From Pseudomonadota bacterium (lineage in GTDB: Bacteria; Pseudomonadota; Gammaproteobacteria; Steroidobacterales; Woeseiaceae): 64,000 nt of DNA. The notes under the pieces were generated by a model, which searched no databases, was not told where the DNA came from, and saw only the letters and a list, made by a program, of their open reading frames with translations. The translations under genes and the position numbers were made by a program. Location: positions 1,307 to 65,306 of the forward strand of contig JACZSM010000007.1 of assembly GCA_022574185.1 (NCBI GenBank), read 5' to 3'. Positions within the stretch are counted from its first letter, which is position 1. Every line of letters begins with the position of its first letter. This document shows positions 1 to 64,000 of the stretch, piece by piece.

Positions 1-124
1 AGGAACATCGAAATGGTGTACATAAATATCAGCCGATCGTTCAAGCTGGCCGCAGTATAGCTCTCAAAACCTTTGAGTCAACGCCTTTTCCCAGCAATTT
101 CAGCTAACTGTGACTCACGTTCTG

Positions 125-166
125 GGCTCTGCAGCCCTAATGGGGCGTTTTTCGGGCTACAGAGCC
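125..166. promoter_or_regulatory. Long inverted repeat upstream of the AKR gene
   Basis: GGCTCTGCAGCCC (125-137) and GGGCTACAGAGCC (154-166) form 13-nt arms with one mismatch and a 16-nt spacer. It could be a terminator of the upstream gene or an operator. Confidence 0.3.
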
Positions 167-261
167 TGCGACGACGATCTTGATATGTGTCGAAAAACCC
201 GTCATTTTCGTGCACATTCGGGTGATCAGTTGATTCAGACGACCTGTGCGGGAGAATTAAG

Positions 262-1161
262 GTGGCAAATCGTAGAGAATTTATGCGTTATTCTGGTGCA
301 GCCGCACTGGCGGCAGCGCTGCCGCCGTCTGTCCTGGCCTCGCACCACGAGCGAGTGGCGTCGCGTCTGATCCCCGGTACTAATGAGACATTGCCCATTG
401 TCGGTCTAGGCAACTCAGTTTCGTTTCGTGATGAGGACCTGAGTATTGCGAGCAAGCTGATCGATGTGTTGCTCGGGCAGGGCGGTAGCTACATCGACGT
501 TGGTGGAGTCAGTCGATTCTCCGTTGGACAGCTTGCTCGCGAGAAAGGCGCCACAGACAAGCTGTTCCTGGGCAATTATCTCGACCCCAATGATGAGCAG
601 GCCATGCACGAGGAAGCCAGGACGGTCGCCAGAGGGCAGGGCAAAGACGCTCTGGATCTCGTGCATACGCGAGATCTGCAGGGATACCGCGCGCAGATCG
701 GACAGTACCGGGCTTTGAAAGCAGCAGGCCTGGTGCGGTATATCGGCGTTGCGCGATCTGGCCAGCGAAATTTCGACGCGATCATGAAACTTATTGACGA
801 TGGTCTCGTTGATTTCGTGCAGATCAACTACTCGATGCTCGAACCTAAGGCGGCTGATCGCCTGCTGCCGTTGGCCAGGGACCAGGGTGTGGCCGTCAAT
901 ATCAGTCGGCCGTTCATCAATGGGCGGTACTTCGGCATGGTCAGCGGGCAAGTGCTGCCTGATTGGGCGGCCGAATTTGATTGCGAGAGTTGGGCGCAGT
1001 TCTCACTCAAGTTCATCCTTGCGCATCCGGCCGTTAACTGTGTATTGACCGAGACGGCGAACCCAGCGCATGCCCTGGATAATCTCGGCGCGGGCCATGG
1101 CCGGCTGCCAGATGCGGCAACCCGGCAACGCATGCTCAACGTCATGCAGAATCTGGTTTAG
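262..1161 (+). CDS. Aldo/keto reductase family protein with twin-arginine (Tat) signal peptide
   Basis: 299-aa ORF with a GTG start preceded by GGAGA. The N-terminus MANRREFMRYSGAAALAAALPPSVLA has an RR-x-F motif plus a hydrophobic region. The remainder looks like an AKR (TIM-barrel oxidoreductase) by eye. Confidence 0.6.
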   Translation: MANRREFMRYSGAAALAAALPPSVLASHHERVASRLIPGTNETLPIVGLGNSVSFRDEDLSIASKLIDVLLGQGGSYIDVGGVSRFSVGQLAREKGATDKLFLGNYLDPNDEQAMHEEARTVARGQGKDALDLVHTRDLQGYRAQIGQYRALKAAGLVRYIGVARSGQRNFDAIMKLIDDGLVDFVQINYSMLEPKAADRLLPLARDQGVAVNISRPFINGRYFGMVSGQVLPDWAAEFDCESWAQFSLKFILAHPAVNCVLTETANPAHALDNLGAGHGRLPDAATRQRMLNVMQNLV

Positions 1162-1164
1162 CCG

Positions 1165-1848
1165 ATGCTGACCGTGCATCACCTCGAGAACTCTCGGTCA
1201 CAACGCATTCTCTGGTTGCTCGAAGAACTCGGCGTCGATTACGAGATCAAGCGCTATGAGCGCGACAAAGTCACGAGTCTTGCACCGCCTGAATTGGTCG
1301 CAATCCACCCGCTGGGCAAATCGCCAATCATCACCGACGGTGATGTGACGATAGCCGAGTCGGGCGCAATCGTTGAATTCCTCGTGCACCAATACGATGT
1401 GGGGCGCTTGCTGCCACGTGAAAGTTCTCCGGAGCATCTGGCTTACACATACTGGCTGCATTATGCGGAAGGGACCTTCATGTCACTGATGATCCTGTCG
1501 CTGATCGTCAATCGCATCGAAACGGCACCCATGCCGTTCTTTGCGAAGCCGATCGCGAAAGGCATTGCCGCAAAGGTGCGCGGTGGTTACCTCGATCCAA
1601 ACATCAAACGTAACCTTGAATTCATGGAATCGACCTTGGGCGAGTCGACCTGGTTTTGTGGTGACGAACTGACGGCGGCGGACATTCAGATGAGTTTCGC
1701 TCTTGAGGCAGCAGAAGTCCGCACCAATCTTGGCGAGGACTACCCGAATCTCGCCGCATTCCTTGAACGCATGCGTGCGCGGCCGGCTTACCAGGCGGCG
1801 CTCGAGAAGGGTGGTCCTTATGAACTTATGGGCGTGACCAAGCGCTAG
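1165..1848 (+). CDS. Glutathione S-transferase family protein
   Basis: 227 aa. The N-terminal thioredoxin-like GST signature is LENSRSQRILWLLEELGVDYE...HPLGKSPII...ESGAIVEFL, followed by a C-terminal helical domain. It starts 3 nt after the upstream stop. Confidence 0.8.
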   Translation: MLTVHHLENSRSQRILWLLEELGVDYEIKRYERDKVTSLAPPELVAIHPLGKSPIITDGDVTIAESGAIVEFLVHQYDVGRLLPRESSPEHLAYTYWLHYAEGTFMSLMILSLIVNRIETAPMPFFAKPIAKGIAAKVRGGYLDPNIKRNLEFMESTLGESTWFCGDELTAADIQMSFALEAAEVRTNLGEDYPNLAAFLERMRARPAYQAALEKGGPYELMGVTKR

Positions 1849-1985
1849 TCTTCCGGTCCTCTACTTGCGTAACGCCATCGAGAGCGACTAAGTCACGCAA
1901 AATGAATGTCTCGGCGTATGCGCTGAGACTCAGACCGAACCGCTCGAGCTAACGTGAGAAATGCAAACCGAAATATGCTTTGGCG

Positions 1986-2010
1986 CATCTAAGTTTATGA
2001 ACTTTAGATG
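1986..2010. promoter_or_regulatory. Imperfect palindrome upstream of the TPR gene
   Basis: CATCTAAGTT-tatg-AACTTTAGATG. The outer 7 nt (CATCTAA/TTAGATG) are perfectly complementary. It lies about 60 nt upstream of ATG 2069 in an AT-rich stretch. Confidence 0.3.
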
Positions 2011-2068
2011 AAAGCACCTCTCTATTCTGGTGTAATCTTATTCCCTCAGGATCTCAGCGATTTCTGGT

Positions 2069-4276
2069 ATGTCCCTGATTACCGAACTAAAACGGCGCAA
2101 CGTCTTGCGCGTCGCTGCGGCCTATCTGGTCGTGGGCTGGCTATTGACTGAGGTTTTAACAGCGATCCTGCCGATTCTGGGTGCTCCTGATTGGGTTTCA
2201 AAAGCGATCATTCTCATATTCGCCTTTGGCTTCATTCCGGCCGTCATTTTCTCATGGGTCTACGGACTGACTCCCCAGGGCTTCATGCGGGAGGAAGATA
2301 TCGATCGTGATAATTCCATGACCCGCAGTTCTGGCAAGACACTGGAATATGTGACGATTGGGGCTGTGGTCGTCGGCGTTATTTTCTTCGCGGTGATGGG
2401 TTCACGGCCTGGTTCCGATGCGCCTCCGCCAAACGCATCGACAGCTAGCTTTGCCTCCATCGCGGTTCTGCCATTCGTCAATCTATCAGGCAGCAAGGAG
2501 AATGAATATTTTTCCGACGGATTAACCGAAACGCTGCTGCACATGCTCGCGCAGATACCGGGTCTTAAGGTTGCCGCACGAACGTCAAGCTTTGCATTCA
2601 AGAATCAGAACAAAACGATCGTTGAAATTGCCAAAGCACTGGATGTTGCGCACATTCTCGAAGGAAGCGTACAGCGCTCTGGCGATCGCGTACGCATAAC
2701 CGCTCAGCTTATCCGCGCAGAAGATGGTTTTCATGTCTGGTCCGAGAATTATGATCGCACTCTCGATGACATATTCGCTATTCAGGATGAAATTGCCGAA
2801 AAGGTCGGTGGGGCATTGTCGGCGTCACTGCTCGGTATTGCAGGAGGCGGCAAGATTGAGGGCGTCAACACCAGCAGCGCCGATGCGTTCGACCTGTATT
2901 TGCAAGCGCTCAACGAGCGTGCAACTTTTTCTTATGGCGGCCTGTCAGCGGCGGAAGGATTGCTCAAAGGCGCGCTGATCATTGATCCCGATTTTCTCGA
3001 TGCAAAGACAGAACTCGCCAACAATTACCTGCAGCAGGTTGAGACCGGCCTCATGGAGGCTGATGATGCCTTTAATTCGGTCCTGGCAATTACGAATCAA
3101 GTGCTGGCGGCCAGTCCTGATGACGTTGGTGCGCGGGCAATAAAGCTATTCACCGAAACGCAGATAATCATGCGAGAAGGCGATCCGGCGGCCAGTCTGG
3201 ATGCGTTCAATCTGCTCCAGGAACTTATCGATGAGGACCCGTCGGCCTTGCAGCCGCGCATTTTTCTCAACCGCATGTTGCGAAATGACGAGCAGATCGA
3301 ACAGGCGTTGACGGGAATGCTCGAGGCGCTGCAGCTTGACCCATTCAACCCACGTATTCACTACGAACTGGGCAATATTTACTCGGCTCTGGAGCGGTGG
3401 GATGAGGCCCGTGTGGTGCTCAAAAAGTCACTGGAACTTGAGCCGGCGCAGCCAAATGCCTATGTAAACCTGGCGAGATTAAGCTTGCAAAAAGGCGATG
3501 GCCTGGATTACATGCAGCTGTTCCTCGCGGCGATGGCGGTTGATCCTGTAGATCACGAATTGCCCGGCATGATCGCTATGTACCTTTATAGCCTCGAACT
3601 CGTCGAGGAGGGTGACGATTTTCGTAACAGGGTCATGGCGATCGCGCCAACGAGCGAAATTTCCTACCGGCTCGAGTTACTGCGAGCGATCGCAACAGGC
3701 GATGAAGACGCTGGCATTGCCAGCGCGCGCCGTGCGATAGAAGATGATATTGAAGATCGTCGTTTTGGTTTTGGCGGCGCCGCACAGCATTTGCTACGCA
3801 TCGCTGCGGCGCGCGGTACTGTTGCCGAGGAATCGGCCTATCTCGAGGAACAGGCTCCTGGCATTCTCGATATTGAAGCGATATCCGTGCCGATCAAGTA
3901 TCGCGTTGCGCAGGTCTTTGCATTCGATGCCTGGTATACGACCTTGAGCAAGGATGAGCTATATAGACGCATTGATTACCTGCAGGAGATCATCGCTGGC
4001 TTCGGTGTGGACCTGTCTGATAATCACCAAATTGAATTTGCTACGCTGGCATTGCGCGGAGAAGTGGAACAGGCCATTGAGGTCGCGCTCGAGCACCTTT
4101 TTAGTGAACCGGTGGCATTAAACCTGGGCTGGGAAGAGAATTTTAAACAGGCGCAATATGCGGAGATTGTCGAAGACCCACGAATTCAGGCAGCAATGAA
4201 GAAGTGGCAAGACGACGAGGATGCAATGCGCGAGCAAATTCGTACCTACCTTGCTGATCTCTACGCATCTACTTAA
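2069..4276 (+). CDS. Membrane-anchored TPR-repeat protein with TolB-N-like module
   Basis: 735 aa. The N-terminus ELKRRNVLRVAAAYLVVGWLLTEV plus a second TM helix is followed by SIAVLPFVNLSG...YFSDGLTE...LEGSVQRSGDRVRITAQLI (TolB-N-like). TPR-type helical repeats follow (YELGNIYSALERWDEARVVLKKSLELEP). Confidence 0.6.
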   Translation: MSLITELKRRNVLRVAAAYLVVGWLLTEVLTAILPILGAPDWVSKAIILIFAFGFIPAVIFSWVYGLTPQGFMREEDIDRDNSMTRSSGKTLEYVTIGAVVVGVIFFAVMGSRPGSDAPPPNASTASFASIAVLPFVNLSGSKENEYFSDGLTETLLHMLAQIPGLKVAARTSSFAFKNQNKTIVEIAKALDVAHILEGSVQRSGDRVRITAQLIRAEDGFHVWSENYDRTLDDIFAIQDEIAEKVGGALSASLLGIAGGGKIEGVNTSSADAFDLYLQALNERATFSYGGLSAAEGLLKGALIIDPDFLDAKTELANNYLQQVETGLMEADDAFNSVLAITNQVLAASPDDVGARAIKLFTETQIIMREGDPAASLDAFNLLQELIDEDPSALQPRIFLNRMLRNDEQIEQALTGMLEALQLDPFNPRIHYELGNIYSALERWDEARVVLKKSLELEPAQPNAYVNLARLSLQKGDGLDYMQLFLAAMAVDPVDHELPGMIAMYLYSLELVEEGDDFRNRVMAIAPTSEISYRLELLRAIATGDEDAGIASARRAIEDDIEDRRFGFGGAAQHLLRIAAARGTVAEESAYLEEQAPGILDIEAISVPIKYRVAQVFAFDAWYTTLSKDELYRRIDYLQEIIAGFGVDLSDNHQIEFATLALRGEVEQAIEVALEHLFSEPVALNLGWEENFKQAQYAEIVEDPRIQAAMKKWQDDEDAMREQIRTYLADLYAST

Positions 4277-4281
4277 AAAAA

Positions 4282-4305
4282 GCCCCGCATCTTGCGATGC
4301 GGGGC
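4282..4305. terminator. Bidirectional hairpin between convergent TPR and lipoprotein genes
   Basis: A perfect 10-bp stem GCCCCGCATC / GATGCGGGGC with a 4-nt loop. It is preceded on the plus strand by A7, which reads as a U-run after the hairpin for the minus-strand gene. Confidence 0.6.
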
Positions 4306-4355
4306 AGAGCCAGTGCAGTGAAACCGTGGGGGTTCAGTCAGGTTTCACGAATGGA

Positions 4356-6242
4356 TCAGGGCTCCAGGAGATACACGCCAATCTTGTAGGCCGTAAAGAT
4401 GTTGGTGTCGACATCGAACTGGCCGCGGGCGTACATCGACCGTGCGGTCGTTGCACCATCGAGGCTCAAGCTCAGGTCCGCAACAAATTCATCGAAGTTC
4501 GAGTACTGTCGCAAACTGTCGACCGTCGCAATCGAGAACAGCATGCGGTCGTTCTCGCGCGGCACGATCGTCGTGTCGGATGCCAGCGTAGTCAGGTCGA
4601 TGAGGACGGGACCTTGCTTGACGTGATGACGAATACCGATGTTGCCATTCTGATTATCGAGCACGAGGCCGTCGCTACCCATGCTGAGGAAAGGGGCCAC
4701 CGTGCCGTCTGCGCCCCAGGCCATGCCGAGAGTGTTGCGTACATCTACGTAATCGATAACCGTGCGACCTGAAAAGTCAGGCGGCGCCATGCCGAATGCG
4801 CTTGGGAATCCGTAAGCAACGATCGGTCGGCCCGTGGCGAGGGCTGCCAAGGTCAGGTTGCCGGTTCCCACCTCATAGTTATCCAGATCCGCATTCAGGT
4901 CCGATGAAGGGCCCGTGCCCGAGAAGTCAAAAATCCCGGCACGTCTGCGGTCGATTGCATGCAGCGTGATGTCGGTCTGTCCCGGCATGATCGTGTTGAC
5001 GATGCCTAAGAGGTGTGTGATGTGCATGCGTACGGCACCCTGCGTTGCGTCAAACAGGATCTGCGGCGCGTTGGCATCAGTTGTCGGTACTTGCTGTTCG
5101 CCGCGAATCGTGACGCGCTGACCAATCGAAATCGCGTCTATGCTCAGAGCGGCGTCGCGATGACCGTCCTTGAACACTTTGGTGTCGGGCCCGACTTCGA
5201 CGATTACGTCGTCGTGAAAGTGCGCTCGATCATCGCTTTGGATGATTGTGGCACCACGAATCGTCAGGAAATTACCGCTGCGGGCAATGACATTGCCGAC
5301 GACTGCATCCATGTCGATGCCCGGCACACTCGATCCGGCAAGCACGATGTCGGCTGTAAATTCACGGTCGCTGACATTGAGCGTGCCCTTGGCGACTGTC
5401 GGAGTACCCGATCCCGCCGCACTGAGTTCACGCAGTCCTTCGATGCCCGCAAACACGTCACCATTGACTTCAAACTCAGTGTCATCAGTTACGTGTACGA
5501 TCATGCGTCCGAAGTCGCCAGCGCTATCATTGAATGGTCGTATGGCGACGACATAGTTCATGCCGTCCTCATCGACCTCGACAAGCGGTCCGCGCACGCG
5601 GATGTCTTTCTCATCCACCGGGTGAACTTCGGCCATTATGAATTGCGCCAGAGCTGCGGTCGCGGGCGTCACCGTGATATCCACTTCATGAGACGCTTCG
5701 AGATCGAAATCGAGCTGCAACAATGCGGCACGACGTCTGACGATTGTAAGCTGATCGTTAGCAGGCAATACGATCCTCAGGTCAGTCTGACCCAGCCAAT
5801 TGCCGTCCAGGTCGGTCACGACCGTTTTCTTGGCCAGGTCCGAAGCTTCAACGAATACCTCGGCGTCGCTGTAATCAAAGCTGATGGTGCCAGCAACATA
5901 TGTGGCGGGTGGCACAATTACCGCAGTCACAAGTTCGGTCAGATCGACATAATCCGTGAAGTTGATGCGGGTTTTGCGAGGCAGTACCTCGACGGTTCGG
6001 CCGTCCGCTGTTTCCAGCGTCAATGACAGCACGTCGACTGTGTAATTGAGGAAGTCCCCGTCTGCGTCGGTGAAGCCGATCAAGATGGTTCCACACTCAT
6101 CAAAGGTCGCTGAGTCGGCGGGATTACAGGACACTGAAGTGCCTGGATCGGTGCTGCCTGTCGTGCTGGCACCACCGCCGCAAGCGGCGAGTATAAGGGC
6201 GGCGAGCAATATGGCCGCCTGTCGGGTATGTGCAAATATCAT
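4356..6242 (-). CDS. Large lipoprotein of unknown function (beta-rich; DUF4382/DUF5666-like by eye)
   Basis: Start trimmed to the ATG at 6242 (MIFAHTRQAAILLAALILAACGGG, lipobox LAAC), preceded by AAGGAGAG. Repeated beta-domain segments occur (VRGPLVEVDEDG..., IRGATIIQSDD..., VTIRGEQ...). Function is unknown. Confidence 0.6.
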   Translation of the reverse strand: MIFAHTRQAAILLAALILAACGGGASTTGSTDPGTSVSCNPADSATFDECGTILIGFTDADGDFLNYTVDVLSLTLETADGRTVEVLPRKTRINFTDYVDLTELVTAVIVPPATYVAGTISFDYSDAEVFVEASDLAKKTVVTDLDGNWLGQTDLRIVLPANDQLTIVRRRAALLQLDFDLEASHEVDITVTPATAALAQFIMAEVHPVDEKDIRVRGPLVEVDEDGMNYVVAIRPFNDSAGDFGRMIVHVTDDTEFEVNGDVFAGIEGLRELSAAGSGTPTVAKGTLNVSDREFTADIVLAGSSVPGIDMDAVVGNVIARSGNFLTIRGATIIQSDDRAHFHDDVIVEVGPDTKVFKDGHRDAALSIDAISIGQRVTIRGEQQVPTTDANAPQILFDATQGAVRMHITHLLGIVNTIMPGQTDITLHAIDRRRAGIFDFSGTGPSSDLNADLDNYEVGTGNLTLAALATGRPIVAYGFPSAFGMAPPDFSGRTVIDYVDVRNTLGMAWGADGTVAPFLSMGSDGLVLDNQNGNIGIRHHVKQGPVLIDLTTLASDTTIVPRENDRMLFSIATVDSLRQYSNFDEFVADLSLSLDGATTARSMYARGQFDVDTNIFTAYKIGVYLLEP

Positions 6243-6304
6243 GCGTCTCTCCTTGTTCGCTTGTATCTGATTACTAGGGCAACAACGGCTGGATTTGAAT
6301 TCGG

Positions 6305-6332
6305 TTGACACGCATTTATATTTGCAGAGAAT
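6305..6332 (+). promoter_or_regulatory. Putative sigma70-type promoter for the GGDEF-EAL gene
   Basis: TTGACA (6305-6310), a 16-nt spacer, then GAGAAT (6327-6332), about 100 nt upstream of ATG 6434. Confidence 0.3.
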
Positions 6333-6433
6333 CCAAAAAATACAGCGACTTACCTTGTATTCTTACGGCAACGTGTCAAAATGTTGCCGCGTTCGAGCAC
6401 CAGCACTTGGGTACGGGATTATGTCGTGTGAGC

Positions 6434-9085
6434 ATGCCGCCTGACAGTAACGAAACTTCCGGCGTCCGGCATCGCAGACCGCGTGTCGGCGAGCGCAATC
6501 GCGGAGCAGCCGACGCATCGCAGATCAAAATTGCGGTTGGCCTGCAGAACCTGGATCCGGCCAATTTTCGCGAACAACTTCAAACTTACATCGACGATAT
6601 GCCCGATGCGGCTGGCTGCGACGCAGCGTTTGTCACGTTGTTCAACGACAGTGGGGCCCATTTCGACGCTGTGATCGCAGCGACAAACGGCTTCGCCCAG
6701 TGCAAGCCTGCGAATCTGCATGGAGAGGCACTGGATAGTTGGCCGTGGCTGAGCAAGCGTCTGGAGCACCTCAAGGTTATCGAGGTCGCCGATACACTCA
6801 AGGGCTCAAAAGTCGCCAGGGCGGAACTTGAGCGCCTGGCAGAACTGCATATTGGTTCGGTGTTGATTATGCCTTTCTCGGTTCACGGCGAAATCGCCGG
6901 GTTTCTCGCGCTGGCGAACGAACGTCCTGTTGATAGTTGGGACGCCAGTCTTCACCTCTTGCTAAAACTTTTCAGCGCGTCGCTTGCCTCGGGCCTTGAG
7001 AGTGTTCACGACCAAAGCGTGCTGAACGAACTCCACGAGCGCAACGAGCTTATTGCGGCAACGGCCAACGATGGCATCTGGGATTTTAACGGCGAAACCA
7101 AGCGCATCAATTTGTCGAGACGCTGGAAAGCGATGCTCGGTTACGATATTGATGATGAAGACGTGCTGCTGGACTGGTACCACCTCGTGCATCCAGATGA
7201 CATGGCGCGCGTACAGTCCAAAATGCGTGATCATCTCGAAGGTAAGACGTCGTTCTTCGAATCGGTGCACCGCATGAAACATCAGAACGGTGACTGGCGC
7301 TGGATGAGCAGTCGTGCCAAGGCGGTTCTCGATGAGAACGGCAGGCTGCTCAGAATGCTCGGTGTCGAAGTCGACATCACCGAAAGAAAGCTTTACGAAG
7401 AGGCCTTGTTTCGCGAGAAGGAGAGCGCACAGATAACTTTGCAGTCAATCGGTGATGGCGTGATCACGACCGATGCGAACTGCAATGTCGAGTATGTCAA
7501 TCCCGTCGCAGAAGAACTGACGGGATGGAAGGTCGACGACGCCAATGGACGACCGATAGACGAAATTTTTCGAGGTTTTCATGAAGAAACCTGCGAACCG
7601 CTCGAGAACCCGCTGGCGGTGTCAATTCGGCGCAACCGGCCGATCAAATCTGTGCGTCCGACGTTGCTGATCCGTCGCGATGGCAATGAACTCTATATCG
7701 AGAGCACGGCTTCGCCGATCAGGGACGGCAAGACCAAAGTCACCGGTGGCGTTCTCGTCTTCCATGATGTCAGCGAGTCGCGTGAGTTGCATCGAAAACT
7801 AAGTTACCACGCCAGTCACGATATTCTAACGGGCCTGGTCAACCGTCGAGAACTGGAAAACCGGCTCGAGCGCGCGCTGAAAAGTGCCAGGGCGCATGAA
7901 ACGTCGTATGCGCTTTGCTATCTGGACCTCGATCAATTCAAGATGGTTAACGACTCCTGCGGCCACAGCGCAGGTGATGCATTATTACACCAGCTTGGTG
8001 CGCTGCTAAAGTCGAAAATTCGCTGGCGAGATACACTCGCGCGCATGGGCGGTGATGAATTTGGCGTGCTTCTGGAGAGTTGCTCGCTCGATGAGGCGAT
8101 GGAAACGGCCGAAGCGCTGCGTTCGGCGATAAGCGAATACAAATTCATGTGGGACGATCGCAGTTTCCGCCTGGGAGTGAGCATCGGCGTTGTGCCAATT
8201 ACGGCGGAAACCGAAGATGTTGCGGGGCTGCTGAGTGCGGCCGACAGTGCTTGCGCGGCGGCGAAGGAAGCAGGGCGCAATCGCATTCACAGCTATCAGG
8301 AAAACGATATCGATCTTATGCGCCGCCGCCGCGAGATGCAGTGGGCTGCGCGGATTAACAACGCGTTCGATGAAGACCGCTTCGAATTATTTCGCCAGAC
8401 GATTCTGCCGCTCCAGACCGAAGAAAAAGGCGCTCACTATGAAATATTATTGCGCATGCGGGATGAAAACGGCGGTATTATTTCGCCCGGACTGTTCATC
8501 GAGGCTGCCGAACGTTACGGCATTACTCCGAGAATCGACCGATGGGTGATTCGCAGCGCGTTCCGCTGGTTGGTTTCGGAAGCCGACGAACGCGAACGAC
8601 TTACTATGTGTTCGATTAACTTGTCGGGCCAGAGTCTTGGCGATGAGAAGTTTCTGCCATTCGTCATCGACCAATTCCAGATGAGCGGTATCGACGCGAC
8701 GAAAATTTGTTTCGAAATTACCGAAACAGCCGCTATCGCCAGTTACTCGAAGGCCAACCGATTTATCAATGCCCTGAAAGAACTGGGCTGCATGTTTGCG
8801 CTGGATGACTTCGGTACTGGGCTGTCATCATTCGGCTATCTCAAGCATTTCCCGGTGGATTTCCTCAAAATCGACGGTAGTTTCGTCAAAGAAATTCTGC
8901 ATGATCCGATTGACCGTGAGATGGTTCGGTCGATCAATGAGATCGGGCATCTGACCGGCAAAAAAACGATCGCTGAGTTCGCCGAAAACGAAGAAATCAT
9001 CACCATGTTGCGTGGTATGGGTGTGGATTATGCGCAGGGCTATGGAGTGTCGGAACCCAAGAGTGTAACTCGTGCGGTGGCCTGA
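6434..9085 (+). CDS. GAF-PAS-PAS-GGDEF-EAL cyclic-di-GMP signalling protein
   Basis: GGDEF motif RMGGDEFGVLL. EAL-domain motifs are YEILLRM, DDFGTGLSSFGYL and KIDGSFV. Two PAS segments are present (GIWDFNGETKRI..., LQSIGDGVITTD...). The start is set at ATG 6434; the track start 6305 is a TTG inside a promoter-like region. Confidence 0.9.
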   Translation: MPPDSNETSGVRHRRPRVGERNRGAADASQIKIAVGLQNLDPANFREQLQTYIDDMPDAAGCDAAFVTLFNDSGAHFDAVIAATNGFAQCKPANLHGEALDSWPWLSKRLEHLKVIEVADTLKGSKVARAELERLAELHIGSVLIMPFSVHGEIAGFLALANERPVDSWDASLHLLLKLFSASLASGLESVHDQSVLNELHERNELIAATANDGIWDFNGETKRINLSRRWKAMLGYDIDDEDVLLDWYHLVHPDDMARVQSKMRDHLEGKTSFFESVHRMKHQNGDWRWMSSRAKAVLDENGRLLRMLGVEVDITERKLYEEALFREKESAQITLQSIGDGVITTDANCNVEYVNPVAEELTGWKVDDANGRPIDEIFRGFHEETCEPLENPLAVSIRRNRPIKSVRPTLLIRRDGNELYIESTASPIRDGKTKVTGGVLVFHDVSESRELHRKLSYHASHDILTGLVNRRELENRLERALKSARAHETSYALCYLDLDQFKMVNDSCGHSAGDALLHQLGALLKSKIRWRDTLARMGGDEFGVLLESCSLDEAMETAEALRSAISEYKFMWDDRSFRLGVSIGVVPITAETEDVAGLLSAADSACAAAKEAGRNRIHSYQENDIDLMRRRREMQWAARINNAFDEDRFELFRQTILPLQTEEKGAHYEILLRMRDENGGIISPGLFIEAAERYGITPRIDRWVIRSAFRWLVSEADERERLTMCSINLSGQSLGDEKFLPFVIDQFQMSGIDATKICFEITETAAIASYSKANRFINALKELGCMFALDDFGTGLSSFGYLKHFPVDFLKIDGSFVKEILHDPIDREMVRSINEIGHLTGKKTIAEFAENEEIITMLRGMGVDYAQGYGVSEPKSVTRAVA

Positions 9086-9089
9086 GGGG

Positions 9090-9461
9090 ATGAAGAATAT
9101 GACTGTTCGTAGTTTATGGCCATTGCTGCTGCTGGCCGTCACGGTGTCGGGCGGCGCCGATGAGCGGCATCCCTGTTCAGCTGCTGAGCTCAGCAAATAC
9201 AAGTTACAGATCAGCCAATCATTTTTTGCCAATTGGCAGGCAGAGCGAGGTGCCGAATCACTGCATTGCACGGTCGTCATTGACCAGAATTTCCGCGGTG
9301 AAGTCCTGAATGTCGAGCTTGAAGATTGCGGTGAAGCGGTTGCGCTGCATAAGGCGGTCGAAAACGCTGTTTATCTGTTGTCGCCGCTACCGCGGCCGAA
9401 AAATCGCTCGTGTTTTGTGCGTACTATCCGCGTGCATCTGCTGCGTCGCGCCCCGGAATAA
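9090..9461 (+). CDS. Small secreted protein, TolA/TonB C-terminal-domain-like
   Basis: Signal peptide MKNMTVRSLWPLLLLAVTVSGGA. The remainder follows the TolA C-terminal pattern (YKLQISQSFFANW...LHCTVVIDQNFRGEVLNVEL...SPLPRP). Alternative starts are 9072 (GTG) and 9099 (ATG). Confidence 0.4.
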   Translation: MKNMTVRSLWPLLLLAVTVSGGADERHPCSAAELSKYKLQISQSFFANWQAERGAESLHCTVVIDQNFRGEVLNVELEDCGEAVALHKAVENAVYLLSPLPRPKNRSCFVRTIRVHLLRRAPE

Positions 9462-9470
9462 ACCAAAAAA

Positions 9471-9491
9471 AGCCCGGCCGAAAACCGGGCT
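9471..9491. terminator. Hairpin terminator between convergent genes
   Basis: AGCCCGG-ccgaaaa-CCGGGCT preceded by A7 on the plus strand. This gives a U-run for the minus-strand membrane-protein gene. Confidence 0.55.
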
Positions 9492-9516
9492 CGCGATATT
9501 ACTTACCGATTTGCGA

Positions 9517-10152
9517 TTACATGAAGAAACCATGGTGCGAGCCAACCATGCTCATTACCAATGGAATCGACATGAGCGTATTCGAGCGTGACGCCATGAA
9601 GGCAACGCTGCGGGCCTTCGCAATCTCGTCGGCGCTCGCCTCGACCATGCCGAGAATTTTCTTTTGATTCGGCCAGATCAGAACCCATACATTGAAAAGC
9701 ATGATGGTGCCGAGCCAGGCGCCAATGCCTATCGTCATTGCCCATTGGTTGACTGTGTCGCCCAGCATCCCAAGTGCGAAGGCGTCATCCAAATTGCCAA
9801 GCGCATTGCCTGGACCGGCGCCGAAGCGCAGCAGGTAGATAGCGCCAGTCAGCCAGGTGGCCAGTGCTGACCAGCGAAACCACCACAACGCCCGCGGCGC
9901 GACGTATTTGGTAATGCCGGCGCCACCAGGACCGCCATCGTCGCTCGCTGCATCGCCGAGGGCCGGTACCTGCACAAAATTGAAGTAATAGAGGAGACCG
10001 ATCCAGGTAATGCCAGCCAGTACGTGCAACATGAGGATCACCGAAAGTTCCGGGCTGATCGTCAAGTGCATGCCCTTGGTCGCCAGCGCGAGAATAACGG
10101 CCAGTACAACGCCACTGATGATAGTGCCAGCAATGCTTTTCAAAGGATTCAT
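9517..10152 (-). CDS. Integral membrane protein, function unknown
   Basis: 211 aa with about 5 predicted TM helices. The motif HVLAGITWIGLLYYFNFVQ recalls the membrane part of PuuD-type proteins, but no cytochrome c domain is present. Confidence 0.5.
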   Translation of the reverse strand: MNPLKSIAGTIISGVVLAVILALATKGMHLTISPELSVILMLHVLAGITWIGLLYYFNFVQVPALGDAASDDGGPGGAGITKYVAPRALWWFRWSALATWLTGAIYLLRFGAGPGNALGNLDDAFALGMLGDTVNQWAMTIGIGAWLGTIMLFNVWVLIWPNQKKILGMVEASADEIAKARSVAFMASRSNTLMSIPLVMSMVGSHHGFFM

Positions 10153-10240
10153 GATGGGGTTCTCCCTCCTGTTGTTTTCGTTATTACCGCTATTCTAGAC
10201 CAATTCTAGGTACAATCGCGACAATGAATGGAGGCTCCTG

Positions 10241-10585
10241 ATGCGGTTTTCGATGGCCTTGGTCATGATCTTAGGCTTATCAGGCTGCACGGCACTCATG
10301 GTGGGCGGCGGCGCGGCCGGCGGTGGCTATCAAACGAGCAAGGATGAGCGCTCAGAATCGCTGATCGCCGCAGATGCGGCGCTTTCGACGAGTATCATGA
10401 GACAATATGCCGCTCAAACGAGCCTGAGCACGTTCAATATCGGGGTGCGCACGACCATGAGGTTGGTGACGTTGTCAGGCACGGTTGACAGCTATGCAGC
10501 ACGCGAACTGGCGGAAAAACTGGCCATTGACACGAACGGTGTCAAAGCCGTTGACAATCAAATCAGGGTAAGAGCAACAGAGTAG
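10241..10585 (+). CDS. BON-domain lipoprotein (OsmY-like)
   Basis: Lipobox LGLSGC. The BON signature is VTLSGTVDSYAARELAEKLAIDTNGVKAVDNQIRV. Confidence 0.75.
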   Translation: MRFSMALVMILGLSGCTALMVGGGAAGGGYQTSKDERSESLIAADAALSTSIMRQYAAQTSLSTFNIGVRTTMRLVTLSGTVDSYAARELAEKLAIDTNGVKAVDNQIRVRATE

Positions 10586-10597
10586 AGGATAGCTTGA

Positions 10598-10909
10598 GTG
10601 GACATTAATACCAGAATCAAGAAACAACTGGATGAGCACGACATCTTGTTGTTCATGAAAGGCACTCCCGAATTTCCGCAATGCGGATTTTCAGGGCAGA
10701 CAGTTGCGGCGTTGAACGCAATTGGCAAACCATTCGCGTTTGTCAATATCTTTGAAGATCAGGAGATCCGTGAGGGACTCAAGGTCTATTCGAACTGGCC
10801 AACATTTCCGCAGCTTTACGTCAAGGGTGAATTGATCGGTGGTTCCGACATCGTTGTCGAGATGTACAAATCAGGCGAGTTGAAGAAACTGCTTGATGAA
10901 GCTGCGTGA
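10598..10909 (+). CDS. grxD: Monothiol glutaredoxin, Grx4 family
   Basis: CGFS active site (PEFPQCGFSGQ), WPTFPQLYVKGELIGGSDI, 103 aa, GTG start. Confidence 0.9.
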   Translation: MDINTRIKKQLDEHDILLFMKGTPEFPQCGFSGQTVAALNAIGKPFAFVNIFEDQEIREGLKVYSNWPTFPQLYVKGELIGGSDIVVEMYKSGELKKLLDEAA

Positions 10910-10937
10910 AGAGTCACGCTGACCGAGAAAAACGTCT

Positions 10938-11558
10938 CTAAAGCGCAGTCCGATACACTGGTTGAAACCGATTGACGACCTCGCAGAACAGATCGGCGGT
11001 GATCTCGGCGTCGTAAGCGGCCGAATGCGCCGAATCCTCATCCCACTTGAAACCAGCGGCGACTGCGGCGCGGGCAAGCACCGTCTGGCCGAAAGCGACG
11101 CCGCATAATGTTGCAGTGTCAAAACAACTGAAAGTATGAAACGGATTGCGTTTGATCTCAGTCCGTGCGATAGCCGCATTGACAAACGCAAGGTCAAATG
11201 CGGCGTTGTGTCCGACGAGAATTGCCCGGCTGCAGTCATTGTCGCGCACAGCCTTGCGCACAGCGCGAAACAAGCGTTGCAGGGCGTCGCGCTCGTCTAT
11301 TGCCGGCCGCAGGGGGTGATCCGGGTCGATGCGGTTAATCGCCATCGAAGCCGGGTTCATATTCGAGCCTGCAAATGGTTTGACGTGATAGCGAATCGTC
11401 TCGCCACGCGTCAGAATACCGCCGTCGCCGAAGTCGACGAGGACAGCGGCAATTTCGAGTAGTGCGTCGGTACTGGCATTAAAACCACCTGTCTCGACGT
11501 CGACAACCACGGGCAGGAATCCGCGAAAACGATTCGCCATGCAAGGATCGTCACTCAC
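10938..11558 (-). CDS. rnt: Ribonuclease T
   Basis: DEDDh exonuclease motifs: PVVVDVETGGFN, GHNAAFDLAF and HSAAYDAE. The 206-aa length is typical. Its position next to grxD matches E. coli. Confidence 0.9.
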   Translation of the reverse strand: MSDDPCMANRFRGFLPVVVDVETGGFNASTDALLEIAAVLVDFGDGGILTRGETIRYHVKPFAGSNMNPASMAINRIDPDHPLRPAIDERDALQRLFRAVRKAVRDNDCSRAILVGHNAAFDLAFVNAAIARTEIKRNPFHTFSCFDTATLCGVAFGQTVLARAAVAAGFKWDEDSAHSAAYDAEITADLFCEVVNRFQPVYRTAL

Positions 11559-13067
11559 CTAGTGATCTTCCTGCATGAGTTTCTCGTCGATGATGAGACT
11601 CATGGTATAGCGAACTCCGAAGCCCGTAACCTCTGTCGGTATATGTCCCAGCCCACCCTTATGATTGCTTGCGGCAAGGTCGATATGGACCCATGGTGTG
11701 TCGTTCTCGATGAATTCCGCAAGAAAGCTCGCGGCGAGAATATGGTCGCCGGCCGGATCTGCGGAGCATTGCTGTATATCGGCGACGTCGCTGTGCAAAT
11801 CTTCGAGAAATTCTTTGCCGATTGGAAACGGCCAGACGCGTTCTCCGCAATTCTGACCGATCCGTTTGAGGCGTGGATGCCAGTCAGGGCGATTCGTGAA
11901 CACACCGCTGTAGCGAGTTGTGATTGCATTGACAACGGCTCCGGTCAGGGTTGCGTAGTCGATTATGAGTTTCGGCTTGTCGCGGCTCGCAAACACGAGC
12001 GTGTCCGCAAGCACCATGCGGCCTTCAGCATCCGTATGAATGGTCTGGATGGTCTTGCCGTTCGCGGCTGTTACGACGTCCTGAGACTTGTACGCGTTCG
12101 GACCCGTGCGGTTTTCGGTGATCGCAATCCAGCAATCAACCGCCAGTGGCAGTCCGAGATCGGTAATCGCCAGCAGCGTGCCAATGGCAATCGCACTGCC
12201 CTGCATGTCTCCGTGCATGTCGAGCATCGAGGCGAATGGCTTGAGATTAGTGCCACCCGTATCAAAGATGATGCCTTTGCCGACAAGACTGAGTTCGGGT
12301 TTGGCTTTGGCTGCGCCAGGCCTGTAACGGAGACGAACGATCGACGCGCTGTCGTTGTCGTTGCCTTGTGCGACAGCGAGGAATGCACCCGCACCGAGTT
12401 TTTCCAATGCCTTCGAATCGAATCGCGTGTACTGCCAATTGCGCTGCCTGGCCAGGTTTTTGAGTAAATCCGAGTAGTTCTGGGCATCGAGTTTGTTCGG
12501 TGGCAATACCGTCAGCCATCGTGCCAGGTTGTTGCCATTGGCTTCAGCCGCCGTACGTTCGAGATCCATTTTTGCACCGAGCCCGATAATTCGAATGCTG
12601 CGAATCTTTGGCCGTTCGGGCTTGTTCTTGTAACTCGGCAAGCAAAAGCTGGCCGCGAGCGCGGCGGCCAAGGCCGCCTCGCACAATGCCTGTTGCTCGT
12701 CGCTATCGAATCCAGCGACGAGGATACCGAGACAGCCGGCTTTTTCGGTCGTCACCGCCGCGACGAGGATGCGTGCCAGGGTCAATTTCTCGAATGCGCT
12801 CGCGCTCGTGGCGATCTGTCCCGCCACGACGAGTGTCTGGCGTTTGTTGGTAAGCCTGGCGTGCAGGGCAGGATTGTCGCCGGCCGGGCGCTTTCTCAGC
12901 AGCGCCTTTAATTTACCGCCCTGCGGTATTTCTCGCCAGACGGCGCTCTTGGGACGCTTGGGCAATATCAGCAGCAACTGATCGATACTTGCAAGCGTCT
13001 TCGAATTTACTCGGCCTAGCGTTTGGCTACAGCGAATTTCGCGAAATTCCGGCATCGTGTTCTGCAT
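11559..13067 (-). CDS. M17 family leucyl-aminopeptidase-like metallopeptidase (paralog of pepA)
   Basis: Motifs VGKGIIFDTGGTNLKP and HTDAEGRMVLAD. The start is placed at the internal ATG (MQNTMPEF), since the track start would almost abut aceE. Confidence 0.8.
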   Translation of the reverse strand: MQNTMPEFREIRCSQTLGRVNSKTLASIDQLLLILPKRPKSAVWREIPQGGKLKALLRKRPAGDNPALHARLTNKRQTLVVAGQIATSASAFEKLTLARILVAAVTTEKAGCLGILVAGFDSDEQQALCEAALAAALAASFCLPSYKNKPERPKIRSIRIIGLGAKMDLERTAAEANGNNLARWLTVLPPNKLDAQNYSDLLKNLARQRNWQYTRFDSKALEKLGAGAFLAVAQGNDNDSASIVRLRYRPGAAKAKPELSLVGKGIIFDTGGTNLKPFASMLDMHGDMQGSAIAIGTLLAITDLGLPLAVDCWIAITENRTGPNAYKSQDVVTAANGKTIQTIHTDAEGRMVLADTLVFASRDKPKLIIDYATLTGAVVNAITTRYSGVFTNRPDWHPRLKRIGQNCGERVWPFPIGKEFLEDLHSDVADIQQCSADPAGDHILAASFLAEFIENDTPWVHIDLAASNHKGGLGHIPTEVTGFGVRYTMSLIIDEKLMQEDH

Positions 13068-13186
13068 ACAATACAAACCCCTGTCAAGTGCTTGACCGGC
13101 AAGGCGCAAACGCCGACTATGACGTCCCCAATAAACCAATGGGCCGATCTGCCGCAGCGCGGCAGTGGTTGTATTGTGGATGATTT

Positions 13187-15850
13187 ATGAGCAGTTTCAA
13201 TCCTTTCGATGATATTGATCCGATCGAGACCGGCGAGTGGCTCGAATCGATCGATTCTGTCCTCGTTCAGCACGGTCCCGAACGGGCACATTTCCTCCTC
13301 AATCACATGATTGAATTCGCACGTCGATCCGGTGCGTATCTTCCCTACAGTCCGAACACGGCCTACCTCAATACGATCGCGACGGGGCGACAACCCGACT
13401 ATCCGGGCGATCGCTCTCTCGAGAGTAAAATCGAGGCCTATATCCGCTGGAATGCAATGGCGATGGTGGTGCGGGCCAATCGGGTCAGTTCCGAGTATGG
13501 CGGGCATATTTCGAGTTACGCGTCATCGGCGACGCTTTACGAAGTCGGTTTCAATCATTTCTGGCGCGCACCGACCGCAGAGCACCAGGGCGACATGATT
13601 TTCTATCAAGGTCATTCATCGCCTGGCATTTATGCCCGCGCCTATCTTGAAGGACGCATGGATGAAAACCAATTGAATCGTTTTCGCCGCGAAGTCGGCG
13701 GAGGTGGTTTGTCATCGTATCCGCATCCATGGCTAATGCCCGACTTCTGGCAGTTCCCGACCGTGTCGATGGGGCTTGGGCCCATGATGGCGAGCTACCA
13801 GGCGCGCTTCATGCGTTACCTGGAGAACCGTGAGCTCATGCCACCGTCAGACCGCAAGGTCTGGTGCTTTCTTGGCGATGGCGAAATGGATGAGCCTGAA
13901 TCAATGGGTGCGATCACGATGCCGGTGCGCGAAGGACTCGATAATCTCATCTTCGTCGTCAATTGCAATCTGCAACGGCTCGACGGCCCGGTCCGTGGCA
14001 ACGGCAAAATCATCCAGGAACTCGAAGCAGCATTCGGCGGTGCCGGGTGGAATGTCATTAAGGTTGTCTGGGGGTCGCGCTGGGATCCATTGCTTGCCAA
14101 AGACCACAACGGCGCGCTGCGCAAGGTGATGGAAGAGACCGTTGATGGCGAGTATCAGGTCTACAAGGCGCGCGACGGCGCCTATGTGCGTAAAGAATTT
14201 TTCGGCAAGAATCCGGAGGCCGAGGAATTGGTGGCCGATATGTCCGACGAGGAGATCTGGAACCTGAATCGCGGCGGCCATGATCCATTGAAAGTCTATG
14301 CGGCCTACGATGCAGCGATTCGTCATACCGGCCAGCCGACGATCATTCTTGCCAAAACGGTGAAAGGATACGGCATGGGTGCCGCCGGGGAAGGGCAGAA
14401 TACGGCACATCAGCAAAAGAAACTGGATATCGACGCCATCAAGGAAATGCGCGACCGGTTCAATATTCCGATCTCCGACGAGAATATTGAAGACGTTCCC
14501 TATTACAAGCCTGCTGCTGACAGTTTGGAGCTCGAGTATATGCATGAGCGGCGGCGCGCATTGGGTGGTTTTCTGCCGCAGCGCCGCAGGAAAGCTACCG
14601 CGCTGCCAGTGCCACCGTTAGAGACCTTCCGCACCCAGCTCGAGGGAACCGGCGAGCGCGAAGCGTCAACCACGATGGCTTTCGTGCGTATCCTGACCAC
14701 GCTGGTAAAAGACAAGCAGATCGGCAGGCATATCGTGCCAATCGTGCCCGATGAAGCACGCACTTTCGGCATGGAAGGCATGTTTCGCCAGATCGGCATC
14801 TATTCGTCGAAAGGCCAGCTGTATACGCCCGAGGATGCCGGCGAGCTCATGTATTACCGTGAGGACACGAAGGGCCAGATCCTCGAGGAGGGCATCAACG
14901 AAGCCGGTGCATTTTGCTCCTGGCTCGCGGCGGGCACTGCGTACTCGAATCACAACATGCAAATGGTGCCGTTCTTCATTTATTACTCGATGTTTGGCTT
15001 CCAGCGTATTGGTGACTTCATCTGGGCGGGCGGTGATCAGCAGTCACGCGGATTTCTGATCGGTGGCACGGCGGGTCGTACGACACTGGCAGGTGAGGGC
15101 CTGCAGCACCAGGACGGTCACAGTCTTGTCAATGCCGGAAGCATACCGAATTGCATCGCCTACGATCCGACCTATGCCTACGAACTTGCTGTCATCATCC
15201 AGGAGGGTCTGCGGCGCATGATCGGCGAGCAGGAGGACATTTTCTACTACATCACCTGCATGAACGAGAATTATGTGCAGCCGCCGATGCCTGCCGGAGT
15301 GGAGGACGGCATTCTCAGGGGCATGTACCTGTTGCAGGTGGGTGGGCAGGGCAAAATTCGCGTGCAACTCATGGGTTCGGGCACGATTCTTCGTGAGGTG
15401 CTGGGCGCGGCAGAAATTCTTGAGACAGACTTCGGCATACCGTCCGATGTCTGGTCGGTCACGAGTTTTAACGAGTTGCGGCGCGACGCGCTCACAGTCG
15501 AACGTTGGAACCAGTTGCATCCGGAAGACGAGCCGCGCAAATGCTACATTGAAGAGTGCCTGGCCAATCGACCCGGTCCCTATATTGCGGCGACGGATTA
15601 TATGAAGATCGTGCCCGATCAAATTCAACGCTGGGTGCCTGGAAGTTTCATTTCCTTGGGCACGGATGGTTACGGTCGCAGCGACGCCCGCAAAGCGCTG
15701 CGGCAGCACTTCGAAATCGATCAGCGTTACATTGCTTTGACCGCGTTGAATGCGCTGGCCGATGATGGTGTGCTCGATCAGAAAACCGTTGCACAGGCAA
15801 TCCACAAATTCGGTATCGATCCGGATCGGCCGGATCCGGTGACGCTGTAG
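13187..15850 (+). CDS. aceE: Pyruvate dehydrogenase E1 component (homodimeric type)
   Basis: 887 aa, with the typical AceE N-terminus DIDPIETGEWLESIDSV. It is followed by E2 and E3 genes. Confidence 0.95.
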   Translation: MSSFNPFDDIDPIETGEWLESIDSVLVQHGPERAHFLLNHMIEFARRSGAYLPYSPNTAYLNTIATGRQPDYPGDRSLESKIEAYIRWNAMAMVVRANRVSSEYGGHISSYASSATLYEVGFNHFWRAPTAEHQGDMIFYQGHSSPGIYARAYLEGRMDENQLNRFRREVGGGGLSSYPHPWLMPDFWQFPTVSMGLGPMMASYQARFMRYLENRELMPPSDRKVWCFLGDGEMDEPESMGAITMPVREGLDNLIFVVNCNLQRLDGPVRGNGKIIQELEAAFGGAGWNVIKVVWGSRWDPLLAKDHNGALRKVMEETVDGEYQVYKARDGAYVRKEFFGKNPEAEELVADMSDEEIWNLNRGGHDPLKVYAAYDAAIRHTGQPTIILAKTVKGYGMGAAGEGQNTAHQQKKLDIDAIKEMRDRFNIPISDENIEDVPYYKPAADSLELEYMHERRRALGGFLPQRRRKATALPVPPLETFRTQLEGTGEREASTTMAFVRILTTLVKDKQIGRHIVPIVPDEARTFGMEGMFRQIGIYSSKGQLYTPEDAGELMYYREDTKGQILEEGINEAGAFCSWLAAGTAYSNHNMQMVPFFIYYSMFGFQRIGDFIWAGGDQQSRGFLIGGTAGRTTLAGEGLQHQDGHSLVNAGSIPNCIAYDPTYAYELAVIIQEGLRRMIGEQEDIFYYITCMNENYVQPPMPAGVEDGILRGMYLLQVGGQGKIRVQLMGSGTILREVLGAAEILETDFGIPSDVWSVTSFNELRRDALTVERWNQLHPEDEPRKCYIEECLANRPGPYIAATDYMKIVPDQIQRWVPGSFISLGTDGYGRSDARKALRQHFEIDQRYIALTALNALADDGVLDQKTVAQAIHKFGIDPDRPDPVTL

Positions 15851-15872
15851 GCGGGCCGGCGGGAATTCGATA

Positions 15873-17501
15873 TTGGCGCACACGATTGAATTAATCATTC
15901 CCGACCTTGGCGACTTTGAGAATGTCGAGGTGATCGAGCTGCTCGTTGCGGTGGGCGACGAAGTTGCCAGGGAAGACGGGCTCATCACGGTCGAGACAGA
16001 CAAGGCCGCGATGGATATACCGTCGCCCGAAAACGGTTCCATCGAGGCATTGAGCGTTGCCGTTGGCGATACGGTATCGACGGGTGACGTTATCGGCAAG
16101 TTGTCGATCGAGGTGGGCGACACTGTCCTTATTACGCCCGCACTCATGCATCCCCCGTCGGGTGAAACGACAGTACTCGCGATGCCCGCCGGCGGGCCGC
16201 TCAAGACCGGCGTCGTACAGACACTGGTTGTGCCTGCGTTAGGCGAATTCGAGGACGTCGAGGTTATCGAGGTCTTCATTTCCAAGGGCGATCAGATCGA
16301 AGTCGAAGACGCGCTGGTCACTCTGGAAACCGACAAGGCCGCGATGGATGTGCCGGCCGTCGTCGGCGGGCGCATCGAGTCGGTGCTCGTGAAGGTTGGC
16401 GATAAAGTGTCCGAGGGGTCATCGCTGGCGATCATCGAGGCGGTTGCGCATGCAGTCGAGCCGTCTGCAACGGAAGCTGCTCCTGCGGATGCAACGTCGA
16501 CAAAATCCGCGCCAGTACCACCAGCGCCAGCCAAACCACCTGCAACACCGGTAGCACCTCTTGCCCCAGCCGCCTTCGACAACGCCGGTTTTTCGCGGGC
16601 CCATGCGAGTCCATCGGTCCGCAAGCTTGCTCGCGAGCTCGGCGTGGATCTCGTGCAAGTCAAAGGCAGTGGGCAAAAGGCGCGCATCGTTCACGATGAC
16701 GTCAAGGCATTCGTCAAGGGAATATTGACAGGCCAGACAGCTGCGAGTGCTGGTGGAGGCTTGCCGAAGACACCCAGCATTGATTTTTCCAAGTTTGGTG
16801 AAATCGAAACACAGCCATTGACGAGAATTCAGAAAATCGCAGGCCCGCGTTTGCAGGCGAGCTGGGTGAACCTGCCGCACGTCACGCAACACGATCTTGC
16901 CGATATCACAGATCTGGAGGAACGACGCCAGCAACTCAAAGGACCGGCCAGGGAACGCGGTATCTCGTTGACGCCGCTTGCGTTCATCATGAAAGCTTGT
17001 GCGGCAGCCCTCAAAGAATTTCCAAAAGTCAATGCATCGCTTGCCGACGACGGCGACAACATTATTTACAAGCATTATTGCCATCTCGGTTTCGCGGCCG
17101 ATACCGACCAGGGCCTGCTGGTGCCGGTCATCCGTGATGCGGATAAAAAGGATGTCTACGAACTTGCGACTGAACTTGCAAAACTCTCGGCTCTTGCTCG
17201 TGACGGCAAACTCAAGGGAGCACAGCTGCAAGGCGCGTCGTTTACGATCTCGAGTCTCGGTGGCATCGGCGGCACGGCTTTCACGCCGATCATAAACGCA
17301 CCGGAAGTCGCGATTCTGGGTGTATCGCGTTCGTCAATGCAAGCTGTCTGGAACGGCTCGGAGTTCGAACCACGCCTGATGCTGCCATTGTCGTTGTCCT
17401 ACGACCATCGCGTGATCGACGGCGCCGCGGCTGTTCGCTTCACGACCTATCTTGGCGAGCTGCTTGCTGATGTTGACCGCCTGCTTGAGGCGATTCCGTA
17501 G
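15873..17501 (+). CDS. aceF: Dihydrolipoyllysine-residue acetyltransferase (PDH E2), two lipoyl domains
   Basis: Two lipoyl-lysine motifs (ETDKAAMD twice), Ala/Pro-rich linkers, a subunit-binding domain (ASPSVRKLARELGVDL) and the catalytic motif SYDHRVIDGA. TTG start. Confidence 0.95.
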   Translation: MAHTIELIIPDLGDFENVEVIELLVAVGDEVAREDGLITVETDKAAMDIPSPENGSIEALSVAVGDTVSTGDVIGKLSIEVGDTVLITPALMHPPSGETTVLAMPAGGPLKTGVVQTLVVPALGEFEDVEVIEVFISKGDQIEVEDALVTLETDKAAMDVPAVVGGRIESVLVKVGDKVSEGSSLAIIEAVAHAVEPSATEAAPADATSTKSAPVPPAPAKPPATPVAPLAPAAFDNAGFSRAHASPSVRKLARELGVDLVQVKGSGQKARIVHDDVKAFVKGILTGQTAASAGGGLPKTPSIDFSKFGEIETQPLTRIQKIAGPRLQASWVNLPHVTQHDLADITDLEERRQQLKGPARERGISLTPLAFIMKACAAALKEFPKVNASLADDGDNIIYKHYCHLGFAADTDQGLLVPVIRDADKKDVYELATELAKLSALARDGKLKGAQLQGASFTISSLGGIGGTAFTPIINAPEVAILGVSRSSMQAVWNGSEFEPRLMLPLSLSYDHRVIDGAAAVRFTTYLGELLADVDRLLEAIP

Positions 17502-18904
17502 TGGCCGAACACAATGCGCAGCTGGTCGTCATCGGCTCGGGTCCTGGCGGGTACACGGCAGCGTTTCGTGCGGCCGATCTGGGTCTCGACGTCATACTCG
17601 TGGAGCGATATGACACGCTTGGCGGTGTTTGCCTGAATGTAGGTTGCATACCATCGAAGGCACTCCTGCACGCCGCCAAGGTTATCGACGATGCTGCGGC
17701 CATGGCCGAGCATGGCGTGACTTTTGGCAGGCCAAAAATCGATGCGCTCAAATTAAGTGCCTGGAAGAACGAGGTTGTCGGCAGGCTCACCAGCGGTATC
17801 ACGCAACTCGCGAAGGCGCGCAAGGTTCGCGTCATTCACGCCACAGCAAAATTTGCGTCGGCAAACACTCTGCGTCTCGACAATGACGAGACGATCGCGT
17901 TTGAGCAGTGCATCGTCGCGGCGGGGTCACAATGCGCCGAGCTGACCGGTCTGCCAGATGACCCGCGAATCATCGATTCGACGGGTGCTCTCGATATCAG
18001 TCCGTTGCCAAAGCGCCTGCTCGTTGTCGGCGGTGGCATTATCGGGCTCGAGATGGCCGGTGTGTACAGTGCGCTGGGCACGGACGTCAGTGTCGTCGAA
18101 TTGATGGATACGCTGATGCCGGGGACTGACCAGGACTTGTTGCGTCCGTTTCTCAAGATCGTCAAGCCACGTTATGGGTCGATCATGGTTGCAACGAAAG
18201 TGACCGGCATGCGGGCGACTGTGCCGGGCATAGAAGTCTCCTTCGAGGGCAAGAACGCGCCATCAATCGGTATTTACGACCGCGTACTGATTGCCGTTGG
18301 CCGACGCGCAAACGGTGACAAGCTCGACGCCGAAAAAGCCGGCGTCAATTTCAGCGAGCACGGCGTAATCGACGTTGACAAGCAGATGCGCACGAACGTG
18401 CCGCACATTTTTGCGATCGGTGACATCGTGCCGGGACCCATGCTCGCCCACAAAGCATCGCACGAGGCAAAAGTTGCTGCAGAGGTAGCCGCCGGAGAGA
18501 AAAGTTATTTCGACGCGCGCACGATTCCATCGGTTGCCTACACCGATCCCGAAATTGCCTGGGTCGGGCTGACCGAAACCGAGGCGAAAGAGCAGGGCGT
18601 CGACTACGACAAGACGCAAATTCCGTGGGCAGCGAGTGGCCGCGCCATGTCGTTGGGGCGTTCGGAAGGATTCACAAAACTACTGTGGGACAAGAGTAAC
18701 GGTCGTATTCTCGGCGGTGCGATCGTCGGCCCCAATGCGGGCGAACTCATCGCCGAGATCGGGCTTGCTATCGAGATGGGCGCCGATGCAGCAGACATCG
18801 GCCTGACGATTCATTCGCACCCAACACTATCCGAAACCATTGCATTCGCGGCCGAGGCTTATGCGGGTACATTGACCGATCTGTACCTGCCAAAGAAAAA
18901 ATAG
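17501..18904 (+). CDS. lpdA: Dihydrolipoyl dehydrogenase (E3)
   Basis: FAD motif VIGSGPGGYTAA and redox-active disulfide GGVCLNVGCIPSK. The GTG start overlaps the aceF stop by 1 nt. Confidence 0.95.
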   Translation: MAEHNAQLVVIGSGPGGYTAAFRAADLGLDVILVERYDTLGGVCLNVGCIPSKALLHAAKVIDDAAAMAEHGVTFGRPKIDALKLSAWKNEVVGRLTSGITQLAKARKVRVIHATAKFASANTLRLDNDETIAFEQCIVAAGSQCAELTGLPDDPRIIDSTGALDISPLPKRLLVVGGGIIGLEMAGVYSALGTDVSVVELMDTLMPGTDQDLLRPFLKIVKPRYGSIMVATKVTGMRATVPGIEVSFEGKNAPSIGIYDRVLIAVGRRANGDKLDAEKAGVNFSEHGVIDVDKQMRTNVPHIFAIGDIVPGPMLAHKASHEAKVAAEVAAGEKSYFDARTIPSVAYTDPEIAWVGLTETEAKEQGVDYDKTQIPWAASGRAMSLGRSEGFTKLLWDKSNGRILGGAIVGPNAGELIAEIGLAIEMGADAADIGLTIHSHPTLSETIAFAAEAYAGTLTDLYLPKKK

Positions 18905-18919
18905 CTGACAGATAATAGT

Positions 18920-20410
18920 CTAGTCGTACGCGTTCTCGACGTCAGGATACAACTCATCGAGCGGCATGGATCGGCCGTCGGCTTGCACGATACGGCAGTG
19001 ATAACGGCGTAGTCGACGCGGTTCAGCGACGCCGCAAGAGTGCGCGATGATGCCGATTTCTTTACGCATCGTGTCCGAAAAACGTTTGACGCGCTCAGCT
19101 TTGTCTGCCGGAACGAGGCCGCGCTGCAATTTCCGGTCGTGTGTCGTTACACCGGTTGGGCAGGTGTTCTTGTTGCATTGCAATGCCTGGATACAGCCGA
19201 GGGCGAACATGAAGCCGCGTGCAGAATTCACGAAATCGGCACCCATGCACAATGCCCAGGCAGCATCCGACGGATTGATCAGCTTGCCGCTTGCAACGAC
19301 CTTGATACGATCTCGAAGTCCATAGTGCATCAGTTTGTCGACGACCAGCGGCAGGCTTTCCTTGATCGGTAGGCCGACATTGTCGATAAGGCTCATCGGC
19401 GCGGCACCCGTTCCACCGTCGCCGCTGTCCACCGTGATGAAGTCGGGCGCGCTCTCGATGCCGCGTTGCCGAATAAGATTGAACAGATCATCGAGCCAGC
19501 CATAGGCACCAATCACGGCCTTGAAGCCCGTCGGCCGGCCGGACACATCGCGAATATGGTTAATCATGTCGAGCAAGTCTTCGGCAGAATTGATCTCGGG
19601 ATGCCGGTTGGGGCTGATCGAGTCTTCACCCTCAGGAATACCGCGAATCATCGCAATTTCCGCTGTAACCTTTGCGCCGGGCAAGATGCCGCCTTTACCT
19701 GGCTTGGCACCCTGGCTCAGCTTGAGCTCGATCATCTTGACCTGTGTGTTCGACGCGACGTCGCGCAGCTTCTGGTCGTCGATACTGCCATTCTCATCGC
19801 GCACACCGTACTTGGCGGTGCCGATCTGAAATACGATATCGGCGCCACCCTCGAGGTGCCAGGGTGAAACGCCACCTTCGCCTGTGTTGAGCCAAATTCC
19901 GGCCATGCGTGCGCCATTCGACAATGCCAGAACCGCGGGTTTTGATATCGCGCCATAACTCATCGCCGACACATTCAGAATGGACTTTGCTACATAGGGT
20001 TCACGCGCATAGGGGCCAATCGTTACAGGTTCGGTGGGCACCGCATCACATTCGAGCGTCGGGTATGGACAGTTGACGAATATTGCCGTGCCGGCGGGAT
20101 TCAGATTCAGGGTCGAACCGAAAGCGACCACATTGTCGACACCTTTCGCGGCGCGATACACCCAGGAGCGCTGCGCGCGGTTAAAAGGCATCTCCTCGCG
20201 GTCGAGGGCAAAGAAGTACTGACGAAAAAATTCACCCAGGTGTTCAAAAAGGTTGCGAAAGCGCCCGACGACTGGGAAGTTGCGCCGGATCGTGTCCTTC
20301 GTCTGCGTGACGTCAATGATATACGTGACGACGATCGTCAGGATTGTGACGCCGGCCGCCAAAACGAGCAGGTTCGTCAGTACCTGCAGGACTGAGAACG
20401 TATTATCCAT
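18920..20410 (-). CDS. FMN-binding glutamate synthase domain-2-like protein with N-terminal TM anchor
   Basis: 496 aa with the N-terminal helix LVLAAGVTILTIVVTYIID. GltB FMN-domain-like motifs are GEGG, KLSQGAKPGKGG and VDSGDGGTGAAP. Confidence 0.75.
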   Translation of the reverse strand: MDNTFSVLQVLTNLLVLAAGVTILTIVVTYIIDVTQTKDTIRRNFPVVGRFRNLFEHLGEFFRQYFFALDREEMPFNRAQRSWVYRAAKGVDNVVAFGSTLNLNPAGTAIFVNCPYPTLECDAVPTEPVTIGPYAREPYVAKSILNVSAMSYGAISKPAVLALSNGARMAGIWLNTGEGGVSPWHLEGGADIVFQIGTAKYGVRDENGSIDDQKLRDVASNTQVKMIELKLSQGAKPGKGGILPGAKVTAEIAMIRGIPEGEDSISPNRHPEINSAEDLLDMINHIRDVSGRPTGFKAVIGAYGWLDDLFNLIRQRGIESAPDFITVDSGDGGTGAAPMSLIDNVGLPIKESLPLVVDKLMHYGLRDRIKVVASGKLINPSDAAWALCMGADFVNSARGFMFALGCIQALQCNKNTCPTGVTTHDRKLQRGLVPADKAERVKRFSDTMRKEIGIIAHSCGVAEPRRLRRYHCRIVQADGRSMPLDELYPDVENAYD

Positions 20411-20421
20411 GGCTACCGGCC

Positions 20422-20928
20422 TTACTTCAGGAAACGTCTGGCGACAATGCTGTCCGCGCTTAGTTTACCAGCACCGGCAACGACCAACGGTATCAGCATT
20501 GCGATGAATAGCAGCGGCACGCGGTAGTTGCCGGAGCCGTCTTTCGGCGTTATACGATAGCCTTCCCACAACTCACCCAGGCTGCTCCATTCTGCGGGCC
20601 AGTGCACGCCCGAGATGGCGACGATGCTGATGATGATCAGCGTGAATGCCCAGAACCGTGTGAACAGGCCCAGCAGCAGTCCTGCAGAGCCGAGTATTTC
20701 GAACCAGGTCGCCATAAACCAGCTGACGTCGACCGGAATCACGTTGAACGGAAATATAAAGTTGTCCTGAACATTGCCGAACCAGTTCTGTCCGTTGAAT
20801 TTACCTATTCCGGCTTTGCCGAATTCCCAAGCCATCAGCAAGCGAATCAGTAGCAGGCCGGCGCCGTAGTTTGCGGCGCAGTCCAGCCAGTCGGTAATGC
20901 GCTTGTAGTATGCAAGCAGCTTATTCAT
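20422..20928 (-). CDS. DoxX family membrane protein (HvfX-like position)
   Basis: 168 aa with 4 TM helices. It lies 12 nt after the DUF2063 gene. This arrangement is typical of MNIO/DUF2063/DoxX RiPP-type clusters. Confidence 0.65.
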   Translation of the reverse strand: MNKLLAYYKRITDWLDCAANYGAGLLLIRLLMAWEFGKAGIGKFNGQNWFGNVQDNFIFPFNVIPVDVSWFMATWFEILGSAGLLLGLFTRFWAFTLIIISIVAISGVHWPAEWSSLGELWEGYRITPKDGSGNYRVPLLFIAMLIPLVVAGAGKLSADSIVARRFLK

Positions 20929-20940
20929 CGTCGTGCTCCA

Positions 20941-21714
20941 TTAGTTTGGCGCTCTTGTGCCAGTCAGAATTTCCAGTTGTCGCATTTCTTTGAGTAGTGT
21001 TGCGCCATGCCTGAGTAATGAATCGACAGCGGCGTATTCGATCTTCGCGGCCAGTTCAAACAGCAGGGCCTCGCCAGACAGATTCTTATCGTTGCTCGCG
21101 ATAGAGTCGAGCAGCTGCGCCGTCATGGTATTCAGCTCGAGAAAGCCGACTTTGTCATCGTCGCCACGATACACCGCGAGAAAGATGGGCTGCGCTTCGG
21201 GCGCCTGAGGCAAAAATCCCGGCGAAATTCGGTGCACAGGATATTGATACGAATACACCCAGGTCAGAACAGACTTTACCGGCACGTTAGCCAGCAGGTC
21301 GCCGTCCGGATCGACTCCTTGTAAATCGTTCGAGTCCTCCGAAATCGACAACGCTATCTCAATGTATTCGTAGTGCGCGAGTTCGATCAGAAACGGAAAG
21401 TCGTCATCGCGCAATTCGTACTCGTTTTGCAGAAAGTCGAGAAATTCTCGCGGTAATTGCAGGAAATACGGCGTTTTGGCTCTGTGTTTTTGCATGAACA
21501 AGCGAATCATGCGGTTCCACTTCGCGGTTGAATGTAGCTTCTTCAGCACCGGAAACATGGTCGCGAGCAGGCTGCGCAGGTTGTTGAAGAACAGTTCGCG
21601 ATAAATGGCCATGCGTCGATCTTCGATGCCGGCGGGCGCCGGTGCGTTTTTCGGATCGCGAATGTGTGCGGCAAAAGCGAACTGTTTTTTCTGAAAATCA
21701 AGTTGCTCAGCCAT
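20941..21714 (-). CDS. DUF2063 family protein (HvfC/BufC-like RiPP partner protein)
   Basis: N-terminal pattern [14 protein letters not shown]...[31 protein letters not shown]...W. The start is trimmed to ATG 21714, overlapping the upstream stop by 8 nt. Confidence 0.7.
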
Positions 21715-22561
21715 TGACGGCCTCCGGTTGCCTGGCGTCACGTTGCAATTCGCGAATGTGGCTGAGCTCGTCGAGTAATTCCGCGACTGGTGGAAAATTG
21801 AAATCGCGCTCGAGCAATGTGGGAACCGGCCCGAAATGCGCGTAAGCGTCAGCGAGCAAGTTCCAGCTCTGCTCGTCGACAGCGGCGCCGTGTGTATCTA
21901 CCCGCAAGTCCGGAGCCTCGACGTAATGGCCAGCCTGGTGAAAGTAGCGAATTCGGTCGGCGGGCATTCTGACCATGAATTCATGCGCGTCATAGCCGTG
22001 GTTGATGCTGTTGACGATGATGTTGTTGATGTCGAGCATCAGGTCGCAGTCGGCTTCCTGCAGAACCGCAAGGAGAAAATCAATCTCGCTCATTGATGCG
22101 TCAGTTGGCGCGTAGTACGAGACGTTTTCCAATGCGATGCGCTGCTCGAGGATGTCCTGCACCCGCCTGACACGAGCGGCGACATACTTGACGGCTTCTT
22201 CGGTAAAAGGAATCGGCATTAAGTCATACAGGTGTCCATCATCCCCGCAATAACTCAAATGTTCCGAGTACATAAGGATATTGTGCGCGGCCATGAATGC
22301 CTTGATGTCACGCACGAGTTGCTCGTCGAGAGGTACAGGGGCGCCGATCGAGAGCGACAGGCCGTGAATCAGGAATGGATATCGTTCGGTGAAGTAGCGA
22401 AGTTTCTTGCCAAGAGCGCCGCCGACATGAATCCAGTTCTCAGGGGCAATCTCCATGAAATCGATTTTGCCCTGGGGAATGTCTTGCAGCTTGTCGGCCA
22501 GCGGCCGGCGCAGGCCAAGGCCGGCGCCGCTTACCGGGTATTGCGGGTCTGAGTCACTCAT
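21707..22561 (-). CDS. DUF692 / MNIO family (multinuclear non-heme iron oxidase) protein
   Basis: Pattern GAGLGLRRP...FMEIAPENW...IHGLSLSIG...SEHLSYC...ALENVSYY...DINNI...YFHQAGH...VDTHG...LLERD. The start is trimmed to ATG 22561; the track extension overlaps nth. Confidence 0.8.
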
Positions 22562-22604
22562 ACAGCACAAGACCTTATCGGGGCCGCGATTATTACATTG
22601 CAGA

Positions 22605-23240
22605 TCATGACAGTTCTTTACGCCGGTATTCGCACCATTCGATGATTTTGCATTCGCCGCACAGCGGTTTTCGCGCCTTGCAGACATAGCGCCCGTGCAG
22701 GAGCAACCAGTGATGTGCGTTTTTCTTGAATTCGTCAGGCGTGAAGCGAGTCAGGCGCTCTTCGACGGCCAGCGGTGTCTTGCCAGTCGCCATGCCGGTG
22801 CGATTGGAGACGCGGAAAATGTGGGTGTCCACAGCGATCGTCGGTTGGCCGAAGGCCGTGTTGAGTATGACGTTGGCGGTCTTGCGGCCAACGCCTGGCA
22901 GTCCCTCGAGTTCCTCACGAGTTTGTGGCACCTCACTGTCGTATGCATTGATCAGAATTCTGCAGGTCTTGATGATGTTTTCAGCTTTGCTGTTATACAG
23001 GCCGATCGTGCGGATGTAGGGCAATAGTCCCTCGACACCGAGTTCAAGAATGGCCACCGGTGTATTCGCAACAGGATACAGTTTGTCGGTTGCCTTGTTG
23101 ACGCTGATATCGGTGGCTTGTGCGGAGAGGACCACGGCCACGAGCAACTCGAACGGGCTGTCATAGCGGAGTTCGGTGTCCGGATTCGGGTCGAGCGCAC
23201 GCAGCATGGCGTATATTTTCGTGCGTTTGTCCCTGTTCAC
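22605..23240 (-). CDS. nth: Endonuclease III
   Basis: 211 aa, HhH-GPD motif [11 protein letters not shown], and a C-terminal 4Fe-4S loop [17 protein letters not shown]. It directly follows rnfE as in E. coli. Confidence 0.95.
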
Positions 23241-23926
23241 GATCGCGGATGGTCGGATGGGCGCAGCTTGCGTGACATTGTGCGGCGACGTGATATGCGT
23301 CGTTTGCCGTCAATCGCATTTTTAGCAGCGACGGCGAGCGCCAGGCTGAAGAAAGCGCCGGGTGGCAAAACAGCGATCAGGAATCCGCTGTCCGCGAACG
23401 AGAATCCGCTGAAAGGCTCGCCGCCGGTGATCAGGTCGAGCCCTGCAAGGATCGAGGCCTGGCCAAGCAATTCGCGAAAGGCGCCAATGGCCATGAGTAG
23501 TAATGCGAATCCCGCGCCCATGCCAATACCGTCGACGAGGCTGGCGCCGATCGGATTGCGTGACGCGAATACCTCAGCGCGCGCGACGATCGCGCAATTG
23601 GTCACGATCAGCGGGATGAATATGCCGAGCGAACGATCCAGTGTCGGGAACCAGGCTTTGAACATCAGTTCGATGCAGGTGACGAGGCTCGCGATGATTA
23701 CCACGTAGATCGGCAGGCGAATTTCATGCAGTATCCAGCGCCGTGTTGCGGACACGAGTCCGTTCGATAACGTCAGCACGACCATTGTCGCGATACCGAG
23801 CCCGAGCCCGTTTACCAGTGACGTGGTGACGGCGAGCAAAGGACACAGTCCAAGCAACTGCACGAGACCCGGATTTTCCTTCCACAATCCGTTTTGCAGA
23901 CGCTCCATCAATCCGCCCGATGTCAT
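23237..23926 (-). CDS. rnfE: Rnf electron transport complex subunit E
   Basis: Polytopic membrane protein, an RnfA/E paralog (LLGLCPLLAVTTS, ATNCAIV-type motif IVTNCAIVARAE). It occupies the last position of the rnf operon. Confidence 0.9.
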   Translation of the reverse strand: MTSGGLMERLQNGLWKENPGLVQLLGLCPLLAVTTSLVNGLGLGIATMVVLTLSNGLVSATRRWILHEIRLPIYVVIIASLVTCIELMFKAWFPTLDRSLGIFIPLIVTNCAIVARAEVFASRNPIGASLVDGIGMGAGFALLLMAIGAFRELLGQASILAGLDLITGGEPFSGFSFADSGFLIAVLPPGAFFSLALAVAAKNAIDGKRRISRRRTMSRKLRPSDHPRS

Positions 23927-24561
23927 CGTTTATCCTCGGTCGATGGTAGAGAGAATATCTCGTCACGGTGCGCTTCGTAGTAAATCAGCGTGTCCCGCAT
24001 CGCCTTGACGACGGCGCGCGGCGTAATCGAAGCACCTGTCAATTGATCGAATTCGCCACCATCACCACGGATAGCCCAACCGCTCACATCGGGATCGCCA
24101 ATCGATCTTCCATCGAACTGATATACCCAATCGGATCGTGCAGATACGATCTTGTCACCCAGTCCGGGCGTCTCACGATGCTGCAATATACGCAGGCCCG
24201 TAACCACCCCGTCAAAATCCACACCGAGCAAAATTCGGATCGGCCCCGAAAATCCATTGCGCGCCGTTACTGCGAATAAAGCAGCAACGGGTTGCTCATC
24301 GAAGTATACGCGGTAGATCAGAGCTTCATCCGACCCCGGTAATTCATGCGGTGACGAAATAACGAGTCTGGATTCGCTGACTTCGGTGTCATAGATGACG
24401 CCGGCAAGTGCCGGCTGCAAACTTTTTTCAAGCCACGCTTTCTCGTTCGCCGCGATACGCTCGGTCGTCAGTTCGTAAGTTGCCGCAACCAGCGCCGTGC
24501 AGATTGCCGCTATCAACGCCAGGGTTGTGCCGCTCCTGATGACGGATTGCGCCGCTCTCAT
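23923..24561 (-). CDS. rnfG: Rnf complex subunit G (FMN-binding)
   Basis: N-terminal TM helix and the FMN attachment-type motif DQLTGASITPRAV. It has 4-nt overlaps with both neighbours. Confidence 0.9.
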   Translation of the reverse strand: MRAAQSVIRSGTTLALIAAICTALVAATYELTTERIAANEKAWLEKSLQPALAGVIYDTEVSESRLVISSPHELPGSDEALIYRVYFDEQPVAALFAVTARNGFSGPIRILLGVDFDGVVTGLRILQHRETPGLGDKIVSARSDWVYQFDGRSIGDPDVSGWAIRGDGGEFDQLTGASITPRAVVKAMRDTLIYYEAHRDEIFSLPSTEDKR

Positions 24562-25610
24562 TGACGTTGCCCACGTCGCGGGTGACCAACGATATGCGGG
24601 CGGGTCACATAATCAATCGCCGGTGTTGCCATGTTCATCAATACTACGGCGAACGCGACACCGTCGGCGTAGGAGCCCCATTGGCGGATTGAGAAAATCA
24701 AGAAGCCGATTCCTGCGCCGTAGACAAGGCGACCTTTAGGGCTTGTCGCGGCCGATACGGGATCGGTCGCTATGAAGAAAGCGCACAGAATTGTCGCGCC
24801 GGAAAAAAGATGAAAGCCCGGGCCGGCATTGGCGCTTGAATCTATTGCGTACATCACAGTCATCGGGATCAGCAGGCCGGCGAATACGCCAACCGGTATA
24901 TGCCAGCGTATGATTTTTTTAATCAGCAACCAGATGCCGCCGGCCAGCGTGAGGTTTCCAATCCACTCCCAACCACGGCCACCGAAATTACCCATGATCG
25001 GATTGGCCCAGATTTCGCTAAACGTATGCATGGTTCGAAGTCCTGCTTGCATCGCATCGAGTGGCGTTGCACGACTGATTGCGTCGAATGTAAGCGTTTC
25101 GGGTAAGGCTCCGGTCAGGGTGTAGGCAATGGTTTGCAGTAGCGTCAGGTACTGATAATCGATGTCACCCATGTGCGGTGCGACCCACAGGTTGAGATCC
25201 ATAGGAAAAGCGATCAGGACCACGATGTAGCCAACCATGGCCGGGTTGAATACGTTGAAGCCCAAACCTCCGTACATGTGCTTTGCGATCACAATTGCGA
25301 ACAAGGAACCCGTTGCTGTCACCCACCATGGCGTTAGTGATGGCAACGCGAATGTAAGCAACACAGCTGTGACCAGCGCACTGTAGTCGGAGATCGTCGC
25401 CAATGGCGGGCGACCCCGCAACCGCATCACCAACGCTTCGCCACCGACGCAAAATATCGCTGCAATGATCAGGTTGCAGAGAAAACCCGGACCGAAATAC
25501 CAGACATGCGCAAGCGCGGCTGGAATCAACGCCACCAGCACCTGCAACATCATCGACGACACATTGGCCTTGGGTGCTATGTACGGAGCTTCTCGTCTGA
25601 CGAATTCCAC
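24558..25610 (-). CDS. rnfD: Rnf complex subunit D
   Basis: 350-aa polytopic membrane protein with the motif SRATPLD and NqrB/RnfD-like composition. Confidence 0.9.
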   Translation of the reverse strand: MEFVRREAPYIAPKANVSSMMLQVLVALIPAALAHVWYFGPGFLCNLIIAAIFCVGGEALVMRLRGRPPLATISDYSALVTAVLLTFALPSLTPWWVTATGSLFAIVIAKHMYGGLGFNVFNPAMVGYIVVLIAFPMDLNLWVAPHMGDIDYQYLTLLQTIAYTLTGALPETLTFDAISRATPLDAMQAGLRTMHTFSEIWANPIMGNFGGRGWEWIGNLTLAGGIWLLIKKIIRWHIPVGVFAGLLIPMTVMYAIDSSANAGPGFHLFSGATILCAFFIATDPVSAATSPKGRLVYGAGIGFLIFSIRQWGSYADGVAFAVVLMNMATPAIDYVTRPHIVGHPRRGQRQ

Positions 25611-25612
25611 GC

Positions 25613-27133
25613 TCAGTCCTCGTCCTTTGCCTGCTGCTTGCGCTTGAGAATTGCGGCGATCGCCTCAGGACCAGCCTGTCGCGCCGTTTCTTTCTGTCGA
25701 GACAGTTCGTCGTCGCGCGCCTTCTGTTGTTTTTCAAGGCGCTCGTTGCGCGCCTCAAAACGCAACCGGGCGCGCTCAGCCCGAGCTTTCTCATCGGCCA
25801 TTTCGCGATATCGGGCTTTGGCCATTCGAAAATCGAAGGTTAACGGGATGTGACTCGGGCAAACAAGGTCGCAACAGCCGCACTCAATGCAATCAGTCAG
25901 ACCGTATGAGCGAATTTTTGCCTCCTCGTCGGCACAGGCATACCAGAACAGCTGCTGCGGCAGCAATTGTACGGGACATACGGCGGCACAGTTGCCACAT
26001 CGAATGCACGGCATCTCCGGTCCCAACGCTGGGTCTTGCGACAATACGAGTATGCAATTCGTCGCTTTCACGATGGGTACTCGATCGGTGGTGACTGTTT
26101 TCCCCGTCATCGGCCCACCGATAATCAGTTGCTCGGCACGATCAGTGTAGCCGCCGACGAAATTGACGACATCGGCAACAGTTGTACCAATTCGCACGTC
26201 GAGGTTCATCGGTTGCGCGATCCCATCACCGGTTATTGTTGTAACTCGCGCTATCAGCGGTTCGTGATTGATAATCCAATCGTAGATAGCGGCGGTTGTG
26301 CCGACGTTCTGGACCAGGCAGCCGACGTCGGTCGGCAGCCCGCCGCTAGGAACTTCAAGATTGGTGACGAGTTGGACAAGTTGATCCTCGCCGCCCGACG
26401 GGTAGATCGATGGTACTTGCTTGAGTACGAGGCGGTCGTCGCTTACTTCGGCCAGGACGTCAGCGATTGCATGGATAGCTTCGGGTTTGTCGCTCTCGAC
26501 AACGATGTAACCTGAATCAAGTTCCAGCGCGTGTAACAATATCTGTGCACCGCCGACAATTTCTCGTGCGTACTCGCGCATCAGGGCGTCATCGCAACTG
26601 ATGTATGGCTCGCACTCGACACCGTTCAGGATCAGGTATTTGAGCTCGCAGGTCACGGCCTGCATGAGCTTTTGCGCGGTCGGAAACACGGCGCCGCCAA
26701 GCCCTACGATGCCGCCCTGAAGTATTTGCGTCAGCACCACGTCCGGCGGCAGCGTGTCATATGCCGGAGGAATTTCCGCACGCTCGATGTGCCGATCCTC
26801 ACCATCACATTCAATGACGATACAGGGAGCGTTTTCGCCGTAACGTCGCGACACAGGCCAGGGTTCGATCGCGACAATCTTGCCCGACGACGAGGCATGC
26901 ACGGGCGCGCCCAACGCGCCATCGGGTTCTGCGATCAATTGCCCCTTGAGAACACGTTCACCGATGCCGACGACTGGCTGCGCCGGATCGCCCACATGCT
27001 GGGCAATCGGCAGTACCAGCTGCGCCGGGACTGGAACTTTGCGAATCGCTTGCGCGGTCGAGGCAGACTTATTCGCTTGCAGGCGCAGACCACCATGCAG
27101 CTTACCAAGATCATAAGTTGGTGCCGCGCTCAT
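25613..27133 (-). CDS. rnfC: Rnf complex subunit C
   Basis: GLGGAVFPT nucleotide-binding motif, two ferredoxin motifs CIRCGNCAAVCP and CIECGCCDLVCP, and a charged Lys/Glu/Ala-rich tail. Confidence 0.9.
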   Translation of the reverse strand: MSAAPTYDLGKLHGGLRLQANKSASTAQAIRKVPVPAQLVLPIAQHVGDPAQPVVGIGERVLKGQLIAEPDGALGAPVHASSSGKIVAIEPWPVSRRYGENAPCIVIECDGEDRHIERAEIPPAYDTLPPDVVLTQILQGGIVGLGGAVFPTAQKLMQAVTCELKYLILNGVECEPYISCDDALMREYAREIVGGAQILLHALELDSGYIVVESDKPEAIHAIADVLAEVSDDRLVLKQVPSIYPSGGEDQLVQLVTNLEVPSGGLPTDVGCLVQNVGTTAAIYDWIINHEPLIARVTTITGDGIAQPMNLDVRIGTTVADVVNFVGGYTDRAEQLIIGGPMTGKTVTTDRVPIVKATNCILVLSQDPALGPEMPCIRCGNCAAVCPVQLLPQQLFWYACADEEAKIRSYGLTDCIECGCCDLVCPSHIPLTFDFRMAKARYREMADEKARAERARLRFEARNERLEKQQKARDDELSRQKETARQAGPEAIAAILKRKQQAKDED

Positions 27134-27618
27134 GCCGAACTCTGCATACTGATGCAGTCAACAGGGCAGCGTATCACGCAGAGCTCGCATCCTGTGCACT
27201 CGGACTCGATGATTGTGTGCATCAATTGATGCGCGCCGACGATTGCGTCGACAGGGCAGGCTGTGCGGCAATGCGTGCAGCCGATGCAACGTGATTCATC
27301 AATCACGGCGACAATTTGACCGTGCATGGCCTCTTCGGCGAGCGGCACGATGTTCTTGCCAAGCAGGTCAGCAAGACGTCGTACGGTATTGTCGCCACCG
27401 GGCGGGCAAAGATTAATTGGAGCGTCGTCTTCAATAATCGCAGCTGCGTAAGGCCGACAGCCTGGAAATCCGCATTGCGCACATTGAGTTTGCGGCAGTA
27501 GCGCATTGACCTGTTCAACGAGTCCGTCAGATTCGGACGGTAGAGAGCGACTTGCGTAGCTCAGCGCCAGGCCGGCAAGCAAGGCGATTAATGCAATGGT
27601 CACGATGGCGGTGGTCAC
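27130..27618 (-). CDS. rnfB: Rnf complex subunit B
   Basis: N-terminal TM helix, CAQCGFPGC motif, and two 4Fe-4S motifs [12 protein letters not shown] and [12 protein letters not shown]. Confidence 0.9.
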
Positions 27619-28196
27619 GGCCGGGCCATGCCCGAAAAACCCATAAATGCCAGTGACATGATGCCGGCCGTCATAAGCGCGAGCGCCGTACCGCGAAAGG
27701 GCGCCGGGATATCGGCAGCATCAAGGCGTTCGCGAATCGTAGCGAACATGACGAGTACAAGCGCGAAGCCGGCAGACGCTCCGACACCGAAAAACACCGA
27801 CTCCACGAAACCCTTCGATTGCTGCACGTTCAGGAGTGCAACGCCCAATACGGCACAATTGGTCGCGATCAACGGGATAAAAATGCCGAGCACTTGGTGT
27901 AATAAGGGACTCAGACGTCGCACCATGATTTCGGTGAATTGCACGCTGGCCGCGATGACCAGGATGAAACTGATCGTCCGCAGATACTCGAGGTCGAGTG
28001 GCACAAGCAAATACTCGTGCAGCAAGTAAGCGCTGGCGGATGACAGCGTCAGCACAAAGGCCGTCGCGAGCGACATGCCCATCGTGGCCTCGAGGTTGCG
28101 TGATACGCCTAAAAATGGGCACAGGCCGAGGAATCTCACCAACACGAAATTATTGACGAGGACCGTAGCGATCAGAATGACGATGAGCTCTGTCAT
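27615..28196 (-). CDS. rnfA: Rnf complex subunit A
   Basis: 193-aa, 6-TM protein with [11 protein letters not shown] and [12 protein letters not shown] motifs. It is the first gene of the rnf operon. Confidence 0.9.
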
Positions 28197-28241
28197 ATCA
28201 GGGCCGTATTGTAAGCGGTCTCTATACTCTCGTCGCGATGT

Positions 28242-29954
28242 TTACTTGATACGCATTCCTGGTTCGGCGCCATCTTCCGCCGATGGCAAGAAGATGTCCT
28301 TCGCGCTGCGTTTCGATTGTTCAACCATATTGTCGACTTGTGCAGGCTCGATACGCGTCAATAATGGCTTGAATTTTAAAATTCTGGTGCCGAGCAATGG
28401 CTTGGATGCGCAATACCAGTGCCATTCGTCCTCACCGAAAAACGACCGTGCGTCGTCGGCGACAGAGGGAATGACCGGTGTCAGGTAGATCATCAGGCTG
28501 CGGAACAGATTGAGTCCCTGGGTGCAGACGGCTTGCACTTCGGCCAGTTGGTTCTCGTCCTTGATCATGACCCAGGGCTTTTCCCGGTCGATGTAACGAT
28601 TGGCATCGTCGGCGAGACCCATGATCCGCCGCATCGCTTTAGAGTATTCACGACGCTCATAATGTGCAGCGATTTCCTCAGATGCGTCGGCAAGGGCATT
28701 AAACAGATCAGGCTCAGGCAGCGCATCGGCGAGTTTGTCGTCGAAGCGCTTGTTGATGAATCCCGCGCATCGGCTGGCGATGTTGATCAACTTGCCGATC
28801 AGGTCCGCATTGACCTTCGCAATGAAATCATCGAGATTGAGATTGATGTCTTCTATGGTCGGACCGAGTTTAGCTGCGTAGTAGTAGCGCAGGTACGCCG
28901 GATGCAAATTATTCAGGTAGGTTCGCGCGTTGATAAATGTGCCGCGCGACTTGGACATCTTTTGTCCATTGACGGTTAGAAAGCCGTGTGAAAATACACT
29001 CGTTGGCGTCCGAAATCCTGAACCCTGCAAAACAGCTGGCCAGAACAGCATGTGAAAATACATGATGTCCTTGCCAATGAAATGATATAGCTCGGTGTCA
29101 TGCCCGGGACGCCAGTACTCGTCGAAGTCGAGGTCGTCCCGACGGTCACAAAGGTTTTTGAAGCTTGCGGCGTAGCCGATCGGGGCGTCCAGCCATACGT
29201 AAAAATATTTGTCGTCGGTGCCGGGAATCCTGAAACCGAAGTAAGGCGCATCTCGGGATATATCCCAGTCTCGCAGTCCGGCATCGAACCACTCCTCAAG
29301 CTTGGCGACAACGCTCTTTTCAAGATCCGCTTCATCAATCCAGTCACGCAAGCGCTTTTCGTATTTGCTCAATTTGAAAAAGTAATGCTCCGATTTACGC
29401 GTGACCGGCTTCGTACCCGATAGCACCGAGATTGGGTCAATAAGGTCGGCAGGTGTGTAGGTCGCGCCGCAGACTTCACAGGCGTCACCATACTGGTCCT
29501 CACTTTTACAGCGTGGACAAGTACCCCGCAGGAACCGATCTGGCAGGAACAAACCTTCTTTTTCGTCGAAGGCCTGCTCGATCGTTTTGGTGTAGATGTC
29601 ACCGGTCTTGCTCAACGCTTGAAACATCTCGATGACGAGGGCTTCGTTTTCGGGCGAATGCGTTGTGTAATAGTTATCGAATTCGATGCCGAATGCGGAA
29701 AAGTCTTTGAGGAACTCCTTCGTGATCTCCGCGGTGAGTACTTCAGGAGTGATGCCCAACTCCCGGGCCTTGAGCATGACCGGAGTACCGTGAACATCGC
29801 TGGCACAGACGTAGGTGCAAGTGTGGCCACGAAATTTCTGAAATCGGGCCCAGATGTTGCCTTGCAGGTATTCGACGAGGTGACCCATATGGATCGAGCC
29901 ATTTGCATACGGCAAGGCGTTTGTAACGAGTATTTTTCGTGGCCGATCGAGCAT
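28242..29954 (-). CDS. metG: Methionine--tRNA ligase (short form)
   Basis: HMGH motif ([13 protein letters not shown]), KMSKS motif and zinc knuckle [18 protein letters not shown]. At 570 aa it lacks most of the C-terminal tRNA-binding domain (see findings). Confidence 0.95.
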
Positions 29955-30074
29955 GCGTGTTGAATTCGGTCTGGCTAAAGGCCGCGATTATGCCACGTGT
30001 CGATGTACTTTATCTGCGCCGGCTCTGAACCCGTCAGTATCACTTTGACGGAGTACTCCCCTGGTGCAAGTGCA

Positions 30075-31136
30075 TCAGTTGTCGTTTTTCATGCGTTCAA
30101 AAGTGCTCTTATTATAAGCTTGCAGATAGGCCTCTCGCCCCGAGATAAAGGCCTTTTCGACGAGTTGCATGAGAGCCGCATCCATGGTTTGCATACCAGT
30201 ACCACCGCCGGCCTGCATTGCAGTCTCCAGCTGATCGAGCTTGCCCTGACGAATCAGGTTCGCTACGGCCGACGTATTGATCAAGACCTCGAGTGCGGCA
30301 ACCCTGCCAGGCTTGTGTTTGGTTGGCAGCAACTGTTGCGATATTACACCGCGCAACGAGGTCGAAATCATTGTGCGGATATGGCTTTGCTTGCCGGCCG
30401 GAAAAGAGTTGATGATGCGATCGACCGTTGCGGCGGCGCCATTGGTGTGCAACGTACCCATGACCAGAATACCCATCTCGGCGGCGGTCACGGCGATACT
30501 GATCGTTTCAAGGTCACGCATTTCGCCGACCAGGATGACGTCGGGATCTTCACGCAATGCCGAGCGCAATGCATCGGCAAAACTCTTGCTGTGCAAACCG
30601 ATTTCACGCTGGCTGATAAGACAGTTCTGTCTCTTGTGCACAAACTCGATGGGGTCCTCAATCGTAAGAATATGGCCGTGCTTGCGCTTGTTGATGGCGT
30701 CAACCATCGCCGCCAGCGTCGTGGACTTGCCCGATCCGGTCTTGCCCGTGACCAGGATCATGCCCTGCGTCTGTCGGCACAAATCATGCACGACCTTGGG
30801 CATGTCCAGATCCTCGAGAGTTAGTGGTTGTGAGGGAATTGCGCGAAAGATGGCGCCAATGCCGTTCAAATGTCGAAAGACATTGGCTCGAAATCGTGAC
30901 ACATCTGGAATGTCGTATGCAAAGTCGGCCGCATCGTTTTTTTCGAACGTCTGTTGCGTCTTGGCATCCATGATCGCATACACTGCGTCCTTGACAAATT
31001 CAAGTGTGAGATCGTCGCCTTTCAGCGCGTGCAATTCGCCATGAACGCGAATGCGCGCAGGACCACCCGAAACAAAATGCAAATCGGACGCTTTCTCCTT
31101 GAGAGCGCGTTTTAAAAATTCATCGATCTTGTTCAT
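30075..31136 (-). CDS. PilT-family type IV pilus retraction-type ATPase (divergent paralog)
   Basis: Walker A GKTGSGKST, Walker B DPDVILVGEMRD, His box MGTLHT and the C-terminal PilT-like motif AVANLIRQGK. 353 aa. Confidence 0.85.
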   Translation of the reverse strand: MNKIDEFLKRALKEKASDLHFVSGGPARIRVHGELHALKGDDLTLEFVKDAVYAIMDAKTQQTFEKNDAADFAYDIPDVSRFRANVFRHLNGIGAIFRAIPSQPLTLEDLDMPKVVHDLCRQTQGMILVTGKTGSGKSTTLAAMVDAINKRKHGHILTIEDPIEFVHKRQNCLISQREIGLHSKSFADALRSALREDPDVILVGEMRDLETISIAVTAAEMGILVMGTLHTNGAAATVDRIINSFPAGKQSHIRTMISTSLRGVISQQLLPTKHKPGRVAALEVLINTSAVANLIRQGKLDQLETAMQAGGGTGMQTMDAALMQLVEKAFISGREAYLQAYNKSTFERMKNDN

Positions 31137-32241
31137 CGGCTACCTGTGAACTGTCGCTGCCATCGATTGTACTCACGAGTGAAGTGTCCGTAACGAAACG
31201 TTGAAACTTCTTCTTGTCGCCGGCATGAAGATAGGCATCGTCGGGATCGATCTCATTTGCAGCAATTGCATCGAGCAGTGCCTGGTCCATCAGTTGCATG
31301 CCGTGGGCCTTGCCCGTTTGCAGTTGTGACGGAATCTGATGCGTCTGGTCGCTCGTGATCAGTTTTGCAATTGCGCGTGTATTGACGAGAATTTCAAAAA
31401 TGGCCCGCCGTCCCCGGCCATCGGGGGTCTTGATCAGTACTTGAGTAATAACGGCTTTGAGGCTGCTTGCAAGAAACGCCTTGGTTTGCTCCCGAAGTTC
31501 GCCCGGCAATGCGTCGATGACCCGGTCGAGCGTCTTGACCGCACCGGTAGTGTGCAATGTACCGAGGACAAGATGCCCGGTTTCGGCCGCGGTCATCGCC
31601 ATCGAAATCGTTTCCGCGTCCCGCAGCTCGCCGACCAGGATGACGTCAGGGTCCTCTCGCATGGCCGAGCGTACGCCGTCAGCGAAACTCTTAACGTGCG
31701 AACCAAGTTCGCGTTGGATGATCTGGCTCTTCTTGCTCGGGTGCACAAATTCGATCGGGTCTTCGAGACTGATGATATTCAGGCTTTTGGTCTGATTGAT
31801 GTGGTTGATCATCGCCGCAAGCGTCGTCGACTTGCCGGTTCCCGTCGATCCGGTGACGAGGACCATGCCCTGATGCAAATCGCAGAAATCGGTCAGTATT
31901 GACGGCACGTGTAATTGTTCGAGTGTCGGCACGTCTCCAGGAATATACCGAAATACGGCTCCGTAACCGGAGTCTTTTGTGAAGACATTGACGCGAAAAC
32001 GTGCACCATCCTCGCTAACGTAGGAGAAATCCAGGTCGTTACCGTCCCGTAATAATTCCTTCTGCGAAGTCGAGAGAACTTCGAGAATATAAGTTTCGAG
32101 TTCGGTGTCCGTCAGTTCGCGAAATTTGATCGGCATCAAATCGCCGTTCATACGCAGCATCGGTGGCACGCCGACGGCAAGATGCACGTCGGAACAGCCC
32201 TGTGCGAGACCGAGTTTTAGAAAGGCGTCGATACGAGCCAT
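31120..32241 (-). CDS. PilT/PilU-family hexameric ATPase (divergent paralog)
   Basis: Walker A GSTGTGKST, Walker B DPDVILVGELRD, His box LGTLHT and an acidic C-terminal tail. The start is trimmed to ATG 32241 (MARIDAFL). The stop overlaps the next gene by 17 nt. Confidence 0.85.
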   Translation of the reverse strand: MARIDAFLKLGLAQGCSDVHLAVGVPPMLRMNGDLMPIKFRELTDTELETYILEVLSTSQKELLRDGNDLDFSYVSEDGARFRVNVFTKDSGYGAVFRYIPGDVPTLEQLHVPSILTDFCDLHQGMVLVTGSTGTGKSTTLAAMINHINQTKSLNIISLEDPIEFVHPSKKSQIIQRELGSHVKSFADGVRSAMREDPDVILVGELRDAETISMAMTAAETGHLVLGTLHTTGAVKTLDRVIDALPGELREQTKAFLASSLKAVITQVLIKTPDGRGRRAIFEILVNTRAIAKLITSDQTHQIPSQLQTGKAHGMQLMDQALLDAIAANEIDPDDAYLHAGDKKKFQRFVTDTSLVSTIDGSDSSQVADEQDR

Positions 32242-32368
32242 GTCGGGGCCCAAGAATCAATTAGTTACGCTTATCCTAGGCGGAAATTATGTCGCATGCC
32301 AGAGCGACATCACATTTTTGATAATTGCGTGCGTGCAAGTACGCCGTCAATATTGCTTTGGCGGAGTA

Positions 32369-34795
32369 CTAAACGGGAACAGCGTCGAACGCTTCTGTCA
32401 GCTCATCCATCGATTGGTGGCGCTTGGTCTTGTCGACCGACATGGCCTTGACGATGATGGCGGCGTATTCGTCAGGAATGTCGGGATTGATCTCCTGGCA
32501 ATGCTTGGCCTTGCCCTGCACATGCTGGTACATGACCGACATATGATCACCACGACTGTAGGGAGGGATACCGGTTGTCATCTCGTACATTATGATACCG
32601 ATACTGTAGACGTCGGCCGTCACGTCCACTTTCTTGCCAAGTATCTGTTCCGGTGCCATGTATTTCGGCGAACCGATGACGTAGCCGGTCTTGGTCAGCT
32701 GCGTATCGCCGCTCGAAGCTGCTGCGGCAACGCCGAAGTCTACAATCTTCAGTAGTCCTTCCTCATTGACAAGGATGTTGGCCGGCTTGAGGTCGCGGTG
32801 AATAACGCCCGCCTGGTGCGCGATCGTCATACCCGTCACCATATCGCGCGAGAACTTCAGTGCTCTTGCGATGTTCATCGGTTTGCTGTTAGGGATTTCC
32901 CCACTTAGCGTGTGCGACGGGAAGTACTCCATCGATATTGCGTAGCTGCCTTGCAGGTACAGAAAATCGTAGATACGGATGACGTTGCGATGCGTGATCA
33001 TGCGCGAGTAACGAAGCTCGTGGACGAAGCGTTTCATCATTTCTTCATCAGTGGAAATATTCGGGTTCAGGAACTTTAGAATCAAGCGCTCGTCAACGAT
33101 CTGATCCTCCATCAGCAATACGGTGCCGAATGCGCCTTTGCCTATTTTTTCGATGTACTTGTATCGCCCGTCGATTACATCGCCCGGTTTGAGCTTCGTT
33201 ATGTCGAGGACCTGTGGTTGCGGCGTCGGGGCAACGTCGGATGTCGCTGGCGCAGATACTGCGGTCTGGCCCTTGAGCAGCTTGTCGAGATCTTCGCTGT
33301 TGAGCAACATGGTTTTCGTGTGTTCGGCGATTTTCTTGGCGCGCTCGTTTTCGGCGAGAACTGTTGCTGAAAACCTCGCATCGAGATACTTGAGGGCCTT
33401 GTCGGCGCTATTGATAATTGTCGGCTCGTTGCTTTGTTTGATTTTCTGCAGTGCTTCGCGAACCGTCGCGGCATGCGATTCATCGGCGAGCTGTGAAATT
33501 GCCTTGATTGCCTCGACCTGCACGGCCCTGTCCTCGGAATTGAGCATTGGCACAATTTTCGCAATATGCTTATGGTTGCCGATCTTGCCAAGTGCGCGGA
33601 TGACGACGGTGTCTGTCTTCGAATCTTTGCCGAGCAATGCGAGCAGCGTCGGCACAGCTTTCGAACCGCCGATTTTCGACAAAGCGTCGATGGATCGTTC
33701 GCGGACCCACCAATCGGAGTCTTCGGTTGCCTGGATCAAATGATCGACAGCTCGCTCATCTTTGGTGGCATTCAGTATTTCAATGGCCGTGCGCCGAATC
33801 TCCTCATCCTCGTCCTTGATCAGCGCTACGACCGCATCCACGACCTTCGGCCCCCCGATTTCGGCCAGTGCATCTCCAGCCCTTGAGCGTACCCACCAAT
33901 CGTCATCCCTGATGACATTGAGCAGGTCTTTGACCGATTCCTTGGTGCCGATTTTATTGAGGACCTCGACGGCGGCACGGCGCGCGTATTCCGAATCATC
34001 CTTGAGCGCTTCAGCAAGATATTTGACGGTTTCAGGGTGGTTCATCTGTATCATCATGTCGACGGCTTTGTTTTGCACCTCGATATCCGAGTCCTGCAGC
34101 AATTTGCTGACCGCCGCGATATTGACGGCACCGCCTTTCGCTGCAAGGGCAGAAAGGGCCGCACCGCGGACCATCTTATTCGTGTCCTTGAGCTGCATCT
34201 CGAGTGCGTGATTGATTTCGGGCTTATCAAACTTCGAGAGCAGGGCAATCAGGTGCGTCTTGATGTACGGATCCTTACCGCCCATGCGCGCGATGATGTC
34301 GGGAATCATTTCTGGCCGGATCATATCCCCGATAATCTTGAAGATCGCGGCCGATTCTTTAGGCTCCAGTTCGTATGCGCATTGCAACAGATCATGGATG
34401 CTCAGATCCTCCTTGTGCACGCGCAACACTTCGATAAGCGCCGGCTTGGAGACCTCGGGATCCGCAAAAAAGGCCAGCAAGTTGTTGGCGTTGTAACCGG
34501 TGTTGCTTGAGAGTGCCCAGGAGGTGCCTGAGACTACCCGATCATTGCCGTCAGAAAGGCCGTCCCGATAGGCATCAAGCGTCTTGTCGTTGAGCAGACT
34601 CGACAGGATGTCGACGAACACCATGGTGTGTGACTTGTCCGATAGGGCGAGCGCGTCAATGGCCCTTGGAATGACCTTGGGGCCCAGTTTTTTCAACTTG
34701 CTGACTAGATTCTGGGCGGCAGGCGAGTCCGGTTTTGGTTCTGCAACCAGCTTCGAGACTAGTTGGTCGGCGCGAAAAGATCCGAGGAAACTCAT
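32369..34795 (-). CDS. HEAT-repeat (PBS-lyase-like) protein fused to a Hanks-type Ser/Thr protein kinase
   Basis: 808 aa. The N-terminal ~500 aa carries repeated D-x-D/E-WWVR...A..AL..IG motifs. The C-terminal kinase has GKGAFGTV, a Lys in LILKF, HRDLKPANIL, DFG and SPKYMAPE. No TM segment or signal peptide is seen. Confidence 0.85.
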   Translation of the reverse strand: MSFLGSFRADQLVSKLVAEPKPDSPAAQNLVSKLKKLGPKVIPRAIDALALSDKSHTMVFVDILSSLLNDKTLDAYRDGLSDGNDRVVSGTSWALSSNTGYNANNLLAFFADPEVSKPALIEVLRVHKEDLSIHDLLQCAYELEPKESAAIFKIIGDMIRPEMIPDIIARMGGKDPYIKTHLIALLSKFDKPEINHALEMQLKDTNKMVRGAALSALAAKGGAVNIAAVSKLLQDSDIEVQNKAVDMMIQMNHPETVKYLAEALKDDSEYARRAAVEVLNKIGTKESVKDLLNVIRDDDWWVRSRAGDALAEIGGPKVVDAVVALIKDEDEEIRRTAIEILNATKDERAVDHLIQATEDSDWWVRERSIDALSKIGGSKAVPTLLALLGKDSKTDTVVIRALGKIGNHKHIAKIVPMLNSEDRAVQVEAIKAISQLADESHAATVREALQKIKQSNEPTIINSADKALKYLDARFSATVLAENERAKKIAEHTKTMLLNSEDLDKLLKGQTAVSAPATSDVAPTPQPQVLDITKLKPGDVIDGRYKYIEKIGKGAFGTVLLMEDQIVDERLILKFLNPNISTDEEMMKRFVHELRYSRMITHRNVIRIYDFLYLQGSYAISMEYFPSHTLSGEIPNSKPMNIARALKFSRDMVTGMTIAHQAGVIHRDLKPANILVNEEGLLKIVDFGVAAAASSGDTQLTKTGYVIGSPKYMAPEQILGKKVDVTADVYSIGIIMYEMTTGIPPYSRGDHMSVMYQHVQGKAKHCQEINPDIPDEYAAIIVKAMSVDKTKRHQSMDELTEAFDAVPV

Positions 34796-35150
34796 CGCCT
34801 GAGGTCGATATCAATATTGTGGACTGCCACAGAGCCAGCAGATTCAATGGCAGTGCAGCGAGTACCGGCAAGCGGCATTCCTGCACTTAATTTCCAGTTT
34901 TTCAACTTTTGTTCAGCCAATCGATTCGCTCTTGCCCAGGCGAAGCACGGCATCCGCTACACAATTGCGAATCCAGTACGGCCGCATAGTCTCCGATGCG
35001 GCATTATGCCACATCGTCCCAGCCCACATTGTCGCGCAAGCCCTTGAAAATCAATGCTTGGTTCCAGCTCAGGCTCCGTTACAATGTGCGCCCACAAGCC
35101 TCCATTTGGAGGCGAATGTGCTGATTTTACCTAATACCGTAGGTGGAAAT

Positions 35151-36245
35151 GTGACGCCGTCAACAGAAACAGATGTGAAAAAAATCCTGAATTCCGTGGA
35201 GTTACCGGGCATCGGCCTGTCAATTGGGGACGTGGGCAGGGTACTCGATGTTAGCGTATCGACTGAACATGTCGCAGCGAAAATTGAACTCGGATTTCCG
35301 GCGTCGACTATTCACGACGTATTTCGGTCGCACATAGCCGCGGCGATTACCGCGGAATTGGGCTGTGATGATGTCGACATCGAATTATCGACACGCGTGG
35401 TCGCTCACGGTGTACAACGAAATCTCAAACCGCTGGCACAGATCCGCAACGTTATCGCAATAGCATCGGGGAAAGGCGGCGTCGGCAAATCGACCGTCGC
35501 CGTGAATATTGCATTGGCGCTGGCCACTGACGGTGCGTCCGTTGGCATGCTGGATGCGGACATATATGGCCCGAGTCAGCCGCAAATGCTTGGACTGGCC
35601 GGCGAGCGGCCCTCGAGCCCGGACGGTAAAATGCTGCAGCCTCTGCAGGCACACGGACTGCAAGTCATGTCGATCGGCTTTCTTGTCGATCCCGATCAGC
35701 CGATGATCTGGCGTGGCCCGATGGTTACGTCCGCGCTCAATCAACTGCTGCAGCAAACTTCCTGGCACGATCTCGACTACCTGATCGTGGATATGCCGCC
35801 CGGGACCGGCGACATCCAGCTAACGTTGTCGCAGCAAGTTCCGGTCAGCGGTGCGGTTATTATTACGACACCACAAGATATCGCGTTGCTCGATGCGCGC
35901 AAGGGACTTGCGATGTTTCGCAAGGTATCGATCCCGGTGCTTGGCGTCATCGAAAATATGAGCACCCATGTCTGCTCCGAGTGTGGTCATGAGGACAACA
36001 TTTTCGGATCGGGCGGCGGCAAGCGCATGGCCGAGGATTTCGACATCGAGCTCCTGGGGCAGCTGCCGCTTGAGACAAGTATTCGGGAGCAGACCGATAG
36101 CGGCAATCCGACCGTTATTGCCGATCCGGAGTCGGCGGCGGCGGCGGCCTACCGGAGCGCAGCCCATCGCATGGCTGCATTACTGGCAAAACAGGGCAAG
36201 GATTACAGCAGCAAGTTTCCGAAAATCGTCGTCGAGGAAAGTTGA
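35151..36245 (+). CDS. apbC: Iron-sulfur cluster carrier protein ApbC/Mrp
   Basis: Deviant Walker [11 protein letters not shown], the CSECGH (CxxC) motif and ADIYGPS. The start is set to GTG 35151, preceded by AGGTGG. The track extension to 34932 is noncoding-like. Confidence 0.9.
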
Positions 36246-36811
36246 TGAGTATCAAGCCGGATCGTTGGATCCGTCGCATGGCAACTGAACACCGAATGAT
36301 CGAGCCATTTGCGCCACACCAGGTGCGAAAAGTCGGGGACCGACGCATCATTTCCTACGGGACATCGAGTTATGGCTACGATGTCCGTTGCGCCAATGAA
36401 TTCAAGATATTCACGAATGTTCATTCCGCCGTTGTTGATCCCAAGAACTTTGACGAAACAAGTTTCGTCGATGTTGAGGGCGACGTCTGTGTCATTCCAC
36501 CCAACTCGTTCGCACTGGCACGTACGGTCGAGTATTTTCGAATTCCGCGCAATGTTTTGACAATCTGCCTGGGCAAATCGACCTATGCGCGCTGCGGCAT
36601 CATCGTGAATGTCACGCCGTTGGAGCCCGAGTGGGAAGGGCACGTAACTCTCGAATTCTCGAATACGACGCCGTTACCGGCCAGGATTTACGCCAATGAA
36701 GGCATCGCACAGCTGCTGTTTCTCGAATCCGATGAGGTGTGCGAAACGTCCTACAAGGACCGCGACGGCAAGTACCAGGGCCAGCAGGGCGTGACGCTGC
36801 CCAAAGCCTGA
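36245..36811 (+). CDS. dcd: dCTP deaminase
   Basis: 188 aa: [13 protein letters not shown]...SSYGYDVRC...[12 protein letters not shown]. The ATG overlaps the apbC stop (TGATG). Confidence 0.95.
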
Positions 36812-36998
36812 TCTGCCGCAGCCCGCCAACCCGATCACGGGTACGCCATCGGGTATTTGCTCGCGCTTAACCTCGCTCGGCGTCCTGCTTTATCTGTAGG
36901 AGCCCGTCGACGGTCAGGACGACCTAATGTCGCGGAGCACAGGGATGTGCGTGAGCGACGAAGGGCGATGTCAACCGACAGGAACAGCAACTGGGGTG

Positions 36999-37042
36999 AT
37001 CGCCCGCATGTCTCGATCCCGCTTGACGGGAGCGGGCTTGTA
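36999..37042 (-). repeat. REP-like intergenic repeat, copy A (27-nt exact core 36999-37025)
   Basis: The reverse complement of 36999-37025 equals 42311-42337 exactly (CAAGCGGGATCGAGACATGCGGGCGAT). Imperfect similarity extends about 17 nt further. Confidence 0.7.
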
Positions 37043-37085
37043 TGGTCAACCGTGCCCGAAATCTGGATGATGGAAGGCGCCGGCC

Positions 37086-37739
37086 TTAGCTGAAGTCTCG
37101 AATGATGGGTTCGTCGAGGTGTTCGCCGTCGAGCCAGGCGGCGTCGTCGTGGTACGCCAGTCGCCCGTTTGCGAACCAGTTTGCGGCCTGCGGATAGATC
37201 TGGTGCTCGATCGCCTGTACGCGCGTTGCGAGTTCGTCGGCGGATTCATCGGTATCGACGGTGAGTCTCCCCTGCAGGATTCGTGGCCCGGCATCGAGAT
37301 CATCGGTCACGAAGTGCACAGTGCTGCCGTGCCAGGTGTCGCCGGAATCGAGTACGCGCTGGTGTGTGTCCAGTCCCGGAAACGCCGGCAGCAGCGCCGG
37401 GTGAATATTGAGAATCCGGCCTGCGTAATGGTTCACGAACCACGGACTGAGGATGCGCATATAACCTGCGAGGAGCAACAGCTCGGGTTCGGCTTTGTCG
37501 AGCATCTGCGCCACGGCGCGATCAAATGACTGGCGGTCAGCGTAGTCACGGTGTTCGATGCAAGCCGTTGCAATTCCTGCGTCCCGCGCTCGAGTGAGCC
37601 CGTAGGCGTTGGCTCGGTTGGTAAATACTATCGAAAGACTCAGTTCGAGTTCGCCGCTGGCGACATCGTCTATGAAGGATTGCAGGTTTGTACCCGATCC
37701 TGATATCAGGATTGCGGTATTGCACGATTTCGAACTCAA
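37086..37739 (-). CDS. purN: Phosphoribosylglycinamide formyltransferase
   Basis: Motifs [29 protein letters not shown] and HGSTVHFV. The TTG start overlaps the purM stop. The track start at 37871 lies inside purM. Confidence 0.9.
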
Positions 37740-38755
37740 AGAAATTGCACCTGCCCGACGCCGGTTGTGATTTGGCCAAGGTGCCAGGCGTCTTCGCCCT
37801 GATCTTTGAGGATTGCGAGCGCGGTGGCGACGTCGGTTTTCCTGGTCACGGCAATCATGCCGATGCCGCAATTGAATGTACGACGCATTTCATCCACCTC
37901 GATATTGCCGTGTCTGGCGAGCCACTCAAATACCGCGCTTTGTTGCCAGCTCGAGGTATCGACCTGCGCTTGCAGGCCGTCAGGAATAATGCGTGGCAGA
38001 TTTTCGCTGATGCCGCCACCGGTAATGTGCGCGATGCCTTTGACGGTGACCGCGCTTATTAGCGCAAGCATCGCTTTAACGTAGATGCGTGTTGGGTCGA
38101 GCAGGACATCGTGTGCGGGCCGTCCGTCAATCTCGGTGGCACCTGCGATTTCAAGGACTTTGCGAATCAGCGAGAAACCGTTCGAGTGCGGGCCGCTCGA
38201 GGCAATGCCTATCAGCGCGTCGCCCGCAGCGATAGTGCTACCGTCGATCAAGTCCGACCGTTCTACCGCGCCGACACAAAATCCTGCAAGGTCGTAGTCG
38301 CCATCGGCATACATATCGGGCATCTCAGCCGTTTCACCACCGATCAGCGCGGCCCCTGCCTGTGAACAACCTTCGGCAATACCACTGATGACGTCAGCGG
38401 CGACGTCGATATCGAGCTTCCCGCAGGCGAAATAATCGAGGAAAAACAAGGGCTCAGCACCTTGGACGATCACATCATTGACGCACATCGCAACCAGATC
38501 GATGCCGATGGTGTCGTGTCGATGCAGATGCTGTGCAAGCATCAGTTTGGTACCGACGCCGTCAGTGCCGGACACCAGAACGGGCTCGCGGTAACGCTCC
38601 GGGGACAGGGCAAAAAGACCACCGAATCCTCCAAGGCCTGCGAGCACCTCAGGTCGCATCGTGCGCTGCACCAATGGCTTGATTCGCTCGACAAAGGTAT
38701 TGCCGGCATCGATGTTGACTCCGGCGTCTCTATAGGTCATGGGTTTCGTGGGCAT
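37736..38755 (-). CDS. purM: Phosphoribosylformylglycinamidine cyclo-ligase
   Basis: [21 protein letters not shown] and further AIR synthase motifs. The start is set at ATG 38755, preceded by GAGG. Confidence 0.95.
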
Positions 38756-38823
38756 CGGGCCTCGCAAGAAAAAGTGCTATCGGCTGCGCTCGAAATCAGC
38801 GATATAATAGTGCCTGGACACAG

Positions 38824-39948
38824 ATGGGGAAAGTATCCTTGCTGAAAATTCGATTTACTGCATCGTCCGCTGTTGCAACTCATCGGGCTGCGTGGATTCT
38901 GGCGATCCTGGTTCCGGCATGCCTGATTGTTTCGGCAGACCCGGCGCATGGAGTAGAGGTACCTTCGTTGTACACGGCGCAGGTGGCGCTTGACCAGGAA
39001 GAGGATGATCCGCGTGCATCCGCATACGAAACCGCACTCGCCGATGTGCTGCTGCGTGTATCGGGGTCCGAACTCAGCGCAGATCCCGAGATGATCGAAT
39101 TGCTGTTTCCGGATCCGGCTGCCTATGTTGTGCAATTTCGATCGGGCGTTGACGATACTTTATGGGTGTCATTCGACGGCCGCGCGATCGAGAATACGTT
39201 GCGACAAGCCGGCCAGACGGTGTGGGACAGTGATCGGCCGCTGACCCTGATCTGGATTGCCGTAGACTGGGGGCGGGGTGAACGTGAAATCATTGCTGCC
39301 AATGATCCGCACCGCAGTCGTGATGCGGCACGCTCCATCGACCGCAATCGTTTGTTGCGCCAGCGCGTTCTCGATGTCGCTGAGCGCCGCGGCCTGCCCG
39401 TCATGTTTCCGTTACTCGATACGGATGACCTGCAAAACATCAGCTTCAGTGATATCTGGGGTGGTTTCGATGCGCAGGTGCTCGAGGCATCGAAGCGTTA
39501 CAACGCGAGTTCGATCCTAATTGGACGAGTTCGAGCGGCGTCAGGTCAGGGTAGTCGCTGGAGTTACTACTTCAGTGGCGCAAAACGCAGCTGGATCGGT
39601 GAACCCGAACTGGTTGTCAGACTGGTCGCGGATATGCTGGCGGCAGAATTCGCGATCAGTGGCAATACGCTGCTCGAATCGATTGAGCTCAGTGTTGGTG
39701 GCATAGATTCGGTAGCGGCCTATGGAGCCGTGCAGAATTTGCTCTCGGGCATGAGTGTTATCGAGAGTTTTTCGATCACCGAGGTTCTCGGCGACGAGAT
39801 TCGCTATCGTGTCGAAACGCACGGCGGTGCCGAGAGATTGCGCAGAGCATTGCGGTTTAACGGATTGATCGAGCAAGATAGATTTGATGACGATCGATTT
39901 TCATTCGACAGGATGAATGCATCGCTGAACTTTTTTTACAACCCCTAA
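38824..39948 (+). CDS. Secreted/periplasmic protein of unknown function (DUF2066-like by position and composition)
   Basis: 374 aa with an N-terminal hydrophobic signal/anchor (AAWILAILVPACLIVSA). It is divergent from purM, the position this family occupies in pseudomonads. The assignment is by recollection only. Confidence 0.45.
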   Translation: MGKVSLLKIRFTASSAVATHRAAWILAILVPACLIVSADPAHGVEVPSLYTAQVALDQEEDDPRASAYETALADVLLRVSGSELSADPEMIELLFPDPAAYVVQFRSGVDDTLWVSFDGRAIENTLRQAGQTVWDSDRPLTLIWIAVDWGRGEREIIAANDPHRSRDAARSIDRNRLLRQRVLDVAERRGLPVMFPLLDTDDLQNISFSDIWGGFDAQVLEASKRYNASSILIGRVRAASGQGSRWSYYFSGAKRSWIGEPELVVRLVADMLAAEFAISGNTLLESIELSVGGIDSVAAYGAVQNLLSGMSVIESFSITEVLGDEIRYRVETHGGAERLRRALRFNGLIEQDRFDDDRFSFDRMNASLNFFYNP

Positions 39949-39974
39949 AAACTAACAAAAGTAGTTACCGATTG

Positions 39975-40520
39975 ATGTCCTTACGCTGGTTACCAAACGC
40001 TGTTTCGCTACTGCGCATTGCACTGATCTTCCCGATTCTGGTGCTATTCATAAATGACGAATTCGGCTGGGCGCTGGGGTTGTTCCTGGTCGCCGGCCTG
40101 TCCGATGGCGTTGATGGTTATCTTGCGAAGCGATTCAACTGGCATTCGCGCCTCGGCGCCTTCCTCGACCCGGCCGGCGACAAACTGCTCGTCGCCTGGA
40201 CGTTTGGAACACTTGCGTATCTGCACTACATCCCGGTATGGCTCGCCGTTATTGTGATCGCACGTGACGTTATCATTGTCGCGGGTTCATTTATCTACCA
40301 TTACCTGGTCAGGCGCCTTGAAGGGGAGCCAACCCGGATTAGCAAGCTCAACACGGGGCTGGAATTTGTTTTTCTCGTATTTGTGCTCTCTCGCGCCGGC
40401 TACGATTGGCCGGACAGCATCACGATTATCGTGCTGGGTGCGTCGGTGCTTGTGACCGTCGTCATCAGCGGCTATGACTATGTGTCAAATTGGATTCGAA
40501 GCGCCAGCGCTGGAGGCTGA
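39975..40520 (+). CDS. CDP-alcohol phosphatidyltransferase family protein
   Basis: Motif DGVDGYLAKRFNWHSRLGAFLDPAGDKLL (D-G-x2-A-R...G-x3-D-x3-D) in a multi-TM, 181-aa protein. Confidence 0.75.
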   Translation: MSLRWLPNAVSLLRIALIFPILVLFINDEFGWALGLFLVAGLSDGVDGYLAKRFNWHSRLGAFLDPAGDKLLVAWTFGTLAYLHYIPVWLAVIVIARDVIIVAGSFIYHYLVRRLEGEPTRISKLNTGLEFVFLVFVLSRAGYDWPDSITIIVLGASVLVTVVISGYDYVSNWIRSASAGG

Positions 40521-40523
40521 TCG

Positions 40524-41594
40524 ATGAATAGCGATTTACGTCTTAACTGGCTTGTTGCCATCGCCCTGACAGGCTGGCTTTTCTACTTGCTGGCACCTGT
40601 CCTGACGCCTTTCATCGCGGCGGCTTTGCTTGCCTATATTGGTGATCCACTCGCTGACCGACTGCAACGTCTCAAAATGCCGCGCACCTTGGCTGTTGTC
40701 GCTGTGTTCTTGCTCACGTTCGTCGTGCTTGGACTGCTCGTGATCCTGGTTGGCCCCCTGATCCGCACTCAGGTTGCGGCGCTTCTCGAGGCATTGCCTG
40801 GCATCGTGCAGCAGGTCGAGCGGGTCTGGTTGCCGAGCTTGATGGATATGCTCAATATCGAAGCAGCTGACGATATTGGAATCGGTGCGTTTCTTGCTCG
40901 CTATAGCGACATGGCCGGCAGCTGGGGTGCGGCCGTTCTGTTGTCGGTTACGAAGTCTGGTGGCGCATTGGCGGCCGCTGTTCTGAGTTTGTTTCTCATC
41001 CCGATTCTGACTTTTTATCTGTTGCGCGACTGGGACTCGATCATGGCGCATTTGAGCGCACTGATTCCTGCGCGCCAGCGTTCGATCGTGGTTACGCTTG
41101 CACGCGAAACGGATGAGGTACTCGGCGCCTTCCTGCGTGGGCAATTGCTGGTGATGCTTGCGTTGGCAGTGATTTATGCGACTGGTCTCAGCATCGTCGG
41201 TCTCAAGTTTGCTATCGCCATCGGCGTTGTGTCTGGCCTGGTCAGTTTTATCCCCTACCTGGGATTCGTATTCGGTATCGTCCTCGCAGCATTGACGGTG
41301 GCGCTCGAGCCGAATCCGTTATGGCTGATGGGCGGTGTGATTGCGACGTTCACGATTGCACAGCTAATCGAAGGTTCGCTGCTAACGCCGAAGCTCGTTG
41401 GTGATCGAATCGGACTGCATCCAGTCATTATCATTTTCGCGATCGCCGCGGGCGGACAATTATTTGGGTTCTTCGGCATTTTGCTCGCACTGCCTGCTGC
41501 GGCAGTCCTCTCGGTCCTCGTACGATTCGCCTATAAGCGCTATCTGACCGAAAACACGGAAATCGTTGTCGAGCATGGCGCTGACGACAGTTAG
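40524..41594 (+). CDS. AI-2E family transporter (PerM-like)
   Basis: 356-aa polytopic membrane protein with about 8 TM helices. It sits upstream of hda as in pseudomonads. Confidence 0.7.
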   Translation: MNSDLRLNWLVAIALTGWLFYLLAPVLTPFIAAALLAYIGDPLADRLQRLKMPRTLAVVAVFLLTFVVLGLLVILVGPLIRTQVAALLEALPGIVQQVERVWLPSLMDMLNIEAADDIGIGAFLARYSDMAGSWGAAVLLSVTKSGGALAAAVLSLFLIPILTFYLLRDWDSIMAHLSALIPARQRSIVVTLARETDEVLGAFLRGQLLVMLALAVIYATGLSIVGLKFAIAIGVVSGLVSFIPYLGFVFGIVLAALTVALEPNPLWLMGGVIATFTIAQLIEGSLLTPKLVGDRIGLHPVIIIFAIAAGGQLFGFFGILLALPAAAVLSVLVRFAYKRYLTENTEIVVEHGADDS

Positions 41595-41612
41595 ATCACG
41601 AGAATTCAGGTT

Positions 41613-42296
41613 TTGAGTCAACTGGCATTGCCATTGCGCCTCGCCGATCACGCGGTGTTTTCGAGCTTTTTCAGCGCCGGAAACGAGGCTCTCGTGGCAA
41701 CGCTGAGCGCATTGGCGGACGGTACGAGTGATGCGGGTTGCTGGCTCTGGGGACCGCCGTCAACGGGCAAGACGCATCTGCTGCAGGCCGTGTGTGATCG
41801 GGCTGGTGATCAGTCGGTTTATGTGCCGCTGGCCCAGTTCGCCGACGCAGATCCGCAGGTGCTTGATGGACTCGCGAGTCGCAATCTGGTCTGCATCGAC
41901 GATATCGGCCTTGTTGCTGGCGATGCAGACTGGGAGCACGCGCTGTTCGTCCTGTGCAACCAGATTCTCGACGCTGATGGACGATTAGTGGTCACGGCAG
42001 CGGCACCACCCCGTGCGTCGAAGATTCTGCTCGCCGATCTCAGAAGCCGGCTGTCGCGCCTGCCGATTTTTCAGTTACAAGCTCTGGGCGAAAACGAGCG
42101 TGCAGCAGCATTGCAATTGCGGGCCCGGCATCGTGGGCTGGATTTACCCAACGAGACAGCGCGTTATTTGCTGACCCGTAGCCGCCGTGACATGACAAGC
42201 CTGTACAGCCTGCTCGACAAGCTTGACGATGAGGCACTGCGGGCACAGCGGCGCCTGACCATTCCCTTCGTCAAAAGCGTCATGCAAGAACTGTAG
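41613..42296 (+). CDS. hda: DnaA regulatory inactivator Hda
   Basis: QLALPLRL N-terminus, Walker A GPPSTGKTHLL and a DnaA-domain-III-like body. 227 aa with a TTG start. Confidence 0.85.
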   Translation: MSQLALPLRLADHAVFSSFFSAGNEALVATLSALADGTSDAGCWLWGPPSTGKTHLLQAVCDRAGDQSVYVPLAQFADADPQVLDGLASRNLVCIDDIGLVAGDADWEHALFVLCNQILDADGRLVVTAAAPPRASKILLADLRSRLSRLPIFQLQALGENERAAALQLRARHRGLDLPNETARYLLTRSRRDMTSLYSLLDKLDDEALRAQRRLTIPFVKSVMQEL

Positions 42297-42337
42297 GAGT
42301 GCGCTCCGGGCAAGCGGGATCGAGACATGCGGGCGAT
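42294..42337 (+). repeat. REP-like intergenic repeat, copy B (27-nt exact core 42311-42337)
   Basis: It shares the 27-mer with copy A. It starts at the hda stop codon within the head motif CTGTAGGAG. That motif also occurs at 36894-36902. Confidence 0.7.
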
Positions 42338-42361
42338 AGCCCCCCCTGCGGGGGCCTATCG

Positions 42362-42362
<1 letters not shown>
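42333..42362. terminator. Long GC hairpin between convergent hda and wrbA
   Basis: A 13-bp stem with one mismatch, GCGATAGCCCCCC / GGGGGCCTATCGC, and loop CTGC. It touches the wrbA stop codon. There is no clear U-run. Confidence 0.4.
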
Positions 42363-43311
<949 letters not shown>

Positions 43312-43455
43312 GCGGTTTTCGCAAGGAATGTGGTGTCGGCAACCGGGGGCGAACTCTAGCAGGCTCGGGCGCGGGCGTCAGCGGCCGCAGGACTGCTTGA
43401 CGGCACAGGTACGCAATTGGTAACTTTCACCGGATACCTGATAAATAGAATAATA

Positions 43456-43767
43456 ATGCGTTCACCTAAATTGTCATACATCCTGCGAGGTGCACTGCTT
43501 TCGGCATTGCTGATCGTCGTCGGTTGCCAGACGGCGCCCGTACAGGAAATGAGCGATGCGCGACAGGCGATATCGGTAGCCAAGGAGGCAGGCGCGGCTG
43601 AATTGGCAGCTGATGCCCTCAAGGCGGCCGTCGATTACTTGCAAAGTGCCGAGCACTACCTCAAACAACGCGAGTACAAATTCGCGCGCCACGACGCCGA
43701 ACAGGCCAAGATGAAAGCGCTTGAAGCACTGCAGCGCAGCGCAAGCGACAGGGAAGACATCCTTTAA
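43456..43767 (+). CDS. Small lipoprotein (DUF4398-like helical protein)
   Basis: MRSPKLSYILRGALLSALLIVVGC lipobox, then a helical Ala/Glu/Lys-rich segment. Confidence 0.5.
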   Translation: MRSPKLSYILRGALLSALLIVVGCQTAPVQEMSDARQAISVAKEAGAAELAADALKAAVDYLQSAEHYLKQREYKFARHDAEQAKMKALEALQRSASDREDIL

Positions 43768-43812
43768 GTCCTGGTACTCCATCAAAATCACCTTGACGGA
43801 GTAGAAGCCCCG

Positions 43813-44082
43813 ATGCCCAGTGCTCGCCGATTCACGATCAAAGGCCGTGTTCAGGGCGTGTTTTTTCGCGACAGCACACGTCGCGTTGCAGAATCTCTGG
43901 ATATCAAAGGCTACGCCATCAATCTCAGTGGCGGCGATGTTGAAGTCTTTGCTTGCGGTGACGAATCGGCGCTCGACGAACTGGCGTCCTGGTTGGAGCA
44001 TGGACCACCGATGGCATCGGTGACCAAGGTGATGGCGGCAGCGGCCGAATGGCGGCGTCTGGAGAGCTTTCGCTCGGGTTAG
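43813..44082 (+). CDS. acyP: Acylphosphatase
   Basis: 89 aa: GRVQGVFFRDSTRRVA...GYAINLSGGDVEV...L..WLEHGPP. Confidence 0.85.
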   Translation: MPSARRFTIKGRVQGVFFRDSTRRVAESLDIKGYAINLSGGDVEVFACGDESALDELASWLEHGPPMASVTKVMAAAAEWRRLESFRSG

Positions 44083-44654
44083 CTCTGAAACCACTTCTTG
44101 GTGAGCTTATCAATGACCAGGTTTGGGTAGGCACGTTGTCCGAGACTGCCGTTGTAACGCCCAAGTGCCCTGCGCAGATCGCCTTTTTCTTTATCGAGAT
44201 AAAACTTCAGTATCGTGCAGCCATAGCGGAGATTAGTCTCAGCATGTATCAGGTTGTCGCCTGGTCTACCGATCTCATTGCGCCAGAACGGCATAACCTG
44301 CATCAAGCCAAGCGCGCCCGCCACCGATACCGCGTAGCGATCAAAATTGCTCTCCACCTCGATAACAGCGAGCACGAGTTCGGGCTCAAGGCCCGCACGC
44401 GCTGCCTCGGCGTGCACCAGTGTGAGGATCTTCATGCGTTCATCGTCATCGCGCACCTGGCGTGCGAGGCGCGCGGACATATCAGTCAGCCACACCACAG
44501 CGTCAAAACGATCATCGAAACTGGTGGCGGAACCGGCAGCCTCACGGAGGATTTCACGGAGTTCGGGATCGGGCTGCTGGTCGGCCAGAAGCGCGCCCGG
44601 CGCGAGGAGAAGCGTCAGGATGCAAGCGATTATGTGTCTGCGTCCGAAAATCAT
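44079..44654 (-). CDS. Lytic transglycosylase (SLT domain)
   Basis: Signal peptide followed by the catalytic motif AVIEVESNFDRYAVSVAGALGLMQVM. Confidence 0.8.
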   Translation of the reverse strand: MIFGRRHIIACILTLLLAPGALLADQQPDPELREILREAAGSATSFDDRFDAVVWLTDMSARLARQVRDDDERMKILTLVHAEAARAGLEPELVLAVIEVESNFDRYAVSVAGALGLMQVMPFWRNEIGRPGDNLIHAETNLRYGCTILKFYLDKEKGDLRRALGRYNGSLGQRAYPNLVIDKLTKKWFQS

Positions 44655-44677
44655 AACTGCGATATATTATAATAATA

Positions 44678-46387
44678 TTAGTAGTTTATAGAGGACTTTT
44701 GAAGTAAATTGAGAATGGCATCACGTTTCAGGACGCGTGAGTCCTCGTCGCGACGGTGACGATACTCGAGTTCGTCGGCGGCCAGGTTGCGTTCTGAAAC
44801 AACGAGTCGATGCGGGATACCAATTAGTTCGGCATCTGCGAACTTGACACCGGGCCGCACGTCGCGATCGTCGAATAACACCTCCAGTCCCTGGTCCTGC
44901 AGTTCCTGGTACAGGCTTTCGGCTGCCTCACGCACCGTGTCGGAGCGATGCATGTTAATCGGCACGAGCACGACATCGAACGGTGCCAGCGGTGCCGGCC
45001 ATATGATGCCCCGGTCATCGTGGTTTTGCTCGATTGCGGCGGCAACAATGCGTGTAATGCCGATGCCATAACATCCCATCGATAGCGCACGATCGTTGCC
45101 GTCGCTGTCCTGCACGGTTGCGTTCATGGCGCGGCTGTACTTGTCACCAAGCTGGAAAATGTGACCGACCTCAATGCCGCGCGCGATACTCAACGTGCCC
45201 TTGCCGCCGGGCACGGGATCTCCTGCAACGACATTGCGAATGTCGACAGTTTCGGCAGCATCCAGGTCACGCCCGAAATTGGTTCCCGTGAAATGCATAT
45301 CCACCGCATTCGCGCCACAGATAAAATCTGCCATCGTGGCCGTTGCATGGTCATAGAACACGGGAATATCAAGCCCGATCGGCCCGGCGAATCCGGGCTC
45401 GCATCCTGTCACCTTGCTGACCGTATCGGCATCGGCCATTTTCAACGGCGAGGCAACGCCGGCGATCTTTTGTGCCTTTACGGCGTTGAGTTCGTGGTCA
45501 CCACGTAAAGCAAGTGCAACGGGCCCATCGGTGCCTTCGACAATCAGGGTCTTGAGTGTTTGCCTGGCAGAAATCTTCAGTAGCTCGCAGAGAGACTCGA
45601 TCGTTCGCGCGCCGGGCGTTTCGACTTTACTGAGTTCCTGCGCAGCAATCGGCCGATCCCCGTCAGGTACTTGCGTCGCCGCGGTCTCGATGTTTGATGC
45701 GTAATCGTCTGCGTCAGAGTAGGCGATGGCATCTTCGCCGGAGTCGGCGAGCACGTGGAATTCCTGCGATTTGCTGCCACCAATGTCGCCACTGTCGGCC
45801 CAGACGATTCTGAACTTCAGCCCCAGTCTGGTGAATATCGCAGTATAGGCGACGTGCATTTTCTGGTACGAGGCCTCCAGACCTTCGGCATCGATATCGA
45901 AGGAATAAGCATCCTTCATAATAAACTCGCGCGACCGCATGACACCGAATCGCGGTCGGATCTCATCGCGAAACTTGGTCTGTATCTGATAAAAATTGAC
46001 CGGTAACTGTTTGTAGCTGCGCAATTCGCGGCGGGCGATATCCGTAATGACCTCTTCGTGCGTTGGGCCGAAGCAAAATTCACGTTGATGCCGGTCAATC
46101 ATGCGTAATAGCAGCGGTCCGTACTGCTCCCAGCGACCTGTTTCCTGCCACAGTTCGGCAGGTTGTACGGCTGGCATCAGCAGTTCGAGTGCGCCGGCAC
46201 GGTCCATTTCTTCGCGCACGACGGCCTCGACCCGGCGCAGCACTCGCAATCCCAGCGGCATCCATGTGAATAAGCCCGAGGCGAGACGCCGGATCAATCC
46301 GGCTCGAAGCATAAGCTGGTGGCTGACGATCTCTGCTTCTGCGGGAACTTCCTTGAGCGTCGTCAGCCCGAATTCTGAATATCGCAT
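44678..46387 (-). CDS. proS: Proline--tRNA ligase
   Basis: [42 protein letters not shown], class II motifs and an editing domain. The start is trimmed to ATG 46387. Confidence 0.95.
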
Positions 46388-46524
46388 TGAGTAACACACC
46401 CGAACCCGTGTGGCGCAGATTCTAGAGCATAAATCGCTTAAATTGTTGGCTGATGTGAACGCGTGTATTGACTCTGACGCCAAAGCAAGGGATTGTCGCC
46501 GCTGTTTGAGTCTGAGTTGGTCCG

Positions 46525-47151
46525 TTGGAAGGCAGGCGAAATCTGTTTGTTGCCCGCGAGGGTATTCCATTTCTGCTCCTGTGCGCAGTCGGCTTCGGGC
46601 TGTCGATGCAGTTCGTCAATTTCGTCCTTGCGGTCATTTCGATCATGATGGCCGGCGTTTTCTATCTCGTGTTTCGCGATCCACGGCGTGATATCCCTGC
46701 GTCGCCTCTGGGAGTCGTCAGTCCCGTCGACGGCGTGGTTGTCGACATCGATCTGACAGACAAGGGCGTGATGCAGGGGGAGGCGCATGTCGTGCGCATT
46801 CGCATTGACAGCCTGGGCACCTACACAGCGCGTGCGCCGGTCGAAGGCAAAATCATGGATCTGCAGTCAATCAACGGTGATCGGGTTGTCGATTACCGCA
46901 CCAATGCCCTTTGGCTGCAGACCGATGAAGGCGACGACGTTGTACTGCAATTTCACGGCTACCGTTTTGGGCTCGCGCCGATGTCATTTGTGCGCTTCGG
47001 CGAGCGGGTAGGCCAGGGTCAGCGATGTGCTTATCTGCGCCTGACGAGATTCGCCGAAGTGCATCTGCCGGTCGAGAGCAAGATTCTCGTCAAGCCGGGC
47101 CAGACAATTGCCGCAGGCAGTGATCTGATCGGCAAATTGCCGCACGCTTGA
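46525..47151 (+). CDS. Phosphatidylserine decarboxylase-related protein (short membrane-anchored type, atypical)
   Basis: [10 protein letters not shown]-terminus, two TM helices, FRDPRRDIP and VVSPVDGVV motifs. No G-S-T self-cleavage motif is visible at the expected position. Confidence 0.55.
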
Positions 47152-47219
47152 GTGTAATGCGTCTGGCGGCGTGGCAGACTATTGACATGGTTAATGTGCG
47201 CTGACAAAGCGCGAGCAGG

Positions 47220-47906
47220 ATGATCGCGATGACCCCGACAGAACATCAACGACGTGCCTATCTCGAGGCACTGGGAATCGATGTCTGGTTGCCGCGGGAC
47301 GAGGCAGATCCAGTGGCCGATCTGGTTGACGATGACTCGGCGCCGGAAGCGATGGACTGGCCACAGCTTCGTGAAACGGTCAGATCGTGCACGCTTTGCC
47401 GGCTGCATGAGAGCCGCACGCAGACCGTATTCGGCGTAGGATCGTATGACGCCGACTGGATGATCATTGGCGAGGCCCCTGGGGCTGAGGAGGATCGTCG
47501 CGGTGAGCCCTTCGTCGGCAGAGCGGGCAAATTGCTCGATCAAATGTTGCGCGCTGTTGGGCAGCAGCGTGATAGCGTGTTTATCGCCAATATTCTCAAG
47601 TGCCGCCCGCCCAACAATCGCGACCCAAAACCAGACGAAGCAGCGCAGTGTCGAGGTTACCTGGAAAGGCAAATTGAACTCGTCAAACCCAAGATTATCC
47701 TCGCCGTGGGGCGAATTGCTGCACAAGTTTTGCTCGGTACCGATGCACCAGTTGGGCAGCTGCGCGGCACGCTGCACTACCTGGGAAAAACTCCGCTCGT
47801 TGTCACCTACCATCCAGCGTATCTGTTGCGCAGCCCGGCTCAAAAACGCAAGGCCTGGGATGATCTTTGTCTCGCAAGCCGTGTTGTGGCGGAAGCCGCC
47901 GCATGA
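47220..47906 (+). CDS. Uracil-DNA glycosylase, family 4
   Basis: [41 protein letters not shown] and TYHPAYLLR motifs. Confidence 0.85.
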
Positions 47907-48382
47907 TCACGGCCATCCACGAGGCGCAAGTCGCGATACGGTCGATGCAGCATGATGATCTTGCAATTATTTCGGATATTGAGCGGCGCAGTTATGAATA
48001 TCCGTGGAGCCATGGCGTGTTTCGCGATTGTCTGCTTGCGGGATATAATTGCATCGTACTCGAGCGCGATGGTGAGGTGGTGGGCTATGGGATCCTGTCG
48101 GTCGCGGCAGGTGAGGCGCACATTCTGAATCTTTGCGTCGAACTTGATTTTCGTTCCATGGGCTACGGCGAGCGAATGCTCGACGAGATATTGTTTCGTG
48201 CGCGGACGTCGTCGGTGCGGGACATATTTCTTGAGGTTCGGCCGTCGAATAAAAATGCGCTGGCGCTGTACCGAAAGAAAGACTTTCACAAGGTCGCGAA
48301 TCGTCCGGCGTATTATCAGGCACAGAAAGGCCGCGAAGACGCGGACGTCCTGGTCAAGAAACTGACGACTGACGACCAGTAA
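47903..48382 (+). CDS. rimI: Ribosomal-protein-alanine N-acetyltransferase
   Basis: GNAT fold: ERRSYEYPWS and FRSMGYGERMLDE (R-x-x-G-x-G). The ATG overlaps the upstream stop (ATGA). Confidence 0.8.
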   Translation: MITAIHEAQVAIRSMQHDDLAIISDIERRSYEYPWSHGVFRDCLLAGYNCIVLERDGEVVGYGILSVAAGEAHILNLCVELDFRSMGYGERMLDEILFRARTSSVRDIFLEVRPSNKNALALYRKKDFHKVANRPAYYQAQKGREDADVLVKKLTTDDQ

Positions 48383-48394
48383 TACCAAAACACG

Positions 48395-49975
48395 ATGTCC
48401 GTCATTGAAGAACAGGTCAGGAAGCGCCGCACGTTTGCGATCATTTCGCATCCCGACGCGGGCAAAACCACGCTGACCGAGAAGCTCTTGTTGTATGGCG
48501 GCGCGATTCAACTCGCCGGGACGGTCAAAGGGCGCAAAGCAAGCCGCCACGCGACGTCGGACTGGATGGCGCTTGAGCAGGAACGTGGTATTTCAATCAC
48601 GTCATCGGTCATGCAGTTTCCGTACAATGGTTATGTCATCAACCTGCTGGACACGCCAGGACACGAAGACTTCTCCGAAGACACGTATCGCACGCTGACG
48701 GCGGTCGATTCGGCGCTGATGGTCATCGACTGCGCGAAAGGCGTCGAGCGTCGCACGATCAAACTCATGGAAGTGTGTCGGCTGCGAAATACGCCAATCA
48801 TGACCTTTATCAACAAGCTTGATCGTGACGGACGTGAGCCGATTGAGCTGCTCGATGAAATAGAGTCAGTCCTCAATATTCAGTGCTCACCCGTGACCTG
48901 GCCAATTGGCATGGGCCGAACACTCAAGGGTGTCTACCACTTGCTGCAGGACCGCATCTATCTGTACGAAAGCGTAGGTCGACAGAAGGCCTCCGCGATA
49001 CGCATCGTGGATGGACTGCATTCGGACGAAGCGACGGTAGTGCTCGGCGACGATGCGGATCGTTATCGTGAGGAGGTCGAGCTCGTCAAAGGCGCCTGCC
49101 CTGAACTCTGCATCGACGATTACCTGCAGGCGCGGCAGTCGCCGGTATTTTTCGGCTCGGCGCTGTCAAATTTCGGTGTTAAGGAACTACTGGATGAGTT
49201 CGTGCGCTATGCGCCGGCACCGCTTCCTCGCGAGACGGAGCAGCGTGATGTGGCACCGAATGAGACGCAACTCACCGGCTTCGTGTTCAAGATACAGGCG
49301 AACATGGATCCGAGTCATCGCGATCGAATCGCATTTATGCGTATTTGTTCGGGGGAATACCGCAGGGGCCTGCGCGTACTGCATGTGCGCTCTGGTAAGG
49401 AGATGAAGATCGCCGATGCGATCACTTTCATGGCCGCTGACCGGCAACATGCCGAGTTTGCGTATGCGGGTGATATCATCGGGCTTCACAATCACGGCAC
49501 AATCAACATCGGTGACAGCTTCACCGAAGGCGAACACCTGCGTTTTACGGGAATTCCGAATTTCGCTCCGGAGATCTTTCGCCGTGCGGTTTTACGCGAT
49601 CCGTTGCGCCTCAAGGCACTGAAAAAGGGTCTTGCGCAGCTCTGCGAGGAAGGGGCGACTCAGTTATTCAGGCCTTTACGCAACAACGACTTGATTCTCG
49701 GTGCTGTTGGACCGTTACAGTTCGAGGTCGTGGCGCATCGACTGCAGCATGAATACAAAGTCGAATGTCAGTTCGAAACCATCAACGTTGCAACGGCGCG
49801 CTGGATCGAATGCGATGACGAAAAAATGCTTGCCGATTTCGAACGCAGGGCACATGATAATCTCGCGCTCGATCACGGTGAGCACCTGGTCTACATTGCA
49901 CCGACGAAAATAAATCTCAAATTGACCGAGGAGCGCTGGCCCGAAATCGAATTCCGGCAAACGCGCGAGCATTGA
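48395..49975 (+). CDS. prfC: Peptide chain release factor 3
   Basis: [30 protein letters not shown] and NKLDR GTPase motifs. 526 aa. Confidence 0.95.
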
Positions 49976-51201
49976 TAGTTAACAAGAAAGTATTCGCCTG
50001 GGCCCTTTATGACTGGGCGAACTCGGCATTCGCGTTGAGCGTGCTCGCCGTGCTATTCCCGTTGTTTCTGGGCAGTTACTGGAGCGTCGGCGACTCGGGC
50101 GCCTCGGTGACGGCACGCCTGGCCTGGGTCACAGCGGCGGCCAGCGCTATTGTCAGCATTCTGGCACCGATATTTGGCACGATTGCCGACACGGGCGGCT
50201 ACCGCAAACGCTTCCTGCTGGTGCTGGCACTGGTAGGCGCGACAATGACCGCGTCACTGGGATTGGTTGGTGAAGGCGGCTGGCCGTGGGCACTGGGGAT
50301 ATACCTGCTTGCATCCATTGGATTTTATAGTTCGACAGTTTTTTATGATTCACTGATCATCGATGTTACGAAGCCGCGCTACTACAGCTTTGTCTCGTCG
50401 CTAGGTTTCTCGCTCGGTTACCTCGGCGGCGCGTCGTTACTGGCTTTGCATGTGTGGATGATCTCGTCGCCTGAGACGTTCGGGCTTGCGACGGCCGCCG
50501 ACGCCATGAAAATTGCGTTCGTATCGGTTGGTGTCTGGTGGGCCGTATTCCTCATTCCTCTCATCGTCCTGGTGCCCGAGCAGCGAACCGGCAAGGTCGT
50601 CGCTGGCGGAGTGCTCCGAGCGGCTTATACCAAACTTCGGGAAACGATTCGTAATGTGCGCCGCTACCGAGACGTCGTCAATTTCCTGACCGCGTATTTT
50701 TTGTACATTGCTGGCGTCTTCACTGTGATTTTTATGGCGGCCAATTATGGACAGAGACTGGGATTCAACACCGGGGATCTGGTCAAGGCATTGATGATCA
50801 CGAATTTCGTCGGTTTCTTTGCCACCTTGTTGTACGGCTATTTTGGGCACCGGTTTGGGCCGAGACCCGGTATCTATTTCGCCCTCGTCGTCTACGTTGT
50901 CGTGTCGAGCTGGGCGGTATTCATGCACGACGTCAGGCAGTTCTATGTAATGGCAATCGTTATTGGCTGCGTTCAGGGCGGCGTCCAGGGCTTGAGCCGG
51001 TCAATGTATGCGGCGTTAATCCCGCCCGATCAACCCGGTGAATTTTTTGGCTTTTACAACATGATTACCAAACTGTCGCATGTGCTCGGGCCGGTAATGG
51101 TCGGACTCGCTGCGACGTTTTCAGACGCGCCGGAGTACGTGCTGCTGGTTTTGATACCACTTTTTGCTGGCGGTGGATTATTGCTGATGCGGGTGAGATA
51201 A
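49972..51201 (+). CDS. MFS transporter, UMF1 (Atg22-like) family
   Basis: [14 protein letters not shown]-terminal signature and about 12 TM helices. The start codon is uncertain (TTG at 49972). Confidence 0.7.
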
Positions 51202-53151
51202 CGCGGACACCGCGATTTTCAGGCGCTGTAAAGCAGCCGGGTCAACTGGCCCGTATCGGGCGTCGAGATAAGCCGATGTAATCGTGTCAATCGAATCGGC
51301 GCTAAATCGCGACCGCACTCTGGTCGCATAGGCTGCGGGTGTTTCGCCAATGGATATCGTTACGCCGGTTTTTTGTATAAAGCGCTGATAAAGCACGGTT
51401 GCACGGTCGCGAGGAGGCGGTCGGTTGCGCAAAAAAAGTAGCAGGCTGATCACTGCGACCAATGCGACGACGAGGCTGACGAGCGTCAACATCATCTTGC
51501 GCCAGTCCGGGTCGTCCATGCCGAGCCATTGCATGAATTTGTCCTGGTTTTCCGGTCCGTAACCGAGCACCCAGTCGTTCCATTTCGCGTTCATTGCGTC
51601 CCAGGTTAATGACAGGCGGTGTAACAGCGCTGACGGTGGCAAGAGGCCCCAGGCAGCCGCGGTGCCATCGAGCATCGCGCCGCTGATCCCGGCATCAATT
51701 CGCTCGGGTGCAACGGCTGCCGTCGGATCGACGCGGGTCCAACCGACTCCCTCCAGCCATATCTCGGTCCATGCATGAGCATCGGCCTGGCGCACGATCA
51801 GGTAGTCGCCCATCGGATTCATTTCGCCGCCCTGGTAGCCGAGCACGATGCGTGAGGGAATTCCTGCCGCACGCATCATGACTGCGAATGCAGAGGCGTA
51901 GTGTTCACAAAAGCCGCGCTTGGTGTCGAACAGGAATCGATCCACCGAATGACTGCCCAGAGGCGGCGGTCGCAGCGTATAGAAGTACTCCTCCTCGTGA
52001 AATTTCATTAACACGGCCTCGACAAAGTCCGCATCCGATCCGGCGGAGGCACGCATCTGCTGTGCGAGCCGAACGGTTCTTGGATTGCTGCGGGCAGGTA
52101 TAGCCAGATACCTGTCACGAACAGAACGGCTCATCTCCCGATCGACCTGGTACTCGGTGTAAGAGATCACATCGTAGGCAACACGTTGGTCAATGGGTTG
52201 CATACGCCACAACTGCTGTTGCGGTCCGATATTGGTTCGCGCAAGAGACCATGCGTAGGGCATATCCAGTGCAAACACCCACTGTTGCCGCGTCGGTTCG
52301 AGCGTAACCGTGTAGGCGACCGGTGCGCCAGCGAAAACGATCTGGTCTTTGGGCTGACTGGCAATCGTCAGCTCGTCACCGGTCCAGGTACGGCCGTTGA
52401 AATGCTGCAGGACAAGACCGCGCCAATATTGATCACGCGGGGCGGGAATCGTGTTGTCGAAGTTCACGCGAAATGCAACGGCAGATGACAGCGACAAAGA
52501 GCTGATATCACCCGGACTCATCGTATCGCTGAGTCCGGATGATGCGGTGCCAGTGTCGATCGGCACGGCCCAGAACGGAGACGCCAGGCGTGGAAAGAAT
52601 ATCCACATCGCTAGCGCAAGCGGCACGGCGTACAGCACGAGACGACTGCCGGTCCTGAAACTCTGGCGCATCGTTTCGGATTCGGCGGCCGACATCCTGA
52701 GCCAGGCGGTCATTGTGAGTAACACAGCAAGCAGCAGGTATGGCAGCGACCAGAGATACTGTTCGCGCAACAACGATGACATGACAAGAAATACGGAAAT
52801 AAACAGCAAGACGAACTGATCGCGTCGTCTGCGAGTCTCGAGTAACTTGAGCGCCGCCATGATTGCGAGCAGCGCCGAACCCGGTCCGACACCGCTGATT
52901 GACGAGTAAGTAACCAGCACACCAAGAAAACAGAGCAATGCGAGAATGGCCCGGATCCAGGTCGGTGGCAACGCGTGACGACGACGCTCGATCGTATAGC
53001 GCCAGCTCGCGCATACGAAAAAGGCACCCGTAATCCAGAATGGCAGGAACTGCACGTGAGGGGCGAGCGCAAAGGCCAGCGCCGCCAGTGTCCAGGGCAG
53101 GCTTGCCAACAACGATCCGTCAGTACCGCGAGGCTTAGCCACGATTGTCAT
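51178..53151 (-). CDS. Transglutaminase-domain membrane protein TgpA-like
   Basis: N-terminal multi-TM region, then a transglutaminase core with RGFCEHYASAFAVMMRAAGIPSRIV. The start is trimmed to ATG 53151, overlapping the DUF58 stop by 17 nt. Confidence 0.8.
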   Translation of the reverse strand: MTIVAKPRGTDGSLLASLPWTLAALAFALAPHVQFLPFWITGAFFVCASWRYTIERRRHALPPTWIRAILALLCFLGVLVTYSSISGVGPGSALLAIMAALKLLETRRRRDQFVLLFISVFLVMSSLLREQYLWSLPYLLLAVLLTMTAWLRMSAAESETMRQSFRTGSRLVLYAVPLALAMWIFFPRLASPFWAVPIDTGTASSGLSDTMSPGDISSLSLSSAVAFRVNFDNTIPAPRDQYWRGLVLQHFNGRTWTGDELTIASQPKDQIVFAGAPVAYTVTLEPTRQQWVFALDMPYAWSLARTNIGPQQQLWRMQPIDQRVAYDVISYTEYQVDREMSRSVRDRYLAIPARSNPRTVRLAQQMRASAGSDADFVEAVLMKFHEEEYFYTLRPPPLGSHSVDRFLFDTKRGFCEHYASAFAVMMRAAGIPSRIVLGYQGGEMNPMGDYLIVRQADAHAWTEIWLEGVGWTRVDPTAAVAPERIDAGISGAMLDGTAAAWGLLPPSALLHRLSLTWDAMNAKWNDWVLGYGPENQDKFMQWLGMDDPDWRKMMLTLVSLVVALVAVISLLLFLRNRPPPRDRATVLYQRFIQKTGVTISIGETPAAYATRVRSRFSADSIDTITSAYLDARYGPVDPAALQRLKIAVSALSHPHQQ

Positions 53152-54148
53152 CCAGTCCGTACAAGGCCAGTGCCTCCAGGCACCTGCGTCGGTGCGCCGC
53201 GCCATGTGCGGGAGTAAACGCCTGGCCTGAGAGCCGCAGGCCATAGTCTTCACGAGTCCGGTCGGTATCGATGATCCAGCGTGTCAGAATCGACAGGCGT
53301 ATTTCGGCATCGTTTGCGTCGATAGCATCAAAATCGAACCACTGACTGCTGGTATCAGCACCGGCAAACTGCTTGGAGAACAGTTGTCCGCTGCGTGCGT
53401 AGGCTTTCCACGCTACGTGGCGTGGTGAATCACCGTCGTGAAATTTGCGCAAGCCGGCGAAGTCCTCTTCGCCGCGAGCGTCGTGTTGCCTGTGACCCTG
53501 TGCTGTCTGAGTGGGTGGCGGTCGCGGCGCGTCGTCCATTGCATGCGGGTAGACGAGTCCCTGCAGCTCCATGTGCAACCAGGTCCAGGAACGAAACAGT
53601 TCGAACGGGAATAATGTGCAGATGCCAAATCGGTCAAGCCGAATCCAACCGCGCTGGGTGGTCGGCACCGCGAGAACGAATACTTTGCTCTCGCCTGGAT
53701 GCAGATCGTGAACTTCACTTACTTCGGCATCGGTATACAGCATGATGCCGCGCCGTGCACTCCGGGAGTGATTGATGATGGCAACTCGAAATTTTGCGGT
53801 TTGCCCTGCGAATATCGGTTCAATGCCGGCGAAACTGAGTTCGAGACCGACCAGATTTCGCTGGCATTGATGCATCGATACAAAGCCAAGGCCACCAAGA
53901 AGAAAGGTGAGCACGAATGACAGGTTGTTGTTGTAGTTCATCGAACCCAGCAACATTGCAAATGTCATCAGTGCGAAGACGAGGCCCACGCCGGTTGGAA
54001 GAATGTAGATGCGACGCGACTGCAGGCTCGTGACCGGCGCATCGATTCCCTGGCGCTTCCTGGCCCAACGCCTGACGCGACGACGCGCGGCGGCCGTCAA
54101 TGCAGCTGCAATGCCGATCTTAGGGAATGGCCACTGTATCGAGGACAT
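53135..54148 (-). CDS. DUF58 domain protein
   Basis: Two N-terminal TM helices and the motif LRKFHDGDSPRHVAWKAYARSG. It lies between the MoxR and TgpA genes. The start is trimmed to ATG 54148. Confidence 0.75.
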   Translation of the reverse strand: MSSIQWPFPKIGIAAALTAAARRRVRRWARKRQGIDAPVTSLQSRRIYILPTGVGLVFALMTFAMLLGSMNYNNNLSFVLTFLLGGLGFVSMHQCQRNLVGLELSFAGIEPIFAGQTAKFRVAIINHSRSARRGIMLYTDAEVSEVHDLHPGESKVFVLAVPTTQRGWIRLDRFGICTLFPFELFRSWTWLHMELQGLVYPHAMDDAPRPPPTQTAQGHRQHDARGEEDFAGLRKFHDGDSPRHVAWKAYARSGQLFSKQFAGADTSSQWFDFDAIDANDAEIRLSILTRWIIDTDRTREDYGLRLSGQAFTPAHGAAHRRRCLEALALYGLDDNRG

Positions 54149-55085
54149 GTTGGCAAAGCTCGGCTGAGGAACGGTAGCTGGTGTTTCCCGCCGGTTGCAG
54201 ACGGTGACCGGCAACAACGGCAAACACGGCCTGGATATCGTCAGGGTAAACGCCCGAGTGGTGCTCGACGTAGGCGTGTGCTTTGGCAGCCGCGACCAGT
54301 GCGATGGCGCCGCGCGGTGACAAGCCGATATCAATCTCGGGGGATGCACGTGTTTGTCGCACGAGTGCCTGAATATAGTCGACCAGCGGGCTACTCATAT
54401 GCACGCCAGATGCGATTTCCTGTAATTTTTGCAATTGCGCAGGAGTACATACTGCGTCGATTTCGTTGAGCATCGAGCGACGGTCACCGCCGGTTAGCAA
54501 CATACGTTCGCTTTCTTCATTGGGATAGCCCAGTTTCAGGCGCATCAAAAACCGGTCGAGTTGCGATTCGGGCAAAGGAAAAGTTCCAATCTGATCGGCC
54601 GGGTTTTGCGTCGCCACGACGAAAAAAGGCCTGGGCAATTGACGTGTATTGCCATCGACCGTTACCTGGTACTCCTCCATGGCCTCGAGCAGCGCGCTTT
54701 GGGCTTTCGGTGTCGCGCGGTTGACCTCGTCGGCAAGAATCAGCTGCGTAAAGATCGGGCCGGGCTGGAACTCAAACTCACCCTTGTTCTGTCGAAAGAC
54801 CGATACGCCGACAATGTCGGCCGGCAACAGGTCGCTCGTGAACTGAATGCGGCGAAAGCTCAGGCCAAGCACGCGTGCCAGGGCCTGTGCGAGCATGGTT
54901 TTGCCGAGACCCGGCAAATCCTCTATTAGCAGGTGGCCGCGAGCCAACAGGCAGGAAAGGGCGAGGCCAATCTGTTTGTCTTTGCCGAGGATGATACTGC
55001 CCAATACCTTGCGAGCGCGATCCAAGGCGGCACGATCCGCGTCTTTGCCAGTGGGCAATTGTTCGAGTGTGTTGCCGCCCTGCAT
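54120..55085 (-). CDS. MoxR-family AAA+ ATPase
   Basis: Walker A GLPGLGKT, Walker B LADEVNR and ATQNP motifs. The start is set at ATG 55085, preceded by GAGGA. Confidence 0.9.
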   Translation of the reverse strand: MQGGNTLEQLPTGKDADRAALDRARKVLGSIILGKDKQIGLALSCLLARGHLLIEDLPGLGKTMLAQALARVLGLSFRRIQFTSDLLPADIVGVSVFRQNKGEFEFQPGPIFTQLILADEVNRATPKAQSALLEAMEEYQVTVDGNTRQLPRPFFVVATQNPADQIGTFPLPESQLDRFLMRLKLGYPNEESERMLLTGGDRRSMLNEIDAVCTPAQLQKLQEIASGVHMSSPLVDYIQALVRQTRASPEIDIGLSPRGAIALVAAAKAHAYVEHHSGVYPDDIQAVFAVVAGHRLQPAGNTSYRSSAELCQHVLDTVAIP

Positions 55086-55210
55086 TTGAGTTCCTCGGTT
55101 GTCAGCCACGCAGCGTGCCAGCCTGCGCAGCTGCTATCGTCGCGGATACGCGGCTGGAATGCACATCAGACCAGCCAGACTGTGATGTAGTCCTCAGATT
55201 TATACCGGCT

Positions 55211-57967
55211 TCAATCGAGCTCGGCCAGCTTCTCAAGTTGTTCCGTCAGCTGCGCGATGGTTTTTTTGAATTCAGCGGCGCGCTGCCGCTCTTTCGTAAC
55301 TACCTCAGCCGGTGCATTGTTCACAAAATTCGCGTTGTCGAGCTTGCCCTGTGCGCGATTCAGGTCCGCCATGCTTCGCTGCTGCTGCTTTTCGAGTCGG
55401 TTGCGTTCAGCTGCCACATCAATCAGGCCCTGCATCGGTACCAGCAGGTGCATGTCGCCGAGGAGGGCCGTCGCTGAAACTGGCGGCTCCTCACCATCGT
55501 CAAGCATTGCTATCGACTCAATTCGACCCACACCCTGCAGCAGGCTTGCAAAAGCTGCAGCACGTTGTCGATCCGTATCGCTGTAATGCTGCAAGACTAC
55601 GGGCACTGGTTTGCCCGGTGATATATCCATTTCCCCCCTGATTTGCCGGATTCCGAGGATGAATTGCCGTACCCATTCGATGTCTGCGACAGCAGCACTA
55701 TAGTCCTCAGCAGCATCTGCCTGAGGGTAAGGCTGTAACATGATCGTCTCGGCATCGATCCCCGCACGTGGCGCAATCTGCTGCCAGATTTCCTCGGTGA
55801 TGAAGGGCATTATTGGGTGCAAGAGGCGCAGCAAGGTCTCGAGCACATTCACCAGCGTGCTCTGCGTACCGCGTTTCGCGTCCGCCGAGGTTTGTTGCGA
55901 CTGCAATACCGGCTTCGAAAGCTCGAGATACCAGTCACAGAACTCATGCCAGGTGAATTCGTAAAGCGCCTGCGCAGCCAGATCAAGTCGATACGCCGCA
56001 AAGTGCTGGTGCGCGGCCGCAATAGCATGGTCCAGTCGCGCACGTATCCAAATGTCTGCGGCACTGAGTTCGATATCGCCGTTACCTAAGTCCTCGGTAT
56101 TCATCAGGACATATCGCGCAGCATTCCAGAGCTTGTTGCAGAAATTCCTGTAACCGTCGATGCGTCCAAGATCAAAGCGAATATCGCGCCCGGTCGTTGC
56201 CAGTGCAGCAAACGTGAATCGCAATGCGTCGCATCCATAGGCCTCGATGCCATTCGGAAAATGACGGCGCGTTGCTTTTTCGATCTGCGGCCGCAGGCGT
56301 TCCTGCATCAGGCCGCTGGTCCGCTTGGCGAGCAGGGTATCCAGCGTGACACCGTCGATCAGATCGATTGGATCAAGCACATTGCCCTTCGATTTCGACA
56401 TCTTCTGGCCGTCCTGGTCGCGAATCAGCCCGTGGATGTAGACCTCGCGAAACGGTACATCGTCCATGAATTTGAGGCCCATCATGATCATGCGCGCGAC
56501 CCAGAAGAAGATGATGTCGAAGCCTGTAACCAGCACACTGCCGGGATAGAAGTCGTCCAGCGCGTCGGATTTTTCCGGCCAGCCGAGTGTGCTGAACGGC
56601 CACAAGGCCGACGAGAACCAGGTATCGAGCACGTCTTCGTCCTGACGCAGTGCCTTGTCGGCGGCAAGGTTGTGCTTGTTGCGTACGTCGTCTTCCGACA
56701 TGCCGACATAAATGTTGCCATTGTCGTCGTACCAGGCCGGGATTCGATGTCCCCACCACAATTGGCGACTGATGCACCAGTCCTGGATGTTGTACATCCA
56801 GTCGAAGTAGGTTTTCGACCAATTCTCAGGCACGAATCGAATGCGCCCGGTCTCAACAGCCTTGATGGCAGGTTCGGCAAGCGGCTTGATATTCACATAC
56901 CACTGGTCTGTCATGTACGGTTCGAGAATTGCGCCACTGCGATCGCCACGCGGAATCTTCACAGCGTAGTCTTCGACCTTGTCCAGCAAACCCAGCTCGG
57001 CAAACTCTGCAACGATGGCGGTGCGTGCATCAAAGCGATCCATGCCGCGATATGCGTCGGGGACTTCATCATTGAGCGCGGCATCGTCGGTCAGGATGTT
57101 GTATAGGGGCAGATCGTGGCGTTTGCCAATGTCATAATCATTGAAGTCGTGCGCAGGCGTAATTTTCACACAGCCGGTACCAAACTCGATGTCGACGTAG
57201 TCATCGGCGATGATCGGAATGCGCCGCCCGACAATAGGCAAGATGATGTCCTGGCCAATCAGTTGCTTATATCGTTCATCGTCAGGATGTACCGCAACGG
57301 CGCTGTCGCCAAGCATTGTTTCGGGACGTGTCGTTGCGACGACCAGGTGGCCGGCGCCGGATGCAAGTGGGTAGCGGAAGTGCCAAAGGTGGCCATCTTC
57401 ATCTGCGGACAATACCTCGAGGTCCGATAATGCCGTGTGCAACACAGGATCCCAGTTGACGAGCCGCTTGCCCCTGTAAATGAGGCCTTCATCGTACAAC
57501 TTGACGAACACCTCGGTGACGGCCCGCGACAGCGTGTCGTCCATCGTGAAGCAATCGCGATCCCAGTCCAGCGATACCCCCAGGCGTCGAAACTGCTTAC
57601 TGATCTCGCCGCCTGACTCCGCTTTCCATTGCCAGACCCGTTCGACAAACTTTTCGCGACCGAGATCACGGCGCGACGTGCCCTCTTTAATGAGCAGTCG
57701 TTCGACAACCATTTGTGTCGCGATTCCGGCATGATCCATACCGGGCTGCCAAAGTGTCTTATAGCCCTGCATGCGCTTGTAGCGAATCAACGCATCCATG
57801 ATCGTGTCCTGGAATGCGTGTCCCATGTGCAGTGTGCCCGTCACGTTCGGTGGCGGGATTACAATGCAGTAGGGATCGCCGTCGCCTCGCGGCGCGAAGT
57901 AACCACGTTCTTCCCAACGCTGGTAGATACGTTGTTCTATATCATGTGGCTGGTAGGACTTGTCCAT
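55211..57967 (-). CDS. valS: Valine--tRNA ligase
   Basis: HMGH (TLHMGHAF), KMSKSKGN and a C-terminal coiled coil. 918 aa. Confidence 0.95.
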
Positions 57968-58005
57968 ACGTCGTTCGGGTTGATTTCTGAGGACCGGATT
58001 AAGGA

Positions 58006-58434
58006 CTATACGTTGTGTGTTTCGAGCGTGTGGCCCTTGTCGCGGTATTCAGCATAGCGTTTGCGGCTCTCTCGTTTGCAATCATCGTCTGAGCTGACAA
58101 GCTCGGCCACGCGCGGAAAATCTTCGGCGAATGCTGGTATGTGATCGCACAAGTTGATCAACAGGTCTCTCGACACAATGTCGTCGTCGCCGCTACCGAT
58201 TGTTACGGGCGATTGCCGGTCCTGTGCAACTGTCGACACCAGGTCATGCGGCACGAAGCTGCCGTCGCGAAACGTCCAGAGGAGTTGGTCGATATGTTGC
58301 GCATCTGCAGGCGTACCGGTGTGTATGTGCACTGTGTTTTCGAGGCGATACGCTTTTTCTGCGAGTCGGCACGCGAAGAGCTGGCGCTGTTGCGGGCCTG
58401 CGTTACTGAGAATGTAGAAATCGATCCTGGCCAT
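58006..58434 (-). CDS. holC: DNA polymerase III subunit chi
   Basis: [11 protein letters not shown]-terminus, 142 aa. The ATG overlaps the pepA stop (TAATG). The pepA-holC-valS order is conserved. Confidence 0.8.
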
Positions 58435-59930
58435 TAAGGCAACGCGCCACAACGAGCCAGAATATACTCGCTGAGCAAGGGCACCGGCCTGCCGGAAGCG
58501 CCTTTTTGCTTGCCGGATATCCAGGCCGTTCCGGCAATATCCAGATGCGCCCAATTCATGCCGGCAGTGAACTTGGCGAGGAAGCATGCTGCAGTAATGG
58601 CACCGCCATCGCGTCCGCCGATGTTCGCGAAGTCTGCGAAGTTACTTTTGAGCTGAGTCGCATACTCTTCGTCAAGTGGCAGGCGCCAGCCGTAGTCATG
58701 CGATGCTTCACCCGCCGCGATAATACTCTCAGCCAGATCGTCATTGTTGCTCATCACGGCAGTTCGATGATGACCCAGTGCTATGACGCAGGCGCCGGTC
58801 AGTGTCGCGACATCGATAATTACATCCGGCTTGAATCGTCGCGAATAAGTCAGTGCGTCGCACAATATCAATCGGCCTTCTGCATCTGTATTGAGAATCT
58901 CGATCGTCAGTCCTGACATGCTCTTGACGATGTCACCAGGCTTGGTTGCTCTGCCGCTGGGCAGATTTTCAACCGCTGGTACGACGACGTTGACATTGAC
59001 TGGCAGCCTCAGCTTCGCGATTACGGCCATGGTACCGATGACGCTGGCGGCGCCGCACATGTCGTATTTCATCTCGTCCATGGCCGGACCGGGTTTCAGC
59101 GATATTCCACCCGAGTCAAAGGTAACGCCCTTGCCGACAAGCACGACAGGTTTTTCTCGCCCGGCACCTTTGTACTGCATGACAATAAGTTTGGCGGGTT
59201 CATTGCTGCCCGCTGTAACGGATAACAGCGAGTGCATGCCGAGACGCTTCATCTCGGTTTCGTTCAGCACACGTGTGTGCAGATTCTTGTGCTCGCGCGC
59301 AAGTCGTTGCGCCGTCCGTGCAAGGTAGCTCGGTGTGCAAACATTCGCTGGCAGGTTGCCAAGGTCTTTCGCCAGGGACATGCCAGACGCGATCGCATCA
59401 CCGTGTTCGGATCCGCGCATGGCGCGTCGAGCGTCGCCTCGCTTTGCTATGGCCAAGCCAATTTTGTTCAGAGGCATGCCTGCTTTCTTTCTGCCGCTCT
59501 TCATTTCAGTAAAGCGATACAGAGTGCCGACGATTGTCTGGGCTGTATGACGTGCGAGGTAATAGGGGTCGGTGTCGGCTACATTTTCGAGCGTCAATGT
59601 ATTCAAAATCTGGCGACTATTGCTCTTCGATATTGCATTAATTGCTGCCCGCAGTGCCCGGCAAAATTGTTTGACACCAAAAGTGTTGAATTTACCGAGG
59701 CCGACGACAGCAACGCGCGATGCACGTACTCCCGCAACATCGGTCAGGACCGTGCAAGACCCTGGTTGGCCGCTGATGTCGCCGTTTCTGGTGAGTCGTT
59801 TGATCGACCCGTTGCTGGCTGCATCGATGTCGGCTGCACCAGCGCCCAATTTGCCGCGCTCATAGATGCCGACGATGACGCAATCAACGGCCCGTCGCGA
59901 GGCTTTGCTCGTAGTGGTGAAATATCGCAT
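58434..59930 (-). CDS. pepA: Leucyl aminopeptidase
   Basis: VGKGVTFDSGGISLKP and NTDAEGRLILCDAL M17 motifs. 498 aa. It is divergent from lptF as in E. coli and Pseudomonas. Confidence 0.95.
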   Translation of the reverse strand: MRYFTTTSKASRRAVDCVIVGIYERGKLGAGAADIDAASNGSIKRLTRNGDISGQPGSCTVLTDVAGVRASRVAVVGLGKFNTFGVKQFCRALRAAINAISKSNSRQILNTLTLENVADTDPYYLARHTAQTIVGTLYRFTEMKSGRKKAGMPLNKIGLAIAKRGDARRAMRGSEHGDAIASGMSLAKDLGNLPANVCTPSYLARTAQRLAREHKNLHTRVLNETEMKRLGMHSLLSVTAGSNEPAKLIVMQYKGAGREKPVVLVGKGVTFDSGGISLKPGPAMDEMKYDMCGAASVIGTMAVIAKLRLPVNVNVVVPAVENLPSGRATKPGDIVKSMSGLTIEILNTDAEGRLILCDALTYSRRFKPDVIIDVATLTGACVIALGHHRTAVMSNNDDLAESIIAAGEASHDYGWRLPLDEEYATQLKSNFADFANIGGRDGGAITAACFLAKFTAGMNWAHLDIAGTAWISGKQKGASGRPVPLLSEYILARCGALP

Positions 59931-60058
59931 CTAAAGTGTCTTGTTGGTATTCGCTGGGCTGCCCTGGATGCCATGTGAGGCAAGGGCTGTCCCGAGCAAA
60001 ACAAAAGCGGTAGTCTAACCGATTCCGTCAATTGTGGTTAAGCAAATCACAGACTTCG

Positions 60059-61141
60059 ATGCTGCGCATACTCGACCGATACATATTTCGTGAGATTGCC
60101 TCGACATGGCTCGGTGTGACTATGGTCTTGCTGCTGATTCTTCTGACGAACCAGTTCGCCCGGGTTCTTGGCGATGTTGCCAAAGGCAAACTGCCCAAGG
60201 GTGCGGCATTGGAGGTGATCGGTCTTTCAGCGACTCAGTACCTGACGATCCTCGTTCCGATTGGACTGTTTCTTGCCGTCATGCTCGCGCTTGGTCGCCT
60301 GTATCGTGACAGTGAAATGCCGGCAATGATGGCTTGTCGCGTTGGACCGGCGGGCATTTATCGGCCGTTGTTCTGGTTGCTGGCGCCGCTGTCTCTATTT
60401 GTGGCCTGGTTGTCTATCGATCTTAGCCCACGTGCGATGCAGGCTGTCGATCGGATTGCTGCTGAAGCACGACGGCAGGTAGACCTGGCGAGTATCGAGC
60501 CCGGTCGATTTACGACCTTCGGCTCGGACAACTCGGTAATTTACGGCGAGCGCGTGACCGCCGACGGCATCATGGAGAATGTCTTCCTGCAACGACGTAC
60601 CGAGGATGGCCGCCTGGAAGTTGTCGTCGCGCGTCGCGGTGAACAAGTCGAGTCTGACGATCCCGATGTCCGCTTTCTGGTACTTTACGATGGTCGCCGC
60701 TATGAGGGTGTGCCGGGTACCACACAGTTTCGCGTCGTCGAATTTGCAGAACATGGCATTCCCTATCGATTGCCGAATCTCGACACGCCCGAACCAAGAC
60801 CACGTGCCATGCGGTTTTCAGATCTGCTGCTGTCGGGTGAGCTCAAGCATGTCGCAGAGATGCAATGGCGAATCAGCATCCCGCTGGCGACAATTATTCT
60901 GAGCATGCTTGCGGTGCCGTTGAGCCGGACCGAGCCGCGTGCAGGGCGCTACGGCAGGCTTGCGATGGGTTTGCTGGTGTTCATAATCTATCTCAACATG
61001 CTCAGTGCATCGAAAGCCTGGCTCGAGCAGGGCAGCTTGTCGCCAACCCTGGGTCTATGGTGGGTACATGGCTGTGTAATATTGATTACGCTGGGCCTGC
61101 TTGGCGTGCAGAACTCCGTATTTCGCAGGATGCTAACGTGA
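60059..61141 (+). CDS. lptF: LPS export ABC transporter permease LptF
   Basis: MLRILDRYIFREI N-terminus and 6 TM helices with a periplasmic beta-jellyroll insert. The start is trimmed to ATG 60059. Confidence 0.85.
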   Translation: MLRILDRYIFREIASTWLGVTMVLLLILLTNQFARVLGDVAKGKLPKGAALEVIGLSATQYLTILVPIGLFLAVMLALGRLYRDSEMPAMMACRVGPAGIYRPLFWLLAPLSLFVAWLSIDLSPRAMQAVDRIAAEARRQVDLASIEPGRFTTFGSDNSVIYGERVTADGIMENVFLQRRTEDGRLEVVVARRGEQVESDDPDVRFLVLYDGRRYEGVPGTTQFRVVEFAEHGIPYRLPNLDTPEPRPRAMRFSDLLLSGELKHVAEMQWRISIPLATIILSMLAVPLSRTEPRAGRYGRLAMGLLVFIIYLNMLSASKAWLEQGSLSPTLGLWWVHGCVILITLGLLGVQNSVFRRMLT

Positions 61142-62205
61142 CCGGCATACTGAGTCTGTACATGATGCGTGCCATCGTGGCAACCACAGCGCTGGTGCTG
61201 CTGGTGTTACTGGCACTGGCCGGCTTGTTTGAATTCATAGCTGAACTCGACGACACACGAGGTGACTATCAAACGCCCCAGGCCGTGCTCTATACCTTAT
61301 TGCGAATGCCGCAGCTGGCGTTCGAAATGTTGCCAGTCGCGGCATTGATCGGCGCGCTAGTCGGCCTTGGCGGGCTTGCTGGAGGCAGCGAGATTATCGT
61401 CATGCGATCCGCCGGTCTGTCGATACTGCGCCTTTCGGGTATGGTGGCCTTGACGGGATTCACGTTATTGATCTTCACAGGATTGCTTGGGGAATTCATC
61501 GGGCCGCCACTTGACTACTACGCGCGCAATATGCGCATGGAGTCACGCTTTCGCCAGGACGACGATGGCTTTGGCAAAGCGACGTGGGTCAAGGATGGTT
61601 CCGTTATTTTGCATCTCGAGCGTGTCAGCACGGAGTTCGATTTCGGCAGCATCTACCTGTTCCGCTTTAACGAGGCCAATGAACTGGAGGCAATAGCGCA
61701 GGCGGAGAATTCTGGCATTGGATTCAACGATCAGTGGATACTGCAAAATTTTCGCGAGACCCGGTTTCATGACGACGGGGTTCAAGTCGTCGCATCGTCA
61801 TTGATCGTAGAGTCATTCGACATTAACGCCGAGGTTCTCGGCATATCGTTGGTGAAACCGCAGAGTCTTTCGGCACGAGGGCTGTTCAGCTACATAGGCT
61901 ACCTCAAACGCAACAGTCTGGACTCGGATCGGTACGAGACTGAGCTGTGGTACCGCATTTCGCGTACTACCACGGTCATGATCATGCCGGTACTGGCGCT
62001 AGCCTTCGTTTTTGGTTCATTGCGAACGGGCGGCGCAGGAGCGCGATTGATGATCGGTGTCGTCATTGGGCTGGCGTACTATCTCGCCAGCGCAATGCTC
62101 GCGAATTCAGGTCAGGTATTTGACCTGAATCCTGCGGTCGTCGCCTGGTTACCGTCGTTGGTGTTGCTGTTCATTACGATATTCGCGCTAAATCGCATTC
62201 ATTAG
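61138..62205 (+). CDS. lptG: LPS export ABC transporter permease LptG
   Basis: The GTG start overlaps the lptF stop. It is a paralog of LptF (FEFIAELDD motif). The track extension to 60865 lies inside lptF. Confidence 0.85.
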   Translation: MTGILSLYMMRAIVATTALVLLVLLALAGLFEFIAELDDTRGDYQTPQAVLYTLLRMPQLAFEMLPVAALIGALVGLGGLAGGSEIIVMRSAGLSILRLSGMVALTGFTLLIFTGLLGEFIGPPLDYYARNMRMESRFRQDDDGFGKATWVKDGSVILHLERVSTEFDFGSIYLFRFNEANELEAIAQAENSGIGFNDQWILQNFRETRFHDDGVQVVASSLIVESFDINAEVLGISLVKPQSLSARGLFSYIGYLKRNSLDSDRYETELWYRISRTTTVMIMPVLALAFVFGSLRTGGAGARLMIGVVIGLAYYLASAMLANSGQVFDLNPAVVAWLPSLVLLFITIFALNRIH

Positions 62206-62642
62206 CTTTTCGGCTGCTTTGGGTAGTGGATAAGGTGCGTGCCGCTGATTCGGTCATGCCAGGTAAGCTTGTCTTTGTCCCAAAGCTGCCAGAGAAATCC
62301 CAATCCCAGTGGTAGCCAGGACAGGATGGCGGCGAAGAATCGCAACGATGCCTGCCCAACGGTCGGCGTTTGGGCATTTTCGGTTTCGATTCGCAGTCCC
62401 CAGGCGAGCATGCCCAGCGTGCTGCCAGACCGGCTCCAGAAGCCGACGAAAAATCCAAAAATCACGAGTGCCAGCGTAATTCGGTACGCAATATTGTCAC
62501 TGCTGTCCACCGGCTCGCCGCCGCGAATGGCAATAAATGGAATCGTCGCCAGGAATAGCAGCGCAAGAACCAGCAGCGTGTCATACAAGGTGGCGCCGAG
62601 TCGTCGCGGCAGTCCGGATTTTTTCACATCATTGACCGGCAT
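62202..62642 (-). CDS. RDD family membrane protein
   Basis: RRLGATLYD..., GSTLGMLAWGLRI and WHDRISGT motifs. 146 aa. It is convergent with and overlaps the lptG stop. Confidence 0.7.
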   Translation of the reverse strand: MPVNDVKKSGLPRRLGATLYDTLLVLALLFLATIPFIAIRGGEPVDSSDNIAYRITLALVIFGFFVGFWSRSGSTLGMLAWGLRIETENAQTPTVGQASLRFFAAILSWLPLGLGFLWQLWDKDKLTWHDRISGTHLIHYPKQPKS

Positions 62643-62654
62643 ACGAATGTCCTG

Positions 62655-64000
62655 TCACGAATCTAACTCTCCAATTCTCAGTTTCGCCCGGCGTCGATAG
62701 TCACGGCCCAGCCATAGCATGATAAATGACCAAATCACCGCAAAAGGCACCATCGTCCAGAAAACCACGGACATTCCCATGCCAAGAGCGGTCAGCCCGC
62801 GGATCGACCACGTGCCGACAAGATCGCCTAAACGGTAAATGGCAGTATCGATGAAGTTCTTGGTCTTGTACTTTTCCTCAGGCGTGACCACCGAATACAG
62901 CATGTCCGACGTCGGCTTGGTGAGTCCGAAGCCTAGCCCGCGCCTGATAATGATCAGTATCGCGACGGCTGCCAGTGTCGGGTCTGTCGTGAGCCATGCG
63001 AAACCCGCATTGGTCACGAAAGGCATCAGCGTTGGGTTGAACGCGAGCGCTGCGAAACCCGCGATCGACACAATAGGCATCAGGACCAGTGACAGGCCGA
63101 TTCCCAAACGGCTGACGACGTGCCTGACGATGAACAACTGGCCGACGAGCGCAATAGCACTGGTTGCGATATTGATATTGGAAAAAAATTGCGTACGGAT
63201 GTCGTCATCGATAATCACTTGCCCGACCAATTGTGCTCGGAACATGTACAGCGCCGTGCCGAGCAGGCTCGCGATGACCGAAGAAACGGCGATGCTCCTG
63301 AAGTAGGGCGACGATAGCATGTGTGTGACACCGGCCAAGCGGTTGCCGCCGAGTGGCTTGCCGAATCCGGCAGATGACAGAGCCTCCTGGCTGCGCTCGG
63401 CTGATACCCATTTGCGAATCCGGCGTATGCAATAGATGCCGATGGCCAGCATTGCGGCAGCGAACGGGAACAGGTTTTGAAAACCGATTTTGACAACCAG
63501 CGCGCTCGTTGCAATTGCGCCGAGTAAGCCACCAATACTGCCGCCGGCAGCAATCACGCCGAACAGGCGCCGACCCTGTTCGCCCGTGTAGATATCCGCC
63601 ATGAAACTCCAGAACACGGATACGATGAACAAGTTAAAGACACTGAGCCAGACAAAAAACACGCGCCCAAGCCAAAGATGGCTCTGCTCGTAGTCGATGA
63701 GGACAGAGAACACGGCCCAGAAAATCAGGATATTGCATATGAAGAAAAGGTAGATCCAGGGCAGGAATTTGCGCCGCGGATAATTTGACGTCACCCAGCC
63801 AAATATCGGCGTTGCCAGAAGCATGACGACGAACGTCGCGAGAAAAAGCAGGGGAATCGTGTTGGGCCCGCCGCCGACGGCCATGGTTTCGCGAATCGGT
63901 CGCAGGATGTAATACGACGAGAGAATGCAGAAGAAGTAGACAAAGGACCAGGCAACGGCCACGTATTCGTGTTTCTTGAGTCCGAACAGTCGCGCAAAGA
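62655..64000 (-). CDS. TLC/Npt-like (ATP:ADP antiporter family-like) MFS-type transporter, 5-prime end outside window
   Basis: The polytopic protein begins ...FARLFGLKKHEYVAVAWSFVYFFCILSSYYILRPIRETM. The reading frame is open to the window edge, so the true start is probably beyond 64000. Confidence 0.55.
   Translation of the reverse strand, partial: FARLFGLKKHEYVAVAWSFVYFFCILSSYYILRPIRETMAVGGGPNTIPLLFLATFVVMLLATPIFGWVTSNYPRRKFLPWIYLFFICNILIFWAVFSVLIDYEQSHLWLGRVFFVWLSVFNLFIVSVFWSFMADIYTGEQGRRLFGVIAAGGSIGGLLGAIATSALVVKIGFQNLFPFAAAMLAIGIYCIRRIRKWVSAERSQEALSSAGFGKPLGGNRLAGVTHMLSSPYFRSIAVSSVIASLLGTALYMFRAQLVGQVIIDDDIRTQFFSNINIATSAIALVGQLFIVRHVVSRLGIGLSLVLMPIVSIAGFAALAFNPTLMPFVTNAGFAWLTTDPTLAAVAILIIIRRGLGFGLTKPTSDMLYSVVTPEEKYKTKNFIDTAIYRLGDLVGTWSIRGLTALGMGMSVVFWTMVPFAVIWSFIMLWLGRDYRRRAKLRIGELDS

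Follow-up and report, generated by a model that had tools for sequence, protein, structure and literature searches.

Precursor-less hvfB-hvfC-hvfX operons of Woeseiaceae and Steroidobacteraceae and a promoter-like motif shared with stand-alone hvfA loci

The copper-binding peptides modified by MNIO enzymes (oxazolins and bufferins) constitute a recently discovered and very large class of RiPPs, and genome mining depends on finding a precursor gene adjacent to the enzyme genes. On what substrate does such an enzyme set act when no precursor gene accompanies it? This question is raised by a 64-kb stretch of DNA (hereafter, the window) from a marine-sediment bacterium of the family Woeseiaceae, a family described as among the most abundant bacteria of marine sediments. 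A preliminary description of the window had pointed out an MNIO-DUF2063-DoxX cluster without a precursor gene and had offered three explanations: a substrate encoded elsewhere in the genome, a very small unannotated ORF, or a non-canonical substrate. The features that bear on the question are listed below.

23237-28196, minus strand: rnfA, rnfB, rnfC, rnfD, rnfG and rnfE, upstream context outside the hvf unit (ORFs and synteny)
22605-23240, minus strand: nth, endonuclease III (TIGR01083, 276 bits; cut-off, 212)
22570-22597, minus strand: putative ECF-sigma-type promoter-like motif, TGTAATAA-N15-GGTCT, in the nth-hvfB spacer
21707-22561, minus strand: hvfB, MNIO (formerly DUF692), 284 aa (NF003818, PF05114)
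20941-21714, minus strand: hvfC, DUF2063 N-terminal domain plus NGO1945_C, 257 aa (NF050145, PF09836, PF22106)
20422-20928, minus strand: hvfX, DoxX-family membrane protein, 168 aa (NF050144, PF07681)
18920-20410, minus strand: FMN-binding glutamate-synthase-domain protein with an N-terminal transmembrane helix, 496 aa (PF01645)

The trio in the window is HvfB (MNIO), HvfC (DUF2063 plus NGO1945_C) and HvfX (DoxX); all three proteins exceed the NCBIfam cut-offs for these families, which confirms the enzyme set named in the preliminary description. The MNIO scores 419 bits against the HvfB model NF003818 (cut-off, 360) and matches PF05114 (E=1.3e-98), whereas its score against the bufferin maturase model BufB (NF050167) is 249.5 bits, below the cut-off of 310. 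Its nearest solved structure is 3BWW (DUF692; E=1.5e-77). HvfC scores 285 bits against NF050145 (cut-off, 142), also matches PF09836 and PF22106, and was matched to the structure 3DEE (E=3.5e-9). The hvfC start codon (ATG at 21714) gives an 8-nt overlap with the hvfB stop codon and a 257-aa product that is also called in relatives, and the MNIO thus has the adjacent, translationally coupled DUF2063-type partner expected of the HvfB family. HvfX (NF050144, 122 bits; cut-off, 80) begins 12 nt after hvfC. The tight packing reported previously was also borne out: a 43-nt spacer separates the nth stop codon (22605-22607) from hvfB, and the following junctions are the overlap and gaps of 12 nt (hvfC-hvfX) and 11 nt (hvfX and the next gene). 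The seven MNIO motifs that had been described as intact are indeed all present, namely HG (H66), SEH (E100/H101), ENV (E145/N146), DINN (D177/N179/N180), HQAGH (H208/H212), DTHG (D222/H224) and ERD (E251/D253), and these predicted metal-ligand columns are at least 95% conserved among 88 homologues, in the precursor-containing and the precursor-less groups alike.

The absence of a precursor in or near the cluster was upheld by motif and HMM scans across the 64 kb. No EGKCG-repeat ORF exists in any frame of the window, neither EGKCG repeats nor an NPF..L..GY leader turned up in the window or in the precursor-less clade described below, and an HMM trained on 19 genuine HvfA genes gave no match at E<10 to the stop-to-stop segments of at least 20 aa in the six frames. 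DUF2282 and Buf_6/12Cys precursors are likewise absent from the window. A heuristic screen for small secreted Cys-containing ORFs returned one overlapping ORF and the ORF at 9072-9461 (129 aa). The latter shows no feature of a precursor, and it is the sole small ORF of the window with a signal peptide and Cys that lies outside long genes. It could still be supposed that a precursor was overlooked inside the cluster, as a tiny ORF, in an overlapping frame or fused to the N-terminus of the MNIO, or that it was lost through misassembly. The feature that invites this supposition is an in-frame upstream extension of the MNIO ORF (22562-22687), which comprises 42 codons, 5 of them for Cys. However, this extension is interrupted by an in-frame stop codon in the close relatives L006, L007 and L009 and is therefore non-coding; every homologue of the MNIO is 283-284 aa long; and the gaps of 43, 12 and 11 nt, together with the overlap, are too short for the very small unannotated ORF that had been proposed, for which the six-frame HMM scan was also empty. 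An assembly artefact can be dismissed because the same precursor-less arrangement is seen in 65 independently assembled loci. We therefore regard an overlooked or misassembled precursor as scarcely credible.

Comparison of the neighbourhoods of MNIO orthologues, which the preliminary description had called for, placed the window in a wider context. The precursor-less loci form one monophyletic clade in the MNIO tree, which consists of 65 loci of Woeseiaceae and Steroidobacteraceae, and hvfA is present in none of them, either at this position or within 10 kb on either side. In contrast, 22 of the 24 loci outside Woeseiales/Steroidobacterales carry hvfA directly upstream of hvfB; of the other two, one (L083) is cut by a contig end and one (L067) is an exception. 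The rnf-nth context itself had been considered unusual, but the order rnfABCDGE-nth-(DUF1841)-hvfA-hvfB-hvfC-hvfX is widespread: many gammaproteobacterial lineages have it, among them the cultured Elongatibacter sediminis, as do numerous metagenome contigs, and the nth-hvf adjacency is kept in nearly all related loci. The special feature of the window is the clade-wide absence of hvfA rather than its rnf-nth context. In relatives, a 138-aa gene for a DUF1841 protein lies between nth and hvfB; it was considered as a hidden substrate and rejected, as it has no signal peptide, precedes hvfA in canonical clusters and is missing from the sub-lineage of the window.

A Woeseiaceae HvfA was also sought among database proteins, most of which are unnamed. 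Among the named proteins in the 120 matches listed of 7,259 for an HvfA-leader profile, and in the 120 listed of 1,003 for the stand-alone HvfA of L169, none bears a Woeseiaceae label; the names that do occur among the HvfA-like matches listed are Thiogranum, Xanthomonadales, Elongatibacter and 'Gammaproteobacteria', whereas Woeseiaceae labels are frequent among the MNIO matches listed. A metagenome scan (6 closer sequences), eight HvfA context look-ups and a look-up of the names of cluster members yielded neither a Woeseiaceae label nor a contig that also carries a Woeseiaceae hvfB locus.

Despite this absence, the enzymes bear the marks of continued selection. Values of dN/dS against relatives are 0.05-0.17 for hvfB, 0.10-0.30 for hvfC and 0.06-0.33 for hvfX, similar to those of nth and rnfE, and the MNIO has 100 invariant positions. 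Only one substitution in the MNIO and three in HvfC are fixed specifically in the clade, all conservative, and column conservation is equal between the HvfA-associated and the precursor-less groups (88 homologues), which argues that the type of substrate has remained unchanged. The preliminary description had also raised the prospect that the DUF692 protein belongs to a non-RiPP clade in which precursors never occur. One half of this holds, in that the precursor-less loci are monophyletic; the other half does not, because hardly any fixed substitution sets the clade apart from its HvfA-associated relatives, and the protein thus has little resemblance to a non-RiPP enzyme. That the cluster is a decaying relic, functionless since the deletion of hvfA, would explain the missing precursor and nothing else, and appears highly improbable: across 65 species-level loci, with identities as low as about 65%, the genes have kept open reading frames, dN/dS stays at 0.05-0.3 and all predicted metal ligands are conserved. 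Exceptions are confined to L001, a long-read assembly in which hvfC and the FMN oxidoreductase gene appear to be frameshifted and hvfB is intact. The selection analysis effectively refutes this explanation and, as read from sequence conservation, hvfB-hvfC-hvfX-(FMN oxidoreductase) in the window is a working, precursor-less operon.

The last gene of this series deserves separate mention. The FMN gene at 18920-20410, which starts 11 nt after hvfX (PF01645, E=2.9e-86), is part of the hvf unit and had been overlooked previously. Its orthologues, 62-70% identical, lie inside 11 hvfA-containing clusters, in some of them between hvfA and doxX-hvfB, and orthologues also follow hvfX in 23 precursor-less loci. 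It is likely the last gene of the hvf operon. Given this recurrence, the glutamate-synthase-like protein is a candidate accessory enzyme, one that is not discussed in the surveys consulted.

How this operon may be expressed is suggested by the 43-nt spacer upstream of hvfB. The spacer contains a bipartite motif with the consensus G(T/A)AATA-N16-GGTC(T/C) at fixed spacing before hvfB, and all precursor-less loci whose upstream sequence is available have this motif. The pattern GWAATA-N16-GGTCY has one match in the 64 kb and none in 100 shuffles. In 57 distinct precursor-less loci, hvfB is preceded at fixed spacing by the form tGTAATAa-N15-GGTCtg, and a GAAATA variant occupies the same place in the Lentisalinibacter-type loci L056, L062 and L068. 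A bipartite -35/-10 pattern of the kind expected of ECF promoters (fixed spacing of 16-17 nt) was thus found, with N16, in 57 plus 3 distinct loci. In 4.1 Mb searched, with both strands taken together, approximately 62 of the 73 regular-expression matches are located upstream of hvfB or hvfA. We infer from these patterns that the motif is a functional promoter. In the window, GGTCT ends 8 nt before the hvfB ATG, and a transcript begun there would therefore be almost leaderless; a start at the motif would require either a leaderless mRNA or read-through translation via the AAGG that overlaps the motif.

It may be argued instead that the cluster has no dedicated regulation and forms no more than the end of the rnf-nth operon, dependent on read-through for its expression. 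The motif would then not be a promoter and might, for instance, be what is left of the 3' end of DUF1841 together with a ribosome-binding region. The short spacer accords with this, as does the finding that scans of the nth-hvfB interval detected no sigma-70-like promoter or terminator. An Rfam scan of the region gave no match. Moreover, TGTAATAA overlaps the DUF1841 stop codons in several relatives, an overlap that could add to the conservation of the motif there, and the AAGG overlapping GGTCT is the only plausible Shine-Dalgarno sequence in the sub-clade of the window. On the other hand, the exact 16-nt spacing and both half-sites are kept in loci where the motif is well past the DUF1841 stop codon, at 50-110 nt from the ATG; Steroidobacteraceae loci without DUF1841 or without most rnf genes have retained the motif; and elsewhere the two half-sites are seen in front of ECF sigma genes and of hvfA genes. 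We consider the absence of dedicated regulation improbable on balance; the read-through from nth that had been proposed earlier may occur but is not required, given the ECF-type motif in the spacer. Since this alternative concerns expression, it is compatible with a precursor encoded in trans, and it is counted apart from the explanations that concern the substrate.

The occurrences of the motif elsewhere are informative. It is common for hvfA to stand alone, with no MNIO gene within 2-10 kb (L111, L128, L169, L109, L133, L171, L174, L178, L179 and L180), and in uncultured gammaproteobacteria some of these belong to stand-alone sigma-DUF3379-hvfA operons next to hemB. In one such locus (L174) the ECF sigma gene is directly preceded by the motif, and in two others (L178 and L180) by its GAAATA variant; certain canonical clusters (L173, L160, L140 and L081) also have the motif ahead of hvfA. 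The -35 variant appears to co-vary between the two kinds of locus: by tetranucleotide composition, L178 (GAAATA) is nearest to the precursor-less loci with GAAATA (L068, L062 and L056). L169 correlates with the Woeseiaceae centroid at r=0.95, although a Wenzhouxiangellaceae locus scores similarly, and the tetranucleotide placement of L169 (Woeseiaceae centroid) and of L178 (Lentisalinibacter-type neighbours) by a method that does not discriminate at this level is suggestive, not decisive. It is proposed that sigma-DUF3379-hvfA operons may also occur in the lineage of the window.

Of the three explanations first offered, a substrate encoded elsewhere fits these observations best; the conserved putative stress-type promoter before the enzyme genes suggests that the peptide gene now resides elsewhere in the genome. 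We give somewhat better than even weight to a split hvf system, in which a precursor gene in trans is controlled by the same sigma factor as hvfBCX. In such a system, the ancestor would have carried hvfA between nth/DUF1841 and hvfB, as many gammaproteobacteria still do, encoding a peptide with a Sec signal peptide, an NPFxMxELxxGYM leader and EGKCG repeats. At the root of the Woeseiaceae/Steroidobacteraceae clade, a single event of deletion or relocation may have taken hvfA out of the locus, and the sub-lineage of the window may later have lost DUF1841 too, leaving a 43-nt spacer with the promoter motif alone. An ECF sigma factor would recognize G(T/A)AATA-N16-GGTC(T/C) and transcribe hvfBCX on demand. 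HvfB, as a multi-iron oxidase, and HvfC, as its substrate-recruiting partner, would then act on an HvfA-type peptide encoded elsewhere; by the peptide-modifying chemistry presumed for them, its Cys residues would become heterocycles that bind Cu(I), of the oxazolone/thioamide or 5-thiooxazole type, and Sec export would follow. The precursor gene would most probably be part of an autoregulated operon of an ECF sigma factor, a DUF3379 anti-sigma factor and hvfA, located by aroE-hemB and preceded by the same motif.

The main alternative at the level of the substrate is that, after the loss of hvfA, HvfB and HvfC switched in this clade to another substrate, of a kind that the present searches would not recognize. 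It might be a further family of Cys-containing secreted proteins or peptides, or a larger protein, and DoxX and the FMN oxidoreductase might act as partners. The absence of hvfA from the clade, which extends over the locus and 10 kb on either side in 65 loci, would be accounted for, as would the lack of a Woeseiaceae-labelled HvfA among the matches listed; the retained membrane protein DoxX and the FMN oxidoreductase could have another redox role; and approximately 4,000 MNIOs of the same sequence cluster have no recognized adjacent precursor, and for some MNIO groups none has been identified (PMC12452194). However, a new substrate is difficult to reconcile with the scarcity and conservative nature of clade-specific changes in HvfB (one) and in the substrate-recruiting HvfC (three), or with a level of conservation equal to that of HvfA-associated enzymes. 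The operon, moreover, has its promoter class in common with hvfA and with sigma-DUF3379-hvfA operons, and DoxX and the FMN gene are present in canonical hvfA-containing clusters too. We therefore hold a change of substrate to be possible but rather unlikely. Slightly more doubtful still is the proposition that no HvfA-like peptide exists anywhere in Woeseiaceae/Steroidobacteraceae and that the HvfB/HvfC/DoxX/FMN-oxidoreductase module, under an ECF stress promoter, modifies an unrecognized substrate; if true, it would provide the first demonstration of a non-EGKCG substrate for an HvfB-type MNIO.

At this locus, Woeseiaceae and Steroidobacteraceae carry the enzyme half alone and under strong selection, a situation that pipelines relying on neighbourhood only would score as orphan or skip. 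Split RiPP clusters can be linked through a motif that precedes both the orphan enzyme operon and stand-alone sigma-DUF3379-hvfA operons, and here the motif predicts both the place of the missing precursor, next to aroE-hemB, and its regulation. Related observations have been made in a survey of these families (PMC12452194), which reported stand-alone Buf_EGKCG precursor genes possibly modified by MNIOs of another locus, thousands of MNIOs without a recognized neighbouring precursor, and very few genomes with an EGKCG precursor but without any MNIO. The main text of that survey does not describe a monophyletic, clade-wide loss, the rnf-nth-DUF1841 synteny, the FMN oxidoreductase or a shared promoter motif, and the accessible portion of its supplementary tables does not mention Woeseia or Steroidobacter.

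Among known systems, the closest counterpart is the oxazolin system hvfA-hvfB-hvfC-hvfX of nontypeable Haemophilus influenzae (PMC11252979), which corresponds to the Buf_EGKCG/oxazolin BGC family (PMC12452194); the mmrABC/bulbicupramide cluster of Microbulbifer (PMC12538549) is of the same kind. The window shares with the oxazolin system the three non-precursor genes, the metal-ligand motifs and the translational overlap of hvfB and hvfC, and its close relatives, with 60-68% identical MNIOs, reside in canonical clusters with a signal-peptide precursor bearing EGKCG repeats. It differs in lacking hvfA (in the 64 kb, and within 10 kb on either side in the 65 loci of the clade), in the appended FMN glutamate-synthase-like gene and in the -35 element, which is G(T/A)AATA in the clade of the window, whereas most canonical hvfA genes are preceded by GAAACT. 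Bufferin BGCs, which consist of bufA-bufB-bufC plus DoxX and are regulated by an ECF sigma factor with an NrsF anti-sigma factor (PMC11626156, PMC12452194), resemble the window in the MNIO-DUF2063-DoxX architecture, in the expected copper-related function and in the link to an ECF sigma/anti-sigma pair. They differ in that the window MNIO falls under the BufB cut-off and is accompanied by neither a DUF2282 nor a Buf_6/12Cys precursor, and in their anti-sigma factors, which are of the NrsF type in bufferin clusters and of the DUF3379 type beside the stand-alone hvfA genes.

The locus lies at the downstream end of a minus-strand gene run, in which nth is followed by a 43-nt spacer and then by four tightly packed genes:

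28242-29954, minus strand: metG, the upstream end of the rnf-nth-hvf gene run
28196 down to 23237, minus strand: rnfA, rnfB, rnfC, rnfD, rnfG and rnfE, between metG and nth
22605-23240, minus strand: nth
21707-22561, minus strand: hvfB (MNIO), 284 aa, 43 nt after nth
20941-21714, minus strand: hvfC (DUF2063/NGO1945_C protein), 257 aa, with an 8-nt overlap with the MNIO stop
20422-20928, minus strand: hvfX (DoxX protein), 168 aa, after a 12-nt gap
18920-20410, minus strand: FMN-binding glutamate-synthase-domain protein, 496 aa, with an N-terminal membrane helix, after an 11-nt gap

The genes for pyruvate dehydrogenase (aceE, aceF and lpdA) converge on this unit from the opposite side. The gene map and profile scores agreed with the coordinates, gap sizes and motif list of the preliminary description. 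HvfB, HvfC and HvfX scored 419, 285 and 122 bits against curated NCBIfam cut-offs of 360, 142 and 80, respectively, and the bufferin model BufB gave the MNIO 249 bits, below its cut-off of 310. The nearest solved structures are 3BWW (an unannotated DUF692 entry; E=1.5e-77) for the MNIO and 3DEE (a DUF2063 entry) for HvfC. By every sequence criterion tested, the three proteins are thus assigned to the HvfB, HvfC and HvfX families.

The reported lack of a precursor gene (hvfA, encoding a Sec signal peptide and EGKCG repeats) in the cluster was borne out. No ORF with EGKCG-type repeats was found in any frame of the 64-kb window, and a profile HMM derived from 19 bona fide HvfA genes gathered for this analysis had no match there, even with the threshold at E<10. 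The sole candidate from a screen of the window for small secreted Cys-containing ORFs was an apparently unrelated 129-aa protein (9072-9461, plus strand) with a signal peptide and four Cys, for which no connection with the hvf genes was found. A Cys-rich upstream extension of the MNIO (42 codons) was rejected as coding because relatives 90-97% identical contain a stop codon there; it is an artefact of the overlap with nth, and all MNIO homologues are 283-284 aa long. The window scans effectively exclude a hidden ORF, including the very small unannotated one previously considered, and misassembly is likewise effectively excluded as an explanation of the absence.

Marine metagenomes are the source of the nearest MNIO homologues (80-97% identity); those with a name are labelled Woeseiaceae or unclassified Gammaproteobacteria. 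We collected the genomic contexts of close MNIO homologues, 80 loci at 60-83% identity from a scan of species-representative genomes, and 80 more loci from a metagenome scan seeded with the HvfA leader (numbered loci with the prefix L below), and mapped all of them by tblastn and the HvfA HMM. The order rnfABCDGE-nth-(DUF1841)-hvfA-hvfB-hvfC-hvfX is shared by Thiogranum, Thiohalophilus, Thiohalobacter, Thioalkalispiraceae and many unnamed gammaproteobacteria, and is also found in the cultured Elongatibacter sediminis and dozens of metagenome contigs. The rnf-nth context, initially regarded as unusual, is therefore widespread in gammaproteobacterial lineages. Outside Woeseiales/Steroidobacterales, hvfA is located directly upstream of hvfB in 22 of the 24 genome loci; of the other two, L083 is cut by a contig end and L067 is a genuine exception. 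No hvfA was found at any of the 65 Woeseiaceae/Steroidobacteraceae loci, with 10 kb on each side included. A neighbour-joining MNIO tree groups the precursor-less loci into one clade, for which the simplest history would be one loss or relocation of hvfA at its base. L067 (2118-2456; a MAG labelled Thioalkalivibrio), the only precursor-less hvfB outside this clade, has tandem TTGAATCTTGAAT-type repeats upstream of hvfB, with an inverted DUF1841 gene and a doxX gene further upstream, and appears to represent a separate rearrangement.

In most lineages, with or without hvfA, a DUF1841 gene (138 aa) is located between nth and the hvf genes, as at 9553-9969 in L001, at 9491-9907 in L004 and in most related loci. 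Its product looks cytoplasmic, with no signal peptide and one or two Cys. The gene is not present at 22562-22604 in the window; in the window and its nearest relatives (L006-L009) it has been deleted, leaving what are apparently its last few bases and the downstream promoter motif. In the simplest history, this deletion came later than the loss or relocation of hvfA, and the nth-hvfB spacer consequently became 43 nt.

The window was compared pairwise with ten relatives, giving dN/dS values of 0.05-0.17 for hvfB, 0.10-0.30 for hvfC, 0.06-0.33 for hvfX and 0.03-0.11 for the FMN oxidoreductase gene, all in the range of nth and rnfE. In the MNIO, 100 of the 284 positions, among them all of the metal-ligand motifs named in the preliminary description, are at least 95% conserved in both canonical loci (hvfA beside hvfB) and precursor-less loci, and mean column conservation is equal in the two groups. 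The low dN/dS and the conserved motifs and columns indicate that the hvf enzymes are still in use with no sign of decay, and decay of the precursor-less cluster is effectively excluded.

An alignment of hvfB upstream regions revealed a bipartite motif (tGTAATAa-N15-GGTCtg) with invariant spacing in 57 distinct precursor-less loci, and a variant (GTGAAATAT-N16-GGTCC) in three Lentisalinibacter-type loci. In the window, it is located in the nth-hvfB spacer:

22570-22597: promoter-like motif, ATGTAATAATCGCGGCCCCGATAAGGTCTT

GWAATA-N16-GGTCY matches once in the 64 kb and not at all in 100 shuffles, and a looser regular expression gave 73 matches in the 4.1 Mb collected (both strands together), approximately 62 of them upstream of hvfB or hvfA. 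ECF-sigma promoters consist of a -35-like hexamer, 16-17 nt and a GTC-containing -10, and this is the predicted architecture of the hvfB-upstream motif. Its conservation in the spacer suggests that the hvf operon of the window probably has its own inducible promoter; the read-through from nth proposed earlier is possible but, with this predicted motif, unnecessary. In the window sub-clade, GGTCT ends exactly 8 nt before the ATG, which would imply either a nearly leaderless transcript or a read-through mRNA translated from the AAGG overlapping the motif. A sigma-70/terminator scan and Rfam detected nothing else in the hvf region. Elements of this kind also precede canonical hvfA genes, mostly as (G/A)GAAACTTT-N16-GTCGTA (a strict expression matched 27 of 87 upstream regions versus 0.9 expected), with the GTAATA form instead in L173, L160, L140 and L081. 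Four Steroidobacteraceae-like MAGs (L054, L078, L086 and L088) carry metG, an rnfB-like ferredoxin gene, nth and hvfB in this order and lack rnfA, C, D, G and E. They retain the nth-hvfB adjacency and the motif GGTAATAT-N-CGGTCC; the linkage is therefore to nth and not to the Rnf complex. In L061 (9080-9865; Woeseiaceae MAG), a 261-aa ORF with a signal peptide is inserted between DUF1841 and hvfB, and GTAATA-N16-GGTCT lies upstream of the inserted gene, not directly before hvfB.

Stand-alone hvfA genes recur without an MNIO inside 2-10 kb of available flank. One arrangement, found in six independent lineages, is aroE-hemB, then a divergent ECF sigma-DUF3379 anti-sigma-hvfA operon, then a terminator-like hairpin. 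These operons always adjoin aroE-hemB, with no MNIO within the available flank (up to 10 kb); their positions and the motifs upstream of the sigma gene are as follows:

L169, 8525-10384
L171, 8675-10396; TGAAACT-N-GGGTCTA
L174, 4465-6342; CTGTAATAA-N16-GGTCTA
L178, 3562-5112; CTGAAATAA-N-GGGTCTA
L179, 8672-10276
L180, 8724-10366; CTGAAATAT-N-GCGGTCTG

Upstream of all six are a -35 element of the G(A/T)AA(T/C) type and a GGTCT -10 motif. An ECF sigma gene is typically transcribed from a promoter that its own product recognises, and the sigma genes here share the motif class; the orphan hvfB motif is therefore most simply read as a target of the sigma family encoded in these operons. DUF3379 may serve the hvf regulon as its dedicated anti-sigma factor. 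L178 uses GAAATA, and its nearest neighbours in tetranucleotide similarity, a measure that is non-discriminating at the family level, are the precursor-less loci L068, L062 and L056, which also have GAAATA; the predicted -35 variant thus co-varies between them. Another stand-alone hvfA copy is located downstream of sucA-sucB-lpd in L111 (10001-10450).

Two explanations of how the retained enzymes operate have to be weighed. The main alternative, a changed substrate for the precursor-less HvfB/HvfC, seems unlikely to us. HvfC is regarded as the peptide-recruiting partner (PMC11252979, PMC12538549), and only one HvfB position (F to L at position 82, conservative) and three HvfC positions, all conservative, are fixed differently between canonical and precursor-less loci. 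Such few and conservative substitutions give no sign of the burst expected after a substrate change, least of all in HvfC. In the explanation that we favour, somewhat above even chances, the precursor would be supplied in trans by a split system, with the sigma, anti-sigma and hvfA genes at hemB, hvfBCX at nth and one promoter type joining them. The shared motif class, the -35 co-variation and the stand-alone hvfA operons fit this arrangement. A published survey of MNIO clusters reports stand-alone precursor genes, finds an MNIO lacking in very few of the genomes with EGKCG precursors (67 of 2,583), and suggests that such precursors may be modified by MNIOs encoded at another locus (PMC12452194). 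No hvfA was found in any genome placed in Woeseiaceae or Steroidobacteraceae, either within 10 kb of the loci or among the HvfA protein matches listed, and the trans arrangement is therefore one that we infer. Across two protein searches, covering the best 120 of 7,259 and the best 120 of 1,003 matches, the few with a name were Thiogranum, Xanthomonadales, Elongatibacter or 'Gammaproteobacteria', and cluster members yielded no finer taxonomic names. No sigma or DUF3379 homologue was found in the window or the Woeseiaceae flanks.

Clusters of hvf genes repeatedly include the membrane-anchored FMN 'glutamate synthase domain' protein (PF01645), which may act in the pathway as an accessory redox enzyme. 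Orthologues with 62-70% identity were found in 11 hvfA-containing clusters and 23 precursor-less loci (genes at L058 12315-13844, L105 6556-8016, L106 1352-2809, L107 3535-4992 and L145 10952-12418, among others), and in some hvfA-containing clusters the gene lies between hvfA and doxX-hvfB. The hvfX position holds one of two distinct DoxX types, both of which are found within Woeseiaceae: one of 168 aa, as in the window (20422-20928), and one of approximately 200 aa with the motif FLxPLALRLYLxPxFWxAG, which is commoner in canonical clusters (L033 11668-12258, L041 11689-12279 and L059 6648-7238). In two metagenome loci, a single hvfB is preceded by three hvfA copies in tandem (L100 9983-11715 and L107 292-1709). 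In some HvfA proteins, an EF-hand-like insert (MDADGDGKVTKDEF) separates EGKCG repeat blocks (L058 9392-9973, L079 9465-9962 and L111 10001-10450), matching the Buf_EGKCG/EF-hand fusions mentioned in the survey (PMC12452194).

Compared with PMC11252979, PMC12452194 and PMC12538549, the clade-wide, monophyletic precursor loss with enzymes retained, the conserved rnf-nth-DUF1841 synteny and the recurrence of the FMN oxidoreductase in the clusters are new. The literature check addressed these three points in the main text of PMC12452194, from which the contexts are absent and which makes no mention of the FMN protein; two of the terms are also absent from PMC12538549. The motif that connects orphan enzyme operons to stand-alone sigma-DUF3379-hvfA operons may likewise be new relative to these papers. 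The observation in the preliminary description was real and its interpretation right in part only. Because the defining precursor is absent, the window locus is not a complete oxazolin/Buf_EGKCG cluster, nor is it a bufferin cluster; its enzyme family is ordinary, and its genomic configuration is informative and previously undescribed.

Follow-up and report, generated by a model that had tools for sequence, protein, structure and literature searches.

Known systems related to the module

The crenarchaeal archaellum, a type IV filament machine, is controlled by the FHA protein ArnA and the Hanks-type kinases ArnC and ArnD, mainly at the level of archaellum operon expression; this system is archaeal and, unlike the locus described here, involves neither a HEAT kinase nor PilT-like ATPases. 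In the threonine phosphorylation pathway of type VI secretion (T6SS), the kinase PpkA, the PP2C phosphatase PppA and Fha1 are encoded with the envelope machine and switch it post-translationally. This set of a Hanks kinase, a PP2C and an FHA protein resembles the FHA- and PP2C-bearing relatives of our module, but PpkA sits in the membrane and has a periplasmic sensor, whereas the module kinase is soluble and carries a HEAT solenoid; its partner is a pair of PilT-like ATPases, and the window, that is, the whole stretch of 64,000 nucleotides analyzed here, has no FHA or PP2C gene of its own.

Like the module, PilT-PilU of type IVa pili (P. aeruginosa, V. cholerae, Acinetobacter; PMC6762196) is an adjacent, co-directional pair of PilT-family hexameric ATPases, whose members are about 40-45% identical; in both cases an AIRNLIRE-type motif is present in one member and absent from the other, and both members pass the TIGR01420 threshold. 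The module differs from PilT-PilU in that its ATPases belong to neither the canonical PilT nor the canonical PilU clade, the order is reversed with the motif-less ATPase first, the pair is not beside yggS/proC and is always preceded by the HEAT-kinase gene, and the first histidine of the His box is missing from the downstream ATPase. Another adjacent pair of non-canonical PilT paralogs, MXAN_6705/MXAN_6706 of Myxococcus xanthus, is conserved across an order, and its deletion mutants have varying defects in S-motility (PMC13584747). We liken this pair to ours by description. The product of its neighbor MXAN_6704 is given as a GNAT acetyltransferase rather than a kinase, and no Myxococcus protein was among the best 120 matches to the upstream-ATPase family profile. 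Finally, Synechocystis Hfq is reported to bind the pilus extension ATPase PilB1 (Schuergers et al. 2014, as summarized in PMC7690835), and would thus be an Sm-fold partner of a type IV pilus secretion-family ATPase, comparable to the predicted Sm/Hfq-like accessory protein that the module has in other lineages.

A three-gene module in the window

The locus combines a HEAT-repeat kinase and two specialized PilT-like motor ATPases in a strongly conserved, previously undescribed three-gene module. An earlier note on this DNA knew of no system that pairs a HEAT-scaffolded kinase with tandem PilT-like ATPases, and we found no description of such a pairing in the searchable literature; nor did we find one that would make the trio an already characterized operon, a possibility that the note had allowed for.

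All three genes are on the minus strand. The first encodes a HEAT-repeat Hanks-type Ser/Thr kinase of 808 aa (32369..34795) and is followed by the genes for the upstream ATPase (31120..32241; 373 aa) and the downstream ATPase (30075..31136; 353 aa). The 127-nt spacer (32242..32368, minus strand) between the kinase stop and ATG 32241 holds one minus-strand promoter-like match (32350-32321), which is at chance level, and neither a minus-strand terminator-like site nor an Rfam match; the two ATPase frames share 17 nt (31120-31136). Outside the module, a 120-nt spacer (29955..30074) without a terminator-like site on its minus strand separates the second ATPase gene from the co-directional metG (methionyl-tRNA synthetase; 28242..29954, minus strand; Pfam tRNA-synt_1g, E 9.6e-151). 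On the other side, a divergent intergenic region of 322 nt (34796..35117), in which no Rfam match was found, leads to apbC/mrp, encoding an Fe-S carrier ATPase (35118..36245, plus strand; Pfam ParA/NUBPL, E 3.6e-104, and FeS_assembly_P). The apbC ORF spans 34932-36245 (plus strand), and GTG 35118, with GGAGG 6 nt upstream, is its probable start. The ORFs and Pfam matches agree throughout with the layout given in the earlier note, including the fused kinase, the 127-nt spacer, the 17-nt overlap and the flanking genes, and the profile searches that it proposed matched HEAT_2, Pkinase and T2SSE. As the note had stated for the window, a Pfam scan of 30 other large ORFs detected no pilin, no PilB/C/M-Q, no secretin and neither an FHA nor a PP2C gene.

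The kinase consists of three parts. The HEAT/PBS-lyase-like alpha-solenoid (aa 1-510; 33266..34795, minus strand), supported by Pfam, the family consensus and a structure model, has five HEAT_2 stretches (E 7.6e-53). Its most conserved block (aa ~260-400) contains two DxDWWVRxRAxDAL repeats, and the residues D115/W116/W117/R119, numbered within the segment, are invariant. A single-sequence AlphaFold2 model (mean pLDDT 76) consists entirely of helices, about 30 in number, and Foldseek matches it best to alphaRep designs, the PP2A PR65 scaffold and karyopherins, so that these approximately 500 aa are predicted to form a fold of the protein-scaffold type. An Ala/Pro/Thr/Ser-rich low-complexity linker (aa 511-544; 33164..33265, minus strand), poorly conserved in the family alignment, joins the solenoid to the kinase domain; the pLDDT is below 50 from aa 510 onward. 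In the catalytic domain (aa 545-796; 32408..33163, minus strand; Pkinase, E 1.5e-49) the residues K574, E593, H666-R667-D668, N673, D686-F687-G688 and P715-E716 are invariant in a 38-sequence family alignment, and the catalytic set is thus complete, as the earlier note had proposed. The protein is taken to be soluble, also in line with the note, since no 19-residue window reaches transmembrane-like hydropathy (maximum 1.34). Its full-length relatives include more than 100 clusters at 76-92% identity, some of them named Woeseiaceae, and reach down to 29% identity.

The ATPases are neither canonical PilT nor canonical PilU

Both ATPases match Pfam T2SSE and NCBIfam TIGR01420 (PilT/PilU family; cutoff 319 bits), with 419 bits for the upstream and 447 bits for the downstream one. 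A TTG at 32253 is an alternative start of the upstream ATPase that would add 4 aa; its orthologues all start with MARIDAFLKL, which argues for ATG 32241. The upstream ATPase has the Walker A sequence GSTGTGKSTT, an intact Asp box, Walker B and His box, and a C-terminal tail specific to its family (FQRFVTD...); in place of the AIRNLIRE motif, which it has lost, stands AIAKLITSDQ. In the downstream ATPase (Walker A GKTGSGKSTT; Asp box and Walker B intact) an AIRNLIRE-like motif, AVANLIRQGK, is retained, and the His box has another residue in place of its first histidine (GILVMGTLHT; I223 at the position of P. aeruginosa PilT H222), so the activity of this ATPase may be altered. The motif losses are thus complementary between the two proteins, which are 45% identical to each other in a gap-free alignment.

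Canonical yggS/proC-linked PilTs from four gammaproteobacterial orders share 73-80% identity among themselves, whereas their identity to the window ATPases falls to 46-52% (46-47% for the upstream and 50-52% for the downstream one); identity to PilU is 35-36% and 34-38%, respectively. All kinase-linked upstream ATPases form one clade (bootstrap 98.5%), as do the downstream ATPases (92% in the tree without the distant locus L171), while in the same trees canonical PilT and PilU form clades of their own (95.5-100% and 100%). Judged by these trees and identities, the two ATPases represent two old, distinct subfamilies, neither of them canonical PilT or PilU, which bears out the divergence suspected from the sequence. 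Members of the two subfamilies were always encountered together, behind the kinase and with the upstream type first.

These observations bear on a reading that we consider rather unlikely, namely that the ATPases are simply the sequence-divergent working PilT and PilU of this lineage and that the kinase is an ordinary neighboring regulator with targets elsewhere. NCBI names the upstream ATPase "PilT/PilU family type 4a pilus ATPase" and the downstream one "type IV pilus twitching motility protein PilT", and a metagenomic survey records PilT as well as PilU in every Woeseiaceae MAG (PMC12175321); given these names, the proteins counted by the survey may be the ATPases of the module itself. The low identity to canonical proteins and the separate, well-supported clades speak against this reading, and an unrelated neighbor would not be expected to keep the same adjacency and gene order across nine distant lineages with differing contexts (see below). 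The earlier note had named housekeeping PilT/PilU with an unconserved kinase adjacency as the outcome that would overturn its proposal; instead, we found separate clades and an order kept in relatives.

The position between apbC and metG is old and lineage-specific

Counting only loci whose contigs extend far enough for the neighbor in question, we found apbC upstream of the kinase gene in 64/64 related loci, the first ATPase gene in 56/56, the second in 41/41 and metG in 32/32; no related locus that was long enough lacked the trio. The apbC-trio-metG placement is common to all sampled relatives at 50-84% kinase identity, and the trio is thus fixed between these genes in the Woeseiaceae-type marine-sediment lineage; adjacency to metG extends to deeper soil-type relatives of this set. 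In 24 five-gene loci, mean identity to the window was 79.5% for the upstream ATPase, 73.9% for the downstream ATPase and 70.8% for the kinase, compared to 71.5% for metG and 67.4% for apbC, a sign of strong purifying selection on the module.

Since the same layout is found wherever related contigs extend far enough, the trio holds an ancient place here that is inherited vertically, and it is no recent island. The earlier note had read the trio as an insertion, as apbC and metG are immediate divergent neighbors in E. coli, and this adjacency was confirmed; the insertion holds in a deep evolutionary sense only, as the placement is shared by all relatives sampled at 50-84% kinase identity, the GC content resembles that of the flanks, and no integrase or transposase gene was found. 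The related proposal, that an anti-phage defence or other mobile island was inserted here, is very improbable. It could draw on the split gene pair and on PADLOC models of kinase-containing systems (PD-T4-6, mad6, PglW, Stk2) that match the kinase domain, but these matches do not reach beyond the generic kinase domain, those to the ATPases cover P-loop fragments only, and the NCBIfam equivalogs score far under their cutoffs (MAD6 150 vs 460; PglW 99 vs 990). Moreover, synteny is strict and vertical in all relatives, conservation equals or exceeds that of the housekeeping neighbors, and no full-length homolog was found on 72,556 plasmids.

The module in distant lineages

The order kinase, upstream ATPase, downstream ATPase recurs in nine distant lineages (loci L002, L162, L167, L168, L170, L171, L172, L178 and L179) with kinases of 34-52% identity, one of them (L172) being the cultured Acidihalobacter yilgarnensis (CP017415.1). 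Order and orientation are invariant in these nine and in more than 50 relatives, while a PilT-like gene lies within 10 kb in only 2/78 control loci around unrelated Hanks kinases. As the note had supposed from the single locus, the three genes form a conserved module rather than being neighbors by chance. No ATPase gene was seen near two further, more remote HEAT-kinases (36% and 30% identity).

The neighborhoods differ: apbC/dcd lies upstream of the kinase gene in L002 only, metG is beside the module in 0/9 distant loci (the L002 contig stops short of it), and neighbors include groEL, ABC transporters and ribonucleotide reductase, among others. We take the apbC/metG position to be a lineage-specific, ancient genomic accident without functional link. 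This makes it hardly credible that the trio is a translation-stress kinase tied to metG, similar to eukaryotic GCN1 (HEAT)/GCN2 (kinase), whose effectors would be the ATPases: co-directionality with metG, the lack of a terminator-like site between them and a faint HEAT_GCN1 Pfam match in one relative would fit, but metG linkage is not conserved beyond the Woeseiaceae-like set and its deeper soil-type relatives.

In some distant lineages the module is accompanied by genes of phospho-signalling. A PP2C gene is downstream of it in L162 and an HD-PP2C gene in L171, an FHA protein is encoded upstream in L171 and L179, and an FHA-GAF-HD_5 protein was found in L162/L163 and L179. The absence of FHA and PP2C partners pointed out in the note therefore applies to the window and its lineage but not to the module in other lineages, and these neighbors favor phospho-signalling readings.

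Proposed function and the accessory protein

From sequence and gene context, we favor reading the module as a PilT-paralog motor pair controlled by Ser/Thr phosphorylation, which would probably modulate type IV pilus dynamics. That the trio is a single functional unit, in which Ser/Thr-phosphorylation signalling is organized around two dedicated PilT-paralog hexameric motors, has in our estimate an even chance of being right. The HEAT solenoid may dock the ATPases or an upstream signal, and the kinase would phosphorylate the ATPases or an FHA adaptor, switching them on or off; in the Woeseiaceae-type lineage, a PP2C from another locus would reset the switch. The two ATPases may be an obligate pair analogous to PilT/PilU, in which the downstream one, with its PilT-type AIRNLIRE-like surface, would engage the type IVa pilus platform and the upstream one, having lost the motif, would serve as an accessory motor. 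The outcome would be signal-dependent control over pilus retraction or dynamics.

Unlikely, yet deserving more weight than the other alternatives, is a pilus-independent machine, in which kinase-gated, HEAT-scaffolded PilT-like hexamers act on another substrate (protein, nucleic acid or an envelope system). Non-pilus roles of PilT-like proteins have been considered for Geobacter PilT1 (PMC5065972). Both module ATPases branch deeply, as paralogs separate from the canonical clades, with a lost AIRNLIRE motif in one and an altered His box in the other, and no pilin, platform, alignment-complex or secretin gene adjoins the HEAT-kinase trio in the approximately 12 contexts examined. This last point counts for little, since canonical pilT-pilU pairs beside yggS are likewise distant from other pil genes. 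Against this alternative, both ATPases score well above the curated PilT/PilU family threshold along their full length, the downstream one retains the AIRNLIRE-like motif, and an accessory protein of the module also accompanies a PilT beside minor-pilin genes.

This accessory protein, a small tandem Sm/Hfq-like protein, adjoins the module in seven lineages and is absent from the window and from all Woeseiaceae-like loci. It has two domains and a sub-threshold match to DUF6812, and is modeled with high confidence as a tandem small beta-barrel (pLDDT 89). Its best local fold matches are Hfq proteins, including Synechocystis Hfq, but the matches are weak (E 0.18), and the two-domain protein belongs to a different family; further, it is linked to PilT-like ATPases, not to a PilB-like one as in the Hfq-PilB1 interaction summarized above. 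In a Gemmatimonadales locus (L069) it comes before a lone canonical-like PilT, with three prepilin-type (N_methyl) genes and one PilX_N gene alongside.

The apbC-metG interval carries a HEAT-repeat kinase and two PilT-type ATPases

The earlier note had described three co-directional minus-strand genes, encoding a HEAT-repeat kinase and two PilT-family ATPases, between metG and apbC, and both the ORF coordinates (30075-34795) and the profile searches (Pfam, NCBIfam TIGR01420) agree with it. The kinase gene (32369-34795, minus strand) encodes a protein of 808 aa with five HEAT_2 stretches and a Pkinase domain at aa 545-796. After a spacer of 127 nt it is followed by the upstream ATPase gene (31120-32241, minus strand; 373 aa counted from an ATG that is common to all orthologues, MARIDAFLKL), whose frame overlaps by 17 nt with that of the downstream ATPase gene (30075-31136, minus strand; 353 aa); both ATPases match T2SSE. 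The module is separated by 120 nt from the downstream metG, which is followed by rnfABCDGE-nth, while apbC and dcd lie upstream of the kinase gene in divergent orientation. In E. coli the two flanking genes are direct divergent neighbours, as the earlier note states. Thirty other large ORFs of the window were scanned: most are housekeeping genes (the pyruvate dehydrogenase complex, proS, valS, prfC, lptFG, purMN), a few encode signalling or uncharacterised proteins, and none is a pilus, FHA or PP2C gene, consistent with the absence claimed in the earlier note. Promoter, terminator and Rfam scans of the module region gave nothing above chance.

The product of metG itself (28242-29954, minus strand) is only 570 aa long, and the gene stops 45 nt short of rnfA. 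Relatives carry approximately 350-400 nt more between the metG end and rnfA, and one of them (L001) has a PF01588 tRNA_bind domain there; the C-terminal tRNA-binding domain of MetRS seems to have been lost in the window lineage and in locus L093.

The kinase

The kinase domain scores 169.2 bits against PF00069 (gathering score 31.7), identifying a Hanks-type Ser/Thr kinase, and its catalytic set (K574, E593, H666-R667-D668, N673, D686-F687-G688 and P715-E716) does not vary among the 38 family members aligned. For aa 1-520, AlphaFold2 predicts a solenoid made entirely of helices (mean pLDDT 76), whose nearest solved folds, alphaRep designs, the PP2A PR65 scaffold and karyopherins, are protein-binding scaffolds. 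Judged from its sequence and model, the kinase is soluble, looks active and carries a scaffold domain.

Two known families were considered and rejected. The PknB/Stk1 PASTA kinase model (NF033483) reaches 260.5 bits against a cutoff of 450 and matches the kinase domain alone; moreover, the protein has no PASTA match, and no hydrophobic segment was found in it. The phycobilin lyase/NblB HEAT proteins (NF045915, NF058502) score well below their cutoffs (NblB, 94.6 vs 300; CpcE, 77 vs 330) and have only the repeat type in common with the module kinase.

Conservation of the module between apbC and metG

Full-length relatives of the kinase with 76-92% identity form more than 100 clusters, several of them labelled as Woeseiaceae MAGs. 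Scanning metagenomes with the HEAT-specific DWWVR motifs as seeds yielded 80 loci, which on checking by local tblastn had one layout, dcd←apbC← →kinase→ATPase→ATPase→metG→rnfA. Among the related loci with enough sequence to be counted for a given neighbour, apbC was present upstream of the kinase in 64/64, the first ATPase in 56/56, the second in 41/41 and metG in 32/32; a deeper group of soil type, with a kinase identity of only 50-57%, is included in these counts. In the 24 loci with all five genes, the mean identity to the window was 79.5% for the upstream ATPase, 73.9% for the downstream ATPase and 70.8% for the kinase, compared with 71.5% for metG and 67.4% for apbC. Hence selection on the module is no weaker than on its essential neighbours, and the upstream ATPase is better conserved than either of them.

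The GC content of the module equals that of its flanks, and no full-length kinase homologue was found on 72,556 plasmids. Together with the uniform synteny, this indicates that the placement between apbC and metG is an old, fixed event. The insertion proposed in the earlier note can be retained in this sense, but not as a recent island, given the invariant presence of both neighbours. The same observations bear on the defence-type role that had been suggested. PADLOC models (PD-T4-6, MADS, BREX PglW, Stk2) match the kinase domain only, the NCBIfam scores are low (MAD6, 150 vs 460; PglW, 99 vs 990), and the vertical context is fixed, with conservation like that of the neighbours and no plasmid copies. 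The suggestion is thus not borne out, and a defence island is very improbable.

In soil-type relatives dcd, encoding dCTP deaminase, is split by in-frame inteins of 197-375 aa with no stop codons across the inserts (L152:248-1681, L153:3109-4266, L154:5837-7528, L155:5821-8214 and L160:2504-4195, all on the minus strand). They occupy the site GKSTYAR/CGIIV, start with CF[RS]GDTRV… and end with …VFV[KRQ]N/C; L155 has a second intein (CVTGDTRV…IVHN/S). The window dcd (36242-36811) has no intein.

The ATPases are distinct from canonical PilT and PilU

Both ATPases match TIGR01420 (PilT/PilU family) over its full length (model positions 2-341/342 of 343), with 446.9 bits for the downstream and 419.3 bits for the upstream protein at a curated cutoff of 319.1. 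They are 45% identical to each other with zero gaps. Canonical genes with yggS/proC context and P. aeruginosa PilT from PDB 3JVU served as references. The downstream ATPase is 50-52% identical to canonical PilT and 34-38% to PilU, the upstream ATPase 46-47% and 35-36%, respectively, whereas canonical PilTs are 73-80% identical among themselves. In a distance-based neighbour-joining tree (351 columns, 200 bootstrap replicates), all upstream ATPases formed one clade (98.5%), as did the downstream ATPases without their most divergent member, from L171 (92%); canonical PilT (P. aeruginosa 3JVU, A. baumannii, X. sacchari, Legionella) received 95.5%, or 100% with a plasmid copy, and PilU (X. sacchari, A. 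baumannii) 100%. These clades imply that the duplication behind the ATPase pair predates the spread of the module.

An identity with the canonical yggS-linked PilT was rejected, both window ATPases falling outside that clade, and so was an identity with PilU, since in the tree they group on the side of PilT, outside the PilU clade. By these sequence comparisons neither is orthologous to PilT or PilU, and the divergence ascribed to them in the earlier note holds on the PilT-family phylogeny. Public annotation reads "type IV pilus twitching motility protein PilT" and "PilT/PilU family type 4a pilus ATPase" (MCH8865944.1, MCH8865945.1), and a survey reports PilT and PilU as encoded in all Woeseiaceae MAGs (PMC12175321). 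That the two are simply the lineage's own PilT and PilU, with the kinase as an unrelated neighbour, is at odds with the tree and with the invariant kinase linkage, and we regard it as improbable. The survey counts may rather concern kinase-linked paralogs than the canonical retraction pair; nothing on pilT, pilU, pilB or pilQ was found in the supplements of that paper.

The two families also differ in their motifs, although the Asp box and the Walker B glutamate are retained in both. Walker A reads G[SA]TGTGK[ST]TT in the upstream family, which has preserved the His box and shares a conserved tail at the C-terminus (…FQRFVTD…) but has lost the AIRNLIRE motif; the window member has AIAKLITSDQ at this place, and its Walker A, Asp box, Walker B and His box are all intact. 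In the downstream family Walker A reads G[KP]TGSGKSTT, and an AIRNLIRE-like A-x-x-N-L-I-R-[QE]-G-K is present. The window protein partly keeps this motif (AVANLIRQGK) and also retains both Walker motifs (A and B), the Asp box and the second histidine of the His box. The first histidine, equivalent to H222 of P. aeruginosa PilT, is replaced by Ile throughout the downstream clade (GILVMGTLHT; Ile223 in the window protein) and by Val in L171. The pattern of losses suggests complementary specialisation of the two families. A phospho-threonine site in the upstream tail FQRFVTD was discarded as a candidate, because several members have Ala, Val, Pro or Ser in place of the Thr.

The module in distant lineages

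An exhaustive HMMER search recovered end-to-end kinase relatives of approximately 800 aa down to 29% identity. The contigs of eleven distant relatives were inspected and re-checked by tblastn, and among these eleven look-ups the order kinase→"upstream"-type ATPase→"downstream"-type ATPase was found in nine distinct lineages. Only one of the nine, L002 (kinase identity 52%), has apbC/dcd upstream, and its contig ends inside the second ATPase, before any metG. A small ORF precedes the trio in L167 (45%; a Gammaproteobacteria MAG), L162/L163 (43-44%; PP2C after the second ATPase, FHA-GAF-HD divergent), L172 (42-43%; Acidihalobacter yilgarnensis CP017415.1, preceded by groES-groEL), L168/L169 (40-41%) and L170 (38-39%; contig ending inside the second ATPase), and follows it in L178 (34%; a cluster labelled Acidobacteriota). 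An FHA gene precedes the trio in L179 (38%; FHA-GAF-HD_5 convergent) and in L171 (35%; HD-PP2C after the second ATPase). A stress kinase linked to metG is hardly credible.

No ATPases were found near the two other distant HEAT-kinases, of which one (36% identity) is followed by a PP2C-DUF8082 protein and the other (30%) stands alone. The two DWWVR repeats are not a strict predictor of ATPase linkage: in the L178 kinase (P0158) the second repeat is degenerate, yet both ATPases are present. A contig scan with the full-length kinase alignment, keyed on kinase-domain peptides, returned 78 generic kinases besides just two true relatives, L002 and L003, and the loci of the 78 were used as a negative control.

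According to the depositors' own taxon labels, the kinase family includes Acidihalobacter, Ectothiorhodospira, Granulosicoccaceae and Acidobacteriota. Tectimicrobiota and Inmirania are common to the upstream ATPase and small-protein families, NC10/Methylomirabilis occurs in the former and Halofilum in the latter. Among cultured organisms, A. yilgarnensis encodes the kinase, both ATPases and the small protein together, and A. prosperus likewise has the module. In Inmirania thermothiophila the upstream ATPase and the small protein alone were seen; going by these two, it probably has the module as well. The three genes very probably constitute one functional module.

Accessory genes and a small Sm-like protein

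FHA (L171, L179), PP2C (L162, L171) and FHA-GAF-HD_5 genes (L162/L163, L179) thus occur repeatedly next to the module outside the window lineage. Combined with a Hanks kinase, they supply the standard parts of a reversible phospho-threonine switch. The HD_5 family, whose members flank the module as FHA-GAF-HD_5 proteins in two distant lineages, includes HD-GYP-type phosphodiesterases, and the window encodes a large GAF-PAS-PAS-GGDEF-EAL protein of c-di-GMP turnover (6305-9085, plus strand) 23 kb from the module; a connection of the module with c-di-GMP is conceivable.

The small protein (154-192 aa, 36-49% identical between lineages) flanks the module in seven lineages, has sub-threshold similarity only, to DUF6812, and is absent from the window and from every Woeseiaceae-like locus. 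Its AlphaFold2 model, built on a 30-sequence alignment, consists of tandem small beta-barrels (pLDDT 89), and its best local structural matches are Hfq proteins including that of Synechocystis (probability ~1, ~3 Å rmsd over 62 residues, with a weak E of ~0.2). In Synechocystis, Hfq is reported to be required for motility and to bind PilB1, a pilus ATPase (PMC7690835), and the predicted Hfq-like fold is thus circumstantial evidence that the ATPases have a pilus-related role. In two control loci the small-protein family is found directly upstream of a single canonical-like PilT: in a Gemmatimonadales MAG (L069:9032-11023, minus strand), beside three prepilin-type genes and a PilX_N gene, and in an Acidobacteriota MAG (L057:15122-17128, plus strand), amid three Hanks kinases with PD40/TPR/WD40 domains. 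The small Sm/Hfq-like protein may be a general PilT partner, and this partnership may be undescribed.

Proposed function

The functional statements that follow rest on sequence, context and predicted folds. We consider direct control of the ATPases by the kinase slightly favoured, and the chance that a pilus is the target to be about even. The HEAT solenoid would recruit the ATPases, or take in a signal, and the kinase would phosphorylate the ATPases or an FHA adaptor. The ATPases may form an obligate pair in the manner of PilT and the PilT-dependent PilU (PMC6762196), with the downstream, AIRNLIRE-bearing member contacting the pilus platform and regulated pilus retraction as the output.

Because no pilus gene ever adjoins the HEAT-kinase trio, a pilus-independent machine is possible, though unlikely. 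It is also rather doubtful that the trio is the core of an unrecognised, phospho-gated dual-motor machine that works independently of PilT/PilU on another substrate or a distinct filament. Such a machine would consist of two co-evolved hexamers of PilT paralogs, possibly mixed or stacked, held and switched by the HEAT-solenoid kinase, with FHA, PP2C, HD-type and Sm-like proteins as interchangeable accessories.

Comparison with known systems

All components of the module belong to known families, and their combination is undescribed in the literature searched: we found no description of an operon in which PilT-family ATPases are joined by a Hanks kinase or a HEAT protein, as the earlier note had supposed. 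The closest studied analogues include PilT/PilU pairs and the T6SS threonine phosphorylation pathway. In the latter a kinase, a PP2C phosphatase and an FHA protein (PpkA/PppA/Fha1) are encoded with the machine they regulate, whereas the window has no FHA or PP2C gene and the relatives match this arrangement in part. A close analogue of the ATPase pair is MXAN_6705/6706 of M. xanthus, uncharacterised tandem PilT paralogs whose deletions cause varying S-motility defects, the strongest in ΔMXAN_6706 (PMC13584747). Their neighbour MXAN_6704 is, however, a GNAT protein and not a kinase, and no Myxococcus protein is among the best 120 matches to the upstream-family profile.

Few known molecular motors are as strong as those of the PilT family. 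To our knowledge, how cells time pilus retraction is still largely open, and we know of no description of direct control of retraction ATPases by eukaryotic-like Ser/Thr phosphorylation; the module provides a defined three-gene system in which such control can be tested. Woeseiaceae were treated as core members of marine sediment communities in a metagenomic study (PMC12175321), and the module also occurs in groups labelled Tectimicrobiota, NC10/Methylomirabilis, Acidobacteriota and various Gammaproteobacteria. Automated annotation labels the ATPase genes of the module "PilT" or "PilT/PilU", so that twitching motility claimed from metagenomes of these groups may be based on paralogs whose function is unknown.

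Other loci in the window

Two further gene groups were observed. At 20422-22687 (minus strand), a gene of the MbnB/TglH/ChrH family (DUF692) and a DUF2063/NGO1945_C gene overlap, and DoxX comes next; this pairing is typical of RiPP-modification or metal-stress clusters. At 51178-55109 (minus strand), a MoxR-type AAA_3 ATPase, a 404-aa ORF without a Pfam match and a TgpA-type transglutaminase (TgpA_N, Transglut_core and DUF4129) are encoded in a row.
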